From IMG/VR virus record IMGVR_UViG_3300017917_002479: a DNA stretch of 64,000 bases, one strand, 5' to 3'. The notes below the pieces were generated by a model, which was not told the origin of the DNA, did not search any database, and was given only the letters and a program-made list of their open reading frames with translations. Numbering within the stretch: position 1 is the first letter of the stretch; the number at the start of each line of letters is the position of its first letter. Below, piece by piece: positions 1 to 64,000 of the stretch. The DNA comes from an uncultured virus (IMG/VR IMGVR_UViG_3300017917_002479). Its lineage: Duplodnaviria; Heunggongvirae; Uroviricota; Caudoviricetes. The translations under genes were made by a program, and so were the position numbers.

Positions 1-2
1 AT

Positions 3-1055
3 GCTCGGCAGCTTGGCCGACGACAGGACCGCATCGAGCATGGGCTTCATGGTCGCATCGACGGTCAGGTCGAGCGGCTTGAGGCCAGCCACGGTGGGCG
101 TGGCTTCGGTTTCACTGACCTCGTCATCTTCGGCGAGAGCCTCATCGGCGGACATGGCCTTCATCTGCGCGAAGATGAACGCGTCGAGGATCGCCTTGCT
201 ATTGGCATCCAGCATGTCCGTGAAGGTGGACATGGCGTCGCCGACCGCAGGCAGGGTCATGCTCGACAAGATGGCGGAGACGGGACCGACCAGCGCCTTG
301 GCCGCGTCGGCAGGCAACGAGCTGTTCGACGAATACCAGTTGAGGAAGCGGCCAGTGACGGTCTGGATGCCCTCGTCGTTCACGTGGTCGTGGATCTTCT
401 GGCCCACCTCGCTGTGCGCCATGAGCGCAGCGAAGACGTTGGCAAGCATGATCGGGTTGTTGGTCAGCGGCAAAGACTTGGACATGGTGGTTCCTTTCGT
501 GGTGGAAGTGGCTGCGGTGGTGGAAGTGGGAGCGGCAGCCGCGCTCCCTGAACGCAAGGCCGTGGCCTTGGCGAAGAGCTTGCGTGAGGACACAGACCCA
601 AGCCGAGCAGTCAGCCGGTCGAGCCAAGCGGAGTCGTCGAGCATGCGGTGGGCGTCGACCTCGGCGGTCATTGCGTCACGCAAGGACATAAGTGCGCCCG
701 TGCCGAACGCCTCGTCAGCGGGCTTGGTCCCGTTCATATGCCACGCAAGACGCACCCAACCATCGGAGTGCAGGCAGAATGCCTCAAGCACGGGCACTGG
801 CAGGACGTCACGCACACCCGCGACGCTATCGCGGGTTGAGCCGGGCAACCTGCCCAACCGCTTGCCCCGCTGGATGCGCTCAACGAGAGCCTTCTTGCGG
901 GCGTCTGGCGAGTCTGGCGAGGCGGATATGCGCTCGTTACACGCCACCTCAAAGGCGGCGCGCAGCAGAGCGCGGCGTTCCTCGAAGTTGTCGAGGTATT
1001 GCGCGGCAACAGCCAGCGCGACGTAATCGGGCGGCGGAATAGAGCCGGTCGACAT
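3..1055 (-). CDS. Partial ORF running off the left edge; probably the N-terminal part of the CobS-like AAA+ ATPase whose C-terminus is at the right edge
   Basis: Uninterrupted minus-strand frame from ATG 1055 (RBS GAAAGGA) to the edge; not in the ORF track because it has no stop. Second in-frame ATG at 485 with its own GAAAGGA RBS. Confidence 0.6.
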   Translation of the reverse strand, partial: MSTGSIPPPDYVALAVAAQYLDNFEERRALLRAAFEVACNERISASPDSPDARKKALVERIQRGKRLGRLPGSTRDSVAGVRDVLPVPVLEAFCLHSDGWVRLAWHMNGTKPADEAFGTGALMSLRDAMTAEVDAHRMLDDSAWLDRLTARLGSVSSRKLFAKATALRSGSAAAAPTSTTAATSTTKGTTMSKSLPLTNNPIMLANVFAALMAHSEVGQKIHDHVNDEGIQTVTGRFLNWYSSNSSLPADAAKALVGPVSAILSSMTLPAVGDAMSTFTDMLDANSKAILDAFIFAQMKAMSADEALAEDDEVSETEATPTVAGLKPLDLTVDATMKPMLDAVLSSAKLPS

Positions 1056-1146
1056 TGCGGTGTTCCTTTCGTGAAATCAGGGCAAGAAGGCCCAGCCGGA
1101 ACAATCCCTTCGGGACTGTGCGGGTGTGTGCGGGTGTGTGTGTGCG

Positions 1147-1332
1147 TTAGCGCCGAGGCCGCAGCCAGCCGCCCTGATTGCGATAGCCGTGGCCACGATC
1201 ATGGGTGCCGCGCTGATACAGGTTCGAGGTGGGCGGAATGATCCGCCCACCCTTCTCCCGCCGACCACGCACAGTGACGAACAGTAGCGTCAGGAACGCA
1301 GCGCCCATCGCGACGAGGTTCAGCGCGTCCAT
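1147..1332 (-). CDS. Small membrane protein (early gene)
   Basis: Hydrophobic N-terminus MDALNLVAMGAAFLTLLFVTV; start overlaps the upstream stop. Confidence 0.55.
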   Translation of the reverse strand: MDALNLVAMGAAFLTLLFVTVRGRREKGGRIIPPTSNLYQRGTHDRGHGYRNQGGWLRPRR

Positions 1333-1721
1333 CAGTGGCGCTCCGCGTGGCCGAACGAGTTGGCCAGCTTCACGTTGCCGTCCTCGTCCTTGACCTTGAG
1401 CGACACGTTCACGGTCGTCTGAGCCTCGCCGTCCGCCTTCCAGACGATGCGGTTCTCTTGCTTGTCCGAGGGTATGAGCAACTCGATTTCCTCGGGGGTC
1501 AGGCCCAACTCTTGCAGGCTTTCAACGAGCGCCTTGTGCAGGTTCAGGCCCTTCTCAAGCAGCGGGCGTCCGCCCGCCAACTCTCCAAGCATGGCCGCGT
1601 GATGCTCGTCGGGAATGCCGATCTCGTCACGCAGGTGTGCGTGGACGGCATCAACATCAGGCCCATCGACCAACTCGAACAGGCGCGCGAGCTGCGCGGT
1701 GGTGATCGCGTATTTATCCAT
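1332..1721 (-). CDS. Hypothetical early protein (MDKYAITTAQ...)
   Basis: ACAGGAG RBS and TTGACA promoter upstream; phage-like codon usage. Confidence 0.7.
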   Translation of the reverse strand: MDKYAITTAQLARLFELVDGPDVDAVHAHLRDEIGIPDEHHAAMLGELAGGRPLLEKGLNLHKALVESLQELGLTPEEIELLIPSDKQENRIVWKADGEAQTTVNVSLKVKDEDGNVKLANSFGHAERH

Positions 1722-1758
1722 GAAATTAACTCCTGTGGTGTGTGGTGGGTGTCGCAGG

Positions 1759-1786
1759 TGTGTGACAGGTGGCGCTTGGGTGTCAA
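1759..1786 (-). promoter_or_regulatory. Sigma70-type early promoter
   Basis: Perfect TTGACA -35 at 1786-1781 on the minus strand, between a terminator and the gene at 1721. Confidence 0.55.
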
Positions 1787-1811
1787 GCGGATTCGGTGCG
1801 GCACCACGACG

Positions 1812-1843
1812 AAAAGGCGCGACACCTTGCGGTGCCGCGCCTC
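1812..1843 (-). terminator. Rho-independent terminator
   Basis: Minus strand GAGGCGCGGCACC-GCAA-GGTGTCGCGCC-TTTT. Confidence 0.75.
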
Positions 1844-1863
1844 TCGTGGTGCGGGTGTGAGCG

Positions 1864-2130
1864 TCAGCCGACGATGCGACGAGCCTGACGCGGCGTGAGG
1901 ACGGCCGACACGTAGTCGTCGACGGCATGGCCCATCAGGTCGCCATGCTCAGCAGCACTGGCGTTGAGCCAGAACTGGTGCGCGTCGTGCGACCTCGGCG
2001 TGGGATGCTCGTGGACGGCGACTTCCCAGCGGGCCACCTGTTCATCGCACAGGCGTTGCCGCTCCACATGGCTGCGGAGCGAGTCCAACAGGTTGCGGGC
2101 GTGGTCAGGACGGATGAGGTGCTTGGGCAT
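1864..2130 (-). CDS. Hypothetical early protein
   Basis: 88-aa ORF with AAGGGAG RBS, coupled to the upstream ORF. Confidence 0.6.
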   Translation of the reverse strand: MPKHLIRPDHARNLLDSLRSHVERQRLCDEQVARWEVAVHEHPTPRSHDAHQFWLNASAAEHGDLMGHAVDDYVSAVLTPRQARRIVG

Positions 2131-2276
2131 CAGGCTGCTCCCTTCGATGCGGCCTTGGCCGCGAGACGGTCGGTGGTGCCACGGTCACGTGCGACGCACA
2201 TGGCCCGTGCAAGACGGCGAAGCGCCCGGACCAGATCACGGTCCGGGTCGCCCTTGTGTCGACGCGCGAGGCTCAC
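2130..2276 (-). CDS. Small hypothetical protein
   Basis: GTG start overlapping the upstream TGA; fills the operon gap exactly. Confidence 0.4.
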   Translation of the reverse strand: MSLARRHKGDPDRDLVRALRRLARAMCVARDRGTTDRLAAKAASKGAA

Positions 2277-2653
2277 GCGCGTTCCATCCAGATCAGGTGG
2301 GTCAGGATGCGCTCGGCAGTGTCGCGGTCCTCGCACGCCTGTCGGGCGGCGAAGCCGGTCATGCTCATGCGGTCGATCAGCGCGTCGACGCAGTCGTAGG
2401 CCAGCCAGTTGGCCACGCGCGAGGGCAGGATGCGCTCCATGTAGGGCAGGAACAGGAACCACACGAGCGCGTCGTAGGCCTTGGCGGCGAGGTCAGCCTT
2501 GCGCATGGCCTTGCGTGCCGCACGTGCGCAGCGTGCGTAGCGCTGCTCAGCCTCGGCGATGCGCGTGGCTGCGTTGGTCCGGCTGCGGGCTGAGGCGACT
2601 TCGCGGGCAATGCGCGCCTGCGTCTTGAGGGCCGAAGGGGTCAGGTCGTTCAT
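2273..2653 (-). CDS. Hypothetical early protein (MNDLTPSALK...)
   Basis: ACAGGAG RBS; leader identical to that of the gene at 3183. Confidence 0.65.
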   Translation of the reverse strand: MNDLTPSALKTQARIAREVASARSRTNAATRIAEAEQRYARCARAARKAMRKADLAAKAYDALVWFLFLPYMERILPSRVANWLAYDCVDALIDRMSMTGFAARQACEDRDTAERILTHLIWMERA

Positions 2654-2698
2654 GTGTGCGTCTCCTGTGCGTGGTGGAAGTGGGGAAGCCCCAACGCG

Positions 2699-2728
2699 AA
2701 AAGGCGCGACCCCGAAGGGCCGCGCCTC
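2699..2728 (-). terminator. Rho-independent terminator
   Basis: Minus strand GAGGCGCGGCCC-TTCG-GGGTCGCGCC-TTTT with a cUUCGg loop. Confidence 0.8.
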
Positions 2729-2748
2729 ATGCGTGCGGGTGTGAGCGA

Positions 2749-3183
2749 TCAGGCCAGCTTGGCGAAGAACCCGATCATGGCTTCCAGAGCCTTCGGCTCC
2801 ACGCCCATGGCGGCCGCGAGGTTCGCGCGGGCGTCGGCCTTCGGGTCGGCCTTGGCCGAAGCCTTCGGCTTCGCCTTGGCGACCGAAGCCTTCGGCTTCG
2901 TCACGGCACCCTTGGCCGGAGCCGAAGCCTTCGGCTTCGTGCCACGCACCTTGCCTGCGAATGCCTGCATGTGCGTGATCCACGCGAGGTAGTCCTCGCG
3001 GCTCATGCCCTTCGCGTAGCGGGGCTGGCCGGTCAGCGACGCGAGCGCGTCCACGCTCTGCGGGCGCGGCTTGGCGCGCAGGGTGCGTTCCGCGAGGCAC
3101 GCGATGGCGTCGGCGGTCGTGGCCGGGTTGGCCTTGACTTCGTCAAGGATGGCGGCGGCGGTGAGAAGGGCGAAGGTCGTCAT
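2749..3183 (-). CDS. First early protein with Lys/Ala/Pro-rich (histone H1-like) KPKAS repeats
   Basis: TKPKASAPAKGAVTKPKASVAKAKPKASAKADPKA segment; ACAGGAG RBS. Confidence 0.65.
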   Translation of the reverse strand: MTTFALLTAAAILDEVKANPATTADAIACLAERTLRAKPRPQSVDALASLTGQPRYAKGMSREDYLAWITHMQAFAGKVRGTKPKASAPAKGAVTKPKASVAKAKPKASAKADPKADARANLAAAMGVEPKALEAMIGFFAKLA

Positions 3184-3590
3184 GTGTGCGTCTCCTGTGT
3201 GGTGGGCGGGTGAAATCCCGCTGGCTGGCCCCGCCAACCGAGGCGAGGCTTGCCGCCCGGAACAATCCCTTCGGGACTGCGCACCTGTGCGCACACAATG
3301 CGCACACGTAACGCGTGTGAGACACCACCAGAAAATCCCATGTTTTCAGCCTCTTACAGAGGCTGAAATGGGAATGTTCAGGGTTTGTTCTCAAATCGGT
3401 GGCTCCCCTTTCAGGGGAATGGTTTGCCCCGAATTGTGCGGGTTTCCGCGTGCCGTGTGCCGCAAACGTGCCGTTTCGGCCCCCGAAGGGGGGCGGGGCA
3501 GGGTGGCCCCCGCCGACGCGTTCGGGCATAATCGGAGTCACCCGGTCGCTCGCGATACGCGGGTAATTTTGAAAACGTCCAAGGCTCAAC

Positions 3591-4358
3591 ATGCCCAGAA
3601 AACGCCGTAAAATGCAGCCTAAGCGCGCTCATGGCCGCCGCTTCCTCAAGGGCGGCAACCCTGACCGCCTCAAGCTGCTCCACGACAGCACGATCTTGAT
3701 GGTCCGCACGAGCGCGGGCGACGGCTCCTCACTCTATGGGCGGGCCAAGATCACCTGTCCCGGCTGCCAGACAGTCTTCTCGGTCCCGCGTAGCGCGGCT
3801 CCCTACCGTGCGTTCTGCTCTGTCGACTGCCGTCGCAAGGTCGGGTGGACGCCGCCGCCGGAAAATGGGAGAAGAACCCGCGAGAAGAAGAAATACCCCA
3901 AGCTCTACCAGACCCCGCCGCTGGTCCGGGCAATGAAGGCTCTACGCACCTTGTCTAAGTCGACCGAACTCACACCCAAGCAGGCCCAGCGCCTTCGTGG
4001 CAAGCTCGCTGGCGCGATGGACGAAATCCTCGACGAGGCCATTGGCGTCGTGATGGGCCACGAGGGTAAGTCGTGGACCCCCACCCAAGCCCGCGTCTTC
4101 GGCATCCTCGTCGGCAAAGTCCTGCCCGACCTCTCGGCCTCGCACGTCATGCACGAGACCCGCTCGTCTCGCCCTGAAGACATGTCCATCGACGAACTTG
4201 AAAACCTCATCGCCGAAGCCCGTGCCATGGCCCTGTCTGACGAGGACGACAGCTCCGGCATTCTCATCGAACATCAGCCGCTCCAGCCCACCTTGGAAGC
4301 GGAAGATGACCGACATCCTGAACCCGAAGCTGCCGATCCCATCGAGCGCGACGCCTGA
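3591..4358 (+). CDS. terS: Terminase small subunit with N-terminal Zn-finger
   Basis: Directly upstream of TerL; ILVGKVLPDLSA and MSIDELE motifs typical of TerS; CPGC...FCSVDC Zn-binding motif. Start uncertain. Confidence 0.6.
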   Translation: MPRKRRKMQPKRAHGRRFLKGGNPDRLKLLHDSTILMVRTSAGDGSSLYGRAKITCPGCQTVFSVPRSAAPYRAFCSVDCRRKVGWTPPPENGRRTREKKKYPKLYQTPPLVRAMKALRTLSKSTELTPKQAQRLRGKLAGAMDEILDEAIGVVMGHEGKSWTPTQARVFGILVGKVLPDLSASHVMHETRSSRPEDMSIDELENLIAEARAMALSDEDDSSGILIEHQPLQPTLEAEDDRHPEPEAADPIERDA

Positions 4359-4527
4359 CCAACTCGGCGCGGCTCTTGCCCGCGCCGACCTCACCTCTAT
4401 CGAAGACCCCGCGAAGCGCGCGCGCGCCTTCATGAACGCCATCACTGGCCTCATGATCGACACGGTCCACAACCCCGAAGTCCGCGCTAACCTCGTCGAA
4501 GCCCGTCTGAATGCCGCCCGCCGCTAA
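4306..4527 (+). CDS. Small hypothetical protein (MTDILNPK...)
   Basis: 73-aa ORF between TerS and TerL. Confidence 0.5.
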   Translation: MTDILNPKLPIPSSATPDQLGAALARADLTSIEDPAKRARAFMNAITGLMIDTVHNPEVRANLVEARLNAARR

Positions 4528-6124
4528 GCTCTCTCCCGAGATCGCGGCGGCGGCTGAACAACTCCTCCGCCTCAAACGCGCCGCCACCAGCTTCGCTGGC
4601 TTCGTCGCGCTCCACCGCCCAACGTGGACACTGGCCCCGTTCCAGACCAAGCTGGTCGACATCCTCGACAAGTTCGAGAAGGGCACCCTCACCCACCGCG
4701 ATCTCGGTGGGCTGCCCGAAGGCTGCGACCCGACCGTCTCCCTCGACACTGTCGTCGAGCGCCTCGTCGTCAACATGCCGCCCCGTCACGCCAAGACGGA
4801 GTTCTGCACCAAGCTCTTCCCGGCCTACTACCTCGCGCGCAACCCGACGCGCTACGTCATGTCGACCTCCTACAACTCGGAACTCGGCAAGGAGTTCGGC
4901 CGCAACACGCGCGACATCGCCTCGGACGACCGCACCCAAAAGGCCTTCCCCGAGTTCCGCATCCGCAAAGACAGCCAAGCCGCCGACGAGTGGCGCACCA
5001 CCTCTGGCGGCGCTTACTTCGGCATCGGTCTCGACGGCACCACCTCGGGCCGCCCCGCAACCCTCCTCATCATCGACGATCCCATCAAGTCCCGTGAAGA
5101 CGCCGAGTCCGCCACGAAGCGCAACAAGGTCTGGTCCTTCTACACCTCGGCCCTCGCCATGCGCCTCCAGCCCGAAGTCGACCTGACGCCGCACAAGCAG
5201 CTCGTCATCCTCACCCGCTGGCACCCCGACGACCTCGCGGGCCGCCTCATGGAGACGGACGAGTGGCGCACTGGCCAGTGGGGGCACCTCACTCTCCCTG
5301 CGCTCACCCTCAAAGACGAGCCGAACCCCGACGATCCCAACGAACCCAACTACGAAGCCCTCTGGCCCGAGCGCTTCCCCGTGGCCGAACTCCTGCGCCG
5401 CAAGCGCCTTAACGAGCGCGAGTTCGCGGCCCTCTACCTCCAGACCCCCTACATCGCGGGCGGCAACCTGATCCGCTCAAACTGGTGGCAATACTACGAC
5501 GACCGCATCGAAAGCCTGCCCATTGTCATCATCGCGGCTGACACCGCCTTCAAAAAGACCGAGCAGGCCGACTATTCCGTCTTCATCGTCATGGGCCTCG
5601 ACAACCACGGCGACATCTACATCCTCGACGTGATCCGCGACAAGTTCACCTTCCCCGAACTCAAGGCCCGCGCCATCGCCATCAACACCCGCTGGCGTGG
5701 CCGAGGCCTGCGCGGCCTCTACGTCGAAGACAAGGCCTCCGGCCAATCCCTGCTCCAAGAACTCCGGCGCGAGTCCGGCGTCTCCGTGATCCCCTACCGC
5801 GTCAGCCGCGACAAGGTCTCGCGCGTCCACGCCGTCACCCCCCTCATCGAAGGCGGCCGCGTCTTCCTCCCCAAGTCCGCTCCGTGGCTCGACGCCTTCC
5901 TCGAAGAAACGCTCCAGTTCCCGTCCGGCGCAAAGGACGACCAAGTCGACACCCTCTCGATGGGCCTCGACGTCCTCTCCCGCATGGCCATCTCGCCGGA
6001 GTCCGCGTCCTTCAACGCCCCCTCCTTCGAGTCCCTGCAAGCCGCGCACGACAACAGCCTTGCCGCGCTCGCCAAGCGTTCCTTGGCCCCACTCAACAAC
6101 ATCTGGCGTGGCTGGGGCGAGTAG
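4511..6124 (+). CDS. terL: Terminase large subunit
   Basis: NMPPRHAKT Walker A, LLIIDDP Walker B, TRWHPDDLAG coupling motif, C-terminal RNase H-like nuclease (DTA...VEDKASG...DDQVD). Confidence 0.95.
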   Translation: MPPAAKLSPEIAAAAEQLLRLKRAATSFAGFVALHRPTWTLAPFQTKLVDILDKFEKGTLTHRDLGGLPEGCDPTVSLDTVVERLVVNMPPRHAKTEFCTKLFPAYYLARNPTRYVMSTSYNSELGKEFGRNTRDIASDDRTQKAFPEFRIRKDSQAADEWRTTSGGAYFGIGLDGTTSGRPATLLIIDDPIKSREDAESATKRNKVWSFYTSALAMRLQPEVDLTPHKQLVILTRWHPDDLAGRLMETDEWRTGQWGHLTLPALTLKDEPNPDDPNEPNYEALWPERFPVAELLRRKRLNEREFAALYLQTPYIAGGNLIRSNWWQYYDDRIESLPIVIIAADTAFKKTEQADYSVFIVMGLDNHGDIYILDVIRDKFTFPELKARAIAINTRWRGRGLRGLYVEDKASGQSLLQELRRESGVSVIPYRVSRDKVSRVHAVTPLIEGGRVFLPKSAPWLDAFLEETLQFPSGAKDDQVDTLSMGLDVLSRMAISPESASFNAPSFESLQAAHDNSLAALAKRSLAPLNNIWRGWGE

Positions 6125-6160
6125 GACGACAGCCTCCAATCTCCACGACAATGTCGCCGC

Positions 6161-8083
6161 ATGAACGCGGTCTCCACCACCAATTATCGTTCAGCAGGCC
6201 CAGTCCACCACGATGGCGTCGTGGTGGACCTGTCTCGCTTCGCCGAACGTCTTGCCGCCTACGAAGACATCTCCGCCGAACTCACCACCGACGAAGAAGC
6301 GAAGATCGTCTCCTACATCAAGGCGTGCCACGACATGTCGCACCGCCGCATTGGCCGCCGCTACGATCACTGGCTCGAAGCGGACCGCGCGCACGACGTC
6401 TGGGTTCCGCCCGAAGCCACCTCCTTCCGCGAAAAGGCCGTCATCGCCGACACGCGCGCCATCGCTGACACCGTCCTCACCTACATGATGGCGGCCCTGA
6501 CCGGCCGCAATCCGATGTTTCAGCTCGAAGGCCAGAACCGCAAATCGCGCAAGGTCGCCCCGATCCTCGAACGCGTCCTGCACATGCAGATGCGCCGCAC
6601 TGGCGCGGAAGCCCGGATCGCCCAGCTCCTCCTCGACTCGATCCGCTACGGCTTTGCCCCCACCAAGGTCATCTGGGACGCCAAGACCAACCAAAACCGC
6701 ATCATCAACTTCGACCCGCGCCGCTGCTTTCCCGACCCCCGCGTCAACTGGGGCGACTGGGAGAACATGGGCTACATCATCTTCTCTGACTTCCTCGCCT
6801 TCAACTCCCTCGCCTCCTCTGGCCTCTACCCCAAGCTCAAGCAGTTCCCGGCCCTGCGCATCCGCCAGTCCTCGCCCGTCAATGGCTGGGAAGGCCACCG
6901 CTTCCACCGCGAAGAAGGGCGGGGCCTCTCCATCGACCCGGCCCAGCCCCTCGAAGGCCGCACGCACCAGAATTGGTTTGCCCTCGGCGACTCCCGCGTC
7001 GTCGACGAGGCGTGGGTGCGCATGGCTGGTTACGAGATCGGCATCCCCCAGATCGACATGATCTGGCTGGTCATCACGATCCTCGACGAAAACGTCGTGA
7101 TCCGCTTCCAGATCAACCCCTATGGCCAGCAGTTCCCGACCGTCATCGGGGGTCTCTACCAAGACAGCCACAAAACCTACTCGCAGTCGCTCTACGACAT
7201 CCTGCTACCCATGCACGACGTTGCGACGTGGCTGCTGCGCAGCCGCATCGACAACGTCCAAGCGGCCCTCAACAACCTCATCTTCGCCGACCCGACCCAA
7301 GTCTCGATCAGCGACCTCATCAACCGCAACCCGTGGGGCGTCGTGCGCACCCTGCCCGGCGCGAAGCCCGGCGACGGCGTCTTCATCGCCCAAGTCCCCG
7401 ACGTCACCCGGAGCCACTGGCAGGACATCCAAGCGATGTCCGAACTCAAGCAGCGCGTCTCCGCCGCAAGTGACGCGCAGCAGGGCATGCCCACCGCCGA
7501 CGGCATCCGCACCGCCACCGAGATCGCCCGCCTGACCCAGCTCGGCTCCCAGCGCCTCGGCGTCCTCAGCCGCATCATCTCCGCGACCACGATCCGCCCG
7601 CTCGTCAACATGATGGTCGGCAACATCCAAGACGCCCTCGCCTACTCTGGCTCCATCAAGATCGACCCAGAGTCCATGCCAAGTCAGCTCTCCGACATGG
7701 TCGAAGACGGCTACATCGACTTTGACGTCGCCAAAGACCTCCAAGGTCAAGTCGACTACCTCGTCATTGACGGGACGCTCCCCATCGAGCCGACCCGCAA
7801 CGCCGAGACGTGGATGAACATGCTTCAGATCATGTCGCAGACTGGCCTGAACATGGAATACAAGGTCGGCAAGATCGCCGAAGAGGGCATCCGCGCGCTC
7901 GGCATCTCCGATCTCGACCGCTTCCGCATCTCCCCCGAAGAGCGCCAGCAAGGCCCCTCGCCCTCGCAGCAGATGGCCCTCATGCAGGCTGCGCAAGGCG
8001 CGACCGTGATGCCGCAGCAGCAGCTCGAACAGGAAATCCAGAAGGGCAACCTCATCCCCGCACGTCAGCAGGTCCGCCAATGA
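6161..8083 (+). CDS. Portal protein
   Basis: 640 aa directly after TerL; RTATEI motif and helical character typical of P22/SU10-type portals; Gln-rich C-terminus. Confidence 0.85.
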   Translation: MNAVSTTNYRSAGPVHHDGVVVDLSRFAERLAAYEDISAELTTDEEAKIVSYIKACHDMSHRRIGRRYDHWLEADRAHDVWVPPEATSFREKAVIADTRAIADTVLTYMMAALTGRNPMFQLEGQNRKSRKVAPILERVLHMQMRRTGAEARIAQLLLDSIRYGFAPTKVIWDAKTNQNRIINFDPRRCFPDPRVNWGDWENMGYIIFSDFLAFNSLASSGLYPKLKQFPALRIRQSSPVNGWEGHRFHREEGRGLSIDPAQPLEGRTHQNWFALGDSRVVDEAWVRMAGYEIGIPQIDMIWLVITILDENVVIRFQINPYGQQFPTVIGGLYQDSHKTYSQSLYDILLPMHDVATWLLRSRIDNVQAALNNLIFADPTQVSISDLINRNPWGVVRTLPGAKPGDGVFIAQVPDVTRSHWQDIQAMSELKQRVSAASDAQQGMPTADGIRTATEIARLTQLGSQRLGVLSRIISATTIRPLVNMMVGNIQDALAYSGSIKIDPESMPSQLSDMVEDGYIDFDVAKDLQGQVDYLVIDGTLPIEPTRNAETWMNMLQIMSQTGLNMEYKVGKIAEEGIRALGISDLDRFRISPEERQQGPSPSQQMALMQAAQGATVMPQQQLEQEIQKGNLIPARQQVRQ

Positions 8084-8448
8084 CTGAAGAAACCCGCCTC
8101 GACCGCCTCCAGACCCAACTGGAAGACGTCCGCAAGACGCTGGCCGCCTTCGTCAACGCGCAGAACTCTGCGCCGCCGCCCAGTGCCCCCCAGTATTACG
8201 TGGCCCCCGACCTCGTCAGCCAAGCCAAGGCGGTCGAAGAGGCCATCAAAGAGGCTTCGCTCATCATCAAGCCCGCCATCGACGAGATGAAGGCGCTGAT
8301 GGTGGCTCAATGCGCACTCTACTCCGACACCCTCACTGATCTCCGCGCAGAGATCGACGAACTCAAGGTCAAGCAACGTCAACTCGAACAGTTGGACCGC
8401 GCGTCCATCACTCGCGCCGCGCTCGCGCGGCACCTGAACAACGAGTAG
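8080..8448 (+). CDS. Coiled-coil hypothetical protein (MTEETRLD...)
   Basis: ATGA overlap with the portal stop; heptad character. Confidence 0.6.
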   Translation: MTEETRLDRLQTQLEDVRKTLAAFVNAQNSAPPPSAPQYYVAPDLVSQAKAVEEAIKEASLIIKPAIDEMKALMVAQCALYSDTLTDLRAEIDELKVKQRQLEQLDRASITRAALARHLNNE

Positions 8449-8451
8449 GCC

Positions 8452-11400
8452 ATGACCACCACCCGTCCCTCTGGCGATCAGCTCCGCTTCCAGTCCGCCG
8501 CTACCGGCGAACACGTCCTCGACGCCTACCTTGAGGCGACCGAGAAGGGTGGCCGCACGCTCTCCGACATCTTGGATGACCTCTGGCGGGCCGACACTGG
8601 CGCGCTCCGCTCCGACCTCTGGTCGCTGCGCATCAACCCCTCGACCTTCGTCCTCGAACAGCGCACGGGCGACTACATCGACCCTAACGCTGGCTGGGTC
8701 AGCGTCGCCAACTCGTCCTTCTTCCGTCAGCGCGGCACGCACGCCGCCGCGACCGCCTACCTGCGCCTCGACCTCGTCCTTTACAACGACACGGTCTACA
8801 TCTGTAACACGCCGCACACCTCGTCTGGCGCGATCCCCGACGGCACCAAGTTCAATCCGCTGGTCAACCTCGCCGCCACGGGTGTCACCTCCTTCAATGG
8901 CCGCACCGGCACCGTCACCCTGATTTCCGGCGACATCACCGGCGTCTTGGGCTACACGCCGATCTCGCCCGCGAGCCTCTCCAGCACTGTCGCCAACTAC
9001 CTCCCGCTGGCTGGCGGCACGCTGACTGGCGGCCTCAGCGGCACGACCCTCAATCTCTCCGGCGCGGCCACCCTTCCCTCCGCCGACGTCTCGGCCACTG
9101 GCACTGACGCCGTCATCACGATCCGGCAGGGCACGGCTGGCGCTCAACTTCGCTCGCCCGGCCTCAACACCGCTGGCCTGCGCTTCGTCCACTCCAACGG
9201 CACGACCGAGTGGGGCCGCTTTGATGCCTCGGGCAACTTCGGCCTCAACACCACGAACCCGCAGAGCCGCTTCCACCTCAAGGGCGGCCTCCGCCTCGAA
9301 GACGCGACCGACACCACGACCCGTGACTGGACAATGTCCGTCACCACCGCTGGCCTGCTCCAGATCAGCGAGACCGTCGGAAACAACAACGTCTTCATCA
9401 ACGGCTCTGGCCAGCTCGGCCTCGGCACCACGCCGACCACCGACCTCACCATTGGCAACACCAACTCGGTCGACCGCACCGCCCAGCTCGGCTCGACCAA
9501 CTCGATGCGCCTGCGCTTCGCCACCTCCGGCGCATCCAACCTCGCGACCATCACTGCCACCGACGACATCAGCGCTGGCGCGCTGGCCTTCGCGACCGGC
9601 TTCCCGATCACCGAGCGCATGCGCATTCAGGCCAACGGCAATGTTGGCATCAACACCACGACGCCCGAGTCCAACCTCGACGTCGGCGGCAGCGCCATCA
9701 TCCGCACCGACGCCAATGGCTTCGCCCTTTTCGCGCCCAAAAACGGCACCTCCGTCTTCGGCGCAAACTACGACCGCTTTGAAATCCGCGTCGACACCGC
9801 CACCCAAGTCACCAACATCGGCAACACCAACAGCGGCACCGGCCAAGCCCGCGCGCTGGCCTTCCTCGCTGGCAATGCTGAGCGCGTCCGCATCAACACG
9901 TCGGGCGACGTCGGCATCGGCACGCCGACCCCCGCCTTCAAACTCGACGTCGTCGGCACCCTCCGCTCGATCGGCATTGCCCAGTTTGACAACGACGTCT
10001 TGCTGAACAAGGCAACCCTCAACACCCTCTACTTCGACACGGCCTTCGCCCTTGCCCGCAACGGCACCGGCGAGCGCCTGCGCATCACCTCGTCCGGTCT
10101 CGTCGGTATCGGCACGACCAACCCCGGCTCCTCGCTCGAAGTCAACGGCGGCATCCGCGCGCGCGGCGGCACGCCCGGTGCAAACGGCGTCAACAACAAC
10201 GGCTACGCCTTCGGCAGCCCCGGCGACACCGACAGCGGCATGTTCAGCAGCGCTGATGGCCAGCTTGAGTTCTACTCGAACAACGGCGAGGTCATGCGCC
10301 TCTCCAGTGGCAACGTCGGCATTGGCACCACCTCGCCCGGCGCGCGCCTCGACGTGGCTGGCGGCAACGTCCGCATCGCCAACAACCAGAACCTCCAGTT
10401 CCGCAACTTCGCTGGCACCGGCACGACCACCTTCACGCACCAGTCCGACGACAACTTCGTCACCTATAACGCCGCTGGCACGCCCATCTTGAGCTTCAGC
10501 GCTGGCGCGACGCCCTACGTCAGCTATGGTGCGAACGCCAACCTGCGCATCAACATGGACGCCGCTGCGCAGTCCATGGCCTTCGTCTCCTCCGGCGTCG
10601 AGCGAGCCACCCTCTTCTCGGACGGCACGTTCCGTTTCGCCTCTCAGCTCCAAGCCTCCGGCTCCATCACTAGCGGCTACGGCGTCTCGACCGGCGACGT
10701 GGCCCTCGAACTCGGCGGCCTGCGCACCGGCAGCGGCGCGACCTACATCGACCTCCACGCGACCAACGCGACCGACTTCGAGGCGCGCATCCTGCGCAAC
10801 GCGGGCGTCAACGGCCACTTCCAAATCTACAACACCGGCACCGGCAACCTCGAAATCTCGCAGATCGGCAACGCCCCGCTGATCTTTAAGACGCAGGACG
10901 TCGAGCGTGCCCGCATCGACGGCAACGGCAACCTCGGGATCGGCAGCACCAACCCGGTCAACAACGCTGGCTGGGGCGGCCTGACCATCAACGGCACGTC
11001 CGGCTCCATTGGCTCGTTCAGCGCCAACGGCGTCGAGACCTTCCGCATCCAAGTCAACGGCGGTCAGACCTACCTCAACAACATCGCTGCGACGCCGCTG
11101 ATCTTCCAGACCAACAACGCCGAGCGCATGCGCCTCGACGCTGCGGGCAACCTTGGTATCGGCACGTCGCCGTCTTCGACCCTCGACGTCAACGGCAATG
11201 TCGAAATCGTCGGCACCCTCTTCCTTGGCTCGTCGAACCACGGCAACCTCGCGTCCGACACCAACACCCTCTACCTGCGCGGCACCAACCTTGCCTTCCA
11301 AGACGCTGGCGGTTCCACCAACAAGCTCGTCCTCGACACCAACGGCGACGTCACCTCGCCCGCCCGCGCCGCCGCCGTCGGCTACAAGGGCGTCCCGCAG

Positions 11401-11700
11401 AACCCGCAGTCCGGCACCTACACCACCATCTTGGCCGACATGGGCAAGCACCTCTACAACTCGGGCGGCGCGGCCACGTGGACTATCGCGGCCAACGCCT
11501 CGGTCGCCTACCCCATCGGTGCGACCCTGACCTTCGTCAACGATGGCTCGGGCAACATGACCATCGCCATCAACTCCGACACCCTTATCTGGTCGCCTTT
11601 CGGCACGACCGGCTCGCGCACGCTGGCTCCCAACGGCATCGCGACCGCCGTCAAGATCACGGCGACGCGCTGGTTCATCTCCGGCTCGGGTCTCTCCTGA
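8452..11700 (+). CDS. Long tail fibre / receptor-binding protein
   Basis: 1082 aa; many ERMRI..GNVGIGTT.P...LDV.G repeats, YLPLAGGTLTG motif, VTSFNGRTG motif. Confidence 0.85.
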   Translation: MTTTRPSGDQLRFQSAATGEHVLDAYLEATEKGGRTLSDILDDLWRADTGALRSDLWSLRINPSTFVLEQRTGDYIDPNAGWVSVANSSFFRQRGTHAAATAYLRLDLVLYNDTVYICNTPHTSSGAIPDGTKFNPLVNLAATGVTSFNGRTGTVTLISGDITGVLGYTPISPASLSSTVANYLPLAGGTLTGGLSGTTLNLSGAATLPSADVSATGTDAVITIRQGTAGAQLRSPGLNTAGLRFVHSNGTTEWGRFDASGNFGLNTTNPQSRFHLKGGLRLEDATDTTTRDWTMSVTTAGLLQISETVGNNNVFINGSGQLGLGTTPTTDLTIGNTNSVDRTAQLGSTNSMRLRFATSGASNLATITATDDISAGALAFATGFPITERMRIQANGNVGINTTTPESNLDVGGSAIIRTDANGFALFAPKNGTSVFGANYDRFEIRVDTATQVTNIGNTNSGTGQARALAFLAGNAERVRINTSGDVGIGTPTPAFKLDVVGTLRSIGIAQFDNDVLLNKATLNTLYFDTAFALARNGTGERLRITSSGLVGIGTTNPGSSLEVNGGIRARGGTPGANGVNNNGYAFGSPGDTDSGMFSSADGQLEFYSNNGEVMRLSSGNVGIGTTSPGARLDVAGGNVRIANNQNLQFRNFAGTGTTTFTHQSDDNFVTYNAAGTPILSFSAGATPYVSYGANANLRINMDAAAQSMAFVSSGVERATLFSDGTFRFASQLQASGSITSGYGVSTGDVALELGGLRTGSGATYIDLHATNATDFEARILRNAGVNGHFQIYNTGTGNLEISQIGNAPLIFKTQDVERARIDGNGNLGIGSTNPVNNAGWGGLTINGTSGSIGSFSANGVETFRIQVNGGQTYLNNIAATPLIFQTNNAERMRLDAAGNLGIGTSPSSTLDVNGNVEIVGTLFLGSSNHGNLASDTNTLYLRGTNLAFQDAGGSTNKLVLDTNGDVTSPARAAAVGYKGVPQNPQSGTYTTILADMGKHLYNSGGAATWTIAANASVAYPIGATLTFVNDGSGNMTIAINSDTLIWSPFGTTGSRTLAPNGIATAVKITATRWFISGSGLS

Positions 11701-12101
11701 TGAGCGGCGTCCTCCCGATCCTGCTTGGCACGGCCAGCGACCGCCTCGCGCTGTCAAACCAGACGCTCTTCACCGCGTCTGGCGGCCTCAACCCGACGAC
11801 CACCACCTACGAAATCCGCACCACCGGCAAAGCCTTCGATGGCCTCGGGAACCTCCTCGAAGACGTAGTCCTGCCCTCGTCTTCAACCGCCAACTACGAG
11901 GTCCGCGCGACCTTCGTGTCCGGCACCGTCCCGTCCGGCACCTTTGGATCGTGGCTCCGACTTAATGCGCTGCGCCAATGGTCCCTCACGGCCACCGCCG
12001 GAACAAACCGCACCTGCACCTTCACCATCGAAATCCGGCCAGTCGGCGGCTCGACCACCATTGACTCCGCCACCATCGAACTCACCGCCGACGCCACATA
12101 G
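11700..12101 (+). CDS. Small beta-rich fibre-associated protein (tip/adhesin)
   Basis: Translationally coupled to the fibre; Thr/Gly-rich beta composition. Confidence 0.55.
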   Translation: MSGVLPILLGTASDRLALSNQTLFTASGGLNPTTTTYEIRTTGKAFDGLGNLLEDVVLPSSSTANYEVRATFVSGTVPSGTFGSWLRLNALRQWSLTATAGTNRTCTFTIEIRPVGGSTTIDSATIELTADAT

Positions 12102-12109
12102 GAGCCACC

Positions 12110-12397
12110 ATGAAGCTCGCCGACCTCACCCACTCCGTCGTCACCCTGATCGCCCTCGCCCTTGGCTACGTGATCGACGGCTCTGCCATCCTTGCCCTGC
12201 TCATGGCCTACTACTTCATTGGCCGCGAACTTGCCCAAGCCGAATATCGCTGGATCGAAACCTTCGGTCTGGGCCGCCGCGCAAACATGCCGTGGTGGGG
12301 CTGCTTCGACAAACGCGTGTGGAACCTCCCCTCCCTCATAGACGTGGTTCCGCCCGTCCTGATCGCACTCGTTGCCATCGCCTTTTTGGGTCTCTGA
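12110..12397 (+). CDS. Small membrane protein
   Basis: Two to three hydrophobic segments; AGGAG RBS. Confidence 0.65.
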   Translation: MKLADLTHSVVTLIALALGYVIDGSAILALLMAYYFIGRELAQAEYRWIETFGLGRRANMPWWGCFDKRVWNLPSLIDVVPPVLIALVAIAFLGL

Positions 12398-12430
12398 CGG
12401 ACGACAGTCGAACTCGCGAGACGCTACCCA

Positions 12431-12697
12431 GTGACAAGACGCAAGCCACCGCAGGACGCCATGCACACTGAAGCCGACCTTTACCGCACCATCGGCCAAT
12501 TGGAGCAAGAGGTGAAGACCCTCACTACGACCATGACCGAACTCAAGACGGGCCTCGCCGACGTCCAAAAGACGTTGAGTGAAGCACGCGGCGGGTGGCG
12601 GACCCTGCTCTTGGTGGGCGGTGCATTCAGCGCCATCGGCGCGATCATCGGCAAGTTCTCCGCCAGCCTCACCGCCTTTTTCTCGACGCCCCAGTAA
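12431..12697 (+). CDS. Coiled-coil plus C-terminal TM protein (holin/XhlA-like candidate)
   Basis: N-terminal coiled coil, then RGGWRTLLLVGGAFSAIGAIIG. Confidence 0.5.
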   Translation: MTRRKPPQDAMHTEADLYRTIGQLEQEVKTLTTTMTELKTGLADVQKTLSEARGGWRTLLLVGGAFSAIGAIIGKFSASLTAFFSTPQ

Positions 12698-12702
12698 ACC
12701 TC

Positions 12703-12996
12703 ATGACCAGCCTCACCCAACTCAAAGCCAACCAACGCGAACTCAAGAAACTGTTTGCCTCGCGTGGGTGGGCAATCCTCTCCGAAACGATGCAGACCGA
12801 AATCCTCCAAGCCGCACTGGCCATCGCCAATTCGGCCAACATGTCCCTCGATGAAATCAACTTTCGGCGCGGCGCAATCTGGGCCGCCAACCAACTTCTC
12901 AACCTGCCCGATGCGCTGATCCAGCGTCTTGAGGGCAGCATCGCAATTGAAGAAGCAACACTCCCCGCCACGGCCGGGAACAAGGAGACTGAATAA
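12703..12996 (+). CDS. Small head-assembly-associated protein
   Basis: 97 aa (SRGWAIL...FRRGAI) just upstream of the scaffold, a usual podovirus position. Confidence 0.55.
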   Translation: MTSLTQLKANQRELKKLFASRGWAILSETMQTEILQAALAIANSANMSLDEINFRRGAIWAANQLLNLPDALIQRLEGSIAIEEATLPATAGNKETE

Positions 12997-14033
12997 TGGC
13001 TATCGACCCCGCCCAAATGATTGACGCCATCGCTTCCAAGCAGATGGGTGTTGATCCCGCCGCCGCTGCTGCCGCCCCGGCTGCCCCGGCTGCTCCCGCA
13101 GCCCCCGCCGTTCAGCCGCAGGTTCCCGAAAAGGACACCTCGACCGACAAGGCCATGGCCAGCGCGGCTCCCGCCGACGAGTCCGGCAAGATGGCGGCTG
13201 ACCCCATCATCTACGAAGTGGACATGGGCGACGGCAAGAAGCGCAAGATGACCCCCGAGCAGATCAAGGGGATGAGCGAGCGCTACTCCAGCCTCAACTA
13301 CAAGCATGCTCAAATGAAGCCCGTCTTGGACATCGTTGAGGCCATGCTCCAGAACAACCCGGACGCTAAGCCGGAACACGTCGCAGCCTTCATGATGAAC
13401 GCCATGAAGGCTGGCCAGAAGAACCCGACGATGGGTGATCCCAACGCCGACGCTGGCCGCGCCAACCAGACGCAGGACGCCGACGTCGACCCGTTCTCGA
13501 AGTGGGAGCAGGAGAACGCCGCCACTCTGCCGCCGGGCTACCGCGAGATGATGCAGGGCAACCAGTCCGTCACGCAGCAGCTCCAGCAGATGCAGCAGAT
13601 GCTCGCCCAAGTCCTCGCGACGGGCGCGGGCGTCGCGGACGCCGCCCGCGCTGGTCAGCAGGACGCGCGCCAAACTCAGATCGCCTCCATCCAGCGCAAC
13701 ATCGCCAACAACGTCGACCGTGCCCAGCAGCAGCTTGGCCTGCCCGACTCCGAAGCCGAGAACTTCATGATGTTCGCTGCCGAGCGCGGCTACACTCTCG
13801 AAGACTTCGTCGACCCCAATCTCACGATCACGGTCATGAAGGACTTCAAGAACAACATGAACTCGCCTGAGTTCGAGCGTCTTGCCGCCATCAACCAGCG
13901 CCGTCAGGCTTGGACCGGCGGCAGCCTCGTCTCCACTCCGGCTGCGCCGTCGGGCGAAGCTCCGGGCGAAGGCACGGGCAACCCGATGTTCGATCAGTTT
14001 GCCAAGAACGTGGTCCAGAAGCGTCTCGGCTAG
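12996..14033 (+). CDS. Capsid scaffolding protein
   Basis: Ala/Pro/Gln-rich, helical, immediately upstream of the capsid gene. Confidence 0.75.
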   Translation: MAIDPAQMIDAIASKQMGVDPAAAAAAPAAPAAPAAPAVQPQVPEKDTSTDKAMASAAPADESGKMAADPIIYEVDMGDGKKRKMTPEQIKGMSERYSSLNYKHAQMKPVLDIVEAMLQNNPDAKPEHVAAFMMNAMKAGQKNPTMGDPNADAGRANQTQDADVDPFSKWEQENAATLPPGYREMMQGNQSVTQQLQQMQQMLAQVLATGAGVADAARAGQQDARQTQIASIQRNIANNVDRAQQQLGLPDSEAENFMMFAAERGYTLEDFVDPNLTITVMKDFKNNMNSPEFERLAAINQRRQAWTGGSLVSTPAAPSGEAPGEGTGNPMFDQFAKNVVQKRLG

Positions 14034-14246
14034 GATCAAAAACCAATCAAAAAAAATTAGCGGGAGGGGACGATCACCCCTCCCGTCTTCATTTATAGAT
14101 CCGTCTTGGAAGACGACGTCGGGCCGCGAAAGCCGCTACGAAAGTCCCTTCAAGTGTCGATGCAGGGATGAGCATTCCCCTGCGATGCGAGCCAAAACCC
14201 TCAGTTTTCGCAGCGCCATAGGTGCGCCCACGCTTGGAGAATACCC

Positions 14247-15446
14247 ATGTCTATCGCAGTCCAAGGCCTTCGTGGCACCGGCCAGTTCGGGACCGACTTC
14301 CGTCCCAAGAACTACCGCGAACTTTTCACCCTGCTCGAACCGAACGGCAACGCGCCGCTGAACGCGCTGCTGGCCATGACGTCGAGCGAGTCGACCGACG
14401 ACCCCGAATACAAGAACTTCCGCGACGAACTTCCCGACCGGAAGCTGATTGTCTCGGGCGCTGTTGCTGGCACCCCGGCCTCGGGCACCGCCGCCAACAT
14501 CACCCTGACTGCCTCGAATATGAACGTCTATGCCGTGGCTGGCGCGCTCGTCGCCAACCTGCGCACCGGCGAAGTGTTCCGCGTGACCGCTGATACGACC
14601 GGCACCACGCTGGCCGTCACTCGCGCCGTGGGTCAGGCCAACGGTGTGGCGATCAACGACGCCGACGAACTCTACGTCATTGGCTTCGCCGCGACGGAAG
14701 GCTCGAACGTGCCGACTGCTGTCACCTTCGACTCGGAAGTTGCCAGCAACTACACGCAGATTTTCAAGACCACGTTCACGGTGACTGGCACCCAGAACGA
14801 GACCTATCTGCGCACCGGCAACAAGCTGGAAGAAGCCATGACCAAGGCGCTCAAGCTGCACATGCAGGACATCGAGCGCGCCATGTTCTTCGGCAAGAAG
14901 TCGGAAACCAACGGTTCGACCGCGCAGCCGCTCCGCACCACGGGCGGTCTCATCAACGAGCTGACCAACGTCATCGACGTTTCCAGCGGCACCCAGACCG
15001 CCGCTGCCAACATCATGACGGAAGCCGAGTTCGACGCGTTCCTCATCAGCAACGTGTTCGCCTACGGCTCGTCGCAGAAGATTGCCTTCTGCGGTGCCAC
15101 GGTCGCGGCCAACCTCCAGCGCATCGCCAAGTCGCGCTGGACTCCTGAAACCGTCGAGGGCGCTTACGGCGTCAACCTGACCAACTACAAGACCTTCGCT
15201 GGCGACCTGATGATCCACCTGCACCCGCAGTTCCGTCAGATCACCGCGATGGATCGTGCGATGGTCATCATCGACTTCCCGTATCTCAAGTATCGCTACA
15301 TGGAGAACCGGGACACCAAGCTTCTGGAGAACATCCAGAACCCCGGCGAAGACGTCATCAAGCACGCCTACCAGACGGAGTGCGGCCTCGAACTGACTCA
15401 GGGCAAGGTCCACACCTACATCAAGGGCTGGCAGAAGATCGCCTAA
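14247..15446 (+). CDS. Major capsid protein (SU10/DUF5309-like)
   Basis: NYTQIFK...VTGT and DIERAMFFG...TGGL motifs; strong RBS; biased codon usage; terminator follows. Confidence 0.9.
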   Translation: MSIAVQGLRGTGQFGTDFRPKNYRELFTLLEPNGNAPLNALLAMTSSESTDDPEYKNFRDELPDRKLIVSGAVAGTPASGTAANITLTASNMNVYAVAGALVANLRTGEVFRVTADTTGTTLAVTRAVGQANGVAINDADELYVIGFAATEGSNVPTAVTFDSEVASNYTQIFKTTFTVTGTQNETYLRTGNKLEEAMTKALKLHMQDIERAMFFGKKSETNGSTAQPLRTTGGLINELTNVIDVSSGTQTAAANIMTEAEFDAFLISNVFAYGSSQKIAFCGATVAANLQRIAKSRWTPETVEGAYGVNLTNYKTFAGDLMIHLHPQFRQITAMDRAMVIIDFPYLKYRYMENRDTKLLENIQNPGEDVIKHAYQTECGLELTQGKVHTYIKGWQKIA

Positions 15447-15486
15447 CCGGCGGGGACGACCAATCCCTTCAAACTGGTCAATGTCT

Positions 15487-15514
15487 GGGCCGGGGGTCAC
15501 TCCCCGGCCCTTTC
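15487..15514 (+). terminator. Terminator after the capsid gene
   Basis: GGGCCGGGG...CCCCGGCCC-TTTC. Confidence 0.7.
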
Positions 15515-15528
15515 ATTTGGAGCATCTC

Positions 15529-15810
15529 ATGTCCGAAGCCGAAACTCCCGAAGACGATTTCCCGTCGGTCGCCAAGAAGCCGAAGGCCACCAGCAAGCCC
15601 AAGGACGCATCCCCGAGCGCACCGAGTGAAGACGACTACGTGATCTTCGTGTCGGTCGAAAAGGAACCCGTCAGCTTCAACTTCGGCGCTCTGCCCTCGA
15701 TGCGCTGGCAGGGTGAGCGTCTTGCTTGGCGTGTCCCGGCTGCCGACGCCCACAAGTATGACCGCCATCACTGGGTCGAGATCGGCCGCGTCAAGCGCCT
15801 CGACGACTAA
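15529..15810 (+). CDS. Hypothetical protein
   Basis: GGAG RBS; 93 aa. Confidence 0.6.
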   Translation: MSEAETPEDDFPSVAKKPKATSKPKDASPSAPSEDDYVIFVSVEKEPVSFNFGALPSMRWQGERLAWRVPAADAHKYDRHHWVEIGRVKRLDD

Positions 15811-15827
15811 TCCGAAGGAGCGGCGCA

Positions 15828-16268
15828 ATGCCCAATAGCGTGCTGAACCCGCAGATCAGCGAACCCACGTCCGACCTGCAAACGCTCGCGATGCAGGCAT
15901 TGCGCCGCTACGGCGATTTCGCCGCCTCGTCCGTCGACGGCGAGGTTCTTCTCATGTTCCTTGAGTTCGCCAACCTCATCATCGACGAGGTCCGCGCGCA
16001 CCCCTACTACGTCGAGGCCTACGAGAATGGCCTGATCGGACCGCTGCCCTACTACACCTCGCAGACCGACAAGCGCCCGCTCCCCGACCAGATCATCATT
16101 GCTGGCCTGCTCTACCACTACGCGCTTCAGCAGGGCAGCAACAAGGTCCAAGCCTACATCGGTAACTTCGCCCGCACGATGAACCAGCAGCTCTGGGGCA
16201 TCCTCCACGGCCATGGCAAGATCGAGATGTCCGTCGTGGATGACGGTAGTCGGGGTGGCCGGTCATGA
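15828..16268 (+). CDS. Head-tail adaptor (tail tubular A-like)
   Basis: Position after capsid and before nozzle; helical 146 aa. Confidence 0.6.
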   Translation: MPNSVLNPQISEPTSDLQTLAMQALRRYGDFAASSVDGEVLLMFLEFANLIIDEVRAHPYYVEAYENGLIGPLPYYTSQTDKRPLPDQIIIAGLLYHYALQQGSNKVQAYIGNFARTMNQQLWGILHGHGKIEMSVVDDGSRGGRS

Positions 16269-17782
16269 GTTCGACGCGCTCGCCCAAGGGCTTCCCCGAG
16301 AAACCCTCCGCTTACGAAGGCTTCATGGGCCTCGATGACAGCCGCGATGCGACCGCCATGGAGACTGGTCGCGAGCAGCACCTCATCACGCTCGACAATG
16401 GCTACGCTGACTGGCGCGGCCAGATCGTAAATGACCCGCCGATCCTCAAGCGCGCGGGTGACTTCCCCGTCAGCCACGCCCGCTGGGTCGCACCAACCCT
16501 CCTTTCGTGGGCAGAAGTCCGGGGTGACGGCACCCACTTCAACTCTGACGCCGGGCACACCGCCGATCCGGGTTGGCCCCAGACGGCCAACCCCAGCTCC
16601 GTCGTCTTCAACCGCAAGGCGCTCTACCTTGCGCAAGGCCTCCAGCCTTGGCTCTACGATGGCACGCTCTGGGAGCCGTCGGTCAGCAAGTCGCTTACCC
16701 TCTATCGCCCGGCCTTCGCTGTCGCCGTCCAGCGCCGCCTCTGCGTGGCTGGCATGGTCGGTCGCGGCACCATCGTCGACATCTCGCGCGTCGACAACCA
16801 AGACATCTTTTCCGACGAAGAACCGGACGACTCCGAGAACGTCCTGCGCGCGGGCTACATCGACGTTGGCAACCTCCTCGGCACCGCCGACGAGATCACT
16901 GGCCTCGGCACTTTCGAGCAAAACCGTCTTGCGATCTTCACCCAAGACCGCTGCCTCATCTACAAGATCGACCCCGACATCAACGAGTGGCAGATCGAGG
17001 ACCGCGCCAACATCCAGATCGGCTGCGTCTCGCACAACTCCATCGTTCAGGCGGGCACGGACATCCTGTTCTGCTCCCGCTCGGGCGTCCACTCGATCCG
17101 CCGCTCGGTCGATAACGGGATCACCGTCTTCTCCCAACCGATGTCGACGAAGGTCGAGCGCCTCTACAACAGCCTCATCTCCAACGTCACCGACCCACAG
17201 CGCATCACCGCCGTCTGGGACCGCGACAACAACCAGTATCGCATCATCTTCCCGCTGCGCACTGGCGAGGTCCGCACCCTCGTCATGACCCTGACCACGG
17301 ACGAAGAGACTATGGCCGCTGGCCGCCAAGGCTCGACCCCCAAGTGGTCGACCGCCTCGGGCTTCAACGTCACCACCGCTGCCACGCTGGGCGGTCTCAT
17401 GGCCCTCGGAACCAAGGGCGGCACCTATGACGTCCTCAAGCAGGACGCCACGAACGGCCTCAATCCCGAGATCACCTTCACCACCCCGATCTTCTGGCAC
17501 GGCCAGATGGACGGGACGAAGGAGTCGACTGCGCTCATCATCCAAGCGAGCGGCAAGGGCAACATGATCGTCAACGCCTTCGATGATGAAGGCCGCGACC
17601 TCGGCTCCTTCAACCTCGAAATCGAGGAGACGGACGACGACAACCAGTTCCCCGACGTAGCGTTGCGCCGTCAATATCAGGTCAAGTTCGAGCGCCGCTA
17701 CCGGGGACTCCAGCTTCGCTTTCAGGTGAAGTCCAAGGGCCTCTTCCGCCTCTCGGGCTTCGCCGTCGTCTTGAGGAAGTAA
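16265..17782 (+). CDS. Tail nozzle / packaged-DNA stabilisation protein (P22 gp10-like)
   Basis: 505 aa with beta-propeller character; IGCVSHNSIV..G..ILF.SRSGV motif. Confidence 0.75.
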   Translation: MSSTRSPKGFPEKPSAYEGFMGLDDSRDATAMETGREQHLITLDNGYADWRGQIVNDPPILKRAGDFPVSHARWVAPTLLSWAEVRGDGTHFNSDAGHTADPGWPQTANPSSVVFNRKALYLAQGLQPWLYDGTLWEPSVSKSLTLYRPAFAVAVQRRLCVAGMVGRGTIVDISRVDNQDIFSDEEPDDSENVLRAGYIDVGNLLGTADEITGLGTFEQNRLAIFTQDRCLIYKIDPDINEWQIEDRANIQIGCVSHNSIVQAGTDILFCSRSGVHSIRRSVDNGITVFSQPMSTKVERLYNSLISNVTDPQRITAVWDRDNNQYRIIFPLRTGEVRTLVMTLTTDEETMAAGRQGSTPKWSTASGFNVTTAATLGGLMALGTKGGTYDVLKQDATNGLNPEITFTTPIFWHGQMDGTKESTALIIQASGKGNMIVNAFDDEGRDLGSFNLEIEETDDDNQFPDVALRRQYQVKFERRYRGLQLRFQVKSKGLFRLSGFAVVLRK

Positions 17783-17784
17783 GA

Positions 17785-19362
17785 ATGGCTCGTCTTCGCC
17801 AGCTCCACCCCCAGAACTACGGTTCGTCGAGCAACATCAACTCGGAGATGGAGTCCCTCATCCGCTACCTGAACGCGGCTGAGCTGGGCAACAAGACGCT
17901 GGCCGAACTGCTCAGCGTCATCTTCGACGACGACGGCAACTTTGATGGCCCCATCGAGTTTCGCAAAGACCCGGACACCGGCATCGAAGTCCGCATCGGC
18001 GAATACACCGACCCTGAAGACGGCTGGCAGCTTCTTGTCAGCCTCGACGAACTGCGCGGCGAACCCGGCACCGTCGTCGGCGAGATTGGCGCGCCGATCC
18101 TCTATGCCCGCCAAGACTACAGCCCGGCCGCTGCCGCCACCGTCCTCGACTACAGCTTCGCCGCCACCGACACCGTCATCGTCTTCGAGAACGGCCTGCT
18201 CCTTACCGAAGGCGCATCGAAGGACTATACCCTCTCGCTGACCGGCGGCACCGGCGGCACCAGTGCGGTCGTCTTCAACTCGCCCTTCGCCGGAACCGAG
18301 AAGGTCTCGATCTTCAAGGTCCGCACCGAAATCGTCTCGGGCTACAACCGCGTCGACTACACGACTGTCGCGCCGCAGACCGTGTTCCCCTTCGCCCACG
18401 AAGAAGGCACCGTCCTGCTTGTCTTCGTCAACGGCATCCTCCAGCGCGAGGGTGGCCTCTACGACTACACCAAGTCGGATGCGACCGACACCGTGACCTT
18501 CCTGACGCCGGTTGCGCCGGGCAGCCTCGTCTCGATCATGGCCATCGAGAACGCCCTCACGACCGCCGTCACCGGCCTCATGCTTGAAGAGCAGTTCTGT
18601 GACCTGACCACTGGCCTCATCAAGTGGACCAAGATCGGCGTGGCCGACGGCCAAATCCCGATGGGCAAGGTCGCTGGCCTCACCACCTTCTTCAACGAAG
18701 CGGCCAAGCTCACGGTCTCGGCTTCGACCCCCGTCTCTCCCGCCTCGGGAGACCTGTGGCTCGACACCTCCTCGTCGCCCAACGCCCTCAAGTTCTACGA
18801 CGGCAGCCAGTGGCTCAACACCAACCCGAGCGACGCTTTGCCCAGCTATGGCGCAAGCGACGCGCTCCTCGTCTTGCGCGTCAATGGCACCGGCACCGCC
18901 CTTGAGTTTGCCGAAGTCGATCTTTCGAGCCGCGTCCCGCTGACCCAGAAGGGTGCGGCTAACGGCGTAGCCACCCTCGACAGCAACGCCAAGCTCCCCG
19001 TAGCCCAGCTCCCCAACTCGATCTCGCGCCAGACCTACGACCGCGTTGTCTCGGGTGCTGCCAGTAACACCACCTACTCGGTCAAGCGCCTGTGGAACCA
19101 ACGGGTCAACGTCGACTCGGTTGCCCTGCGCCTTTCGTCGGGCACCTGCTCGGCCCGCCTCGCCATCAACGGCGTTGGCGTCGGCTCGACCTTCTCGGTC
19201 TCGACGACCCCCACCGAAATCAAACTCGGCGAGGGCGGCAACCCGGACACTCCGCAGGACGTCGATGCTACCGGCGCGTCCAAGACGCTTGGCTTCATCA
19301 TCACCGCCGTTGCCGGGGCAACCGACCTCGACATGGCCATCGGAGCGTCCGTAACCCCGTGA
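17785..19362 (+). CDS. Tail structural protein (fibre/adaptor)
   Basis: Tandem VFENGLL/VFVNGIL..DYT modules; GDLWLDTS and KGAANGVATLD motifs common in tail proteins. Confidence 0.7.
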   Translation: MARLRQLHPQNYGSSSNINSEMESLIRYLNAAELGNKTLAELLSVIFDDDGNFDGPIEFRKDPDTGIEVRIGEYTDPEDGWQLLVSLDELRGEPGTVVGEIGAPILYARQDYSPAAAATVLDYSFAATDTVIVFENGLLLTEGASKDYTLSLTGGTGGTSAVVFNSPFAGTEKVSIFKVRTEIVSGYNRVDYTTVAPQTVFPFAHEEGTVLLVFVNGILQREGGLYDYTKSDATDTVTFLTPVAPGSLVSIMAIENALTTAVTGLMLEEQFCDLTTGLIKWTKIGVADGQIPMGKVAGLTTFFNEAAKLTVSASTPVSPASGDLWLDTSSSPNALKFYDGSQWLNTNPSDALPSYGASDALLVLRVNGTGTALEFAEVDLSSRVPLTQKGAANGVATLDSNAKLPVAQLPNSISRQTYDRVVSGAASNTTYSVKRLWNQRVNVDSVALRLSSGTCSARLAINGVGVGSTFSVSTTPTEIKLGEGGNPDTPQDVDATGASKTLGFIITAVAGATDLDMAIGASVTP

Positions 19363-19814
19363 TCCGCCGAGCCACCAACTTCGCGGACGCATGGGCCGTG
19401 AGGGAGCTGGCCGAGCGGATGCACGCCGAGTCCGCTTTCACCCACATTCCGTTTGACGAAGACGTGCTGATGCAGACCCTCCTTGGCTGCATCAACAACC
19501 CGGACGACGGCGTTGTCCTGATGGCTCAAAACGAGGACGGCGTCCTCAAGGGCTTCAAGTTTGGCGTCGCGCATCGGTTCTACTTCTCGACCGCCCGCGT
19601 CGCTCACGAGATGGCCATGTATGTCGCGCCGGAGTTTCGTGGTGGGTTCACCTGCGCTGCGCTCATCAAGGCGTTCGAGCGGTGGGCCAAGGAAGTTGGA
19701 GCCTTGGAAGTCGTGATCGGAGTCGCTGCCAACATCGACAACGACCTGACGGCCTCCGTCTATGAGCGTCTTGGCTACGCCTACCGTGGCCCAATCTTGA
19801 AGAAGGTCATCTGA
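19359..19814 (+). CDS. GNAT-family acetyltransferase
   Basis: IRRAT start, YVAPEFRGG acetyl-CoA motif, YERLGY; GTG start overlapping the upstream stop. Confidence 0.85.
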   Translation: MIRRATNFADAWAVRELAERMHAESAFTHIPFDEDVLMQTLLGCINNPDDGVVLMAQNEDGVLKGFKFGVAHRFYFSTARVAHEMAMYVAPEFRGGFTCAALIKAFERWAKEVGALEVVIGVAANIDNDLTASVYERLGYAYRGPILKKVI

Positions 19815-19815
19815 G

Positions 19816-22338
19816 ATGTGCGGAAGCCCCGAACCGCCACCGTCCCCGCCCGACTACTCGGCCCAGAAGGCTGCGTTCCAGCAGTCGCAGCAGGGCCAGT
19901 ATGATGCGCAGGCGGCCAAATACAACGCGGCTGCGACCGCCTTCAACACGAACCTCGCCAACTATGGCTCGAAGGTTAGCGAAGGCATGTCGAAGTTCGG
20001 CAACCTGACCATCGCCGACAAGGACAAGATCGATGAGGCCTACAACTTTTGGGGCAATCTCAAGAAGGAAGCCGCGAACCCGTGGACCTTCAACTTCACG
20101 GGCACCGCGCCGACCCAGACCCAGACCCAAACCCAGACGGGCACCAACCTTGGTGACGTCCCCTCGGGTGCTGGCAAGGGTCAGGCGTGGTGGGAAGGCA
20201 CTGGCCTCAATCTGACTGGCGGCACTTTCGACCTGCCGACCATCAACAATGCCGCTTTCCAAACCCCCGAGACGTTCACCTTCAACGGCCTGACCGGCTT
20301 CAACCTGACCGCGCCGAACTTCCAGTCGGTCGTGACGACCCCCTACGCGGGTCAGACGGTCAGCTTGAACATCCCGAACCTCATCAACCCCGATCTCAAC
20401 GGCGCGCGTGGATACCTCTCGCAGGTAGACACCGCCCTTTCGGGCCTTGCCTCCCTGCGCCAGCAGCGTCAGGCCGAACTCGACCGCATTGCCCAGTTCC
20501 AGACGGGCTATCGCGGCAACCTTGGCGACCTCGAAGCCCGTCTTGCCAACATCGGCATCGGCGATCCGAACGCCATCAATGGCATCGAAGCCGAACTGAA
20601 CCGCATCGAGAACCAGCGGCGCGGTTTCACCTCGCTCCTGCGCAACGAGTTTGGCGACTACTTCGGCCAGACCTCGTCCGAGCAGGACTACAACGACATC
20701 GTCTCGGGCCTCACCGGCCTGCGCCAGCGTCGCGATGCCGAGGTCAACCGCAACCGCGCCTTCGAGCAGCAGCAGATGGGTCTCTTCGACACCGTCCGTA
20801 ACTCGCTGTCCGGCCTCAACATTGGCAACATCGACCAGATCAAGGCCTACGACCAGCAGATCGACGACGCTGCCCGCAACATCCGGCGCTACAACAGCGA
20901 CGTCTCGGTCGACTTCACGGACGAACTGGACGCCTACAACGAGGTCAACTCGCAGATCGACAAGCTCTATGGCCAGCGCACGGCCGAAGAGCAGCGCATC
21001 GCGAACTTCGAGAACTCCCTCCTTCAGCGCGCCAACGCCCTTGAAGCCCAAGCCATGCAGCTTGGGATCGCTGATCCGCGCGCCTTCGACGCGCTGACCC
21101 GTCAGGCTCAGCAGCTTCGCGACGAAGCCTCGCGCTTCTCGTCGGCCCTTGGCTTCGACTTCAGCCAAGAACTCAATCCACTCGACGTCGTGGGCAACAC
21201 GATCACCGAGCGTCGCGCTGCGCGCGCCGCCGAAGAGCAGCGCATCGCCCAGTTCCGCGACAGCCTTGCGGCCCGTCTTGCTGACCTGCGCCAGCGCACT
21301 GGCAGCGTGAACATCGCTGACCTCAACCAGCTCAAGGCGCTCGACGCCGAACTCTCTGCGCTCGAACGCGAAGGCAGCCGCTTCAACACCGAACTCACCT
21401 TCGATCCGACCGACCTCACTGACAGCTTCGGCGAGATCGACCGCTCTATCGCCGACCTCTTCAACCAGCGCAGCACTGAAGAGCAGCGCGTGCGCACCGC
21501 CACCCAGACGGCGCGCGACCGCGCCGCCGACATCCTGCGCTCGGCCACGCTCTCCGACTTCTACAATGACGGCAACCTCAACGCCCTGTCCGCCGACATC
21601 CAGCGTGCCCGCTCCAGCGCGTCGGGCTTTTCCTCGGCCCTGACCGCCGACTTCTCTGGCGCACTGGCTGACCTGACCGCCGCCGAAGAACGCCTCAATG
21701 CCCTGCGCCAGCAGCGCAGCCAGCGTCTTGGTGAGATCGGCGCGAAGGCTGGCAGCATCAGCAGCGCCATTGGTGCCGCCGAACTCTGGGACGAGAACGC
21801 CATCAATGGCCAGCGCCGGGCCGCCGAAGCTGCCCTCAACGACCTCGCCTACTTCCAAGGCAACGACGTGGCCGACGTCCGCCGCTCCTTCGCCGACGCC
21901 CTTGGCCTCGCTGACCAGCGTGCAACCGAGCTTGCCAGCAAGCGCACCGCGCTTGAGACGCAAGCGCGTGACCTCCTGAGCCAGAACCGTGACCGCTCCT
22001 TCTTCAACGATGGCGAGCTGGCGCTCACCCGCGAACAGCTCGCTGCCCTCGAAGCTGAAGTGAACAAGTATCGCGCAGGTCAGGCTGAAGATGAGATCAC
22101 CAGCATCCGCTCCCGTCTTGGCACCGAAGGCAACCGCCTGACCACCGACGCGACCAACCGAGCCAAGGTCGAGCAGGCCGACATCCGTGCTGGCCAAGAG
22201 CAGATCGCCCGCAACAACATCGAGCGGTTCTTCCAGAACCTTCGCATGCAGCCCGTGAGCAACACCGACTACGAGGACTTGGTCCGCATGATGCGCTCCA
22301 ACCCGACGTCGGCCTTCTCGCGCAGCATCGGCCTGTAA
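19816..22338 (+). CDS. Internal virion (ejection) protein with helical repeats
   Basis: MCG start after GNAT; long coiled-coil repeats. Confidence 0.65.
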   Translation: MCGSPEPPPSPPDYSAQKAAFQQSQQGQYDAQAAKYNAAATAFNTNLANYGSKVSEGMSKFGNLTIADKDKIDEAYNFWGNLKKEAANPWTFNFTGTAPTQTQTQTQTGTNLGDVPSGAGKGQAWWEGTGLNLTGGTFDLPTINNAAFQTPETFTFNGLTGFNLTAPNFQSVVTTPYAGQTVSLNIPNLINPDLNGARGYLSQVDTALSGLASLRQQRQAELDRIAQFQTGYRGNLGDLEARLANIGIGDPNAINGIEAELNRIENQRRGFTSLLRNEFGDYFGQTSSEQDYNDIVSGLTGLRQRRDAEVNRNRAFEQQQMGLFDTVRNSLSGLNIGNIDQIKAYDQQIDDAARNIRRYNSDVSVDFTDELDAYNEVNSQIDKLYGQRTAEEQRIANFENSLLQRANALEAQAMQLGIADPRAFDALTRQAQQLRDEASRFSSALGFDFSQELNPLDVVGNTITERRAARAAEEQRIAQFRDSLAARLADLRQRTGSVNIADLNQLKALDAELSALEREGSRFNTELTFDPTDLTDSFGEIDRSIADLFNQRSTEEQRVRTATQTARDRAADILRSATLSDFYNDGNLNALSADIQRARSSASGFSSALTADFSGALADLTAAEERLNALRQQRSQRLGEIGAKAGSISSAIGAAELWDENAINGQRRAAEAALNDLAYFQGNDVADVRRSFADALGLADQRATELASKRTALETQARDLLSQNRDRSFFNDGELALTREQLAALEAEVNKYRAGQAEDEITSIRSRLGTEGNRLTTDATNRAKVEQADIRAGQEQIARNNIERFFQNLRMQPVSNTDYEDLVRMMRSNPTSAFSRSIGL

Positions 22339-22348
22339 GGAGTAGCGC

Positions 22349-24250
22349 ATGGCCTTTTCCGCAGCTCTTGGCGCAGCAGGGAGTGTCCTCGGGGGCATCT
22401 TCGGCATGGGGGCTGCCAAGGCTCAGGCCGAGGCGGCGATGTATGACTCCGCCCAGCGCCGGGAAACCGAGCGCGACATGATGGAACTGATCCGTGCCCA
22501 GACCGGCATCGGCTCTGATCTTATCCGTCGTGAGGGCGACCTGCTTCGCTACGCCCAAGACCAGAACCTCCAGAACGCCATGCTCGGCCTCGACCAGCGC
22601 GACTACGGTCGTCGTCTTGTCGACAGCGACCGGCAGCAGGCGATGGTCGAGCGCATCGCGCAGCTCCAGCGTATCCAAGACCTCGACTATTCCGAGCAGA
22701 CTGAATACGAGCGCCGTCTTGCGGCCCTCCAGAACAACGCGCGGATCACTACCAGCGAGCGCCAGCAGGCCATCGCCGAACTGCGCCGTGCCCAAGAGAT
22801 CGCCCGCCAAGAGCGCGCACAGCAAATCGAGTGGTTCCAAGCCGACATCTCGCGCCTCGAAAACGAGCGCGATCAAGGCCTGTCCTATCTCAACTACAAC
22901 CGCGACGTGGCCCAGCGCGAACGCGACTTCGACATTGGCCAGCTCCAACGCGGCCAGAACATCGCGTCGAGCGAGCGCGCTACCGCGATGCGCTACCTCG
23001 AAGATGCCCGCCGCACCGCCCGCGACGAGCGCGAGCGCGATGTTGCCAACTTCGACCGCGCCTCCGACCAACGCCGCAGCGAGCGCAACTTCCAAGAGAG
23101 CGAGTATCGCAACATGCGCGCGCAGGCGATGGCCGAGCGCATGTTCGACGTCGAGCGCCGCAACCAGATCGACTCCGCCATTGGCCGGTTCAGCGACGCC
23201 ACGACCGAAGCTCTCGCTCGCATGGGCGAGCGCACGGGCCGCAACTACCTCGGCGAAGAGGACATCGCCGCTGAGTCCGCCCGGCGCGAACAGGTGGCCG
23301 TCGACGACATCAACCGCATGGCTGATCGCGTCGCTTCCGTGAACGAGGCTGGCCTGATCCGCACCGGCATGGATCGCTCGACCAAGGCGACCGCCGCTCG
23401 CTCCGACATCACCGCGCGCCTTGCCACCGAGATGGCCAAGGCCCGCGAGTCCGCGCGTTCGGAAGCCATCCGCTACGTGGCGGGCGTCAACGACAACCTG
23501 AAGCTCTCCGAAGACATGGAGAACCTGCGCCGCGAGGCCGTCTTGCGTGATGTCTCGGCGGCCTACGGCGCTCCCATCGAGATGCTGATGCGCTCGCCGG
23601 AAGTCCGTTCGGCGATGGGTGGTCCCTCGTTCAGCGACGTCGGTTCCGCCGTTTACGACCGCGCGCTCCAGTCGGCCAACGACTACCGTGGCCCGCTCGA
23701 CGTCGGCAGCGCCAACTACAACATGCAGATCGGCTCGGCCGGTTCCTACAGCAGCCCGCTCAATGTCGGTTCGACGGTCATGGATCGCCGCTTCTCGTCG
23801 GGCAACGACTACCGCTCGCCCATGGAGATCGGCTCGGCTGCCTACGCGGGCCTGACCGGCGACCTCGGCAACGGCATGGCCGACGTCTACCAGTTCCAGT
23901 CCGGCATTGGTCCGTCCGCTTACGGCTTCGACGCCCGCACCAACTGGCAGCTTCCCAACCTCTCGACCGCCTCGGGCTTCTTCTCCGGCGCGATGGGCGG
24001 CATGAGCAGCATCCTCGCTGGCCGCCAGTCCCGCGAGACGCAGTCGCAGGCATCGGCAGCGAACGCCGCCCGCTCCGCTGGCGCTGGCTTCACCAATGCC
24101 TTCAAGGAACTCGGCAGCCTGTTTGGTGGCAGTGGCGGCACCAAGATGCCCAGCATCAGCAGCGTCGTCAGTGGCATGAGCGGCCAGTTCACTCCGCCTT
24201 ACAATCCCCTGCCTAACGGGGGTGGCAGCCTCGCAGACTACGGGTGGTAA
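22349..24250 (+). CDS. Internal virion (ejection) protein
   Basis: Gly/Ala-rich hydrophobic N-terminus, Arg/Gln/Glu coiled coil, Gly/Ser-rich C-terminus. Confidence 0.65.
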   Translation: MAFSAALGAAGSVLGGIFGMGAAKAQAEAAMYDSAQRRETERDMMELIRAQTGIGSDLIRREGDLLRYAQDQNLQNAMLGLDQRDYGRRLVDSDRQQAMVERIAQLQRIQDLDYSEQTEYERRLAALQNNARITTSERQQAIAELRRAQEIARQERAQQIEWFQADISRLENERDQGLSYLNYNRDVAQRERDFDIGQLQRGQNIASSERATAMRYLEDARRTARDERERDVANFDRASDQRRSERNFQESEYRNMRAQAMAERMFDVERRNQIDSAIGRFSDATTEALARMGERTGRNYLGEEDIAAESARREQVAVDDINRMADRVASVNEAGLIRTGMDRSTKATAARSDITARLATEMAKARESARSEAIRYVAGVNDNLKLSEDMENLRREAVLRDVSAAYGAPIEMLMRSPEVRSAMGGPSFSDVGSAVYDRALQSANDYRGPLDVGSANYNMQIGSAGSYSSPLNVGSTVMDRRFSSGNDYRSPMEIGSAAYAGLTGDLGNGMADVYQFQSGIGPSAYGFDARTNWQLPNLSTASGFFSGAMGGMSSILAGRQSRETQSQASAANAARSAGAGFTNAFKELGSLFGGSGGTKMPSISSVVSGMSGQFTPPYNPLPNGGGSLADYGW

Positions 24251-24253
24251 CAG

Positions 24254-26077
24254 ATGTTCGGCGCATTCACCGCAGACTTCCTTCAAGGCACCCGCGAGGA
24301 GAGCCAGCGTCTTCGTGGCGAACGCCAGAAGATCGCTGAGGCCTTCTCGCAGTTCAAGGCCCAGAACCCCGAGGCGTCTTACGCCGACTTCCGCATGTTC
24401 GTCGACAACATGACGGACGGCTCCAACTATCTGCGCGGCGCGCTCCCCACCGACGACATCCTCAAGGAGCTTGGTCGCCAAGGCGAGCGCACCCGCATCA
24501 ACGCCATGGCCCAGCGCGAAGCCGCCGCGATCCGTGGCCGTCTCGACAACGAGAACGCCCGCCGCCAACTCATTCTCGAAGCGCGCCGCAATGGCATCCG
24601 CGATCCCAACGAGATCGTGAACAATGCCATCAAGCTGATGGGCCTCTCCGATCCCGTCGAGATCGAACAGACGCGCGGCAGCCTGATGTCGCTCAACATC
24701 CCGCAGCTCCTCGACGATGCCGACCGCAACGAGTTCGACGCCAGCCTCCAGACCGCCCTCCAGCGCGTGCCGCTCGTTGGCAAGAAGGAAGAGCTTGGCG
24801 ATCTCCTGCCCAAGACGCTGGCCGGAACGCCGTATGCAGATCGCTTTAAGTCCATGATCGAGACGGCCTATGGCGAGGCCGCTGCCACCCGCTACCAGCG
24901 GACGTTCCAGACCGTCGTGTCTGGCGTGCAGAACCTTGGCATCGCTGCCCCGACCTTCGAGGACGTGGCTAATGTCGCCGAGAAGCTCGCTCCCGGCATG
25001 GACCCGACCGAGCGCGGCAATCTCGTGAAGGCGGTCTGGGCACAGACCAAGAAGCAGCTTGAGCAGAAGGCCGCCAGCGACGGCATGGAACTGAGCAAGT
25101 ATCGCCTTGGCCAGCGCGACGCCCTCTTCACCAAGGTCCAGAGCGACCCCGCGATTGGTTACGCCCTCAAGTCTGCAAACCCGGAAAAGGCGCGCGACCT
25201 CATTGCGCAGCACGTCGACACCATCTTCGGCAACGAACTCACCCCCGGCCAGCGCAAGCTGGCCATCGACGGTGCGTTCGAGAACGCCCGCACCCGCGTC
25301 GCGGCCACCGCAGAGGGCAAGGCCAGCGAACTGCGCAGCCAAGTCCCGCAGCTTCTTGCCAAGGAACGCGAGCAGAACGTCAGCCAGATTGAGTCCTACC
25401 TCAAGTCGGCCAAGGGCGTGCCGCCCAACGCGCAGAACGCCATCCAAGCGCTCGTCATGGGTGGCTTCTACATCGACCCCGCACGCCTGCCGGAAATGGT
25501 CGAGTTCGTCGCGAGCGACCCGAACCTTGCGAACGCCCCCGCCACGCAGGTGGCGCAGCGTCTCTCCGGCGCGTTCCCCGGCGCGGTCCAGTCCAACGCT
25601 CAGCGCCAGCAAATGATGGAGCAGACCCTCGGCGCACGCCAGCCGCAGCGCCGCGAAGACTACTTGCGTGCCGCGCAGCGCGACACCGAGAAGCGCTACA
25701 CCGAGATTGGCACGAGCATTGCCGCGCTCGAAAAAATCCAGAACCCGGTCGAGCGGGCGCTGCGGATCGAGCGCTTCCGCGACGAGTTCGTCCAGTCGGA
25801 GCGCGAGTTCTTCAACGCGATCAGCCGCGACATGACTGACCAGAGCTGGGCGCTGCCAGACAGTGCAATGGGTCCGAGTTCGTTCCCGAACCAGATGCTC
25901 GCTACGGTCATCAACGAGCGGAACCGTCGCCTCGTCGCCGCCGAAACGCGCCTCGCCTCGATGCTCCGTGAGGCGCGCGCGGCCAAGACGGAACTTGAGC
26001 GGAACACCAAGCCTGCCACCCAAAAGAGCCAACTCAGCGACGGCGGACAAGGCCGGGCCTCGAACTGGGGCTTCTAG
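24254..26077 (+). CDS. Internal virion (ejection) protein
   Basis: 607-aa helical protein within the ejection cluster. Confidence 0.6.
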   Translation: MFGAFTADFLQGTREESQRLRGERQKIAEAFSQFKAQNPEASYADFRMFVDNMTDGSNYLRGALPTDDILKELGRQGERTRINAMAQREAAAIRGRLDNENARRQLILEARRNGIRDPNEIVNNAIKLMGLSDPVEIEQTRGSLMSLNIPQLLDDADRNEFDASLQTALQRVPLVGKKEELGDLLPKTLAGTPYADRFKSMIETAYGEAAATRYQRTFQTVVSGVQNLGIAAPTFEDVANVAEKLAPGMDPTERGNLVKAVWAQTKKQLEQKAASDGMELSKYRLGQRDALFTKVQSDPAIGYALKSANPEKARDLIAQHVDTIFGNELTPGQRKLAIDGAFENARTRVAATAEGKASELRSQVPQLLAKEREQNVSQIESYLKSAKGVPPNAQNAIQALVMGGFYIDPARLPEMVEFVASDPNLANAPATQVAQRLSGAFPGAVQSNAQRQQMMEQTLGARQPQRREDYLRAAQRDTEKRYTEIGTSIAALEKIQNPVERALRIERFRDEFVQSEREFFNAISRDMTDQSWALPDSAMGPSSFPNQMLATVINERNRRLVAAETRLASMLREARAAKTELERNTKPATQKSQLSDGGQGRASNWGF

Positions 26078-26080
26078 CCC

Positions 26081-26989
26081 ATGAGTATCTACCGCATCAC
26101 CGAGCAGACCGAGAGCGGCGGACGGGACTTCAATCCCGACGGCTCTTGGGTCACGTCGCCGAAAGGCGCGCGCGGCCGCATGCAGGTCATGCCGGGCACC
26201 GAGCGCGACCCCGGCTACGGCGTCACGCCCGCCCGCGACAACTCGCCCGAGGAACTCGCGCGCGTCGGTCGCGACTATCTCGACGCGATGATCCGCCACT
26301 TCGGCGGCGACCTCCAGAAGGGCTGGGCCGCCTACAACCTTGGCCCCGGCAAGGTCGGCCGCATCATCGAGCAGCAGGGCAACAACTGGTTCAGCGCGCT
26401 CCCCGAAGAGACGCGCAACTACGTCAACAAGAACATGGGCCAGCTTCGTCGCGGCGGTGGTGCGGGGAACACCACCGCCGATCTCGATGATCCGGGCTTC
26501 TGGACCGGCAAGGCTGCCACTGGTGGCCGGAGCCAAGACGTCGACCTCCTCGACAGCCCAGACTTCTGGACAAAAGGAGTCACCCCCAAATCACCCTCCG
26601 GTAGTGTAAACGCAAGTCGCGTCTTGCCTGACATCCTGCCCGGCGCAGTCGTGACCAGCGGCTATCGTGGCCCCAACCATCCGCTGTCGAAGGCCAACCC
26701 GAACTCGTGGCACGCCCGCTCGCACGGCGCTGTCGACATCAAGCCGATCCCCGGCATGACCTTTGAGCAGGCCCGCCGCCAGATCGAGGCGCAGGGCTAC
26801 ACCATTATCGAGGCCAAGAACGAAGTTGGTGCTGGCCGCTCAGCCCACGCCACCGGCGACCACTGGCACTTCGTCTTGGCTGGCGGAGATCAAGGCGCTG
26901 ATCTTGACGACCCGTCCTTCTGGAGCGGCTCCGCCAAGACTGCTCCCACCACCTCCAGTTTCGACGACCCTAATTTCTGGCGCGGCTAG
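26081..26989 (+). CDS. Virion-associated lytic transglycosylase (SLT) fused to an M15-like peptidase
   Basis: ES...SPKGARGRMQVMPGT...AAYNLGPG...ETRNYV (SLT); TSGYR...SWH...GAVD...DHWH (M15 Zn peptidase fold). Confidence 0.85.
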   Translation: MSIYRITEQTESGGRDFNPDGSWVTSPKGARGRMQVMPGTERDPGYGVTPARDNSPEELARVGRDYLDAMIRHFGGDLQKGWAAYNLGPGKVGRIIEQQGNNWFSALPEETRNYVNKNMGQLRRGGGAGNTTADLDDPGFWTGKAATGGRSQDVDLLDSPDFWTKGVTPKSPSGSVNASRVLPDILPGAVVTSGYRGPNHPLSKANPNSWHARSHGAVDIKPIPGMTFEQARRQIEAQGYTIIEAKNEVGAGRSAHATGDHWHFVLAGGDQGADLDDPSFWSGSAKTAPTTSSFDDPNFWRG

Positions 26990-27052
26990 GGACGACCACT
27001 CAAAAACAATCCGGCATCCAGTCTGCACACAAGCGGAAACTGGAGAACCGTA

Positions 27053-30000
27053 GTGGCCTTTACGCCTTCTCGCCCCCTGAGCGATCCCACCAAGGTGGAC
27101 CTCGGGGACTACCTCGACAACGTCGACCCGACTACCCTGCTGCGCGACCCGCGCTTCCAGCGCGAATATCGCGAGATGCGCAAGCGGCAGGCCGACGGCG
27201 AGAATGCCGATAGCTGGTCCGAAGACGAGCTGATCGACGACTTCTACACGCACCAGACGTGGATCAATAACAACTCGATTGCGGGCGTCACCGACTGGGT
27301 GCGCGGCAAGTTCACCGACGACGCGCAGCGCGAACGCATGGGCCGCATTCAGCGCGCCTACGAACTCGCCCCGACCCGCGACTTCACCGATGGCGGCGCT
27401 TGGACTGACTGGGCTGCCTCGACCCTGATCGACCCGCTCAACGCCTTCTCCGTGGCCAAGGGTGCTGGCGGCGCATGGCGCGCAGCCCGCGCGGGCGAAG
27501 GCGTTGGCGCGATCATCAAGGGTGGCGCAAAGTCTGGTGCTATCGCCGGTGCTGCTGAAAACGCCGTCTCCGAAGTCGCGCTCGATGCAATCAATCAGGG
27601 CCGCTTCAACGAGATTGGCGTCCAAGACGGATACGACTTTGGTCGCGGTGCGATCTCCGCCGTCGGCGGTGCTGCTGCTGGCGGCCTTCTGGGCGGTGCG
27701 CTGGGCGGCCTGACCGCTGGCCTTCAGTCGCGCGGCATGCGCCGCACTGCTGCTGAACTCACCGAGGCAGGCGTCCCTGAACAGGTCATCGGCCAGACCG
27801 ACTACGGTCAGGCCCAAGAGCTGCTCGCCAACCTCGACGGCCAGCCCTATCCGACGCCGACGCCGGACCCTGCGACTGCGACCCCCGACCCGAGCGCCAC
27901 TCCGGCTGAACAAGTTCCGGGTGCGCAAGCTGACACCTTCGACCCAAACATGCTGGCCGAGGCGAAAGCTCGTGCCGAGGCTCAGCTTGACCAGCTTATC
28001 AGTGAGGGCGCTCCGCCCGCCGTCATCAAGCAGGCGCAGGCCAATGTCGTGCGCATGGCGGAACTTCAGCAGATCAATGATTTGCGGGACAATGTTAAGA
28101 AGAACACCGACATCCTCCTCCAGTCGGATGATGCCAAGACCCGCGCCAAGGGCGTCGCCAACCAGCGCCGCGTGGCCGAGCTTGAGTCGCTGGCTCGCCG
28201 TCTTCGCAACGACCCGAACGTCGCCGAGATCAAACTGGTCAAGGCCGAAGCCGAGCGCATCGCCGGTGAAGCTGAAGCTCCTCCCGCCGCCGTCGCCGAG
28301 GGCGTCACCGCCGAACCGGCTCCCGAGCCGAAGCTGCCGGAACCCACCGAAGGTCCGCCTAAGCCCGCCGACTTCGGCACCAAAACGCCGGGCACCACTC
28401 CTGAGGTCGCGCCGATCCCCGAGCGCAAGCCCTATACGCTGCCGGACAATCTGCTCGACGTCGACGAAGACGCTGACGAAGCCTTTGACATCATCGACGA
28501 CCTCATTGCGCCGGTGCGTGGTGTCGAGCAGTTCCGCACCGCCTTCGAGGCGACGGCTCGCGCCAAGTTCCCTGACAAGGCCGACGAGATCATCAAGCTC
28601 TACGCCGAGCGCTACGGCAACGACCTTGGCGTGCCGCGCGCGGACTACGAGCGCATCACCGCGCAACGTGCCGCCGAGGCCAAGCCGCAGGCTCCCGACC
28701 GTGCGGCCAAGCGCCGCGCCGCCAAGAACAGCAAGTCGGGCGGCATGGGCGAAGTCAACAACGAGATGGCCAGCGGCAAGTCGCTGGCCGAGCAACTCCA
28801 AGAGTCCGGTCTGCTTGGCTCGCTGGTCCGTCGTGGTGCTCTGGCGCGCGGCGCTGCCCCCGCAGACGCGGCCGCAGCCGCCGCGCGGGCTGACGCTTCT
28901 GCTGCCGAAGCTATCGAGCGCACCGCCAAGAACAACCGCCTGACCGCGACGCCCGGCGAGAAGGTCAAGCCGAAGGCCTCCCAGACTGGCCGCGCCGTCG
29001 ACACCCTCGCCACTGGCCCGGTTACTGCTGGCCGTGCCGAGAATGGTCGCCCGCAGGAAATCCTCCGCTCCGGCCAAGCGACTGAGCGCGACCCGGTCAC
29101 GGGCGAAGCCACTCGCACCATCACCGATGGCACCGCTCCCCAGCGCGGCCAACTCAGCCGCGAAGCCTTCGAGCTTGAGGCCCTGCGCAACAGCAAGGAG
29201 CGCATGGTCCCGCAGCGTGACGAAGCTGGCAAGATCGTCACCGACGCTGACGGCAAACCCGTCCTCGTTCAGGCCGAGGCACAGCCCGTTGCTCTCTGGA
29301 CTGCAACCGAACCGATGGAAGGGGTCATCGGCGGCACGTCGCGGACCTACACCACCAAGCGTGGCAAGACGAAAAAGCAGACCGGCTACGTGCCGCGCGG
29401 CACCACCCTCTTCTACTCGCCGCACACCAAGCGCTACTACACCACGGAAGCCGACGCGCTGGCCGCGTCCGGTCGTGGTCCCAAGCGCCCGATCCCGACC
29501 ACCACGCTGGCCGAGCGCGGCCTCGTGCGGACCGAAGACGCTCCCACTCCTGAAGCTACTCCGGCCACCGACGGCACCGACCTCCTCGACAAGGTTGCCG
29601 AGTGGACCCGCCAGCTCCTCGCTGGCGACCTGACGCCGGATGAGTTTGCTGAGCTGGTTCGCGGCGCTAACCGCGTCGAGGCACGCAACTCGCCCGACGC
29701 GGCTGAAGCCGCTCGCGCCGAAGCCATCACCCCTGAAGTCGAGGCTGGCCGCGTCCCCGCCATCCGTTCCAAGACGAACCCGAACGATGTCCGCGTTCTG
29801 AGCCAGCGTCAGCGCGAAGCCGGTCTCGGCATCGAAGCCCTCTACGGCAAGAGCGACCCGAACAGTTTCGAGGTTGGCTCGGTTCCTGAGGGCACCCGCT
29901 CTGCCAGTGACAAGGCGCGTGACGGTTTCCGCACCGCGACTCCTGAAGAGATCGCTGCCGCTGCTGCTGCCGACGCCGATCCGCTGGACAAGCTGCCGAT

Positions 30001-33000
30001 CCCGCTGGACGAAGCCCGCCGGACCAACGTCGACTTCACCAAGCTGTCGAGCGACGAGTTTGCTTCGGTCCAGACTGCCGTGCAGTTGATGCGCGAAGCC
30101 AAGCAAGTCGGCCCCGGCTTCCGCGTCGCACGTGACAGCGAGTTCAGCCTCTACGAGTTCTTCGGGATGATCTCGCATCTCGAAAACCTGCCGTGGACCC
30201 GCAGCGCCACCAAGATCGACGCGACCATCGAGACCCTCGAAGGTCTCTATGGCGTCTGGGCACGCATCGCTCCCAACGGCATCGACATGCCCGTTGCCGC
30301 CAAGCGCGAAGCCAACGAGCGCATCGACGCGATCTTCGCTGGCCACGACCCCAAGGAGATCGCGGCGGCCAAGTCCTTCCTCGACCGCCTGTCCTCGAAG
30401 TTTGCTCCCGATCTCGGCGGCAGCCGTGGCGAGAACTTCTATCGTGGCTGGACGCCGGACCCGGACAAGCGCGGCCTCAACCGCGTCGTCCTCAACGCCA
30501 ATAAGGGCGGCATCCCCAAGTTGGCGGCGCTCTACCACGAGGTCGCGCACTGGGCCTACATCAACATCCTGACCCCGGAAGACCGCCTCAACTTCTGGCG
30601 TGGCGTGCGCGAGAGCGCCTTCGAGGGCGACGTCTTCGACGCGCAGGGCGTGCGCCGCCGCTCGGCTCCGACCGAGGTTGTCACCAACGCGACCCTCTCC
30701 CCGCAGGAATACTTCGCCAACCAGTTCACGGCTTGGATGATGCGCGGTCCCGACAAGGACGTCTGGGCCGACAAGTCGTTCTGGCAGAAGATGTGGGCCT
30801 ACATGGTCGACATCTTTAACCGCTTTGCGGCCAAGGACTTTATCGACCCCGAGCTTGAACCGCTCTTCGCCAAGATCATTCCTGATCCGGCTGAGGCTGC
30901 TCGCTTCGGCGCGCTCAAGCCGCACGGCGCGTTCTCCAACGCGCAGTCGCGCTACATCGTCGGCCACCTCAACCTCGTCAATTCGCTGCACGACGACCTG
31001 ACCCGCGCACTCAGCAACTATGAAGTCGAGACGGCCATTGCGACCGCGCAAGACCTTGCCGAGTTCCTCTTCAAGCTGACCGCAATCCGCAACACCTTCG
31101 CGCCGATGCGCGGCGACGCCCGCATCCCGGCGGGCGAGGGCCGTGGCGACATCGCCAAAATCCTGCGTGACGCTGCCTACAAGATCAGCGACGCACTCGA
31201 AGCCAAGCCGGACGAAGACTTCCTTGCGACGTGGGCTTCGCGTGTCGACGGCCGCGACTACGACGATGCGCTCGACGAAGAGTTCGATGCCGCCTCGATC
31301 TGGCTGTCGAAGAACGACCCTGAAGCTGGCCCGGCCAAGACGGACCCGACTCGTGTCTTCGATGCGATCAAGGCTATCTTCGATGATGGCACTGACACGT
31401 CCATCGACAACGCCGTTGTCTTCACCAGCTACCGCCTCAACATGGCCCTGAGCAAGGCCGAGGGTCGGAGCATGGCCTTCACCCGCAAGGAGCTGCCCAA
31501 CGCCTACCGCGCTGGCAAGCAGTTCCGCAACACCCCGCGCTCGACCGAGCGCGTCCGCGTAGCCAAGGAGAAGGTGGCCAAAGCCGAAAAGAAGGCGGTC
31601 GCCGAAGCCGAAAAGTATACGCAGACCCCGGCTGCTAAGCGCGAGGACGCACCGAAGGCCAAGGCTGGCCCGGCTCCGACCAAGACGCAGGCCCTTCCCG
31701 ACCTGCCCTACGAAGACCTCATCAAGCGCTTCTACGCTGGCAAGCGGGACGAGCGTTCGGCTGTCGCGCAGGAACTCACGCGCCGGATGCGCGCTGAACC
31801 CGATCCGGGCTTCGCCGCCATGAAGGTGCCCGAGGACATCCGCACCGGCCGTGACCTTGACGCCATGCTTCTCAAGTCGCTGGAAGATGGCGACCCCGAG
31901 CGCGTCCAGCAGATCATGTATGAGGTCTGGCGTCGTGGTGAGAACCGCCGCCGCAAGAAGGCTGGCCTGCCGGTCCTGCGCGCCTCTCTCTCGACCCACC
32001 TCAACGACGCCATCAGCCGCGAATACGCGCAGTCGGTTGGCAATGTCGGCGACGGCATCGTGCCCGGCGCTCCCACCGTCGTGCGGGAAATCCAGTCCTT
32101 CATGTCGCACCGCGACCCGGACGTGCAGCACACCATGCGCACGCTGGTTTACCGCGCGCTCAACCTGAAGGGCAAGGCGGTCCGCAACGCCCTCGACAAC
32201 ACGTCGATCATCACGACCGGCGACGTCTACCGTCTGGCCAACAAGCCGCTGCCTCCGGGTGCGACCGCCGCCTTCGCCGACTTCCGTGGTGAAGGCTTCT
32301 CCTCGCTGCGCTCCAGCCTGCGCAAGACGGCCATCGGTCTGACCAAGGATGTTTCCGATCCGTTCGACGTGATGCACGAGGTCCACCACCTCGCGCTGCG
32401 CTCCGGCATCTTCGACAACGACGACTTCGCTCTGATCCGCGAACAGTTCCTCGAAGCCGCTCGCAACGGTGAGCGCGTCGCTGCCAAGCGCATGGCCCTC
32501 TACGCCCCGTCGACCACGGTCGACGACCTCAGCCCGAACAAGATCGACGAGCTGGCTGAAGAGTGGTTCGCCGAGCAGGGTGCCATCTACTCGATGGGCA
32601 AGGTGGCCAAGGGCGACCTCTTCGCTATCCGCGAGGGTCGTGACATGCGCGAACTGTCCGCGCGCTCCACGCTGGTCATGCTGGCCAACCGCATGATCGA
32701 CGCAGTTGCCTACCTCGTGAACGGCCTGCTGGGCCGCAAGACGCTCAAGCAGATGTTCCGCCGCATCGACGGCTACGGCGATCTCTTCGACGGCGCTCGC
32801 CGCCTGCTCGATGCTGATCCCCGCACCGGCGGCGTGGCTCCCGAGTATGCGGCTGCCTACTACGGCGACCTGATGCGCTCCATGTCGATGGAGCGAAAAA
32901 TCCGCATGACCGAGTTCGCCAACAATGGCCTCGGCATCGACGCTGATGGCAACATCCGCGTCTACTACCATGGCACCCCGAACGGCGACGTGCTGTCCTC

Positions 33001-36000
33001 GCCGGATGCTGTGATGCAGCCGGGCCGTGGCGACTATGGTCGCGGTGTCTACGTCACCACCAACCAGATGGTTGCCGACAAGGTCTACGCCAACAACTCG
33101 ACCTACGACGCCATGATGACCCGCGCGCGGGTGCTGCGCGAAGAAGGTCGCCTTGATCCCGCCGACTACGACGAGGCCATTGAGAACATCGCGCTTATCG
33201 CAAACATCCGCCGCGACATCGGCACGATGACCCGCAAGCGCGCGATGCTGGCCGTCCAAGACGCAGAGGTCCGCTCGGCCCCCAAGAAGACCGCAGAAGA
33301 CTTTGACCGCGACATCGCCAGCCTGCGCGAAGCTGAGCGCTTCCTTCTCGCTGACCTTGAGGGCCTTGGTCTCACCAATGCGCCGAAGGTCATGGGCCTT
33401 GTTGTGCGTGCCAGCAATCCGGCGGACTTCCGCCCGACTGCCACCTACACGCGCGAAAACAGCTTCCTCCTCGACCTGATCGCCGACCTCGAAGAAGCTG
33501 GAAAGGTCAACTTCCGCGACGCCCAGCTCTGGATCACCTCGATCCCTGATGAGGGTCTCAACGGCATGGAGCTGCACGGTCGTCTTGCGAACCTGCTGGT
33601 GCAGGGTGCCGACGGCAAGATGCACCCCACCCAAGCGACCTCTATCATTGCCGACACTCTCGGTAAGCGCGGCTACGACTCCATCGTCGCGACCTTCCCG
33701 AACACGGTGCCGGACGTTGGCCAAGTCTTCCACGAAGGCCTCGTGCTGATCGACCATGTCGACCCTGTTTCGGGTCAGCGCGTGGCTGCCAGCAACAAGG
33801 TCAAGTCGGTCGAGGCCTCCGCCTTCGACGAGACTGAGCCGCTGCTCTACGCCTCGCTGATTGAAAACACCCCGGCTCCGAACGGCGATGTCATCCGCAT
33901 GGTCATGGAAGACCGCGTCGTCGATGGCCGCCTCATGGCCGACGTCGTCAACCATCTCGACGCTGCCAAGGCTCCGCCCGAGTTCACCGAGACCCTTGTG
34001 GCTGCTGCGCGCCAGCGCCGCATTCAGGCGGGCAAGGCCTACAACAGCTTCCGCAACTTCTTCACGGCGGTGCTGCGGGCCAACTCGACGCGCATGGAAA
34101 ACGCGGGCCTCAAGTCCATCGCCGCATGGCACAAGGGTCACTACATCGACCACGCCGTCGCTCTGGGCGACCGCGTCTTCACCCTGCGCGACATCCTCAA
34201 CACGCTGCCGGACAGCCCCGGCAACTTCCGCCGCTGGTTCGAGAACATCAAGCCCGGTCCGCAGCCGCTCTCGCACGCGCGCATCCTCAAGGCGCTGCGC
34301 ATGGGCACGGGCAGCAATGAGTTCCGCGCGCTCAACGAAACCGAGCAGCAGGCGGCCCTCAAAATCCGCTCGATGCTCGATGGCGAATACGAAGAGCTGC
34401 GTCGAGCTGGCGTCTTGGTTGGCCGGGTCGACAACTACTTCCCGCAAATCTGGGATGTCGAGACCCTCAGCGCCAACAAGGATGAGTTCATCGAGGAGCT
34501 GGGCAATTACTTCATTGCCGAGTCGCGCTACGAAGGCCGCCCTCTCTCCGTCGAGGAAGCGCAGTCGCGGGCCATGGGTGTGTGGGGCCGCCTGCTCGAT
34601 GACGAAGGTAACTACCTGCCGCCGCCGGTTGGTTCGTCGCGCACGGCCGACAGCGACCACCTGCGCTACCAGCGCCTCATCCGCCTTGAGAACCCGGAGT
34701 TCGCCGAGAATGCGCGCCGCCTGAACAAGTTCCTCGTGAACGATCTTGAAGGCACGCTCATCAAATACTTCGACGGCAGCACCCGCTCGTCGCTGCAAGC
34801 CCGCCGCTTTGGCGTGATGAACCACGGCTACTACGACTACCTCCGCGTCATGGACGAAGGCCTCGACGGCATTGCCGCCCTGCTCTCGACCAACCGCGTG
34901 TCGCGCCGTGACATCAAGCTGATTGCCGACGATGGCTACCTCGCCACCCTTGAGTTCCGCGACGAAACCCTGATGCCCTTCAAGGGGGACGACTACGGCG
35001 CCCGCGATGCGGCGCGCAACGTCAAGGAAATCTTCGACCGCGACGGTGCCGCCGCAGCCAAGGCTTACCTCATGAGTCTCGACCCGGCGCGCAACAAGCC
35101 TGCCGCCGCAGATGGCATGCTTCGTGCCGACAAGTCGACTTACGAGCATCGCGTGGACGCCATCGTCGACGCGCTCCGCGACGGCGCTGGCAAGCGTGGC
35201 CACGTCCCCGTCAAGGAGATCATGTTCGCCCAAGACGCGATGCAGTCGGCGCTCCGCAAGCAGGTCGGCTCTGGCCCGCTGCACACCGAGGCGGCACGTG
35301 ATGGCTCGCGGTTCATCCGCACTTTCAACGCCGTCTCGCTGCTGTCGTTCACGACGCTGACCTCGCTGCCCGACCTCATCATGCCGACCATCAAGAGCGG
35401 CAAGGCTGGCGCGCACATCCGCGCGCTCCAGAAGATGTCGAGCGATCCTGACTACCGCCGGGCGATCCGCAACACGGGCGTGGCCGTCGAGAACATCGTG
35501 CATCAGCGCATGGCTGGCCTCTTCGCCAGCGACATCTCGGGCAAGCTGGGCAAGTTCAACAACGCCTTCTTCAACGCCACCCTGCTCACGCCGTGGACGG
35601 ACATGAACCGCTCCATCGCTGGCGCGGTCGGCTTCGAGGCGTTCCAAGTCGACGTCGCCAAGGCGCTGCGCGCCAAGGTCGGCGACGGCATGAACATGGC
35701 CGAACAGCCCGCCGAGTATCGCCGCATCATGCGCCGCCTCAAGGCTTACGGTCTGGATGGTTACGTCTTGGAAGGTCGCGTCATCGACCAGCGCGCGCTC
35801 GAAGAAGACCCCGTCTTGAAGTCGGCCGTCGTGCAGTTCGCTAATGAGTCGATCTTCGCACCTAATCCCGACGACATGCCACTCTGGACCCAGACCCCGT
35901 GGGGTTCGATCCTCTGGCAGCTCAAGTCCTACCCAGTCATGCTGGGCCGGATGTCGGCTGAGATCATCGGCTCGAATATCGGCGACGCCCGTCGTGCCTT

Positions 36001-36607
36001 TGCTGCCAAAGACCTGTCGGAACTCGACCCCGACAACATGAAGCGCCTCGCTTACCTGTTCGCGCTCGGCCCCGCCTTCGGTGCCGCTGCGCTGGCCGGT
36101 AAGGACATCGTTCAGCAGCGTGGCGGTGAAGACAGCCGCGAAGCCGCTGTGCGCAACCGTAGCTGGGAGAAGTTCCTCGGCTACTCGAAGGAAATCCACG
36201 GCGACAAGAACGACTTCGCTGGCTGGTATGCCGAAGGCCTCATGGCCATGGGCGGTCTTGGTCTGCTCGCGGACGTGCTGCACTCGGTCGCGGAAGGTGC
36301 GGAACAGGGTGCCTTCGGCCAGACCCGCGCTCTCGGCGCGGTGCTTGGCCCGACGGTTGGCACCTTCGGCTCGGGCGTCACCATCCTCGGCGGCATCAAG
36401 GACGCCGACGAAAACAGCAACTCGAAGGAACGTGCGGCTTGGCGCGAAGCCATCCGCCGCGTGCCCTTCATCGGCGGCATGGGCGGCCTGCGCGAAGGCG
36501 CGGTCGACGCCATCGCTGGCGAGAAGGGCATGGCGGACGACGGCGCAGCCAAGACGGATGAAGGTGGTGGCAGCATCTCCCCTGAAGAAGGAGGTTGGGT
36601 GAAGTGA
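27053..36607 (+). CDS. Giant (3184 aa) ejection / large polyvalent protein
   Basis: Two HExxH zincin-like motifs with downstream EYFA/EEWFA; YYHGT...GRGVY...GYDSI ART-like domain; NYFPQIWD and a helical/hydrophobic C-terminus like large ejection proteins. Confidence 0.8.
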   Translation: MAFTPSRPLSDPTKVDLGDYLDNVDPTTLLRDPRFQREYREMRKRQADGENADSWSEDELIDDFYTHQTWINNNSIAGVTDWVRGKFTDDAQRERMGRIQRAYELAPTRDFTDGGAWTDWAASTLIDPLNAFSVAKGAGGAWRAARAGEGVGAIIKGGAKSGAIAGAAENAVSEVALDAINQGRFNEIGVQDGYDFGRGAISAVGGAAAGGLLGGALGGLTAGLQSRGMRRTAAELTEAGVPEQVIGQTDYGQAQELLANLDGQPYPTPTPDPATATPDPSATPAEQVPGAQADTFDPNMLAEAKARAEAQLDQLISEGAPPAVIKQAQANVVRMAELQQINDLRDNVKKNTDILLQSDDAKTRAKGVANQRRVAELESLARRLRNDPNVAEIKLVKAEAERIAGEAEAPPAAVAEGVTAEPAPEPKLPEPTEGPPKPADFGTKTPGTTPEVAPIPERKPYTLPDNLLDVDEDADEAFDIIDDLIAPVRGVEQFRTAFEATARAKFPDKADEIIKLYAERYGNDLGVPRADYERITAQRAAEAKPQAPDRAAKRRAAKNSKSGGMGEVNNEMASGKSLAEQLQESGLLGSLVRRGALARGAAPADAAAAAARADASAAEAIERTAKNNRLTATPGEKVKPKASQTGRAVDTLATGPVTAGRAENGRPQEILRSGQATERDPVTGEATRTITDGTAPQRGQLSREAFELEALRNSKERMVPQRDEAGKIVTDADGKPVLVQAEAQPVALWTATEPMEGVIGGTSRTYTTKRGKTKKQTGYVPRGTTLFYSPHTKRYYTTEADALAASGRGPKRPIPTTTLAERGLVRTEDAPTPEATPATDGTDLLDKVAEWTRQLLAGDLTPDEFAELVRGANRVEARNSPDAAEAARAEAITPEVEAGRVPAIRSKTNPNDVRVLSQRQREAGLGIEALYGKSDPNSFEVGSVPEGTRSASDKARDGFRTATPEEIAAAAAADADPLDKLPIPLDEARRTNVDFTKLSSDEFASVQTAVQLMREAKQVGPGFRVARDSEFSLYEFFGMISHLENLPWTRSATKIDATIETLEGLYGVWARIAPNGIDMPVAAKREANERIDAIFAGHDPKEIAAAKSFLDRLSSKFAPDLGGSRGENFYRGWTPDPDKRGLNRVVLNANKGGIPKLAALYHEVAHWAYINILTPEDRLNFWRGVRESAFEGDVFDAQGVRRRSAPTEVVTNATLSPQEYFANQFTAWMMRGPDKDVWADKSFWQKMWAYMVDIFNRFAAKDFIDPELEPLFAKIIPDPAEAARFGALKPHGAFSNAQSRYIVGHLNLVNSLHDDLTRALSNYEVETAIATAQDLAEFLFKLTAIRNTFAPMRGDARIPAGEGRGDIAKILRDAAYKISDALEAKPDEDFLATWASRVDGRDYDDALDEEFDAASIWLSKNDPEAGPAKTDPTRVFDAIKAIFDDGTDTSIDNAVVFTSYRLNMALSKAEGRSMAFTRKELPNAYRAGKQFRNTPRSTERVRVAKEKVAKAEKKAVAEAEKYTQTPAAKREDAPKAKAGPAPTKTQALPDLPYEDLIKRFYAGKRDERSAVAQELTRRMRAEPDPGFAAMKVPEDIRTGRDLDAMLLKSLEDGDPERVQQIMYEVWRRGENRRRKKAGLPVLRASLSTHLNDAISREYAQSVGNVGDGIVPGAPTVVREIQSFMSHRDPDVQHTMRTLVYRALNLKGKAVRNALDNTSIITTGDVYRLANKPLPPGATAAFADFRGEGFSSLRSSLRKTAIGLTKDVSDPFDVMHEVHHLALRSGIFDNDDFALIREQFLEAARNGERVAAKRMALYAPSTTVDDLSPNKIDELAEEWFAEQGAIYSMGKVAKGDLFAIREGRDMRELSARSTLVMLANRMIDAVAYLVNGLLGRKTLKQMFRRIDGYGDLFDGARRLLDADPRTGGVAPEYAAAYYGDLMRSMSMERKIRMTEFANNGLGIDADGNIRVYYHGTPNGDVLSSPDAVMQPGRGDYGRGVYVTTNQMVADKVYANNSTYDAMMTRARVLREEGRLDPADYDEAIENIALIANIRRDIGTMTRKRAMLAVQDAEVRSAPKKTAEDFDRDIASLREAERFLLADLEGLGLTNAPKVMGLVVRASNPADFRPTATYTRENSFLLDLIADLEEAGKVNFRDAQLWITSIPDEGLNGMELHGRLANLLVQGADGKMHPTQATSIIADTLGKRGYDSIVATFPNTVPDVGQVFHEGLVLIDHVDPVSGQRVAASNKVKSVEASAFDETEPLLYASLIENTPAPNGDVIRMVMEDRVVDGRLMADVVNHLDAAKAPPEFTETLVAAARQRRIQAGKAYNSFRNFFTAVLRANSTRMENAGLKSIAAWHKGHYIDHAVALGDRVFTLRDILNTLPDSPGNFRRWFENIKPGPQPLSHARILKALRMGTGSNEFRALNETEQQAALKIRSMLDGEYEELRRAGVLVGRVDNYFPQIWDVETLSANKDEFIEELGNYFIAESRYEGRPLSVEEAQSRAMGVWGRLLDDEGNYLPPPVGSSRTADSDHLRYQRLIRLENPEFAENARRLNKFLVNDLEGTLIKYFDGSTRSSLQARRFGVMNHGYYDYLRVMDEGLDGIAALLSTNRVSRRDIKLIADDGYLATLEFRDETLMPFKGDDYGARDAARNVKEIFDRDGAAAAKAYLMSLDPARNKPAAADGMLRADKSTYEHRVDAIVDALRDGAGKRGHVPVKEIMFAQDAMQSALRKQVGSGPLHTEAARDGSRFIRTFNAVSLLSFTTLTSLPDLIMPTIKSGKAGAHIRALQKMSSDPDYRRAIRNTGVAVENIVHQRMAGLFASDISGKLGKFNNAFFNATLLTPWTDMNRSIAGAVGFEAFQVDVAKALRAKVGDGMNMAEQPAEYRRIMRRLKAYGLDGYVLEGRVIDQRALEEDPVLKSAVVQFANESIFAPNPDDMPLWTQTPWGSILWQLKSYPVMLGRMSAEIIGSNIGDARRAFAAKDLSELDPDNMKRLAYLFALGPAFGAAALAGKDIVQQRGGEDSREAAVRNRSWEKFLGYSKEIHGDKNDFAGWYAEGLMAMGGLGLLADVLHSVAEGAEQGAFGQTRALGAVLGPTVGTFGSGVTILGGIKDADENSNSKERAAWREAIRRVPFIGGMGGLREGAVDAIAGEKGMADDGAAKTDEGGGSISPEEGGWVK

Positions 36608-37146
36608 AGACCGTTCACGAGATCATCGAAGAAGTGATCCGCGTCGAAGGCGGATACTCCAACCACCCGAGCGACCGTGGCGGTGAGACCAATTGGGGCA
36701 TCACCGCTGCTGTCGCCCGCGCCAATGGCTACACCGGCCCGATGCGTGATCTTCCGCGCGCCACTGCCTACGGCATCTACATCAAGCAGTATGTGCAGGA
36801 GCCGGGCTTCGACCGGCTGCTGCCCCTCTCCGAAGCTGTCGTGGCCGAACTGGTCGATACCGGCATCAACATGGGTCCGCACATCGCTGGCACGTTCCTT
36901 CAGCGCGCACTGAACGTCCTCAACAACCGGGGCACCAAATATTCCGATCTCGTCGTGGATGGGAAGGTTGGACCGGCGACGGTGGCCTCGCTTCGTTCCT
37001 TCCTGCTCTGGCGCGGGAAGGAAGCCGAGGCGATCTTGGTCCGGGCGCTGAACTGCTTGCAGGGCGCGCGCTACATCGAGCTTGCCGAGGGGCGTCCGGC
37101 CAACGAGGACTTTGTCTTTGGCTGGCTCAAAAACCGGGTCAGTTAG
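36604..37146 (+). CDS. Endolysin, glycoside hydrolase family 108 with peptidoglycan-binding domain
   Basis: EGGYSNHPSDRGGETNWGIT, LQRALN, VDGKVGPAT, FVFGWLKNRV. Confidence 0.92.
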   Translation: MKTVHEIIEEVIRVEGGYSNHPSDRGGETNWGITAAVARANGYTGPMRDLPRATAYGIYIKQYVQEPGFDRLLPLSEAVVAELVDTGINMGPHIAGTFLQRALNVLNNRGTKYSDLVVDGKVGPATVASLRSFLLWRGKEAEAILVRALNCLQGARYIELAEGRPANEDFVFGWLKNRVS

Positions 37147-37352
37147 TTTGCACATTGGCTGGAAACCCCAGCTTTTCCGTGACCTCAAATGACCACCAAA
37201 TGTGCAAACACCCACTGAAAAATAAGGGAAACGTCCTGATTAGGAATCTGGTGCTCTATCCTGCTGAGCTACAGGCGCGTCCATAAAATCAATTAGTTAG
37301 CGGTCGCTCCTTCCCCCTGTTTTGCACATTGCGAAATTGTGTTTGCACTTTG
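37146..37352. repeat. Integrase arm-type binding sites
   Basis: TTTGCAC(A/T)TT at about 37147, 37199-37208 (inverted), 37321 and 37342, flanking the attP core. Confidence 0.7.
37238..37278 (-). mobile_element. attP core: 5' half of tRNA-Arg(CCT)
   Basis: Minus strand GCGCCTGTAGCTCAGCAGGATAGAGCACCAGATTCCTAATC gives acceptor 5' strand, D-arm and anticodon loop; no T-arm follows; adjacent to the integrase stop. Confidence 0.85.
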
Positions 37353-38348
37353 TAGCTTGGCGACCGCGTTCGCGGCGCGCTGCCCACCCCTACTCTTGGC
37401 GGTGTATTGCTTGACCATCGAGACCGTCCGATGGCCCGTCACCGCCATGATCTCTTCGTCGGTTGCACCCGCATCTGCGTAGCGCCCTGCCGCCGTATAG
37501 CGCAGCCCATGGAAGGTCAGATCGTCCGGCACCCCGGCGGCTCGACAGGCTGCGCGGAACGTCTTGCTGAAGTGACGTAACGTGAAGTCCTGCCCCAACA
37601 CTGGCCCTTCTCCCGACTTGGGTCGACGCGCATCGAGTATCAGCTTCAACTCTGCTGACGCCGGGATCAAAACAGGATCGCCGCCCTTCTGCGATGGGAA
37701 GGAAAGCCGCATCCCGTCATAGTCTTCCCAGCGCAGTCTCACGATGTTCTCACGCCGCTGGCCAGTGTGAACCCCGAGTAGTAAGGCAAGGTCCATCGGG
37801 GCACTAAATGTTGTGGTCGCCGAGCGGAGTGCGTCGACCGGCCATGGTTTGTGGCCACCGCCAAGACGAAGAAGCTCGATCTTCCCGAGCGGGTTGAAGG
37901 CCAGCATCTCGCGCTGGACCGCGAAGTTCAGCAGAATGCGCATGACCTGCACGATGTAGTTGGCAAAGCGCCGACGCCCCGCATTGGCATCACGAATGCG
38001 CACGACGAACCCGCGCGTAATGTCCTTTATCTGCGCCTTGCCGAAGTTCTCTTCGAGGTGATCGAGGACCGCCCGATAGCCAGCCTGTGTGGCAGGCTTG
38101 AGGTCGAGAAAGGCGGGGGCCGCCTTGTAGGTCTCGATGAGGTGAGATAGCGTGCCGTCTCTGCTTGGTCGGCTAGAGCTGGAAGGGCGGAGCTGCTCTT
38201 GTAGCTCCGCCCACTTCTTCACAAAATCAGGATCGCCCGGCTTGCCGGGCATCGGCACCAACGGGAAGCCGCGACGCCGGAAATACCAATACGTCTTAGT
38301 GCCGCGTCGGATCGGCACCACGTTCTTGAGCTTTAAGCTCGTAGGCAC
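37293..38348 (-). CDS. int: Tyrosine integrase
   Basis: N-terminal YWYFRR arm-binding domain; HTGQR, FHGLR, VTGH...Y catalytic residues. Confidence 0.93.
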   Translation of the reverse strand: MPTSLKLKNVVPIRRGTKTYWYFRRRGFPLVPMPGKPGDPDFVKKWAELQEQLRPSSSSRPSRDGTLSHLIETYKAAPAFLDLKPATQAGYRAVLDHLEENFGKAQIKDITRGFVVRIRDANAGRRRFANYIVQVMRILLNFAVQREMLAFNPLGKIELLRLGGGHKPWPVDALRSATTTFSAPMDLALLLGVHTGQRRENIVRLRWEDYDGMRLSFPSQKGGDPVLIPASAELKLILDARRPKSGEGPVLGQDFTLRHFSKTFRAACRAAGVPDDLTFHGLRYTAAGRYADAGATDEEIMAVTGHRTVSMVKQYTAKSRGGQRAANAVAKLQSANTISQCAKQGEGATAN

Positions 38349-38553
38349 GAAGAAGCTCCTCGGTGGTGGAGCCTTCCGTCTGTCTCACTTCTGTGACACC
38401 GTCAAGGTCCGGCCGCGCCCACAAGGGGATGCGGCCGAGGCGCTTGCGCGGCGGGGGCAATGCCCCCGCCTTCACGTATCGTTGGAATGTGCTGCGCGAA
38501 ACCTGCATGTATTCAGCAGCTTGGTCCGCGCGCAGCCAGTGCGCGCCGCTCAC
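38296..38553 (-). CDS. xis: Excisionase / AlpA-like HTH protein
   Basis: AAEYMQVSRSTFQRYVKAGALPPP...W winged HTH, overlapping the int start. Confidence 0.8.
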   Translation of the reverse strand: MSGAHWLRADQAAEYMQVSRSTFQRYVKAGALPPPRKRLGRIPLWARPDLDGVTEVRQTEGSTTEELLRAYELKAQERGADPTRH

Positions 38554-39212
38554 CGCCGGACCATGCGTTCCAGTTCGGCGATGCGAGTGCGGAGCTTGCC
38601 AATCTCTTCGCCGAGCGACTTGGTCAGACCAGCAAACTCGTCCTCGATCCGCAACTCCAGCATGGTCACGTCGTCCTTGATCGCTTGCAGCTCCTTCGGC
38701 TCCTTGAGGTCGCCGAACGCCTCACGGCGGAAGGCTTCAACCACGCTGAGCGACAGTCCAACTTCCTTGGCCACGCGCTCGTCCGAGTAGTCGTTGATGT
38801 AGGCACCCTCTTTGTCGTCGAAGTGGTCGGTCAGCATGCGCATCAAGCGCGCCTGCGCACGAATGCTGTCCTTCGAGGGCAGAGGCGGCGTGAGCGGGGT
38901 CACGTTGCTGGCGGGTTCGGCCATAATATCTTCTTCCTTCTCCGTGGTGGTGGGTTCGCGTCTTGCGGCGACGCAGGCCGGGCATGTGTCAGGCTCCAAA
39001 TCCCAGCCTTTCTGCCGGAACTTCTTGCCAATGACGTCTTCGGGTAGGATCGCCTTCATCAAGATGACGTCGGCGCTCTCACACTTTGAGCAGATAATCT
39101 CGGCGTGGTTGCGCATCACTCCGCCAATCATGCCTTTGTAAATGCGCCTTGAGCCTTCGCCGATATTGAAGCCATGTGTGAAGGCTATTGGGTGGTGTCC
39201 TCGTTTTCCCAT
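38550..39212 (-). CDS. Hypothetical protein with N-terminal Zn-finger; possible internal start at 38924
   Basis: CSKC...CPAC; C-terminal HTH-like and coiled-coil part; two RBSs. Confidence 0.6.
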   Translation of the reverse strand: MGKRGHHPIAFTHGFNIGEGSRRIYKGMIGGVMRNHAEIICSKCESADVILMKAILPEDVIGKKFRQKGWDLEPDTCPACVAARREPTTTEKEEDIMAEPASNVTPLTPPLPSKDSIRAQARLMRMLTDHFDDKEGAYINDYSDERVAKEVGLSLSVVEAFRREAFGDLKEPKELQAIKDDVTMLELRIEDEFAGLTKSLGEEIGKLRTRIAELERMVRR

Positions 39213-39235
39213 AATGCTCCCCTGTGGTGGAAGGG

Positions 39236-39406
39236 TTAGTTGGTGCCTCTCATTGCGACGTTGATCTCAGCGAGGATGGAGGCTTGCAGGTAGATTACCC
39301 GTCTTGCCTCGCTGAGAAGCTCGGCGTGTTCAGGAAGTTTGGTCGCGAGTTCTTGAAGACGGTCGGCCGTCCCCAAGTTTGCTTGCGTGTCCGCGCCCCT
39401 TTTCAC
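39236..39406 (-). CDS. Small hypothetical protein
   Basis: GTG start overlapping the upstream stop. Confidence 0.4.
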   Translation of the reverse strand: MKRGADTQANLGTADRLQELATKLPEHAELLSEARRVIYLQASILAEINVAMRGTN

Positions 39407-39735
39407 GCTTCGAGTTCCAGTGCTTCCAGCAGCATCCGCACGCGCTCGCATTCGACGGTGTGGTCGCCGATCTGGCGAATAAGGTGATGGGCTTTGTCCC
39501 AAGCCCGGCGGAGTTCGTCCGGCCGCCGGTCGCTCTCATCAGTCTTCCGCAAATCTTCGATCCGCTGCATGACCGACTTGTGGTCGGCTTCGGCGCGAAC
39601 CAGCCCGAGCTGCGCAATGGCCAGTTGATCTTGAAGACTGCGAACCAGCTCCGGGCGGGTCTGCGTCTTCAGCGCAAGACGGATGGTCGTCGAGGGCGGA
39701 ATGGAAAGACGCAGTTCTTCGTTGTTGTCCGTCAT
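39403..39735 (-). CDS. Coiled-coil hypothetical protein (MTDNNEEL...)
   Basis: AAGGA RBS, in operon. Confidence 0.6.
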   Translation of the reverse strand: MTDNNEELRLSIPPSTTIRLALKTQTRPELVRSLQDQLAIAQLGLVRAEADHKSVMQRIEDLRKTDESDRRPDELRRAWDKAHHLIRQIGDHTVECERVRMLLEALELEA

Positions 39736-39737
39736 GA

Positions 39738-40556
39738 CTATTCCTTTGGTAGGGGGCGATAGACCGTGAAGCCCTTGCACGGCTTCACAGCCGGAAGGTC
39801 GTAAAGGGAGCAGTGCCATCCGCCGTCGGCAGTCGCCCCGGCATGCTGGCAAAACGCGCAGTCCGGCTCGACCTCGGGCGTCTTCCAGCAGTTGTCCCGC
39901 TTGAAGCAGCCACGGCAGCGCCAGTCCGTCTCGTCTTCGGCGATCCGCCGTGCCTTGTTGAGCAAGGCGGTCTCGATCCGGGTGCGCAGGAAGGCCCATT
40001 CAATCTCGTCGTAGGGCACGATTTCGGCGTGATACTTCGAGTTGTTCTTGTTGTAGGCGATGAACAGGGAGTCCGCCGTCTTGCTCATGGCCATCTGCAT
40101 CTGCATCTGATCGTAGTAGTGGGGGTGGCTATAGCGCACGCCCTTCTCCACGAACTTGGTCCACGAGTTGTCGTTCATCGACTTGATTTCGAGGTTGCGA
40201 AGACGCCCGTCCGGCATCTCAATCAGACCATCGAGGTTGCAGCGCACGTGCCCGCCAAGCTGCTGGTAGTTGAACTGCTTGCCGGTCAGTGGGTCCGTTT
40301 CCATCACCGGGATTTTCGCGCGCTTACGCAGGTCTTTCACGACCACGTCTTCGATCTGCGAACCGATGTTGAAGATGCGCTGTAGCTGCGGGTCCGGCGT
40401 CACGTCGGGGAACCCTCGCAGTGAGAAGGCCAGCGCAGCCTCGCACTTGTTGCCGATGCCTGAGGCCCCGATGTAACGGCGTGGCCGCTGATCGCGCGGG
40501 CCATACCCGGCGTCGATGGCGGCTATGATGTCAGAGGCTTCTTGCTCGGGCGTCAC
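39738..40556 (-). CDS. Cas4-like PD-(D/E)XK exonuclease
   Basis: YIGASGIG..C, LDG, LEIKS, QMQ, C-terminal CRGC.....C cysteines. Confidence 0.8.
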   Translation of the reverse strand: MTPEQEASDIIAAIDAGYGPRDQRPRRYIGASGIGNKCEAALAFSLRGFPDVTPDPQLQRIFNIGSQIEDVVVKDLRKRAKIPVMETDPLTGKQFNYQQLGGHVRCNLDGLIEMPDGRLRNLEIKSMNDNSWTKFVEKGVRYSHPHYYDQMQMQMAMSKTADSLFIAYNKNNSKYHAEIVPYDEIEWAFLRTRIETALLNKARRIAEDETDWRCRGCFKRDNCWKTPEVEPDCAFCQHAGATADGGWHCSLYDLPAVKPCKGFTVYRPLPKE

Positions 40557-40575
40557 GTCTTGTCCTCAAAGAGTT

Positions 40576-40730
40576 GTCCCGACCAGCGCGCGGGAGGGTT
40601 CACGCTGGTCGGGACGGGCCGGGCGAAAGGACCAGAAACTCCCGGCCGAAACTTGGGCAGACTACGACCCGGTCTGCGAGCGGGGCCTCAACCCATAAGC
40701 CTCGCGGCAAAGCCTACGGGTTAGCGAGGC
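40576..40730 (-). ncRNA. Candidate multi-hairpin small RNA
   Basis: Four stem-loops in a 180-bp intergenic gap; two loops carry anti-SD sequences (UCCUUUC, CCCUCCC). Confidence 0.45.
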
Positions 40731-40736
40731 ATGGAC

Positions 40737-41234
40737 TCAAAAGGGAATATCGTCGTCCAGATCGTCGCGGTGGCCGCCGACCTGACCGCCGGTCAGAGCG
40801 CCGCCAGCATCGACCTTGTAGTAGGCACCCGACTTGCGGGGCTTACCGCCGCCCGGCATCTGCTTGCCGTCCTTCATCCAAGGCTCGCCTTCCTCGACGT
40901 GAACGCCAACGCGGCGACCAATCAGAGTGGCGACGTCACCCGGACGATCCGGGTTCGGGTGGTTGCAGGCAATCAGCAGGCCCTTGAGGCGGCGGTGGCC
41001 AATCTCGACGGCCTGAGCATTGCGGTTGTTCAGGTTGATGAAGTCTTCGACACGGCCAGCGCCATGCTCTTCCTCGAAGGTCACAAGCAGACCGTGGCCC
41101 GTCTTGTCCTTCGTCTGCTTCACTTCCGCGCTCACAATCTTGCAAGCATAGGAACCGGGCTTGAGGGTGCTGCGACCGTTTTCGGCCTCAACGCCCGACA
41201 GGTTCAGAGAACCAAAACCACTCCAACTCGACAT
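40737..41234 (-). CDS. DUF669-type single-stranded DNA-binding protein
   Basis: LKPGSY..KI..AE motif; acidic C-terminal DDDIPF tail. Confidence 0.85.
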   Translation of the reverse strand: MSSWSGFGSLNLSGVEAENGRSTLKPGSYACKIVSAEVKQTKDKTGHGLLVTFEEEHGAGRVEDFINLNNRNAQAVEIGHRRLKGLLIACNHPNPDRPGDVATLIGRRVGVHVEEGEPWMKDGKQMPGGGKPRKSGAYYKVDAGGALTGGQVGGHRDDLDDDIPF

Positions 41235-41235
41235 C

Positions 41236-42102
41236 TTATTCTCCTTCGCTCGTGGTGGGTTTCTTGGCGACTTCTTCCGCCTTCGAGGTGCCACCCTCGA
41301 CGGCGCTCACGTAGCGCTCGTAAGCCTCCGGGGTCATCGCCATGCGCTGATGAAGTTGGAGGATATTGGCCGAACGCTCGATAGGCTTGAGGCGACGGTG
41401 CGGGTCACGGGTCTTCCCGTGCCAGCCCTTCACTTCCTCGGTGATGATGAAGCGGGCAACGCGAGCGTCGATGCCGCCGCTGCCCTCAACTTCGGCCGTC
41501 TTGCGGATGCCGCAGAAGACGTGATCGAAGAGGGCGGGAATGTGCTTCGCCACCTTCTTCATCTTGACCATCGGCCAGTAGTTTGTCTGGCCGTTGTCAT
41601 CATCTTCTTCCATGGCCAGAGCCGTGACGAGAACGTGAACCGGCAGATCGCGGACCCACTTGAGCGCGCCAATCATGGCCCGTTCGTAGTCGCCCCACAC
41701 GGCAAAGCCGTCCATCTTCTTGCCACTGGACGAGGCGGCGTCTTCGTGAAGCTGCTGGAAGTGCGCCAGCGCGCGCTCCGACATCTCGGTGACGCTGTCG
41801 ATGCCGATCCAGTTGAAGCCCGCCGCCTTGAGGTCGACGTCCTTGAGCATCCGAATGATGCCCATGAACGAGTAGACCCCCTTGTCCGGGTCGTGCTTGC
41901 CGTCCCAAGACGAGAACGGCAGGAAGTCGATGTCGCAATCCGAGACCGAAGAGAGGCCGCTTTCGCCCGAGATAATCAGGCCGCGTCCATACAACTCGCG
42001 GTAGTAGCGGAACTGGTAGGTCTTGCCGAAACCATGGTGCGCATAGAGCAGGGTCTTATGCGCATGCGCGTCGGCATCCTTGGTGTTCAGAGTTTTGAAC
42101 AC
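41236..42102 (-). CDS. Sak4-like AAA_24 ATPase (recombinase)
   Basis: LLYAHHGFGKT, IGIDSVTE, KTRD; adjacent to SSB and exonuclease. Confidence 0.85.
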   Translation of the reverse strand: MFKTLNTKDADAHAHKTLLYAHHGFGKTYQFRYYRELYGRGLIISGESGLSSVSDCDIDFLPFSSWDGKHDPDKGVYSFMGIIRMLKDVDLKAAGFNWIGIDSVTEMSERALAHFQQLHEDAASSSGKKMDGFAVWGDYERAMIGALKWVRDLPVHVLVTALAMEEDDDNGQTNYWPMVKMKKVAKHIPALFDHVFCGIRKTAEVEGSGGIDARVARFIITEEVKGWHGKTRDPHRRLKPIERSANILQLHQRMAMTPEAYERYVSAVEGGTSKAEEVAKKPTTSEGE

Positions 42103-42106
42103 TGGC

Positions 42107-42631
42107 CTAAATCCTTTCGATCTTGATGGAGAGGTTCCCCGGCTTGCGGGTCAGGGCGGGCTTGTAGGTGTCCTGCGCGGTGGCATGCAGGGCGTCGAAG
42201 GTGGTGCGCTTGATCGTGGCCGAGAGGTCGATCACGCCAGCCGGGTCTTCCCCGGCGTCGGCCATCGCCAACAGCATGGCCTTGTTCCACGAGCGCACTT
42301 CGCCACGCGAAACGGTGACGCGGCGATTGATGCCGGAACCACTGACGAACTCGAACACGGTCTCGTCGTTCATCGCGTCAGGCGGGAAGCGGACCTCGCG
42401 CGCGATGGCTTCCATCAGGGCGGCGCGGCGCTCCTTCGCGTATTCAAGCGCCCGCTCGGTGTCTTCAAGTTTGCCGACCAAGTCATGCAGGATGGGGGTC
42501 GAAGTGACGCTGCTCGGGACGGTGGTCGAGCCGCCGTCCAGCGGCAGGGCAGGCTCATCATCCTTGGCGGAGAGGCGGGCGGCGAACGCAGCCCACTCGT
42601 CATCATCCATGATCGCAGGGGTGTCAGACAT
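42107..42631 (-). CDS. Hypothetical protein of the recombination module (Gp157-like position)
   Basis: Coiled coil; upstream of Sak4; AAGGA RBS. Confidence 0.55.
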   Translation of the reverse strand: MSDTPAIMDDDEWAAFAARLSAKDDEPALPLDGGSTTVPSSVTSTPILHDLVGKLEDTERALEYAKERRAALMEAIAREVRFPPDAMNDETVFEFVSGSGINRRVTVSRGEVRSWNKAMLLAMADAGEDPAGVIDLSATIKRTTFDALHATAQDTYKPALTRKPGNLSIKIERI

Positions 42632-42665
42632 TAGGGTGTCCTTTTTTGTGGTGGGGGTATTGCTG

Positions 42666-42704
42666 ACACCCAAAGGTGTAGCGTAAGGATGACAGTGAGG
42701 TCAA
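42666..42704 (-). promoter_or_regulatory. Leftward promoter with overlapping palindromic operator
   Basis: TTGACC-16 nt-GCTACA on the minus strand; ACACC-CAAA-GGTGT at 42666-42679. Confidence 0.6.
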
Positions 42705-42740
42705 TCCTCGCTCACAAGATTTCTTGGAGAAATTGAAACA

Positions 42741-42989
42741 ATGGCGCAAAATCACAGGCTTAACGTCGGTCGGCTCATTGCGGACCTCGGTGGCCCGGCG
42801 CACGTAGCGGAAGCGATTGGGGTGTCTCGGACCACGCCCTATCGTTGGATGAAGCGCAACTTCATGTCGTCCCCGACGATGGAGAAGTTGAAGGACGCTT
42901 TCCCCGCGCTGGTCCTCGAAAATTACTTCACCACCACGGGAGATAATAATGTCCACGCCTACGGAGAGCCTGCACGACGCGGCTCTTGA
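42741..42989 (+). CDS. Cro-like HTH transcriptional regulator
   Basis: LGGPAHVAEAIGVSRTTPYRW; divergent from the recombination operon. Confidence 0.8.
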   Translation: MAQNHRLNVGRLIADLGGPAHVAEAIGVSRTTPYRWMKRNFMSSPTMEKLKDAFPALVLENYFTTTGDNNVHAYGEPARRGS

Positions 42990-44868
42990 GTATCTGGAGC
43001 GGGGGTGGTCGGTCATTCCGATTGCCCCCGACACCAAGCGCCCGCTCATCAAGTGGCGCGAGTTTCAAGATCGTCACGCCGAACCCCATGAGGTAGCCGA
43101 CTGGTTCAGCCAGTGGCCGAACGCCATGCTCGGGGTCGTGACCGGCGAAATCTCCGGTATCGTCATTGTCGATACGGACAACGCCGAGGCCGAGGCCTAT
43201 GCTCAGGACAATGGGCTGGCCCACACGCCGGTCACTGCCAAGACGAAGAACGGGCGGCACTTCTACTTCAAGCACCCGAAGGACGGAGTCAGGCGTGGAC
43301 CGCGCGCTGGCGTCAACGTCCGCCAGACCATGCCCGACTGGCCTGCCGTTCCCGGCTTGGACTTCCGGGGCGACGGCTCTTACGCTCTGCTTCCCCCGTC
43401 CAAGAACTACAGGTGGGAGATCGCGCCGCACACGGACGTCGACGAAGACTTACCCAAGTGGAACGACTGGACGCCACCGGCGGCCAAGCCGATTGATGGC
43501 CAGTTCGAGTTCGCCATGCTGGACCTGTCGAGCGTGCCAGCCCCGGATGCCAAGATCAGCGAGTGGGATCGCACGGCTCAGTATGTTCACGAGAAGTTCC
43601 CGACCACCCGCAAAATCCCGACGGGAGCCGGGCACGGTCGGAACGAGCGCGTCTTGCGCTATGCCTCGGAGTGCTTGATCGAGGGGCATTGGGGCGCGCA
43701 GCTCAGGCTCAAGGCCATCGCCTTCATGAAGGAGTTCTTCGTTGAGCCGCTGCCCGAGCGCGAGTTCGAGGCGACGTGCGCCAGCGTCGAGCAGATGGAG
43801 CGGCGCAACCACCCCGAGCGGTTCGACGAGCATGGCAACTACATCTTCAAGCCTGCCTTCGAGCGGCTTGAGGAACACGTCAGCCACACCCGCAAGCTCA
43901 TCTATGCGCGCGACGCAGAGGCCCTTATTCGCGAGGCCGACGCCCGCTCCTACCTGATTGAGCCGTGGCTGCGCAAAGGCACCATCGTTCAGGTCTACGC
44001 CTACTCTGGCCACGGGAAGTCGATGACATTGCAGAACGCGCTCTATGCGCTGGCTGCTGGTCGCCGCAACTTTGGCCCGTGGGAGATGCCCTCGGGTGCA
44101 AGCCGCGTCCTCTACCTCGACTACGAGAACGGACCCGGAACCATTGGCGTCCGCCTCGAAACCCTCAAGGCGATCTTCGGCGACGCCGACGACCGCTTCG
44201 CCGTCTGGACCCCGTTCCTCAAAGACGGCGAGGAAATGAGCCTGCGCACCAGCGATGGCCTCGCTGCGCTTGAAGGGTGGATCAAGTGGTATAAGCCCGA
44301 GGTCGTGGTGATCGACACCATCCGCTCGGCTTGGCCGGGCATGAGCGAGAACGACGCATCCGAGTGGGCCAACGTCAACACGCTGGCGATGAAGCTGCGC
44401 AACGCTGGCCATGCGGTGATCCTCGTCCACCACTCGAACAAGCCGGGCGACGATGGGTTCGGCCGGGAAGCTGGCAGCACCAACCAGCTCACCGTCTTGG
44501 AAACCCAAATCCGCATCACGCAGGTATTCACCGACAAGGACACGGCGCACCAGAACGCTGGCCGGTTCGATGGCGACTACGACGTGCCGATCTGGCCGCA
44601 GCTTGAAGCCAAGCTGCCCTACGACTGCACACTCAACATGGTCGTCGAGGTCCGCTACGGGAAGGTCCGCGAGTGGACCGACCTGCACGACCGCACGCAG
44701 TGGATTGGCTGGGGTTCCTCGAACACCACCGACGAGCGCTTCGTGGTGTCGAGCATGTCGACGAAGCAGAAGGCCAAGGCGCTGGCGCTGGACGGGCACA
44801 TGGTCCCCGACATTGCGTCGAAGCTCCAGCGCCCGGCGCGCGTCATTGAGAAGTGGCTCGGTCTTTAA
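42949..44868 (+). CDS. Bifunctional primase-polymerase fused to an AAA_25 (RepA-like) helicase
   Basis: GWSVIP..KRP, VDTD, GRHFYF, DFRGDGSYALLPPS (Prim-Pol); GRNE (PriCT-like); AYSGHGKS, LYLDYE, VVIDT, LVHHSNK (helicase). Confidence 0.9.
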   Translation: MSTPTESLHDAALEYLERGWSVIPIAPDTKRPLIKWREFQDRHAEPHEVADWFSQWPNAMLGVVTGEISGIVIVDTDNAEAEAYAQDNGLAHTPVTAKTKNGRHFYFKHPKDGVRRGPRAGVNVRQTMPDWPAVPGLDFRGDGSYALLPPSKNYRWEIAPHTDVDEDLPKWNDWTPPAAKPIDGQFEFAMLDLSSVPAPDAKISEWDRTAQYVHEKFPTTRKIPTGAGHGRNERVLRYASECLIEGHWGAQLRLKAIAFMKEFFVEPLPEREFEATCASVEQMERRNHPERFDEHGNYIFKPAFERLEEHVSHTRKLIYARDAEALIREADARSYLIEPWLRKGTIVQVYAYSGHGKSMTLQNALYALAAGRRNFGPWEMPSGASRVLYLDYENGPGTIGVRLETLKAIFGDADDRFAVWTPFLKDGEEMSLRTSDGLAALEGWIKWYKPEVVVIDTIRSAWPGMSENDASEWANVNTLAMKLRNAGHAVILVHHSNKPGDDGFGREAGSTNQLTVLETQIRITQVFTDKDTAHQNAGRFDGDYDVPIWPQLEAKLPYDCTLNMVVEVRYGKVREWTDLHDRTQWIGWGSSNTTDERFVVSSMSTKQKAKALALDGHMVPDIASKLQRPARVIEKWLGL

Positions 44869-45286
44869 CCAGTGCAATTACGCGCGCGTTCGGAAAGAAC
44901 TTGCGCACCTCATCAGCGGCGGCGGCGACCTCGGGATAGAGCGCCCGGTTCTCCGCCGCCGTTTTGCCAGCCAGATACGTGACCTCGTAGATGTCCTCCA
45001 GCTCCGGCGTGTGAGGCAGCCCACGCAGCTCGTCATCGTCCGGCGCAAGACGCTCCCGCACCACGGCAGCCGCAGCCTCCAGATGCTCAGGGATCGGTCG
45101 TCCCCGGCGGATCAACTGCTCAACGTATTCGAGTTCTTTGGGGCCGAGGTTTTTGGGCATAAGTGTGGCCAGTCGAGAAATCGCCGGAACCACCGACAGA
45201 CCAAACTCCACCGCCCCCTTAATCGAACTCAAGTCGTTTCCACGGACCCGCACGCACTCCAAGGGAGTGCGGGTCCGCCTGTTCAA
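44843..45286 (-). CDS. Hypothetical protein
   Basis: 147-aa ORF converging on the primase; true start may be 45160. Confidence 0.45.
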   Translation of the reverse strand: MNRRTRTPLECVRVRGNDLSSIKGAVEFGLSVVPAISRLATLMPKNLGPKELEYVEQLIRRGRPIPEHLEAAAAVVRERLAPDDDELRGLPHTPELEDIYEVTYLAGKTAAENRALYPEVAAAADEVRKFFPNARVIALVKDRATSQ

Positions 45287-45412
45287 ACCGACTCAAACCA
45301 CAGACATTTATGGAGACCAGCGGAGCGGCAGTCCGGGGGACTGACGCGCAGCGTTCAGCTCAAATCATCTCACTTCGAGAGCTAAGAGCGATTTCTTGAT
45401 ACCTCACAAAAA

Positions 45413-45447
45413 TTGACTTGGCAACACCCTTGCACACCCCTAGGTGT
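45413..45447 (+). promoter_or_regulatory. Promoter with operator
   Basis: TTGACT at 45413; ACACC-CCTA-GGTGT at 45434-45447. Confidence 0.55.
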
Positions 45448-45472
45448 CCTACTCCCACCACAGGAGTAACCC

Positions 45473-45781
45473 ATGACCAACGAGGATCGCGAGCGCCTTC
45501 TCAAATACCGCCGTCGCTTCAAGGCGCGTGGCATCGACAAGCGTCGCCAAGATCGGCGTAATCCAGACCCGCGCGTCAAAAAGGGGGACCGCTTCGGCAA
45601 ACTCGAAGTGACCCTCCCCAACTACCTTAACATCACTATGTGCATGGCCCGCTGCGAATGCGGCCACGAGGGCGCTTACCGCGCACAAGACCTGCTCGAT
45701 GGCCGCAAATCCCATTGCGGGTGCAGCCGTAGTTATCGCCGGGGCGCGGCCCTCGGTGAGGGCCGGGCCGCGCCGGAATAG
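45473..45781 (+). CDS. Small Zn-binding protein resembling the N-terminal domain of phage HNH/AP2 endonucleases
   Basis: GDRFGKL...ARCECG...SHCGC; no nuclease domain follows. Confidence 0.55.
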   Translation: MTNEDRERLLKYRRRFKARGIDKRRQDRRNPDPRVKKGDRFGKLEVTLPNYLNITMCMARCECGHEGAYRAQDLLDGRKSHCGCSRSYRRGAALGEGRAAPE

Positions 45782-45866
45782 ATTCGTGGTTGACCGCTGC
45801 GCGGCCGTCCCCCGGACGGCCTCTCCGCTGTCCTGTTCGCGCTCCCGTTTTATTTCTCATGTCCCG

Positions 45867-45890
45867 TTGACGAGACACACCTAAAGGTGT
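45867..45890 (+). promoter_or_regulatory. Promoter with operator
   Basis: TTGACG at 45867; ACACC-TAAA-GGTGT at 45877-45890. Confidence 0.55.
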
Positions 45891-45928
45891 CATCTACACA
45901 CCCACACATGGCACGCGTGGGGTGGTCA

Positions 45929-46225
45929 ATGTCTCGTCGGATTGCGCTCTCCGAAACCCAAGTCGAATGGCTCCGTGCCAACCACCGGAAGCACACGCAT
46001 GTTGAACTTGCCACCGCCATTGGCTGCCATGTCGACACACTCAAACGCATCTTGGCCCGTCTTGGCCTCCAATCCTTTCCCGGCGCAAAATACCAAGTCG
46101 CGACCACCTCGCTCATCCAAACTTGGAACCGCCCCTGCCTCGATTGCGGCTGCACCAAGTCGCGTCCCCGCCACCACTACTTCTGCAAGCCCTGCCGCAC
46201 CCAACGAGGTTTCAATGACGAGTAA
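45929..46225 (+). CDS. HTH plus Zn-finger regulator (GcrA-like N-terminus)
   Basis: LSETQVEWLR...ELATAIGCHVDTLKRILARLGL; CLDC...CKPC. Confidence 0.6.
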   Translation: MSRRIALSETQVEWLRANHRKHTHVELATAIGCHVDTLKRILARLGLQSFPGAKYQVATTSLIQTWNRPCLDCGCTKSRPRHHYFCKPCRTQRGFNDE

Positions 46226-46415
46226 GCCTTTCATCCCCTACACCACCTCCCTCTACCCGTTCGAGCAGGCCCGCGCTCGCATCGGCGAAGCGGCCTACCG
46301 CCGCAGCATCCTGTTCTCCTACGTGATCCCTGTCCTTGCAGCCGAACTCGCGCCTCCTCCATCCCTCCGCGCCCACCTCCTCTCTTCCACCACCCTCAAC
46401 CGGAGCCTCTTTTAA
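46215..46415 (+). CDS. Small hypothetical protein
   Basis: GAGG RBS; coupled to neighbours. Confidence 0.4.
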   Translation: MTSKPFIPYTTSLYPFEQARARIGEAAYRRSILFSYVIPVLAAELAPPPSLRAHLLSSTTLNRSLF

Positions 46416-46618
46416 TGCCCCGCTACTTCACTCGGCGCGCCACCCCAAAGGCGACGCTCTACGTTGAAGACGATCACTATGGTCGGCCACAGGACATCAT
46501 GCCCTCCGTGGACGAACACGAACCCACCTACACTGGCCTGCTCGATGCCAACGGCGACCCGATCTGGCGAGAACCCCGCGCAATCGGCTTCGGTCGGCAC
46601 GACGAATGGGACGAATAG
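46415..46618 (+). CDS. Small hypothetical protein
   Basis: GGAG RBS; TGLLDANGDPI motif. Confidence 0.55.
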   Translation: MPRYFTRRATPKATLYVEDDHYGRPQDIMPSVDEHEPTYTGLLDANGDPIWREPRAIGFGRHDEWDE

Positions 46619-46631
46619 CAGGAGCCTGACA

Positions 46632-47030
46632 ATGGAAACCACCACCCCCAAGAAGAAGCGCACCAATGGCCGCGCAATGAAGGCCAAGGGCGACCGCGTG
46701 GAACGCGAGGTGGCCGCCCACATGGCCAGCGTCTTGGGCCTCGACATCCGGCGCGCGCCGCTCTCCGGCGGCGGCGTCATCCATGGCCTGTCCGGGGGCG
46801 CTGACCTGTCCGGCACGCCGGGCCTCCACGTCGAGGTCAAGGCGGTCGAAGCGCTGTCCTTCCCCGCCGCCCTCGCGCAAGCCGAGGCGTCCCTCCTCAA
46901 GTCCCGCGCCCCCGAGGTGCCCATCGTCATCAACCGGCGCAACCGCCAGTCCACCGGCGACTCCTACGTCCTCCTCCGCCTCGACGCCTTCCTCGACTTC
47001 TACGCGTCGTGGCTGGCCCAACGCCCCTAA
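46632..47030 (+). CDS. Holliday junction resolvase (Hjc-like PD-(D/E)XK)
   Basis: KGDRVEREVA...RRAPLSG...ADL...VEVK. Confidence 0.8.
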   Translation: METTTPKKKRTNGRAMKAKGDRVEREVAAHMASVLGLDIRRAPLSGGGVIHGLSGGADLSGTPGLHVEVKAVEALSFPAALAQAEASLLKSRAPEVPIVINRRNRQSTGDSYVLLRLDAFLDFYASWLAQRP

Positions 47031-47040
47031 GGAACCCGCC

Positions 47041-47295
47041 ATGACCTCCATCACCTCCATCACCTCCATCCCCTCGATCCTCGACGACTACGAGCCGCTC
47101 ACCCCCTCGCCCGTCGACAAGTCCATCGAAACCCTCAACCGCCTCATCGAGATGGCCGAGCGCGCCGCCCCCAAGACGACCCTCATCACTGGCCCCGGCG
47201 GTCTCGGCCGCATCCCCTACAGCCACAGCACGCTCACTGTGCCTCCAGCAATGGGCATTGCCCCCTCTCCATTCGGGACGACCACCCTCTCGTAA
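47041..47295 (+). CDS. Hypothetical protein
   Basis: AAGGA RBS; starts with ACCTCCATC x3. Confidence 0.5.
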   Translation: MTSITSITSIPSILDDYEPLTPSPVDKSIETLNRLIEMAERAAPKTTLITGPGGLGRIPYSHSTLTVPPAMGIAPSPFGTTTLS

Positions 47296-47337
47296 CCCCT
47301 TAACGTCCTCGACAACCACCATTGTCGAGGACGTTTC

Positions 47338-47616
47338 ATGGCTGACCCCTACTCGAACGGCGCAGACATGTCGGCACCCGCCCAGCGCGGGGCAGCCGTC
47401 AACCTCGCGGCCGACACCACTTTCACCTCCGAAGCTGAACCCCGTGGCATTTGGGTCGGCGGCGCTGGCAACATTGTCATGTCGCTCGTCCACGCCCCGG
47501 CCACCTTCCTCACCTTCACCGGCGTCCAAGCTGGCACGATGTTGGCTGTCCGCCCCGCCGTAATCCGCTCGACTGCCAACGGCACGTCGGCCACTGGTAT
47601 CTTGGCCCTCTGGTGA
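47338..47616 (+). CDS. Head spike base protein (RcGTA Rcc01079-like)
   Basis: PA....AV...D....RGIWVGGAGNI.....TF.GV.AG.ML.VR...I..T...SATGILALW; size and pattern match the family. Confidence 0.75.
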   Translation: MADPYSNGADMSAPAQRGAAVNLAADTTFTSEAEPRGIWVGGAGNIVMSLVHAPATFLTFTGVQAGTMLAVRPAVIRSTANGTSATGILALW

Positions 47617-47894
47617 TGCAAGACGCCCTCTTCATCACCTTCGTGATCCTGTTCGGCGCGGCCATGTCCGCGTTCGTCTACTGGCGCGCCTTCGCCTCGG
47701 CTCCCCCAGCCTCCACCGCCATCGAGTTCCCCACGCCCACCATCAAGATGCAGCGCGAAGCCGCCTCCCACGTGCGCCGCCTCGATCTCGCCATCGCCCA
47801 AGCCACGGACCCCGCCCAGATCGCAGGCCTCACCGCTTGGCGCGATTTCTACGCCAACCTCCCTGACCCCGAAGACGCCGAAGAAGGAGCCTGA
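47616..47894 (+). CDS. Small membrane-anchored protein
   Basis: N-terminal TM helix. Confidence 0.55.
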   Translation: MQDALFITFVILFGAAMSAFVYWRAFASAPPASTAIEFPTPTIKMQREAASHVRRLDLAIAQATDPAQIAGLTAWRDFYANLPDPEDAEEGA

Positions 47895-47897
47895 TCC

Positions 47898-48329
47898 ATG
47901 GGCACGCCCGTCCTCTACAACCAGTTCAAGCTCAAGCAGCACAATGGCAACGCCATTGACCTCGACAACGCGACCATCAAGGTGATGATCGTCACCAACT
48001 CCTACGTCCCCTCCCTCGCCCACGCCTTCAAGTCCGACATCACCTCCGAAGTCTCGGGCACCAACTACACCGCGCGCGGCACCGCCATCTCGGGCGTCAC
48101 CCTCGCCCTCGACGGCAACACCGTCGAATGGGTCCACAACGACATCACGTGGCTCCAGTCCGCCTCCGGCTTCTCCAATGGCCGCACCTTCATCTGGTAT
48201 GAAGACACGGGCGTCGACGCCACCTCCAAGCTCATCATGTATATGCAAGAGGGCGCAGACTTCGGGAACGTCGCTGGCGACCTGACCCTCGACGGCTCGC
48301 CCACCACGGGCGTCCTCAACTTCACCTAA
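47898..48329 (+). CDS. Minor virion / fibre subunit protein
   Basis: IDLDNATIKVM...EVSGTNYTARG...V.W motif seen in phage minor structural proteins. Confidence 0.6.
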   Translation: MGTPVLYNQFKLKQHNGNAIDLDNATIKVMIVTNSYVPSLAHAFKSDITSEVSGTNYTARGTAISGVTLALDGNTVEWVHNDITWLQSASGFSNGRTFIWYEDTGVDATSKLIMYMQEGADFGNVAGDLTLDGSPTTGVLNFT

Positions 48330-48337
48330 AAACCACC

Positions 48338-49330
48338 ATGGCTGGCCCCTTCCACAACGCAATCTGCGGCACCACCGCAAGTTCCCCCGGAACCGGCGCG
48401 TTCACCCCGAACGCCGCCGCCCCCGGCTTCCTTGCTTGGTCCACGGTCCCAACAGGTTGGATCGGCCTCGTGCGTTACCAAGACGGCTCCAACTGGGAAC
48501 TCGCCTTCGGCTACTGGAACGGCACCACCATCAGCCGACCCTCCAACATCCTCGCGTCTTCGTCCGGCTCGCGTCTCTCCCTCTCGGCCTCGGCGACCGC
48601 CTCCCTCGTTGTCTCCGGCTTCAATGTCGCCCCCGCCATCCTTGGCGGGGACCGTGGCTGGATACCCCTCATCAACGGCACCACGCCCACGCCCATCGGG
48701 GTTGCGGCGGGAACCTTTACTGGCACCAACGCTGCGGTCACACCGACAACGACCAACTTCCTGACTGAGCAGCCGCGCTCTCAAATCACCAGCGCGACCA
48801 CAGCCAACGCCCAATCAGCTTTCGCTAACGGCACCAACTCCGTCTTGGTCAACACCACAGCCGGTCGTGGTGGCTGGATGGCCATGGCCCGGTTCGGTGC
48901 GTCCCAACTTCCATCTGGCCCCCGCCTCTTCGTCGGTGTGACCTCGACCAGCCTTGTCGGCAACACGGGCGAACCCAGCGCCCTCACCGCCAACTACGCG
49001 ACCTTCGCCAAGGACTCGACCGACACCAACATCCAGCTCCTCACGAACTCCAACGCTGGCACCGGAACCAAGATCGACACCGGCATTGCAATGGCCGCGA
49101 ACGACTGGTTCCACGCGCAACTCTGGACGCCCCCCGGCTCGACCACGGTCCATGGCCTCCTCATCAAAATGAATGGCGGCTCGATCTACTACGGCTCCAC
49201 CTCCACCGACACGCCCGTCAACGGTGCAGCCATGGCTCCCAATGTGGTCAGCGGCCTGTCCGCCACCACCGGCACCGCCGTGATCTTCCATTTCGGCGGC
49301 TTCACCTTCCGCAACGGCGGCCTCCTCTAA
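48338..49330 (+). CDS. Beta-rich virion protein (fibre/spike)
   Basis: Gly/Thr/Ser-rich 330 aa in the structural cassette. Confidence 0.55.
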   Translation: MAGPFHNAICGTTASSPGTGAFTPNAAAPGFLAWSTVPTGWIGLVRYQDGSNWELAFGYWNGTTISRPSNILASSSGSRLSLSASATASLVVSGFNVAPAILGGDRGWIPLINGTTPTPIGVAAGTFTGTNAAVTPTTTNFLTEQPRSQITSATTANAQSAFANGTNSVLVNTTAGRGGWMAMARFGASQLPSGPRLFVGVTSTSLVGNTGEPSALTANYATFAKDSTDTNIQLLTNSNAGTGTKIDTGIAMAANDWFHAQLWTPPGSTTVHGLLIKMNGGSIYYGSTSTDTPVNGAAMAPNVVSGLSATTGTAVIFHFGGFTFRNGGLL

Positions 49331-50241
49331 TGTGGGGCATAAAAGGGTTTGGCGTCGAGCCATTCGCCTCGACCCCCATCTCCTCTGGAACGCCCACCAC
49401 AATCTCGGTGACGGCGGCGACCCTCGCCGCCTCCCCCCTCGTAATCACGCTTAACGCCAGCCACCTGATCGGCGTCACACCCCAAAGCCTCGTCGCCGCT
49501 CCTCAAGCGACGCTAACCAACGCGCGTCGCTCCGTCCTCGTCACCACCTTGTCCGCCCTCTACACTGGGCAGACGATCACTCGTCTCACCGCCAACCGCG
49601 TCGTCGTCACCCCCCAAACCGCCGCCCTCACTGGCCAGCCAATCAACCTCAACAAGCGCCTCCTCGTGGGCGTCACCGTCCGCACGCTCCCGGCCACCCC
49701 CCAACCCATCCTAACCAACGCGCGTCGCTCCATCACCGTGACGCCCACCTCCCTCACTGCCACCCCCCAAACCGTCTTCACCAACCGGGGCACGTCCGTC
49801 TTCGCCTTTGTGCGCACGGCTACCCTCACGCCCCAGCCCATCACCGTAAACGCGCGCCGCTCGATCACCATCACGACGGCCACCCTCACTGCCACCCCTC
49901 GCCTCATCCTCCGTTCGCTGCGCGTCCCCGTCACCGCGCGCACGGCCAGCTATGCCCCCCAAACCACTGGCCTCAACCGCCAGACCCGCATCGCTGTCAC
50001 CGTCCGCACCCTCGCCTCCACCGCCCTCCCCATCACTCTCAACGCGCGCCGCAACATCGTGGCCACCACCCGCACGGCCACCTACACTGGCCAGCCCATA
50101 ACCCTTCGTCTCGACCGGCGCGTCTCCGTATCCCCTGCCCTTGGCCTCTACGAGGCTCCCTTCATCCTCGCCCAAGTCAACTTCGACGACGGCCTCTGGC
50201 AGGATCGCGTGGCCAACCTGCGCATGACGCTGTCCCCCTAG
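49330..50241 (+). CDS. Thr-rich repeat virion protein
   Basis: About 23-aa repeats such as SITVTPTSLTATPQTVFTNR; FGVEPFASTPIS start motif. Confidence 0.6.
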   Translation: MWGIKGFGVEPFASTPISSGTPTTISVTAATLAASPLVITLNASHLIGVTPQSLVAAPQATLTNARRSVLVTTLSALYTGQTITRLTANRVVVTPQTAALTGQPINLNKRLLVGVTVRTLPATPQPILTNARRSITVTPTSLTATPQTVFTNRGTSVFAFVRTATLTPQPITVNARRSITITTATLTATPRLILRSLRVPVTARTASYAPQTTGLNRQTRIAVTVRTLASTALPITLNARRNIVATTRTATYTGQPITLRLDRRVSVSPALGLYEAPFILAQVNFDDGLWQDRVANLRMTLSP

Positions 50242-50280
50242 CGGGACGACAGCCCCCACCATGCGGCGCATGGTGGCCCT

Positions 50281-52998
50281 ATGACCGGCGCAATCTCCCC
50301 CTTCAACCTCAAGCTCCGCAACCGTCGTTCTGGCACCACGACGCTCCCCGCCGACTTCTTCGTCACCAACGACGCTGAGCTGGCCTCCGTCTTGGCTCTC
50401 GGTGCGGCCACGCTGTCCGGCAAGACCGTCGCAATGACCGGCACCTTCACAACGCCGAACTTCAACGTCAAACCAGCCTCTACTCTGACCTTCCGCAGCC
50501 TTAATCCTGCGTCCCCGGCTGTCCTGATCCGCACCAAGTTGAACGGCTCGGGGAACATCAAGTTCCAAGACCTGAAGATGGTCACGGATTGCTTCACCGA
50601 TAACGGATCGGGCAACTCGGGCTTTGAGGCGATCTTCTACAACTCGGGAGCTTTCGGCAGCCACACATTTTCAAGCTGCATCATTCGTGGCGGCTACGGC
50701 GGTCCGGGGTCGGTGGGAGCAGTCTACAACAACGACTACAACCCCACCGCCACCTACCCAGAATACGCCTGCATCATCCCGACTTTCACGGCGGGCGCTA
50801 TCACCGCGCTTTCCTGCACTGCGCCAAACAACTATGTTGGCGGCCTGCTGGCTGACGGCACGGGCTATGCGTGGAGCGTCAACACCAACACCTCGACCAA
50901 CGGCGGGGTAACTTGGACCGTGCCTGCGACTGGGACTTTCGATGTTGTTTCGGGCCTGATTACCAACTTGGTCATCACAAACGGCGGTGCCTCCAATGCC
51001 GGGACCAATCCGGGGCTTGGCACACAGGTCAAGACGATCACTTGGGCCGCGCAGCGCCCGTTCATTAACGTGACGGCAGGCGGCGTGGGCGCATCCGGCG
51101 GTATCACTTGGGACGCCGGAACGCAGATTTTCGAGGATTGCACCTTCTCGGACCTGCGCGACGGCATCAAGCACAGCATCGCCGCGCCCGGTAAGTTCAT
51201 CGCCCGTCGCAACACCTTTATCCGCCTCTACCACGACGCTATCGTCCCCGCCTTGGCGGGTTCGGAAGCGGGTGCTGATCGCACGATTACCGACAACTTT
51301 GTGACTCAAGTCATGGCGCTGCCGACCGACCCGTTCGACCCCCACGCCGACGGGGTGCAGACCTACATGGGAACGTCGACGCCGAGCGATTGGCCGAACG
51401 TCACGATCGAGCGCAACGTCATGCTCATCGGCAATACGCGCGGGGTGGCGCAAGGCATCTTCATGGAGAGCCTGACCGGCAAGTATTACACGAACCTGCG
51501 CATCGTCGGGAACATGGTCCTGTCGGCTTACGACATCAACCAGATGGCGCTGCCTGATACCAACGGGGCTTACGTCTATCGCAACACCTTTGTTCGCATG
51601 GTCCCTGACGATCCGCAGAACAGCGGGCGCGATGCGACCCTCCGCTACAATAGTGGCCGGACGGCAATCGGCAACAGCTACATCGCCAAGAACTTCTACG
51701 AAGCGGTGAGCCTGTCGGGTGTCTATGTCGGCAGCGGAAACGTGCAGGTTACTCGCGGCGACAACACCGATTACAACGCGAAGTTTGCTAGCCCCCCGAC
51801 TTATGCAGGCGGGGCTGGTTCGTGGCCCACCACCAAGGCGCAGGCACTGGCGGCGTTTGCTCCTGAGACGGCTTACATCGGAACGGGCGCGGGTGGTTCA
51901 GACGGGTATCTGGACTACACGAACAACACCACCGATCTAACCAAGGAGCCGGTGTTTGTCGCCTTCGTGGACCTGACCGCGCAGACACCCTCGTCAAACG
52001 TTTCTTCGGGCTGGGTGCAAATCCTCGGCGGCCCTGCGACGGGCTCTATCTCGATCACCGGGGGAACTTACCAGTTTGCCGATGACAGCAGTGGGACCAA
52101 TGCCACGGCTGCGACTTCGGCCAGCGCGACTTACACGCGCGGCAAGTTTCTGCGCCTGAATGTGACCAACTCGGCCAGCGGCCTGACCACCACGACCGCC
52201 ACGGTCACGCTTCAGGGCACGGGTTCGGCGGCAAGCCAGAACTATTCGTTCGCCTCGACCACGGTTTCGACCTTTGTTCGCCCGGTGGTCCTGCTCGACA
52301 CGGCCACCCCGGACCTCTTCCGCGCGACCGGCGCTACCACGATGGGCAGCGACAGCTTCCTCGGCACGATTGCCATTTGGGGCCTCAAGGTCAACGGCAA
52401 CCCGGCTGCACAGACGCAAATCTTCAACGTGTCGGCAGGTTCGGCGACGATCCAGATTGCCATCGACGCAAGCGGCCAGCTTCGCGTCAACCTGCGCAAC
52501 GCCGCTGCCTCTACGATTGCCCAGTTGTTCACGCCCAACACCTTCTGCAACAACGTCGCGCACGACCTGCTCATCAGCTTCGACACCAACGACACCTCGG
52601 CAACCTCCGGCCTCCACTTCTACCTCGACGGTGTCCGCATCACCTCTGGCCACTCGTGGATCAGCGCGTCCTCCCAAGTCGCCTACAGCCGCTCCCTCTC
52701 CAGCTACCAAGTTGGCCCCGGCGCTTCTCAAAAGGACTACGAAATCGCCGGTCTCTACATTCACCCCGGCGTCCGCGTGGACTTTACCAACTCTGCCAAC
52801 CGCACAGCCTTCACCCTCGCCCCCTCCTCGATGGGCGTCAACGGCTCGACCCCGACCGGCTCGCAGCCCCGCTACTTCTTCGTGGGCAAGGCAGCTCAGT
52901 GGAACGACGTCGCCGGTATCAACTTCGGCTCCGGCCCCAAGTTCATCAAGGTCGGCTCGGCGGCGGCCGCCGACGTCTCTGGCAACACGTGGGCTTAA
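50281..52998 (+). CDS. Spike/depolymerase: right-handed beta-helix plus C-terminal LamG/ConA-like domain
   Basis: HADGVQ, TIERNV, QGIF, IVGN, VYRNT beta-helix signatures; HDLLISFDT...FYLDG lectin-like region. Confidence 0.7.
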   Translation: MTGAISPFNLKLRNRRSGTTTLPADFFVTNDAELASVLALGAATLSGKTVAMTGTFTTPNFNVKPASTLTFRSLNPASPAVLIRTKLNGSGNIKFQDLKMVTDCFTDNGSGNSGFEAIFYNSGAFGSHTFSSCIIRGGYGGPGSVGAVYNNDYNPTATYPEYACIIPTFTAGAITALSCTAPNNYVGGLLADGTGYAWSVNTNTSTNGGVTWTVPATGTFDVVSGLITNLVITNGGASNAGTNPGLGTQVKTITWAAQRPFINVTAGGVGASGGITWDAGTQIFEDCTFSDLRDGIKHSIAAPGKFIARRNTFIRLYHDAIVPALAGSEAGADRTITDNFVTQVMALPTDPFDPHADGVQTYMGTSTPSDWPNVTIERNVMLIGNTRGVAQGIFMESLTGKYYTNLRIVGNMVLSAYDINQMALPDTNGAYVYRNTFVRMVPDDPQNSGRDATLRYNSGRTAIGNSYIAKNFYEAVSLSGVYVGSGNVQVTRGDNTDYNAKFASPPTYAGGAGSWPTTKAQALAAFAPETAYIGTGAGGSDGYLDYTNNTTDLTKEPVFVAFVDLTAQTPSSNVSSGWVQILGGPATGSISITGGTYQFADDSSGTNATAATSASATYTRGKFLRLNVTNSASGLTTTTATVTLQGTGSAASQNYSFASTTVSTFVRPVVLLDTATPDLFRATGATTMGSDSFLGTIAIWGLKVNGNPAAQTQIFNVSAGSATIQIAIDASGQLRVNLRNAAASTIAQLFTPNTFCNNVAHDLLISFDTNDTSATSGLHFYLDGVRITSGHSWISASSQVAYSRSLSSYQVGPGASQKDYEIAGLYIHPGVRVDFTNSANRTAFTLAPSSMGVNGSTPTGSQPRYFFVGKAAQWNDVAGINFGSGPKFIKVGSAAAADVSGNTWA

Positions 52999-53004
52999 CG
53001 CATC

Positions 53005-53343
53005 ATGCTCCGCACCCTGCGCACCTTCCTCTCCGACATCCTCACGTCGACCACGACGCCGCCCGAAGGGCGCTTGCGCGCCTTCATGTCGCTCTCCCTC
53101 TTCGGCGCTGGAGTGGCGCTCACCCTCTTCTCCGCCGCCATCGTCCTCATCGTCTGGCTCGGCGCATGGTCCCCATCCACCGAAGCCCAGCGCCTCGACA
53201 TCCTCGGCAACGCCCTCATGGCCGTCTTGGGTGGCGTGATCCTCTCCCTCATCGGCCTCGCCGTGGGCGGCCCCATCGGCCGCATCTCTGGCAAGGTCGG
53301 CCTCGCCGAGTTCAACGCCTCGCAAGACAAGGACGACGCCTAA
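53005..53343 (+). CDS. Holin candidate
   Basis: Two TM segments; immediately upstream of the spanins. Confidence 0.6.
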   Translation: MLRTLRTFLSDILTSTTTPPEGRLRAFMSLSLFGAGVALTLFSAAIVLIVWLGAWSPSTEAQRLDILGNALMAVLGGVILSLIGLAVGGPIGRISGKVGLAEFNASQDKDDA

Positions 53344-53864
53344 TGCCCCCCTTCCTCGCCTCACCCGTCTGGCGCATCGCTTCCAGCGTCAGCGCCCTCA
53401 TCCTCCCCTTCGCCCTGCTGGCCCTCTTCATCGCCAACAAGCAGGCCTCCCACTTCAAGACGGCCTACGAAACCCAAGTCCAGCTCAACGCCGACCTCGT
53501 CGCCGACATCGAACTGGCCTCGGCCAAAGCCACCCTCGAAGCCACCGCCGCAGCCGAACGCAAGGCCTCTGCCTACGCCCGCATCCAACAGGAGAAGACC
53601 GATGCCCTCCAAGCCAACCTCGCTTCTGCTCGCAGCGTTCTTGCTGCTTACCGCCTGCGGGCCGAAGCCCGCTCCCCGCAAGATCAGCGTGGCTCCGGCC
53701 AAGACGGTGTGCCCCGCCCTGCCGACGCCTCCGGCGACCCTGCTCCTTCCGCTCCCGCAGATTTCGTTCTTGTCCCCGCTTCCGACCTCGACGCCTGCGC
53801 AGTCGCCTCCGTGACGGCCCAAGGCTGGCAAGACTGGTGGACCGCCGTGTCCAAAGCGCCCTGA
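53343..53864 (+). CDS. Inner-membrane spanin (Rz-like)
   Basis: N-terminal TM plus Ala-rich coiled coil, C-terminal Cys; embedded lipoprotein ORF. Confidence 0.75.
   Translation: MPPFLASPVWRIASSVSALILPFALLALFIANKQASHFKTAYETQVQLNADLVADIELASAKATLEATAAAERKASAYARIQQEKTDALQANLASARSVLAAYRLRAEARSPQDQRGSGQDGVPRPADASGDPAPSAPADFVLVPASDLDACAVASVTAQGWQDWWTAVSKAP
53602..53814 (+). CDS. Outer-membrane spanin lipoprotein (Rz1-like), embedded in +1 frame
   Basis: AGGAG RBS; signal peptide with LTAC lipobox; Pro-rich mature part. Confidence 0.8.
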   Translation: MPSKPTSLLLAAFLLLTACGPKPAPRKISVAPAKTVCPALPTPPATLLLPLPQISFLSPLPTSTPAQSPP

Positions 53865-53882
53865 CTCTGGCGCAGAAACGAA

Positions 53883-53916
53883 GAAAGGCGCGAGTCCTAA
53901 CGGACCCGCGCCTTTC
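53883..53916. terminator. Terminator between converging late and early operons
   Basis: GAAAGGCGCG...CGCGCCTTTC; the better U-tract is on the minus strand. Confidence 0.75.
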
Positions 53917-53964
53917 ACTCCCACCACAGGAGCGCCCCACAACTAGGAGCACCCCCTCCAACCG

Positions 53965-54474
53965 TCAACCTCGCGTCACAAGCGCCTGCTTGATCCGCTC
54001 CAAGACACCCAGCATGAACGTGCCACACCTCGGACCCGCCATCGTATAGCGATAGTCCCGCAGCACCTCACCACTGGCCTCGTCTTCCCTCTCGTCGAAC
54101 TCGATAATCATGATCGACTCGACGCGCTTCTCCCCACTCTGAATGGCCCTGAGCAAATCAATCAGCGCGTCCTCTGGCCGCCAGTGATCGCTCCTGTTCG
54201 TCCTGCCCACCCGCAACTCGCCAATCGTCTTGGGCGCATCCGCAAAGTCCTCAACCACATAGGGCGGCGCGTCATTCACAACGTCGCCCATGCGCAGCGG
54301 CACGACCTTGCCTTCATCCTCGTCTTGCACAGTCCTTCTCCTTCTCAAATTAGTGAGGCCTCGCATCCCCCTGAATGAAAGGATGCGAGGCCTCTGCCCG
54401 CCCATCGTTTTGGGCCGGTGGCGGGCGGACAAATCAGGCGGCTTCTGCCTCGGCCGCCACAGGTTCAGCAGCAC
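53965..54474 (-). CDS. Hypothetical protein (true start probably near 54330)
   Basis: Coding-like C-terminal part; AGAAGGA RBS before GTG CAA GAC. Confidence 0.5.
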   Translation of the reverse strand: MLLNLWRPRQKPPDLSARHRPKTMGGQRPRILSFRGMRGLTNLRRRRTVQDEDEGKVVPLRMGDVVNDAPPYVVEDFADAPKTIGELRVGRTNRSDHWRPEDALIDLLRAIQSGEKRVESIMIIEFDEREDEASGEVLRDYRYTMAGPRCGTFMLGVLERIKQALVTRG

Positions 54475-54802
54475 GAGCCAGCTTGCCCAGCATATCGCCG
54501 ATCACGCCAGCATCATCGAGCCGCCCCTTCAATTCGTTGATGATGCGCGCACCAAACTGCCAGTCGCGCTGATCCTCAACCACCTTCGACCACTCAAAGC
54601 CGAAGCCCACGATGTTCCCCTTCTCATCGACCGCAGCCAGCACATGCAGCAGCGGCACGGGCGAGACACCCACAGGCACCGGGCCAGTCGCATCAGCGGC
54701 ATCCGCCGCAATGTCCGCATCTTCAACGATGCTCGTCACTTCTTCCATCACCAGTCTCCTATTCAGCCCAGCCCGTCGTATCGGACCAGTCGCTAACCTC
54801 AC
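54434..54802 (-). CDS. Acidic hypothetical protein
   Basis: AGGAG RBS near 54756; start likely MEEVTS. Confidence 0.55.
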   Translation of the reverse strand: MRLATGPIRRAGLNRRLVMEEVTSIVEDADIAADAADATGPVPVGVSPVPLLHVLAAVDEKGNIVGFGFEWSKVVEDQRDWQFGARIINELKGRLDDAGVIGDMLGKLARAAEPVAAEAEAA

Positions 54803-55046
54803 GCATCCGGCCCAAGTCCTGCACCTGCGATGTCATGCTATCGGCAAGATCATCCATCGCATCACGCAAAAAACTGCCGGGCGAATACCCATCTGCCATG
54901 GCCCGCAACCGCTCGACCATGGCCTCAAGTTCCTCCTGCTCGTCTTCGTAGACCCGCATGTTAACCTTCCTTGAAGGGGTGTCGCTTACGACACCCAAGT
55001 CACACCTTAACCTGTCACGCATTCGTGACAAGCCCTCCCCATCCAA
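54759..55046 (-). CDS. Small protein, possibly ribbon-helix-helix
   Basis: RKVNMRVY..EQEELEAM...PGSFLRDAM; start uncertain. Confidence 0.4.
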   Translation of the reverse strand: MDGEGLSRMRDRLRCDLGVVSDTPSRKVNMRVYEDEQEELEAMVERLRAMADGYSPGSFLRDAMDDLADSMTSQVQDLGRMREVSDWSDTTGWAE

Positions 55047-55061
55047 TTTTTTTGGTGCCCT

Positions 55062-56090
55062 TTAGAGGCGTGCGACCGCCAAGCGTTTACTGTCACTGGC
55101 GAAGTGCGCGTAACGCTGCACCATCCCCAGCCCTTCGTGGCCCAGCAGCTCTGCAACCACGGCCAGCGGGGTTCCCCGCTGCACCAGCTTGCTGGCAAAG
55201 GTCCGACGCAGATCGTGAAGCTGCACGTCTTCGACCCCGGCCATGGCTGCAATCTCGGGTGCCCGCTTCGACAACGTGGACGTTGTCAGCTTATACCCAT
55301 ACCAGTTGCGAAACACCCTCCCCCGGCGCTTCTCCCATGGCACGCTCTTCTGCCCATTAAGCCGGGCTTGCTCCTGCAAGGCTTCCATGGCCCGCCCATT
55401 CAGCGGAACGTGGCGCTCCCTCACAATCCCCTCCTGCCCCTTCTTCGTGCGGAACGTAACGAACCGTGTTGCCACCCCCGTCTCCTTGTCGATGTCGACC
55501 CAAAAGTCCTTCCATTCCAGATCGCCAATCTCACCCGCCCGCGCCCCGGTCATGGCCAAGAACAGGTAGGCGGGCCACAGATACTCCGGCGTCTTGAGCA
55601 AGAACGCCTCAAGCTCCGCATCATTAAGCCACCGGAACCGACGACCCTCATCCCGTGGCTTCTTCACATCGAGCGGATCGCACCACCCACGCTCAGCCCC
55701 AAAGTTCCAGATCGCCTTGGCCACGGTCAGCGTCTTACGCACACTCGATGGCGTGCAGTGACTCATAGTCCGATCAACAAAGTCCAAGACCTGCGCCGCC
55801 GTGATCGTCTTGATCTTCCGGTCCGAAAACTCATCGAGCAACCGGCGCACATCGCACATGGTGCCCTCGCTCAGGCCCCGCTTCTTGCTCCGCAGATAGG
55901 CATCCACGACCTCATCGAAGTATTCCCGAGCGACCAGCACCTTGCCCTTGCTCGCCGCCAATTCCATCTGCAACCGCTTCTCTTCGGCCACAGCACGCAC
56001 CTCAGTCCGCAAACTCAGGCGCACGCGCATCCCATTGACGGTGCCGCGTGCATGCCAGATGCCCTTAACCTTCTTCAGTTTCAGTGCCAT
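55062..56090 (-). CDS. Second tyrosine recombinase
   Basis: TGARAGE, HDLRRTFAS, LLGH....VQRYAH. Confidence 0.9.
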   Translation of the reverse strand: MALKLKKVKGIWHARGTVNGMRVRLSLRTEVRAVAEEKRLQMELAASKGKVLVAREYFDEVVDAYLRSKKRGLSEGTMCDVRRLLDEFSDRKIKTITAAQVLDFVDRTMSHCTPSSVRKTLTVAKAIWNFGAERGWCDPLDVKKPRDEGRRFRWLNDAELEAFLLKTPEYLWPAYLFLAMTGARAGEIGDLEWKDFWVDIDKETGVATRFVTFRTKKGQEGIVRERHVPLNGRAMEALQEQARLNGQKSVPWEKRRGRVFRNWYGYKLTTSTLSKRAPEIAAMAGVEDVQLHDLRRTFASKLVQRGTPLAVVAELLGHEGLGMVQRYAHFASDSKRLAVARL

Positions 56091-56508
56091 CGTCTCCACC
56101 ATACCTGTAGAGCGGCGCATAAGGATCGTCCTTGCGCCACTGATTGTCCCACGTCTTCGGCAGGCCCCCGCTCCACCGCATGTATTCTTCCGGGTTCGTC
56201 GCATCGAAGCGGGCCTTCGCCACCACCACGACACTGGCCCGGTTATGCACCCCGAACTTGGCAAAGAGGCTGCGCACATAGACCTTGGCCGTGTTCACGG
56301 TCACGCCGAACCGCTCGGCGATCTCGGCGTTGCTCGCCCCCCGCAGCAACATCTGCAAGGCGGCATGCTGCTTGGTCGTCAGCGTCGGCAGCGGCGGAGC
56401 CAAGTCCGCACCACCACACACCCGCTCAAGCGCCATCACCCGCCCCTCAAGCCGCGCAATCTCTATGCGCACGGCCGTCAACTCCTCACGAATGTTGTCC
56501 TGTTCCAT
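56065..56508 (-). CDS. LuxR-type HTH regulator
   Basis: LTTKQ...L..GASNAEIAERFGVTVNTAKVYVRSLFAKFGVHNR. Confidence 0.85.
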   Translation of the reverse strand: MEQDNIREELTAVRIEIARLEGRVMALERVCGGADLAPPLPTLTTKQHAALQMLLRGASNAEIAERFGVTVNTAKVYVRSLFAKFGVHNRASVVVVAKARFDATNPEEYMRWSGGLPKTWDNQWRKDDPYAPLYRYGGDDGTETEEG

Positions 56509-56581
56509 GGTCCTAGTCCTTTGTTTCCCAGCGGGCCGACCCTACACCCCTTTCCTCGTCTTGTCACGCCAATGAGACACC

Positions 56582-57268
56582 TCAAGCCACCTCCACCATG
56601 GTCAGCTTCCTGCCACGGAAGCCTGCGCCCGTGTCCAGCCACGTCTGATTTCCTATGGTTACAGCCCGCTCAACCACGTTGTGCCCATAGTAAACGTGAT
56701 CGACACCCCGCATCGGCAGGATCGAGTCGCCCCGCTCCAAGGCCTCGACCATATCCCTCGACCACATGGCGTGATTGCGCAGTGCCTTGCGCTCTCGTCG
56801 CTCAGCGTTGGCCATCCGCCACCGAAAGTTGTTCCAATCCAACCCATAGGCATCAGCATGAACCAGCCCGATGCGCCGCCCACTCGGACTGTTCACCGTG
56901 ATCGTGACCGGCAGTGTGGCCGCAAGACGGCAGGCCGCTCGGCGTTGTTCATCCGCCAGCTCGGCAAACCACGCACCACCGTTGGCCACGTGATAGCCCG
57001 CCGCCTTCGGGTTCTCGCTGGCCTCAAGCATCATGGCCTCGTGATTACCCATGACCGAGTGGAACCACGGCTCGTTCAGCAGCGACAAGACGCCCATGCT
57101 GTCCGGCCCCCGGTCCACCAGATCCCCCAACGCAAACAGGTGGTCGCGGTCGGCAATGAAGCCGACCCGCCCCAACTCCTGCATCAATTGGTCGAGGCAC
57201 CCATGCACGTCACCCACGACGAACATGCGCGCCCCTTCCAGCCACTCAATGTTCAGGTCTCTTTCCAT
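56582..57268 (-). CDS. Ser/Thr protein phosphatase (lambda NinI/PphA-like metallophosphoesterase)
   Basis: GDVHG, GDLVDRGPDS, GNHE, VHA, GH, LDTGA. Confidence 0.92.
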   Translation of the reverse strand: MERDLNIEWLEGARMFVVGDVHGCLDQLMQELGRVGFIADRDHLFALGDLVDRGPDSMGVLSLLNEPWFHSVMGNHEAMMLEASENPKAAGYHVANGGAWFAELADEQRRAACRLAATLPVTITVNSPSGRRIGLVHADAYGLDWNNFRWRMANAERRERKALRNHAMWSRDMVEALERGDSILPMRGVDHVYYGHNVVERAVTIGNQTWLDTGAGFRGRKLTMVEVA

Positions 57269-57323
57269 CGTCCTATCCTTCCTGCTGCGCCGGGCCGCGC
57301 TTGCGCGGCCCGGCGAAACCCGA

Positions 57324-58172
57324 TCAAGCCCGACCAACCGTAGCCATGTTGGCCAGATCGAGCGGACCACTCACGACCTCGTCGTCGTCGTCCTCGACCA
57401 AGTTGTTCACATCACGCCCCATGGCCCGCATCAACTGGCCCATGGCCCGAGCCTGCGCCTCGGCCTGCAAGGCGTTCTCGTAAGCCTCCTTGATCGTCTC
57501 GATTACGACGCCCTTCGAGCGGCTCTTCATCACGTCCTCGTCCCAATCAATCGGGGCAAGCAGGCTGATGCTACCATCCCTGATGATAGCCAAGACGGGG
57601 GTGTTGCGATGCGCTCCCTTCTTCTCGTTGATTTCGTAGCAGCGCTGCGTGATCTGTTCCTTGACCATGCCCAGCGCAATGCGGTTCACTTCCATCGGGA
57701 ACAGGTTGGCGAACATGTCGGAGAACCACAGCGACAGCGGCCACAGGTTGCCGGGCCAGCGCCGACCAACCCGCAGCACCACACCCATGGCGTAGAGCGC
57801 AACGACCAGCCCAAGCCGCTCCCTGAACCGGCGCAGCCCATCACGAAAGCCCATGGCCTCGCCATGCGTGTCAGTGCATTCGTCGTCGAGGCAGGCGTGC
57901 GACCAGCTCCGCCACATGGCCGAACGCATGTCGCTGCGCACCATCCGAAGCTGCTCACTCAGCGCCAGCCACCCGTCGTGGAAGAGCGCCTTGGTCTTCT
58001 CGTAATGTTCCTCGCTGTTCGACATGGGGTTGCCGAGCATCTGGATCATGTCGCTCACGCTCTTGACGTGCGGGGTGCCCCGCTCCTCGTTCTTGCGACG
58101 CGCCTCGTCGAGGCTGATGTTGGAGTTCACGTCTTGGGTGTGCGGCCCCTTGTTCTTCTTACGCATCTGCAT
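57324..58172 (-). CDS. Hypothetical protein
   Basis: ACAGGAG RBS; 282 aa. Confidence 0.6.
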   Translation of the reverse strand: MQMRKKNKGPHTQDVNSNISLDEARRKNEERGTPHVKSVSDMIQMLGNPMSNSEEHYEKTKALFHDGWLALSEQLRMVRSDMRSAMWRSWSHACLDDECTDTHGEAMGFRDGLRRFRERLGLVVALYAMGVVLRVGRRWPGNLWPLSLWFSDMFANLFPMEVNRIALGMVKEQITQRCYEINEKKGAHRNTPVLAIIRDGSISLLAPIDWDEDVMKSRSKGVVIETIKEAYENALQAEAQARAMGQLMRAMGRDVNNLVEDDDDEVVSGPLDLANMATVGRA

Positions 58173-58189
58173 TCTCCTGTGTGGTGGGA

Positions 58190-58621
58190 TTAGCGAAGCG
58201 AAATGCCGTCAGGCAGGTTCGCTTCAAGGATTTGGTTGAGGGTTTCGATGGCCTCGTTGCCACGCCGCCGCATGTCCTCCATCTCGGGCGTGTCCTTGGG
58301 GTTCGGCTTGGGATTGAACCCGACCTGCGCCAGCCCGAACTTGGTGACGCACATGTAGATCGGGCCACGTCCAGCATCCGCCTCCTGCTTGGCCGTCTTG
58401 AACATGGAAATCAGGCCAAGCAATTCGGTGTTGCCAATGGCAGCGAGTGCCTCGGTCAGGCGGGGCACGTCGTCGTCCTCGACTTCGGCGAGTGCATCCA
58501 TCACCGCCTTGATGCGGGGGTCATACGACCCCCACTTGTCCATCACTTCGACCAGCGCTTTCATCATGCTGACGGCATCACGGCTCACGTCACGGGCAAA
58601 GCCCTCATTCTTCTCACTCAT
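58190..58621 (-). CDS. Hypothetical protein
   Basis: AAGGAG RBS. Confidence 0.65.
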   Translation of the reverse strand: MSEKNEGFARDVSRDAVSMMKALVEVMDKWGSYDPRIKAVMDALAEVEDDDVPRLTEALAAIGNTELLGLISMFKTAKQEADAGRGPIYMCVTKFGLAQVGFNPKPNPKDTPEMEDMRRRGNEAIETLNQILEANLPDGISLR

Positions 58622-58650
58622 GGTATTCTCACTCCTTGTGGTGGGTTGGA

Positions 58651-59274
58651 TCAGTCGTTGTTCAGGTCACGCACCTCAGCCTCGATGGTCTTGGCCACGT
58701 CGGCGCTCAGGTCCGGCGTCTTGGGCTTGGGAGCCGGAGCCGAACGTGTGTAGCGGGGCGACGAGTATACGATGCGCCGCCCCCCGATGCTCTCACCCAG
58801 CGAGGGTGCAAAGCCGGGGCGAGGCGGAGCCGAACGCGCATCGTTCACGATCACGGGATGCTCGCTGACGCTGCGGTTCAGGTGGGTGTAGGCACGGGCC
58901 ACACGCAGGGCAGCGCCACTCGCAGCCCGCTCGAGTGCACGCGGCTCGTGTGCCTGCGCCACGAGGCTGGCCTCACGGGACAGCGCCAGCCCCGTGCCAG
59001 CCAAGCTACGCCCGAAGATGTAGGCGGCAGGCTCGTAGCACACGAGCCGACCATCGTCGGTGCGGGCCGTGACCAGCACCCCATAGAGGCCGGTCTTGCT
59101 GTCGCCGTCACGATGGACGATGCGCGCCTGCCACCAGAGGTTGCCCTTGCGCACGACGTAGACGTCGAGGTCCGAGACCGGCGACTCGAACGGCTTGAAG
59201 GTGATCGGGGTGCCCTCGGGGATGACGCCCGAAATCAGGTGGTCGCTGCGGTGTGCGGTGCTTGCAGTGTTCAT
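58651..59274 (-). CDS. Hypothetical protein (MNTASTAH...)
   Basis: Leader motif upstream; coding-like composition. Confidence 0.6.
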   Translation of the reverse strand: MNTASTAHRSDHLISGVIPEGTPITFKPFESPVSDLDVYVVRKGNLWWQARIVHRDGDSKTGLYGVLVTARTDDGRLVCYEPAAYIFGRSLAGTGLALSREASLVAQAHEPRALERAASGAALRVARAYTHLNRSVSEHPVIVNDARSAPPRPGFAPSLGESIGGRRIVYSSPRYTRSAPAPKPKTPDLSADVAKTIEAEVRDLNND

Positions 59275-59318
59275 GGTTGTTACTCGCTCTTGTGGTGGTG
59301 GGAGTGGTGAGGTGGGGG

Positions 59319-59900
59319 CTACTCGCCCCCATCCTTCTTGGGTGTGGCCGTCTTGGCCTGCCGACGCAGGCCATCGAGCAGGCTCTTGGCGTGACGGTTG
59401 GCAGCGCCAAGGGCCTCCGCATTGGTGAGCCTTCCACCCGTCTGGTTGTGGGTCATGTTGCTCACGTCCTCGGTCATGTCGGCCCAAATCCCGCCGATGA
59501 AATCGGCCACGTCCGGGTTGGCTTGGACGCTGGTCATGCCGCACACGAGCGGGCCAGTGGTCTCATCCCCGACCTTCACGGATGGACCGGCCGGACCAAA
59601 GATCACGACGCTCACGTCCGCATTCTCCACGGCATTCTGCGCAGCCGCATCAATCGGGTCGAGGCACGTCTCGAACACGGGGTTGTCGTAGACGAGGCTG
59701 GCCAGACAGCCGACAAGCGGGCGCAGCATGCGCTTGATGGCTTCGTCGGGAATGTCGGGGTTCGCCCCACCTTTGACCCCGGCGATGATGCTGGCCAGCA
59801 TTTCCTTGGCCTTGGCCATGGATGCCTCACGCAACTCGTTGTTGCGGTTGTCACGGGGTTCGCCACCCTTGCGGAATGGGTTCGGTCTAGTCATGGGCAT
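59319..59900 (-). CDS. Hypothetical protein
   Basis: AGAAGGA RBS. Confidence 0.65.
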   Translation of the reverse strand: MPMTRPNPFRKGGEPRDNRNNELREASMAKAKEMLASIIAGVKGGANPDIPDEAIKRMLRPLVGCLASLVYDNPVFETCLDPIDAAAQNAVENADVSVVIFGPAGPSVKVGDETTGPLVCGMTSVQANPDVADFIGGIWADMTEDVSNMTHNQTGGRLTNAEALGAANRHAKSLLDGLRRQAKTATPKKDGGE

Positions 59901-60105
59901 GGTTCCTTCTGTGGTGGTGACGCCTCGGAGTGGCGTCGATGATGGGGACCAAGGCGCGCAGCGCCTCGGTGTCGGAGTGACGGATACGCTTCTGCTTCAC
60001 GGCCATGGCGAACGCTTGCCACCATTGCATCGAACGGTTGGGGGCAAGCGCCCGCCAGCTTGGCCGGAAGACGGCGCGTCGCTGGCGGCGCTCGGCGGGG
60101 GTCAT
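59887..60105 (-). CDS. Small basic hypothetical protein
   Basis: ATGA overlap with the CobT-like stop. Confidence 0.45.
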   Translation of the reverse strand: MTPAERRQRRAVFRPSWRALAPNRSMQWWQAFAMAVKQKRIRHSDTEALRALVPIIDATPRRHHHRRNHAHD

Positions 60106-62015
60106 GCCGCAGCTCTCACCCGTGCCCGCTGGCCCAGCAGCATGGCGGCGAGGGTGTCCATCGTCTTGCCAGCGAACTCGTCCATGTCGCGAGCCACGGC
60201 CCACGTCGGGTAGAAGCGCTTCACGCTTTCATCGAGGATGCCCACGCCAGCGACCTCGCCGCCCTCACGGATGATGCGCTGCACCGCCCGCTTGGTCCAC
60301 TCGTTGAGCCAGTTGCCCTTCAAGGTGCCAGCCAGCGGGCTGTGCCACGCAGGTGCCCCGTCAGACAGGGTAATCATGACGTGGCGACGAGCATGGCGAG
60401 CGCGCAGGTGGTTCCACGCCTCGATCAGTGCGTCGTTGTCCGAGTTGTTGCCGCCGATGCACCGGCTGATCTGGCCCAGCGACGAGCGCGCCTCACGCAG
60501 GGTCTCGTCGAACCCCTTGAACTCGACCATGTCGAGCGGCTCGGTCCGACCCCACTCGCCGTGTGCCTCGCCTTCCCGGCGGCTGGCCATGCGTGAGCGC
60601 TTGCCCGCACCGTGCGTGTTGCTGAACCCGACCACCGCATAGTCTGCGCCAATCGTGTTGAGGCACTGCGCCAGAGCAATGCCGACCTGCTGCGCAAGGA
60701 TGGCCTTGTGCCCACTCATCGAGCCGGACAGGTCGATGAGGATGAGCACGGCGGTTTCCATTTCCGGCCGGTCAATGCGCACCCGATGCACGAACCGATT
60801 GCCCATGGCCGCTTGCGTCAGACGCTTGGGGTCGATGGCCCCATGCTCACGGGCTACATCCCAGTCACGCCGCTGCTTGGCCAGCACCATGCGCTCCAGC
60901 TTGCGCCGCATCACGCCGAGGTTGCCGCCCGTCTTGACGAGGTCACTCTCGTAGTAGCTGATGCCATCTTCGTCAGCGAGGCGGGCACTGTAGTAGGTGC
61001 CGCTCGTCTTGGTGTGCCAAGCGTCGTTCTCCGGGTTCATCACCCGGTAAGCGAAGCCGTCCTCGCCCTTGGCCACCTCCGTAATCTCACGCGCAGTGTT
61101 CTCGATGGTGCGCGCCAGTTCCGGGTCGAGGCCGATCTTCACGTTCTTGACGGGCGGCACCGGCTTGTCGGTGTCAGGCGTCCGGCCCGAGGGCAGTTCG
61201 CCGCCCTCGCTGTCGCTGTCGGTGTCACCGTCGGCACCGCCTTCGCCGCCCGTGCCGCCGCCCTCTTCGCTGTCGCCCCTGCCACCACCGGGGCCACGGC
61301 CGCTGCGTTCGGGCTGCTCTTCCTCGTCGATCAACTTGAGGTCGCCAAGGATGGTGCGGGCAAGACGGATGGACTCCATCGTGCCTTCCTTCCCGTCGGG
61401 CAGATAGGTGGCGAGGTCCGCCCACTTCTTCGCCAAGTCCTGCACCTCAGGCGAGAACATGGCCAGCATGCGCTCGCACTCGGAGACGGCAGTGCCCATG
61501 CGCTTGCGTGCTTCGAGGGTGAGAGCCATCGCCCCCGCCTTGGCCGGGTCACTGGCAAGCGCAGGGTCCGCCGCAATAGCCTCGGCCACGCGCTTCTCCT
61601 GCAACTCGATGATGCCAGCGATGTTCTTCTGCATGCCGGGGTATTCTTCGATGCCGTAGCGCTCGATGCGCACGTCCTCGACGGCATTCGAGTAGGCTTC
61701 CCATACTTCGGGCAGCTTCTTGCCAGCCCCGGCATAGCGCTTCCACGCATCCATGTCCGTCTTGCGGACATGCAAGGACTCGTGGTCGGCGTAGCCACGC
61801 ATGGCACGGGCCTGCACGTTGGTCAGCCCACGGTCAGCGGGCAGTGAGGGCATGACGATCTTCGAGCCATTGGTCTTGGCCTCGTCGCCAGCGAAGACGA
61901 CCTCGATGTCATGCGCACGACCGATGGTGCGGGACACACGGCTGACCTCGTGGCGGAACAGATCGGTGGAGATTTCGTGGACGGGAGCCGCATCTGCGGC
62001 GGGCTTGGTGGTCAT
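60102..62015 (-). CDS. CobT-like VWA-domain protein
   Basis: N-terminal RGYADHESLH, acidic Gly linker, G.ID..RL, MIDAS DLSGSM, TLSDGAP, GVGI. Confidence 0.85.
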   Translation of the reverse strand: MTTKPAADAAPVHEISTDLFRHEVSRVSRTIGRAHDIEVVFAGDEAKTNGSKIVMPSLPADRGLTNVQARAMRGYADHESLHVRKTDMDAWKRYAGAGKKLPEVWEAYSNAVEDVRIERYGIEEYPGMQKNIAGIIELQEKRVAEAIAADPALASDPAKAGAMALTLEARKRMGTAVSECERMLAMFSPEVQDLAKKWADLATYLPDGKEGTMESIRLARTILGDLKLIDEEEQPERSGRGPGGGRGDSEEGGGTGGEGGADGDTDSDSEGGELPSGRTPDTDKPVPPVKNVKIGLDPELARTIENTAREITEVAKGEDGFAYRVMNPENDAWHTKTSGTYYSARLADEDGISYYESDLVKTGGNLGVMRRKLERMVLAKQRRDWDVAREHGAIDPKRLTQAAMGNRFVHRVRIDRPEMETAVLILIDLSGSMSGHKAILAQQVGIALAQCLNTIGADYAVVGFSNTHGAGKRSRMASRREGEAHGEWGRTEPLDMVEFKGFDETLREARSSLGQISRCIGGNNSDNDALIEAWNHLRARHARRHVMITLSDGAPAWHSPLAGTLKGNWLNEWTKRAVQRIIREGGEVAGVGILDESVKRFYPTWAVARDMDEFAGKTMDTLAAMLLGQRARVRAAA

Positions 62016-62043
62016 GGTATGCTTACTCCTGTGGTGGTGGGTT

Positions 62044-63270
62044 TCAGATCATCGACTTGTAGTGGGTCTTGTAGGGGCGGCGCAGCGTGAGCGTGATTTC
62101 GCCGCCGCCCCGAGTGGGGAACGTGGCTTCGATCAGGCCATCGCTCGTGGTCTTGGCCGACTTGCACTCCTTGATCGTGAATACGAGGATCGGGTGGTGC
62201 GACGGGATTTCGGCGCATTCGCCTTGGTTGAACTTCTCAATCGAGAAGCGGTTGTCGTAGCTACGAGCGTAGTCCACGGCATGACGGATCAGCACATCGC
62301 CGCGCATTTCCTTGTAGGACTTGCCCGAGGTGTTCGCAGCGAGCAGGACCACCGGGTTCCAGTCGTCGTCGCCGTCGAACAGGTTGGCCTCGAACGTGAA
62401 GGTCAAGCACTCGCGCGTCGCATAGGTGACGCCTTGGAACTTGGCACCCTCGATGGTGTAGCGCACCTCGCCCACGTCCAGATCGACGTTCAGGAATTGC
62501 ATCGCGTCGATCAGCTTCTCGTCGTAGCGGTTCATCTCCTCGATGAGCGCAGACATCTGGTCGAAGTTGAGCGAAGTCAGCGAGGCAAGACGGACCAGCT
62601 CACCCACCTGCGTGGCATCCTTCACGTGGTCGGTGGCAAACTCGCGCACAAACTCGGGCGTCAGCCCGGCATAGTGCATGCGATAGAACACCCGTCCCGG
62701 ACGATTGAGGAGCGGGTCGATCAGGCGTGACTCGTCGTTGGTGGTGAGGATCGCCAGCATGTGCAGCGTGAACACACCATCCAGCACGGTGAGCATCGCT
62801 TCCTGATGTTCCTTTGCGTAGACCTTCTCGAACTCGTCGATGAACAGGACGAAGGGCGAGCCGATGGTTTGCAGGATGCTACCCAGCATATCCCCGGCCA
62901 TCGGCTTGTTCAGCACGATCACGGGCATGCCATTGGCGCAGCACTCGATGGCCAGCTTGCGACCGAGCAGCGTCTTGCCCGAACCCTTCTCACCCGACAG
63001 CATCACACCCGTGGTCCCACGCTTGCGGGACTTGAAGGTGGTGAGGATGCGCTCCGCCTTGACCGGCACGTCGCCATACAGCTTGGGCGGCAGGGTCATG
63101 GGGTCGATGCGCTTGAAGAAGGGGCCACGCTGCATGTCCACCTCGATGGTGTAGAACGCAGGCGGCAGCGACGGAGCGATGCTCGGCGCACCAATGGGCC
63201 AGTGATCTGCACCGTTGATCGAGAAGCTGGTAGCGCTGGCGGGGGCGATCAGGTTGGTGGTCATGTTCAT
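62044..63270 (-). CDS. AAA ATPase
   Basis: GEKGSGKT, FIDEFEK, LDG, TTN, NRPGR. Confidence 0.85.
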   Translation of the reverse strand: MNMTTNLIAPASATSFSINGADHWPIGAPSIAPSLPPAFYTIEVDMQRGPFFKRIDPMTLPPKLYGDVPVKAERILTTFKSRKRGTTGVMLSGEKGSGKTLLGRKLAIECCANGMPVIVLNKPMAGDMLGSILQTIGSPFVLFIDEFEKVYAKEHQEAMLTVLDGVFTLHMLAILTTNDESRLIDPLLNRPGRVFYRMHYAGLTPEFVREFATDHVKDATQVGELVRLASLTSLNFDQMSALIEEMNRYDEKLIDAMQFLNVDLDVGEVRYTIEGAKFQGVTYATRECLTFTFEANLFDGDDDWNPVVLLAANTSGKSYKEMRGDVLIRHAVDYARSYDNRFSIEKFNQGECAEIPSHHPILVFTIKECKSAKTTSDGLIEATFPTRGGGEITLTLRRPYKTHYKSMI

Positions 63271-63384
63271 GCTTACTCTCACGTTGGAATGGGTTGGGTG
63301 GGGTGCTTTCGTGAACGCGGCACCCCGGCGCGCTTCCATGCGAGGCGAGGGAGAAAGGAACCGAAGCCCTGCCTCACCCCACGA

Positions 63385-64000
63385 TCACTTGAGGACGCGG
63401 TCGATCAGGCCCTTGAACACGGCACGATCCTGTCCCGTGGCCTTGGCCAGCACCATGTCCTCGAACGCACGACGCAGCGCCTTCTTCCGGTCGCCGAGGA
63501 TTTCGTAGAAGGACACGTAGCTGTCAGCGACAGCGCCGATGCCACGCGGGCTGAGCGGCTGCATCACCTGCGCATTGGTGAACGCTTGGCGATGCTCGGT
63601 CACATACTTCGCGATCAGGTTGGCGGCATCCATGTCGATGGCCGGGACGCGCTTGCGGATCAGGTCACGCTCCTGCGTCTCGTTCATGTAGCCGACGTGG
63701 ACGAACGGGAAGAAGCGGTCGAGGAAGGCCATGCTCTGCGGGCGTGCGCCCTGATACATGCCATACTCGTCGCCCTGCCCGACCGTGTTGGCCGTGGCAA
63801 ACAGGCGGAACATCGGGTGCGGCTTGACGTATTCCCCGCTGTTCTCGTTGAGCAGCAGGCCTTTGCCTTCGGCGATGCGCTGCATCACGTAGCTCACGTC
63901 GGGACGAACGAAGTCAATCTCGTCGAGCAGCAGGATGTTCGGACCACGCAAGGCCTGCGGCAGGACGCCGTCTTCCCACTTGGTCACAGTCGTGCCCGAG
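63385..64000 (-). CDS. CobS-like (MoxR-type) AAA+ ATPase, C-terminal part
   Basis: LLLDEIDFVRPDV, FRLFATANTVGQGD..G.YQG, AFLDRF, SPR; the N-terminus with Walker A lies beyond the window. Confidence 0.88.
   Translation of the reverse strand, partial: SGTTVTKWEDGVLPQALRGPNILLLDEIDFVRPDVSYVMQRIAEGKGLLLNENSGEYVKPHPMFRLFATANTVGQGDEYGMYQGARPQSMAFLDRFFPFVHVGYMNETQERDLIRKRVPAIDMDAANLIAKYVTEHRQAFTNAQVMQPLSPRGIGAVADSYVSFYEILGDRKKALRRAFEDMVLAKATGQDRAVFKGLIDRVLK

What the first reader, a model, noticed from the sequence alone, without database searches (positions are those of the whole stretch)
53883..53964. Orphan antisense copy of the phage's own leader/RBS motif in a terminator-bounded 3'UTR: candidate genome-wide translational switch sRNA
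Seen: the 16-mer ACTCCCACCACAGGAG at 53917-53932 is identical to the leader+RBS at 45451-45466, yet no start codon or ORF follows it on the plus strand. A second RBS-like unit (CCCCACAACTAGGAGC) follows it. On the minus strand this is the 3' end of the long early operon, reading GCUCCUAGUUGUGGGGCGCUCCUGUGGUGGGAGU directly before a terminator with a U-tract, so it is complementary to the CCACCAC(A)GGAG leaders found before about 15 early and middle genes. Inference: a 3'UTR-derived sRNA that pairs with and silences a whole leader-defined regulon, or, if read on the plus strand, a decoy for a leader-binding protein. I know of no description of such a system in this kind of phage.
Basis: partly seen in the sequence, partly recalled or inferred. 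Interest (0 to 1): 0.8.

Follow-up and report, generated by a model that had tools for sequence, protein, structure and literature searches.

The report
Phage anti-leader RNA before a terminator
This bacterial virus puts the same short signal in front of about half of its early genes and keeps one mirror-image copy at the tail of an early message, which a related virus has preserved too, so the tail RNA may be a single brake that dampens all those genes at once, though no RNA has been measured.

Summary
The window is a temperate CRP-810-type phage. CCACCAC precedes 17 of 36 early/middle genes and 0 of 31 late genes. One start-less copy (53917-53932) lies in the convergent gap; on the early strand it is the complement, directly before a 15-bp terminator. 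The one independent relative covering the gap (a Sphingomonadaceae prophage; four-fold sites 58% identical) keeps 15 of these bases unchanged beside the same terminator, again with no usable start. All 21 early-strand base pairs are kept, 3 by two-sided changes. That argues for selection on an early-strand RNA and against a decaying relic. Predicted pairing prefers motif leaders to late leaders: strongly in the relative (0 of 100 shuffles), modestly here (3-12 of 100). Cluster K1 mycobacteriophages show the same design: their unexplained Start-Associated Sequences have one reverse copy, which I find in a hairpin loop where late transcription is reported to start. But it is altered or missing in 10 of 15 Cluster K phages checked. 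Best reading: a GcvB-like antisense brake on a phage leader regulon (about 0.5). The evidence is two genomes and no expression data.

The parts
53917..53932 (+). Start-less copy of the leader+SD motif; 53918-53932 (15 nt) identical in relative G003
53917..53933 (-). Anti-leader hairpin on the early strand: 6-bp stem (53933-53928 with 53922-53917) with a 5-nt G/U loop (53927-53923); the loop is the predicted seed, the 5' arm the anti-SD. In the window a competing 11-bp hairpin with the second unit is the minimum-energy fold and also leaves the seed largely free
53883..53916 (-). Intrinsic terminator hairpin, 15 bp with one conserved G-U pair; 2 pairs changed on both sides in G003
53870..53882 (-). 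U-rich terminator tail, 12 of 13 nt identical in G003 (more conserved than termination alone explains; unexplained)
53936..53951 (+). Second, degenerate RBS-like unit; not conserved in G003, which has its own shorter partial repeat
53965..54330 (-). Last early-strand gene (121 aa, no family; 46% identical ortholog in G003); its stop codon bounds the 3' UTR
54434..54748 (-). 104-aa gene, no family; ortholog in G003 (40%)
54759..54959 (-). 66-aa gene, no family; ortholog in G003 (44%)
55004..55031 (-). Possible sigma-70-type promoter for the last three genes and the anti-leader (by eye, 8 of 12 consensus; similar -35 context in G003; not reported by the scan)
   Evidence: inference
53343..53864 (+). 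Last plus-strand gene, converging on the element (173 aa; no family hit, 'spanin-like' is my label; 42% identical in G003)
45451..45466 (+). Leader identical to the orphan over 16 nt, before a 102-aa gene with an HNH-endonuclease-like N-terminus; SD held in a 6-bp hairpin
42931..42937 (+). CCACCAC leader of primase-polymerase
46387..46393 (+). CCACCAC leader of gene at 46415
62034..62040 (-). CCACCAC leader of CobT-like gene
59911..59917 (-). CCACCAC leader of gene at 59900
59295..59301 (-). CCACCAC leader of gene at 59274
58638..58644 (-). CCACCAC leader of gene at 58621
58181..58187 (-). CCACCAC leader of gene at 58166
42648..42654 (-). CCACCAC leader of gene at 42631
41252..41258 (-). CCACCAC leader of SSB-like gene
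39224..39230 (-). CCACCAC leader of gene at 39212
38947..38953 (-). CCACCAC leader of gene at 38924
38363..38369 (-). CCACCAC leader of the tRNA-Arg-associated integrase
3199..3205 (-). CCACCAC leader of gene at 3183
2671..2677 (-). CCACCAC leader of gene at 2653, 25-30 nt behind a terminator of the same sequence family as 53883-53916
1742..1748 (-). CCACCAC leader of gene at 1721
499..505 (-). CCACCAC leader of gene at 485

Best explanation
The 3' end of the early-strand transcript is a trans-acting antisense RNA, either the mRNA tail itself or a fragment cut from it, bounded by the strong terminator. Its exposed G/U seed pairs with the C/A-rich CCACCAC element just upstream of the Shine-Dalgarno of about 17 early and middle genes. 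Pairing can then extend through the anti-SD arm over GGAG. This would lower translation, and perhaps stability, of the whole leader-defined set, as GcvB silences CA-rich enhancers. Shown: the sequence arrangement, the leader enrichment, conservation and strand-specific pairing in two phages. Inferred: that the RNA accumulates, that CCACCAC is a translation enhancer, that pairing represses, and when it acts (at the end of the early phase as negative feedback, or in the lysogen from the possible promoter at about 55030). A likely origin is a 'reverse terminator + leader + gene' cassette that lost its gene, its cis-antisense RNA being kept for trans targets.
For: 15 of 15 nt are conserved in G003, while four-fold sites are 1124 of 1922 identical (0.585^15 = 3e-4) and the flanking genes are 42-46% identical in protein. 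The 63-nt block has 9 differences, so it is not a recent transfer, and in every frame only 1-2 of 6-7 changed codons are synonymous, so it is not coding. On the early strand 21 of 21 pairs hold in both phages, 3 by two-sided changes, one of them in the anti-leader hairpin, where the window's plus strand has an A-C mismatch. Hairpin energies: -9.7 and -7.8 kcal/mol on the early strand against -3.9 and -5.7 on the other. In G003, median pairing is -15.1 with 15 motif leaders against -5.2 with 11 late leaders, and 0 of 100 shuffles reach either that median or that difference. In the window it is -12.4 against -5.6, with 3 of 100 shuffles reaching the difference. Post hoc: the base after GGAG is a purine in 13 of 14 G003 leaders, where the anti-base is U, and a pyrimidine in 7 of 13 window leaders, where the anti-base is G; p=0.013. 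Parallel in Cluster K1 phages. GcvB precedent: PMC3879156, abstract.
Against: Only two independent genomes: the third copy is 100% identical to G003 over 7860 nt, and the 97%-identical phage G001/G002 is a fragment that does not cover the gap. With two sequences the pair count cannot beat its shuffle control (70 of 500). In the window 12 of 100 composition-matched shuffles bind the motif leaders as well as the real RNA, and the major capsid leader ranked second in a whole-RNA cofold. The terminator's outer stem and tail are as conserved as the 15-mer, so the whole block may be conserved for a reason other than pairing. Hairpin+motif+ATG cassettes are common in phages (5 of 10 and 6 of 23 start-bearing sites). 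In Krueger and Ekdilam the Cluster K loop has changed while the 16 SAS copies each have not. No RNA data could be had.
Confidence: 0.5

Rival explanations
1. Relic. The block is a 'reverse terminator + leader' cassette whose plus-strand gene was deleted. The terminator is kept because the early strand needs it; the leader survives by drift or by conversion from the other copies and does nothing.
For: Hairpin+motif+ATG cassettes occur in G003 itself (47083), in the window (2727 and 2677) and in unrelated viral contigs (5 of 10 exact and 6 of 23 variant start-bearing sites have a 5' hairpin, against 1 of 10 and 1 of 23 on the 3' side). G003 has an open plus-strand frame of 156 codons 18 nt behind the GGAG. 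Conversion would also explain the matching base after GGAG.
Against: 15 of 15 nt are kept at a divergence where neutral sites are 58% identical, while the sequence right after GGAG is unrelated in the two phages. The kept CTC before the core is not a regular part of the leaders but closes the hairpin. The 156-codon frame lies wholly opposite a conserved gene, has no family hit at E up to 1, has G at codon position 1 in 0.24 against 0.50 for the real gene, and has no start in the window.
Confidence: 0.2
2. Structural 3' end. The small hairpin plus terminator plus tail is a conserved RNA structure that stabilises or processes the early mRNA end, or binds a protein, without pairing to leaders.
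For: Outer stem (10 bp) and tail (12 of 13 nt) are as conserved as the motif. Two more terminators of the same sequence family lie at 2727 and 1842. Pairs are conserved on the early strand.
Against: A structural role does not require the loop and stem to be the exact complement of the phage's own leader core (chance about 5e-6). The two sister terminators carry no anti-motif on their 5' side.
Confidence: 0.15
3. Sense-strand or DNA site. The motif works as read on the plus strand (a decoy in read-through late RNA for a leader-binding protein or a host sRNA) or as a DNA site (operator, recombination site).
For: The plus strand also folds well (z=-6.0). Only TTTC follows the hairpin on the plus strand, so read-through is possible. 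A second integrase-like gene lies 1.1 kb away, and in CRP-810 the att site lies by a phage tRNA-Thr (PMC11288001).
Against: No plus-strand terminator after the motif. The conserved G-U and the changed pair work on the minus strand only. No tRNA or Rfam match lies here. The attachment site is the tRNA-Arg fragment at 37207-37278, where the G003 prophage record breaks relative to the window. The motif is asymmetric and tied to start codons.
Confidence: 0.15

Closest known systems
Start-Associated Sequences (SAS) of Cluster K mycobacteriophages (PMC3203893, passages of section 15 read; PMC11373665, section 19 and passages read)
   Same: An asymmetric SD-containing repeat before 11-19 non-structural genes, conserved beyond what 16S pairing needs, function unknown. 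Four K1 phages have exactly one reverse copy with no gene. I found that copy in the loop of a covarying hairpin, in the gap where Adephagia late transcription is reported to begin.
   Different: Unrelated sequence, phage family and host phylum. There the anti-copy is near the 5' end of late RNA, here in a 3' UTR before a terminator. The passages read give the reverse copy no function. The match is imperfect or absent in 10 of 15 Cluster K phages examined.
GcvB and ACA/CA-rich translation enhancers (PMC3879156, abstract read)
   Same: One RNA pairs with a C/A-rich element immediately upstream of the SD in many mRNAs. The predicted seed here targets the same kind of site in the same position.
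   Different: GcvB is a host, free-standing sRNA acting on unrelated host genes. Here seed and targets are copies of one phage motif, and the RNA is a 3' UTR. Enhancer activity of CCACCAC is untested.
Phage antisense RNAs P22 sar and P1/P7 c4 (PMC12197685, passages read)
   Same: Phage-made RNA that blocks translation of phage mRNA by pairing at the ribosome-binding site.
   Different: Both act on the antirepressor mRNA only. No Rfam match of any family at this locus. Here about 17 targets lie on both strands and no gene lies opposite the RNA.
3'-UTR-derived base-pairing sRNAs of bacteria (recalled, no call)
   Same: Seed between a stop codon and an intrinsic terminator with a U-rich tail.
   Different: Processing site, internal start and Hfq binding are unknown here; the targets are the phage's own genes.
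CRP-810-type phage family (PMC11288001, parts 2 and 3 of 6 read)
   Same: Capsid 66% identical to CRP-810; same order CobS-CobT-LuxR-integrase-small genes converging on the resolvase arm. G003 is the paper's Sphingomonadaceae prophage.
   Different: The parts read mention no leader motif or non-coding RNA. The leader set was seen only in the window and G003; 11 of 18 other family records (several partial) had no hit and 7 had 1-6 loose hits.

Membership tests
3'-UTR-derived trans-acting base-pairing sRNA | Ends in an intrinsic terminator with a U-rich tail | tested here: met
3'-UTR-derived trans-acting base-pairing sRNA | Conserved seed complementary to translation-initiation regions elsewhere | tested here: met
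   15 of 15 nt kept in G003; 17 and 15 motif leaders; two genomes only
3'-UTR-derived trans-acting base-pairing sRNA | Pairing more specific than composition alone gives | tested here: inconclusive
   G003 0 of 100 shuffles; window 12 of 100 on strength and 3 of 100 on specificity
3'-UTR-derived trans-acting base-pairing sRNA | Accumulates as a discrete RNA, represses targets, binds an RNA chaperone | not testable with these tools
   no RNA data for this window
Start-Associated Sequence (Cluster K type) | Asymmetric SD-containing repeat next to starts of non-structural genes | tested here: met
   17 of 36 against 0 of 31
Start-Associated Sequence (Cluster K type) | A single start-less copy opposite to local transcription | tested here: met
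Start-Associated Sequence (Cluster K type) | The 13-bp Cluster K consensus at a fixed distance from the start | tested here: not met
   different sequence, and CCACCAC lies at a variable distance from GGAG: analogous, not homologous
c4/CI antisense RNA family | Match to an Rfam covariance model | tested here: not met
   the whole window at E up to 5 gave 2 hits, neither here
sar-type cis-encoded antisense RNA | Overlaps the RBS and start of a gene on the opposite strand | tested here: not met
   no usable start behind the motif in the window; in G003 only a frame 18 nt away, judged an antisense shadow
attP site | tRNA-derived core at the prophage boundary | tested here: not met
   no tRNA here; tRNA-Arg fragment and G003 break point lie at about 37.2 kb
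CRP-810-type phage | Core genes (capsid, TerL, portal, Prim-Pol, AAA ATPase, PD-(D/E)XK nuclease) and conserved order | tested here: met

The most novel reading that the evidence does not exclude
Temperate phages can mark a whole class of early genes with a shared start-associated leader and keep one antisense copy in a later-made RNA that turns the class down together. This phage pair and the Cluster K1 mycobacteriophages reached that design independently, which would explain what Start-Associated Sequences are for and add an RNA-only early-gene shut-off to phage biology.
Probability: 0.35. Interest if true: 0.85.

Novelty: new variant of a known kind. Interest (0 to 1): 0.66.

Why it matters
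The phage antisense RNAs in the review passages I read act on one phage mRNA or on host genes (PMC12197685). A single RNA aimed at a motif that the phage itself has placed before half its early genes would be a regulon-wide translational control without a protein. It also makes an old question testable: the role of Start-Associated Sequences was left open in 2011 (PMC3203893) and was still called ill-defined in 2024 (PMC11373665). Adephagia and M. smegmatis are a tractable system, and the reverse SAS sits in a hairpin loop in the gap where late transcription is reported to start. My searches for such a system in print found none (listings only, open-licence library only).

Tried and rejected
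Coding explanation: rejected, with 1-2 synonymous of 6-7 changed codons in all six frames and stops in three frames. attP/tRNA end: rejected. Known RNA family: none. Repressor identity for the 66-aa gene: I first read it as ribbon-helix-helix, but Pfam, PHROGs and the Atlas gave nothing and the G003 ortholog lacks the putative strand, so a 'lysogeny operon' stays a guess. More relatives: scans with the 121-aa gene (0 loci in viral contigs; 4 weak loci in metagenomes, none with the motif), the last plus-strand gene (3 loci without the motif), the integrase (6 distant loci, not examined further), LuxR (9 loci, 2 of them G003 and its identical copy) and the capsid (80 viral and 28 genome loci) gave only G003. 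A terminator-end+motif scan gave 13 loci, 2 of them G003 copies. I do not count them as support: start-less non-coding sites had a hairpin in 4 of 22 exact and 1 of 12 variant cases, and in G026 the copy pairs in cis with the next RBS. The variant scan (110 loci, 86 distinct sites) gave no further case. Leader/anti-leader covariation in Cluster K: not found. CsrA/RsmA decoy and T4 RegB cleavage (recalled, no call): set aside because the GGA lies in a stem and none of the 36 window proteins scanned matched such families. No RNA-seq evidence was available. Supplementary figures of PMC3203893 (S3) and tables of PMC11288001 were not seen and may bear on the Cluster K site list and on further relatives.

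Full report
What the window is. The capsid is 66% identical to that of Roseobacter phage CRP-810. Terminase, portal, primase-polymerase, Sak4, nuclease, RusA, CobS/CobT-like, LuxR-like and two integrase genes lie in the order of that family (PMC11288001, parts 2 and 3 of 6 read). The closest complete relative is G003 (capsid 85% identical), which that paper lists as a Sphingomonadaceae prophage. Its record breaks at the tRNA-Arg fragment behind the integrase at 37293-38348, so that is the attachment site. The finding lies elsewhere, at the point where the minus-strand early arm and a plus-strand arm converge.

Observation. The 16-mer occurs exactly twice (45451, 53917), with 7 matches at up to 3 mismatches against 0.59 expected. 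CCACCAC lies within 36 nt of the start in 17 of 36 early/middle genes and 0 of 31 late genes, p=2.6e-6 (the classes are my assignment; the 7-mer occurs 48 times in the window in all). At 53917 no start follows within 56 nt. On the minus strand the stop of the 121-aa gene (53965) is followed by 48 nt, a 15-bp hairpin and a U-rich tail, the best terminator-like site of 44500-64000. The plus strand is C-rich here, but at that composition the 12-nt core has a chance of about 5e-6 in this UTR.

Conservation. G003 has the same leader motif before about 15 genes and the same start-less copy at the same junction. Of 63 aligned nt, 9 differ: 7 in the inner stem and loop of the terminator, none in the 15-mer. 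Four-fold degenerate sites of 20 orthologous genes are 1124 of 1922 identical, which gives 3e-4 for 15 unchanged bases; the two flanking proteins are 42% and 46% identical. The block is not coding in any frame. Read on the early strand, all 21 pairs of the small hairpin and the terminator hold in both phages, 3 by two-sided changes. With two sequences this does not beat the shuffle control (70 of 500), though it beats all slid versions. The conserved G-U in the terminator and the changed pair of the small hairpin work on the early strand, where the window's plus strand has A-C, and the small hairpin is more stable there in both phages. So selection appears to act on early-strand RNA. Limits: the third copy found is identical to G003; the 97%-identical phage is a fragment without this region; of 18 other family records, several partial, 11 had no motif leader and 7 had 1-6 loose hits. 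The 16-nt match to 45451 and the second RBS-like unit are not conserved.

Pairing. With opening costs included, the G003 UTR pairs with its 15 motif leaders at a median of -15.1 kcal/mol and with 11 late leaders at -5.2; 0 of 100 shuffles of its 5' part reach the median or the difference. In the window the values are -12.4 (17 leaders) and -5.6 (31 leaders); 12 of 100 shuffles reach the median and 3 of 100 the difference. In a smaller run 3 of 14 shuffles reached the real median. In the window an extra hairpin hides the anti-SD, so most predicted duplexes are 8-12 bp on CCACCAC just upstream of the SD, the geometry described for GcvB on ACA enhancers (PMC3879156, abstract). A whole-RNA cofold was less selective, with the capsid leader second of 67. 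A post hoc hint of co-adaptation: the anti-base facing the position after GGAG is U in G003, where 13 of 14 leaders have a purine, and G in the window, where 7 of 13 have a pyrimidine; p=0.013. Conversion from sense copies would give the same picture.

The relic rival. Hairpin+motif+ATG cassettes are common: G003 47083, window 2727, and 5 of 10 and 6 of 23 start-bearing sites in two viral scans. This is the probable origin of the element. G003 also has a 156-codon plus-strand frame 18 nt behind the GGAG. It lies wholly opposite the conserved 133-aa gene, has no family hit, a codon pattern unlike the real gene, and no start in the window, so I treat it as an antisense shadow. A dead leader should not stay 15 of 15 while the bases after it diverge fully. 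However, the terminator stem and tail are equally conserved for reasons I cannot give, which keeps a purely structural role open.

A parallel in print. Cluster K mycobacteriophages carry a 13-bp Start-Associated Sequence before 11-19 non-structural genes, function unknown, and four K1 phages have one copy in the opposite orientation without a gene (PMC3203893, passages). In the right arms of 4 phages I found that copy in Anaya and Adephagia but not in Pixie or TM4. It lies in a non-coding gap and, on the transcribed strand, in the loop of a long stem. Adephagia late transcription is reported to start in that gap (PMC11373665, section 19). The gap matches 182 records. Of 15 phages examined, 5 have the anti-SAS loop at up to 2 mismatches, 5 have the hairpin with an altered C/U loop, and 5 showed neither in the stretches fetched. 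The 10 hairpins give 14 consensus pairs, 4 with two-sided changes. Against the parallel: Krueger and Ekdilam keep 16 SAS copies each although their loop has changed. Three other unrelated viral contigs have the same 15-mer without a start beside a hairpin, but at a rate not clearly above background, and one of them pairs in cis. They are leads only.

Verdict. The element is real and conserved. It most likely works like a multi-target antisense sRNA aimed at the phage's own start-associated leader (about 0.5), ahead of a relic (0.2), a structural 3' end (0.15) and a sense-strand or DNA site (0.15). It is not a member of the c4 or sar types by the tests made, and membership among 3'-UTR sRNAs cannot be settled without RNA data. 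Searches of the held library found no description of such a system (listings only). Timing (end of the early phase, or the lysogen via the possible promoter at about 55030) is inference.

Noticed in passing
window 37207-37281 (-), behind integrase 37293-38348: 5' fragment of a tRNA (Arg by my reading of the anticodon loop) forming the likely attP; a 35-nt word is shared with G003, whose prophage record breaks here.
   Followed up: partly
window 55062-56090 (-): A second tyrosine recombinase, the ortholog of the CRP-810 integrase that has a tRNA-Thr att site beside it; no tRNA is found beside it here, so its role in this phage is open.
   Followed up: no
window 2727, 1842 and 53913 (-): Three terminators of one sequence family (same outer stem, followed by a U-rich tail); the copy at the junction is conserved in G003 far beyond the need for pairing.
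   Followed up: partly
window about 45440, 45880, 42670, 55000, 1770: Short inverted repeats of the form ACACC...GGTGT overlap several promoter-like sites and may be operators (by eye); a 17-nt word at 42664 and a 26-nt word at 1737 are shared with G003.
   Followed up: no
window 54000-58000: The last minus-strand genes have a G-rich coding strand, opposite to the C-rich coding strand of the plus-strand genes; none of the last six carries the leader motif here, whereas three genes of this module do in G003.
   Followed up: partly
L198:29843-29910 (Anaya) and L199, L321-L327, L331: Conserved, covarying hairpin with a C/U-rich loop complementary to the SAS in the gene 92-93 type gap of Cluster K mycobacteriophages; candidate anti-SAS RNA, not described in the passages read.
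   Followed up: yes
L203, L206, L212, L223 and many others of L202-L320: Roughly half (by eye) of the 119 viral hits of the 15-mer belong to one conserved hairpin repeat in low-GC large phages, lying among tRNA genes in the 3 loci checked, with no Rfam match of its own; apparently unrelated to this finding and unexplained.
   Followed up: partly
L340:8985-9125 (G026): An anti-leader copy about 80 nt upstream of a motif-led gene pairs in cis with that gene's RBS around an inner hairpin (z=-4.6): a candidate cis translational switch.
   Followed up: partly
L266/L240 (G024) and L219 (G025): Start-less 15-mer on the opposite strand, between a stop codon (endolysin-like and RusA-like genes by my reading) and a hairpin, in unrelated phages with a few C/A-rich leaders.
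   Followed up: partly
window 45473-45781 (+): Gene with only the N-terminal part of an HNH endonuclease family (phrog_374); its SD is held in a 6-bp hairpin and the 16-mer may be the very 5' end of its transcript.
   Followed up: no
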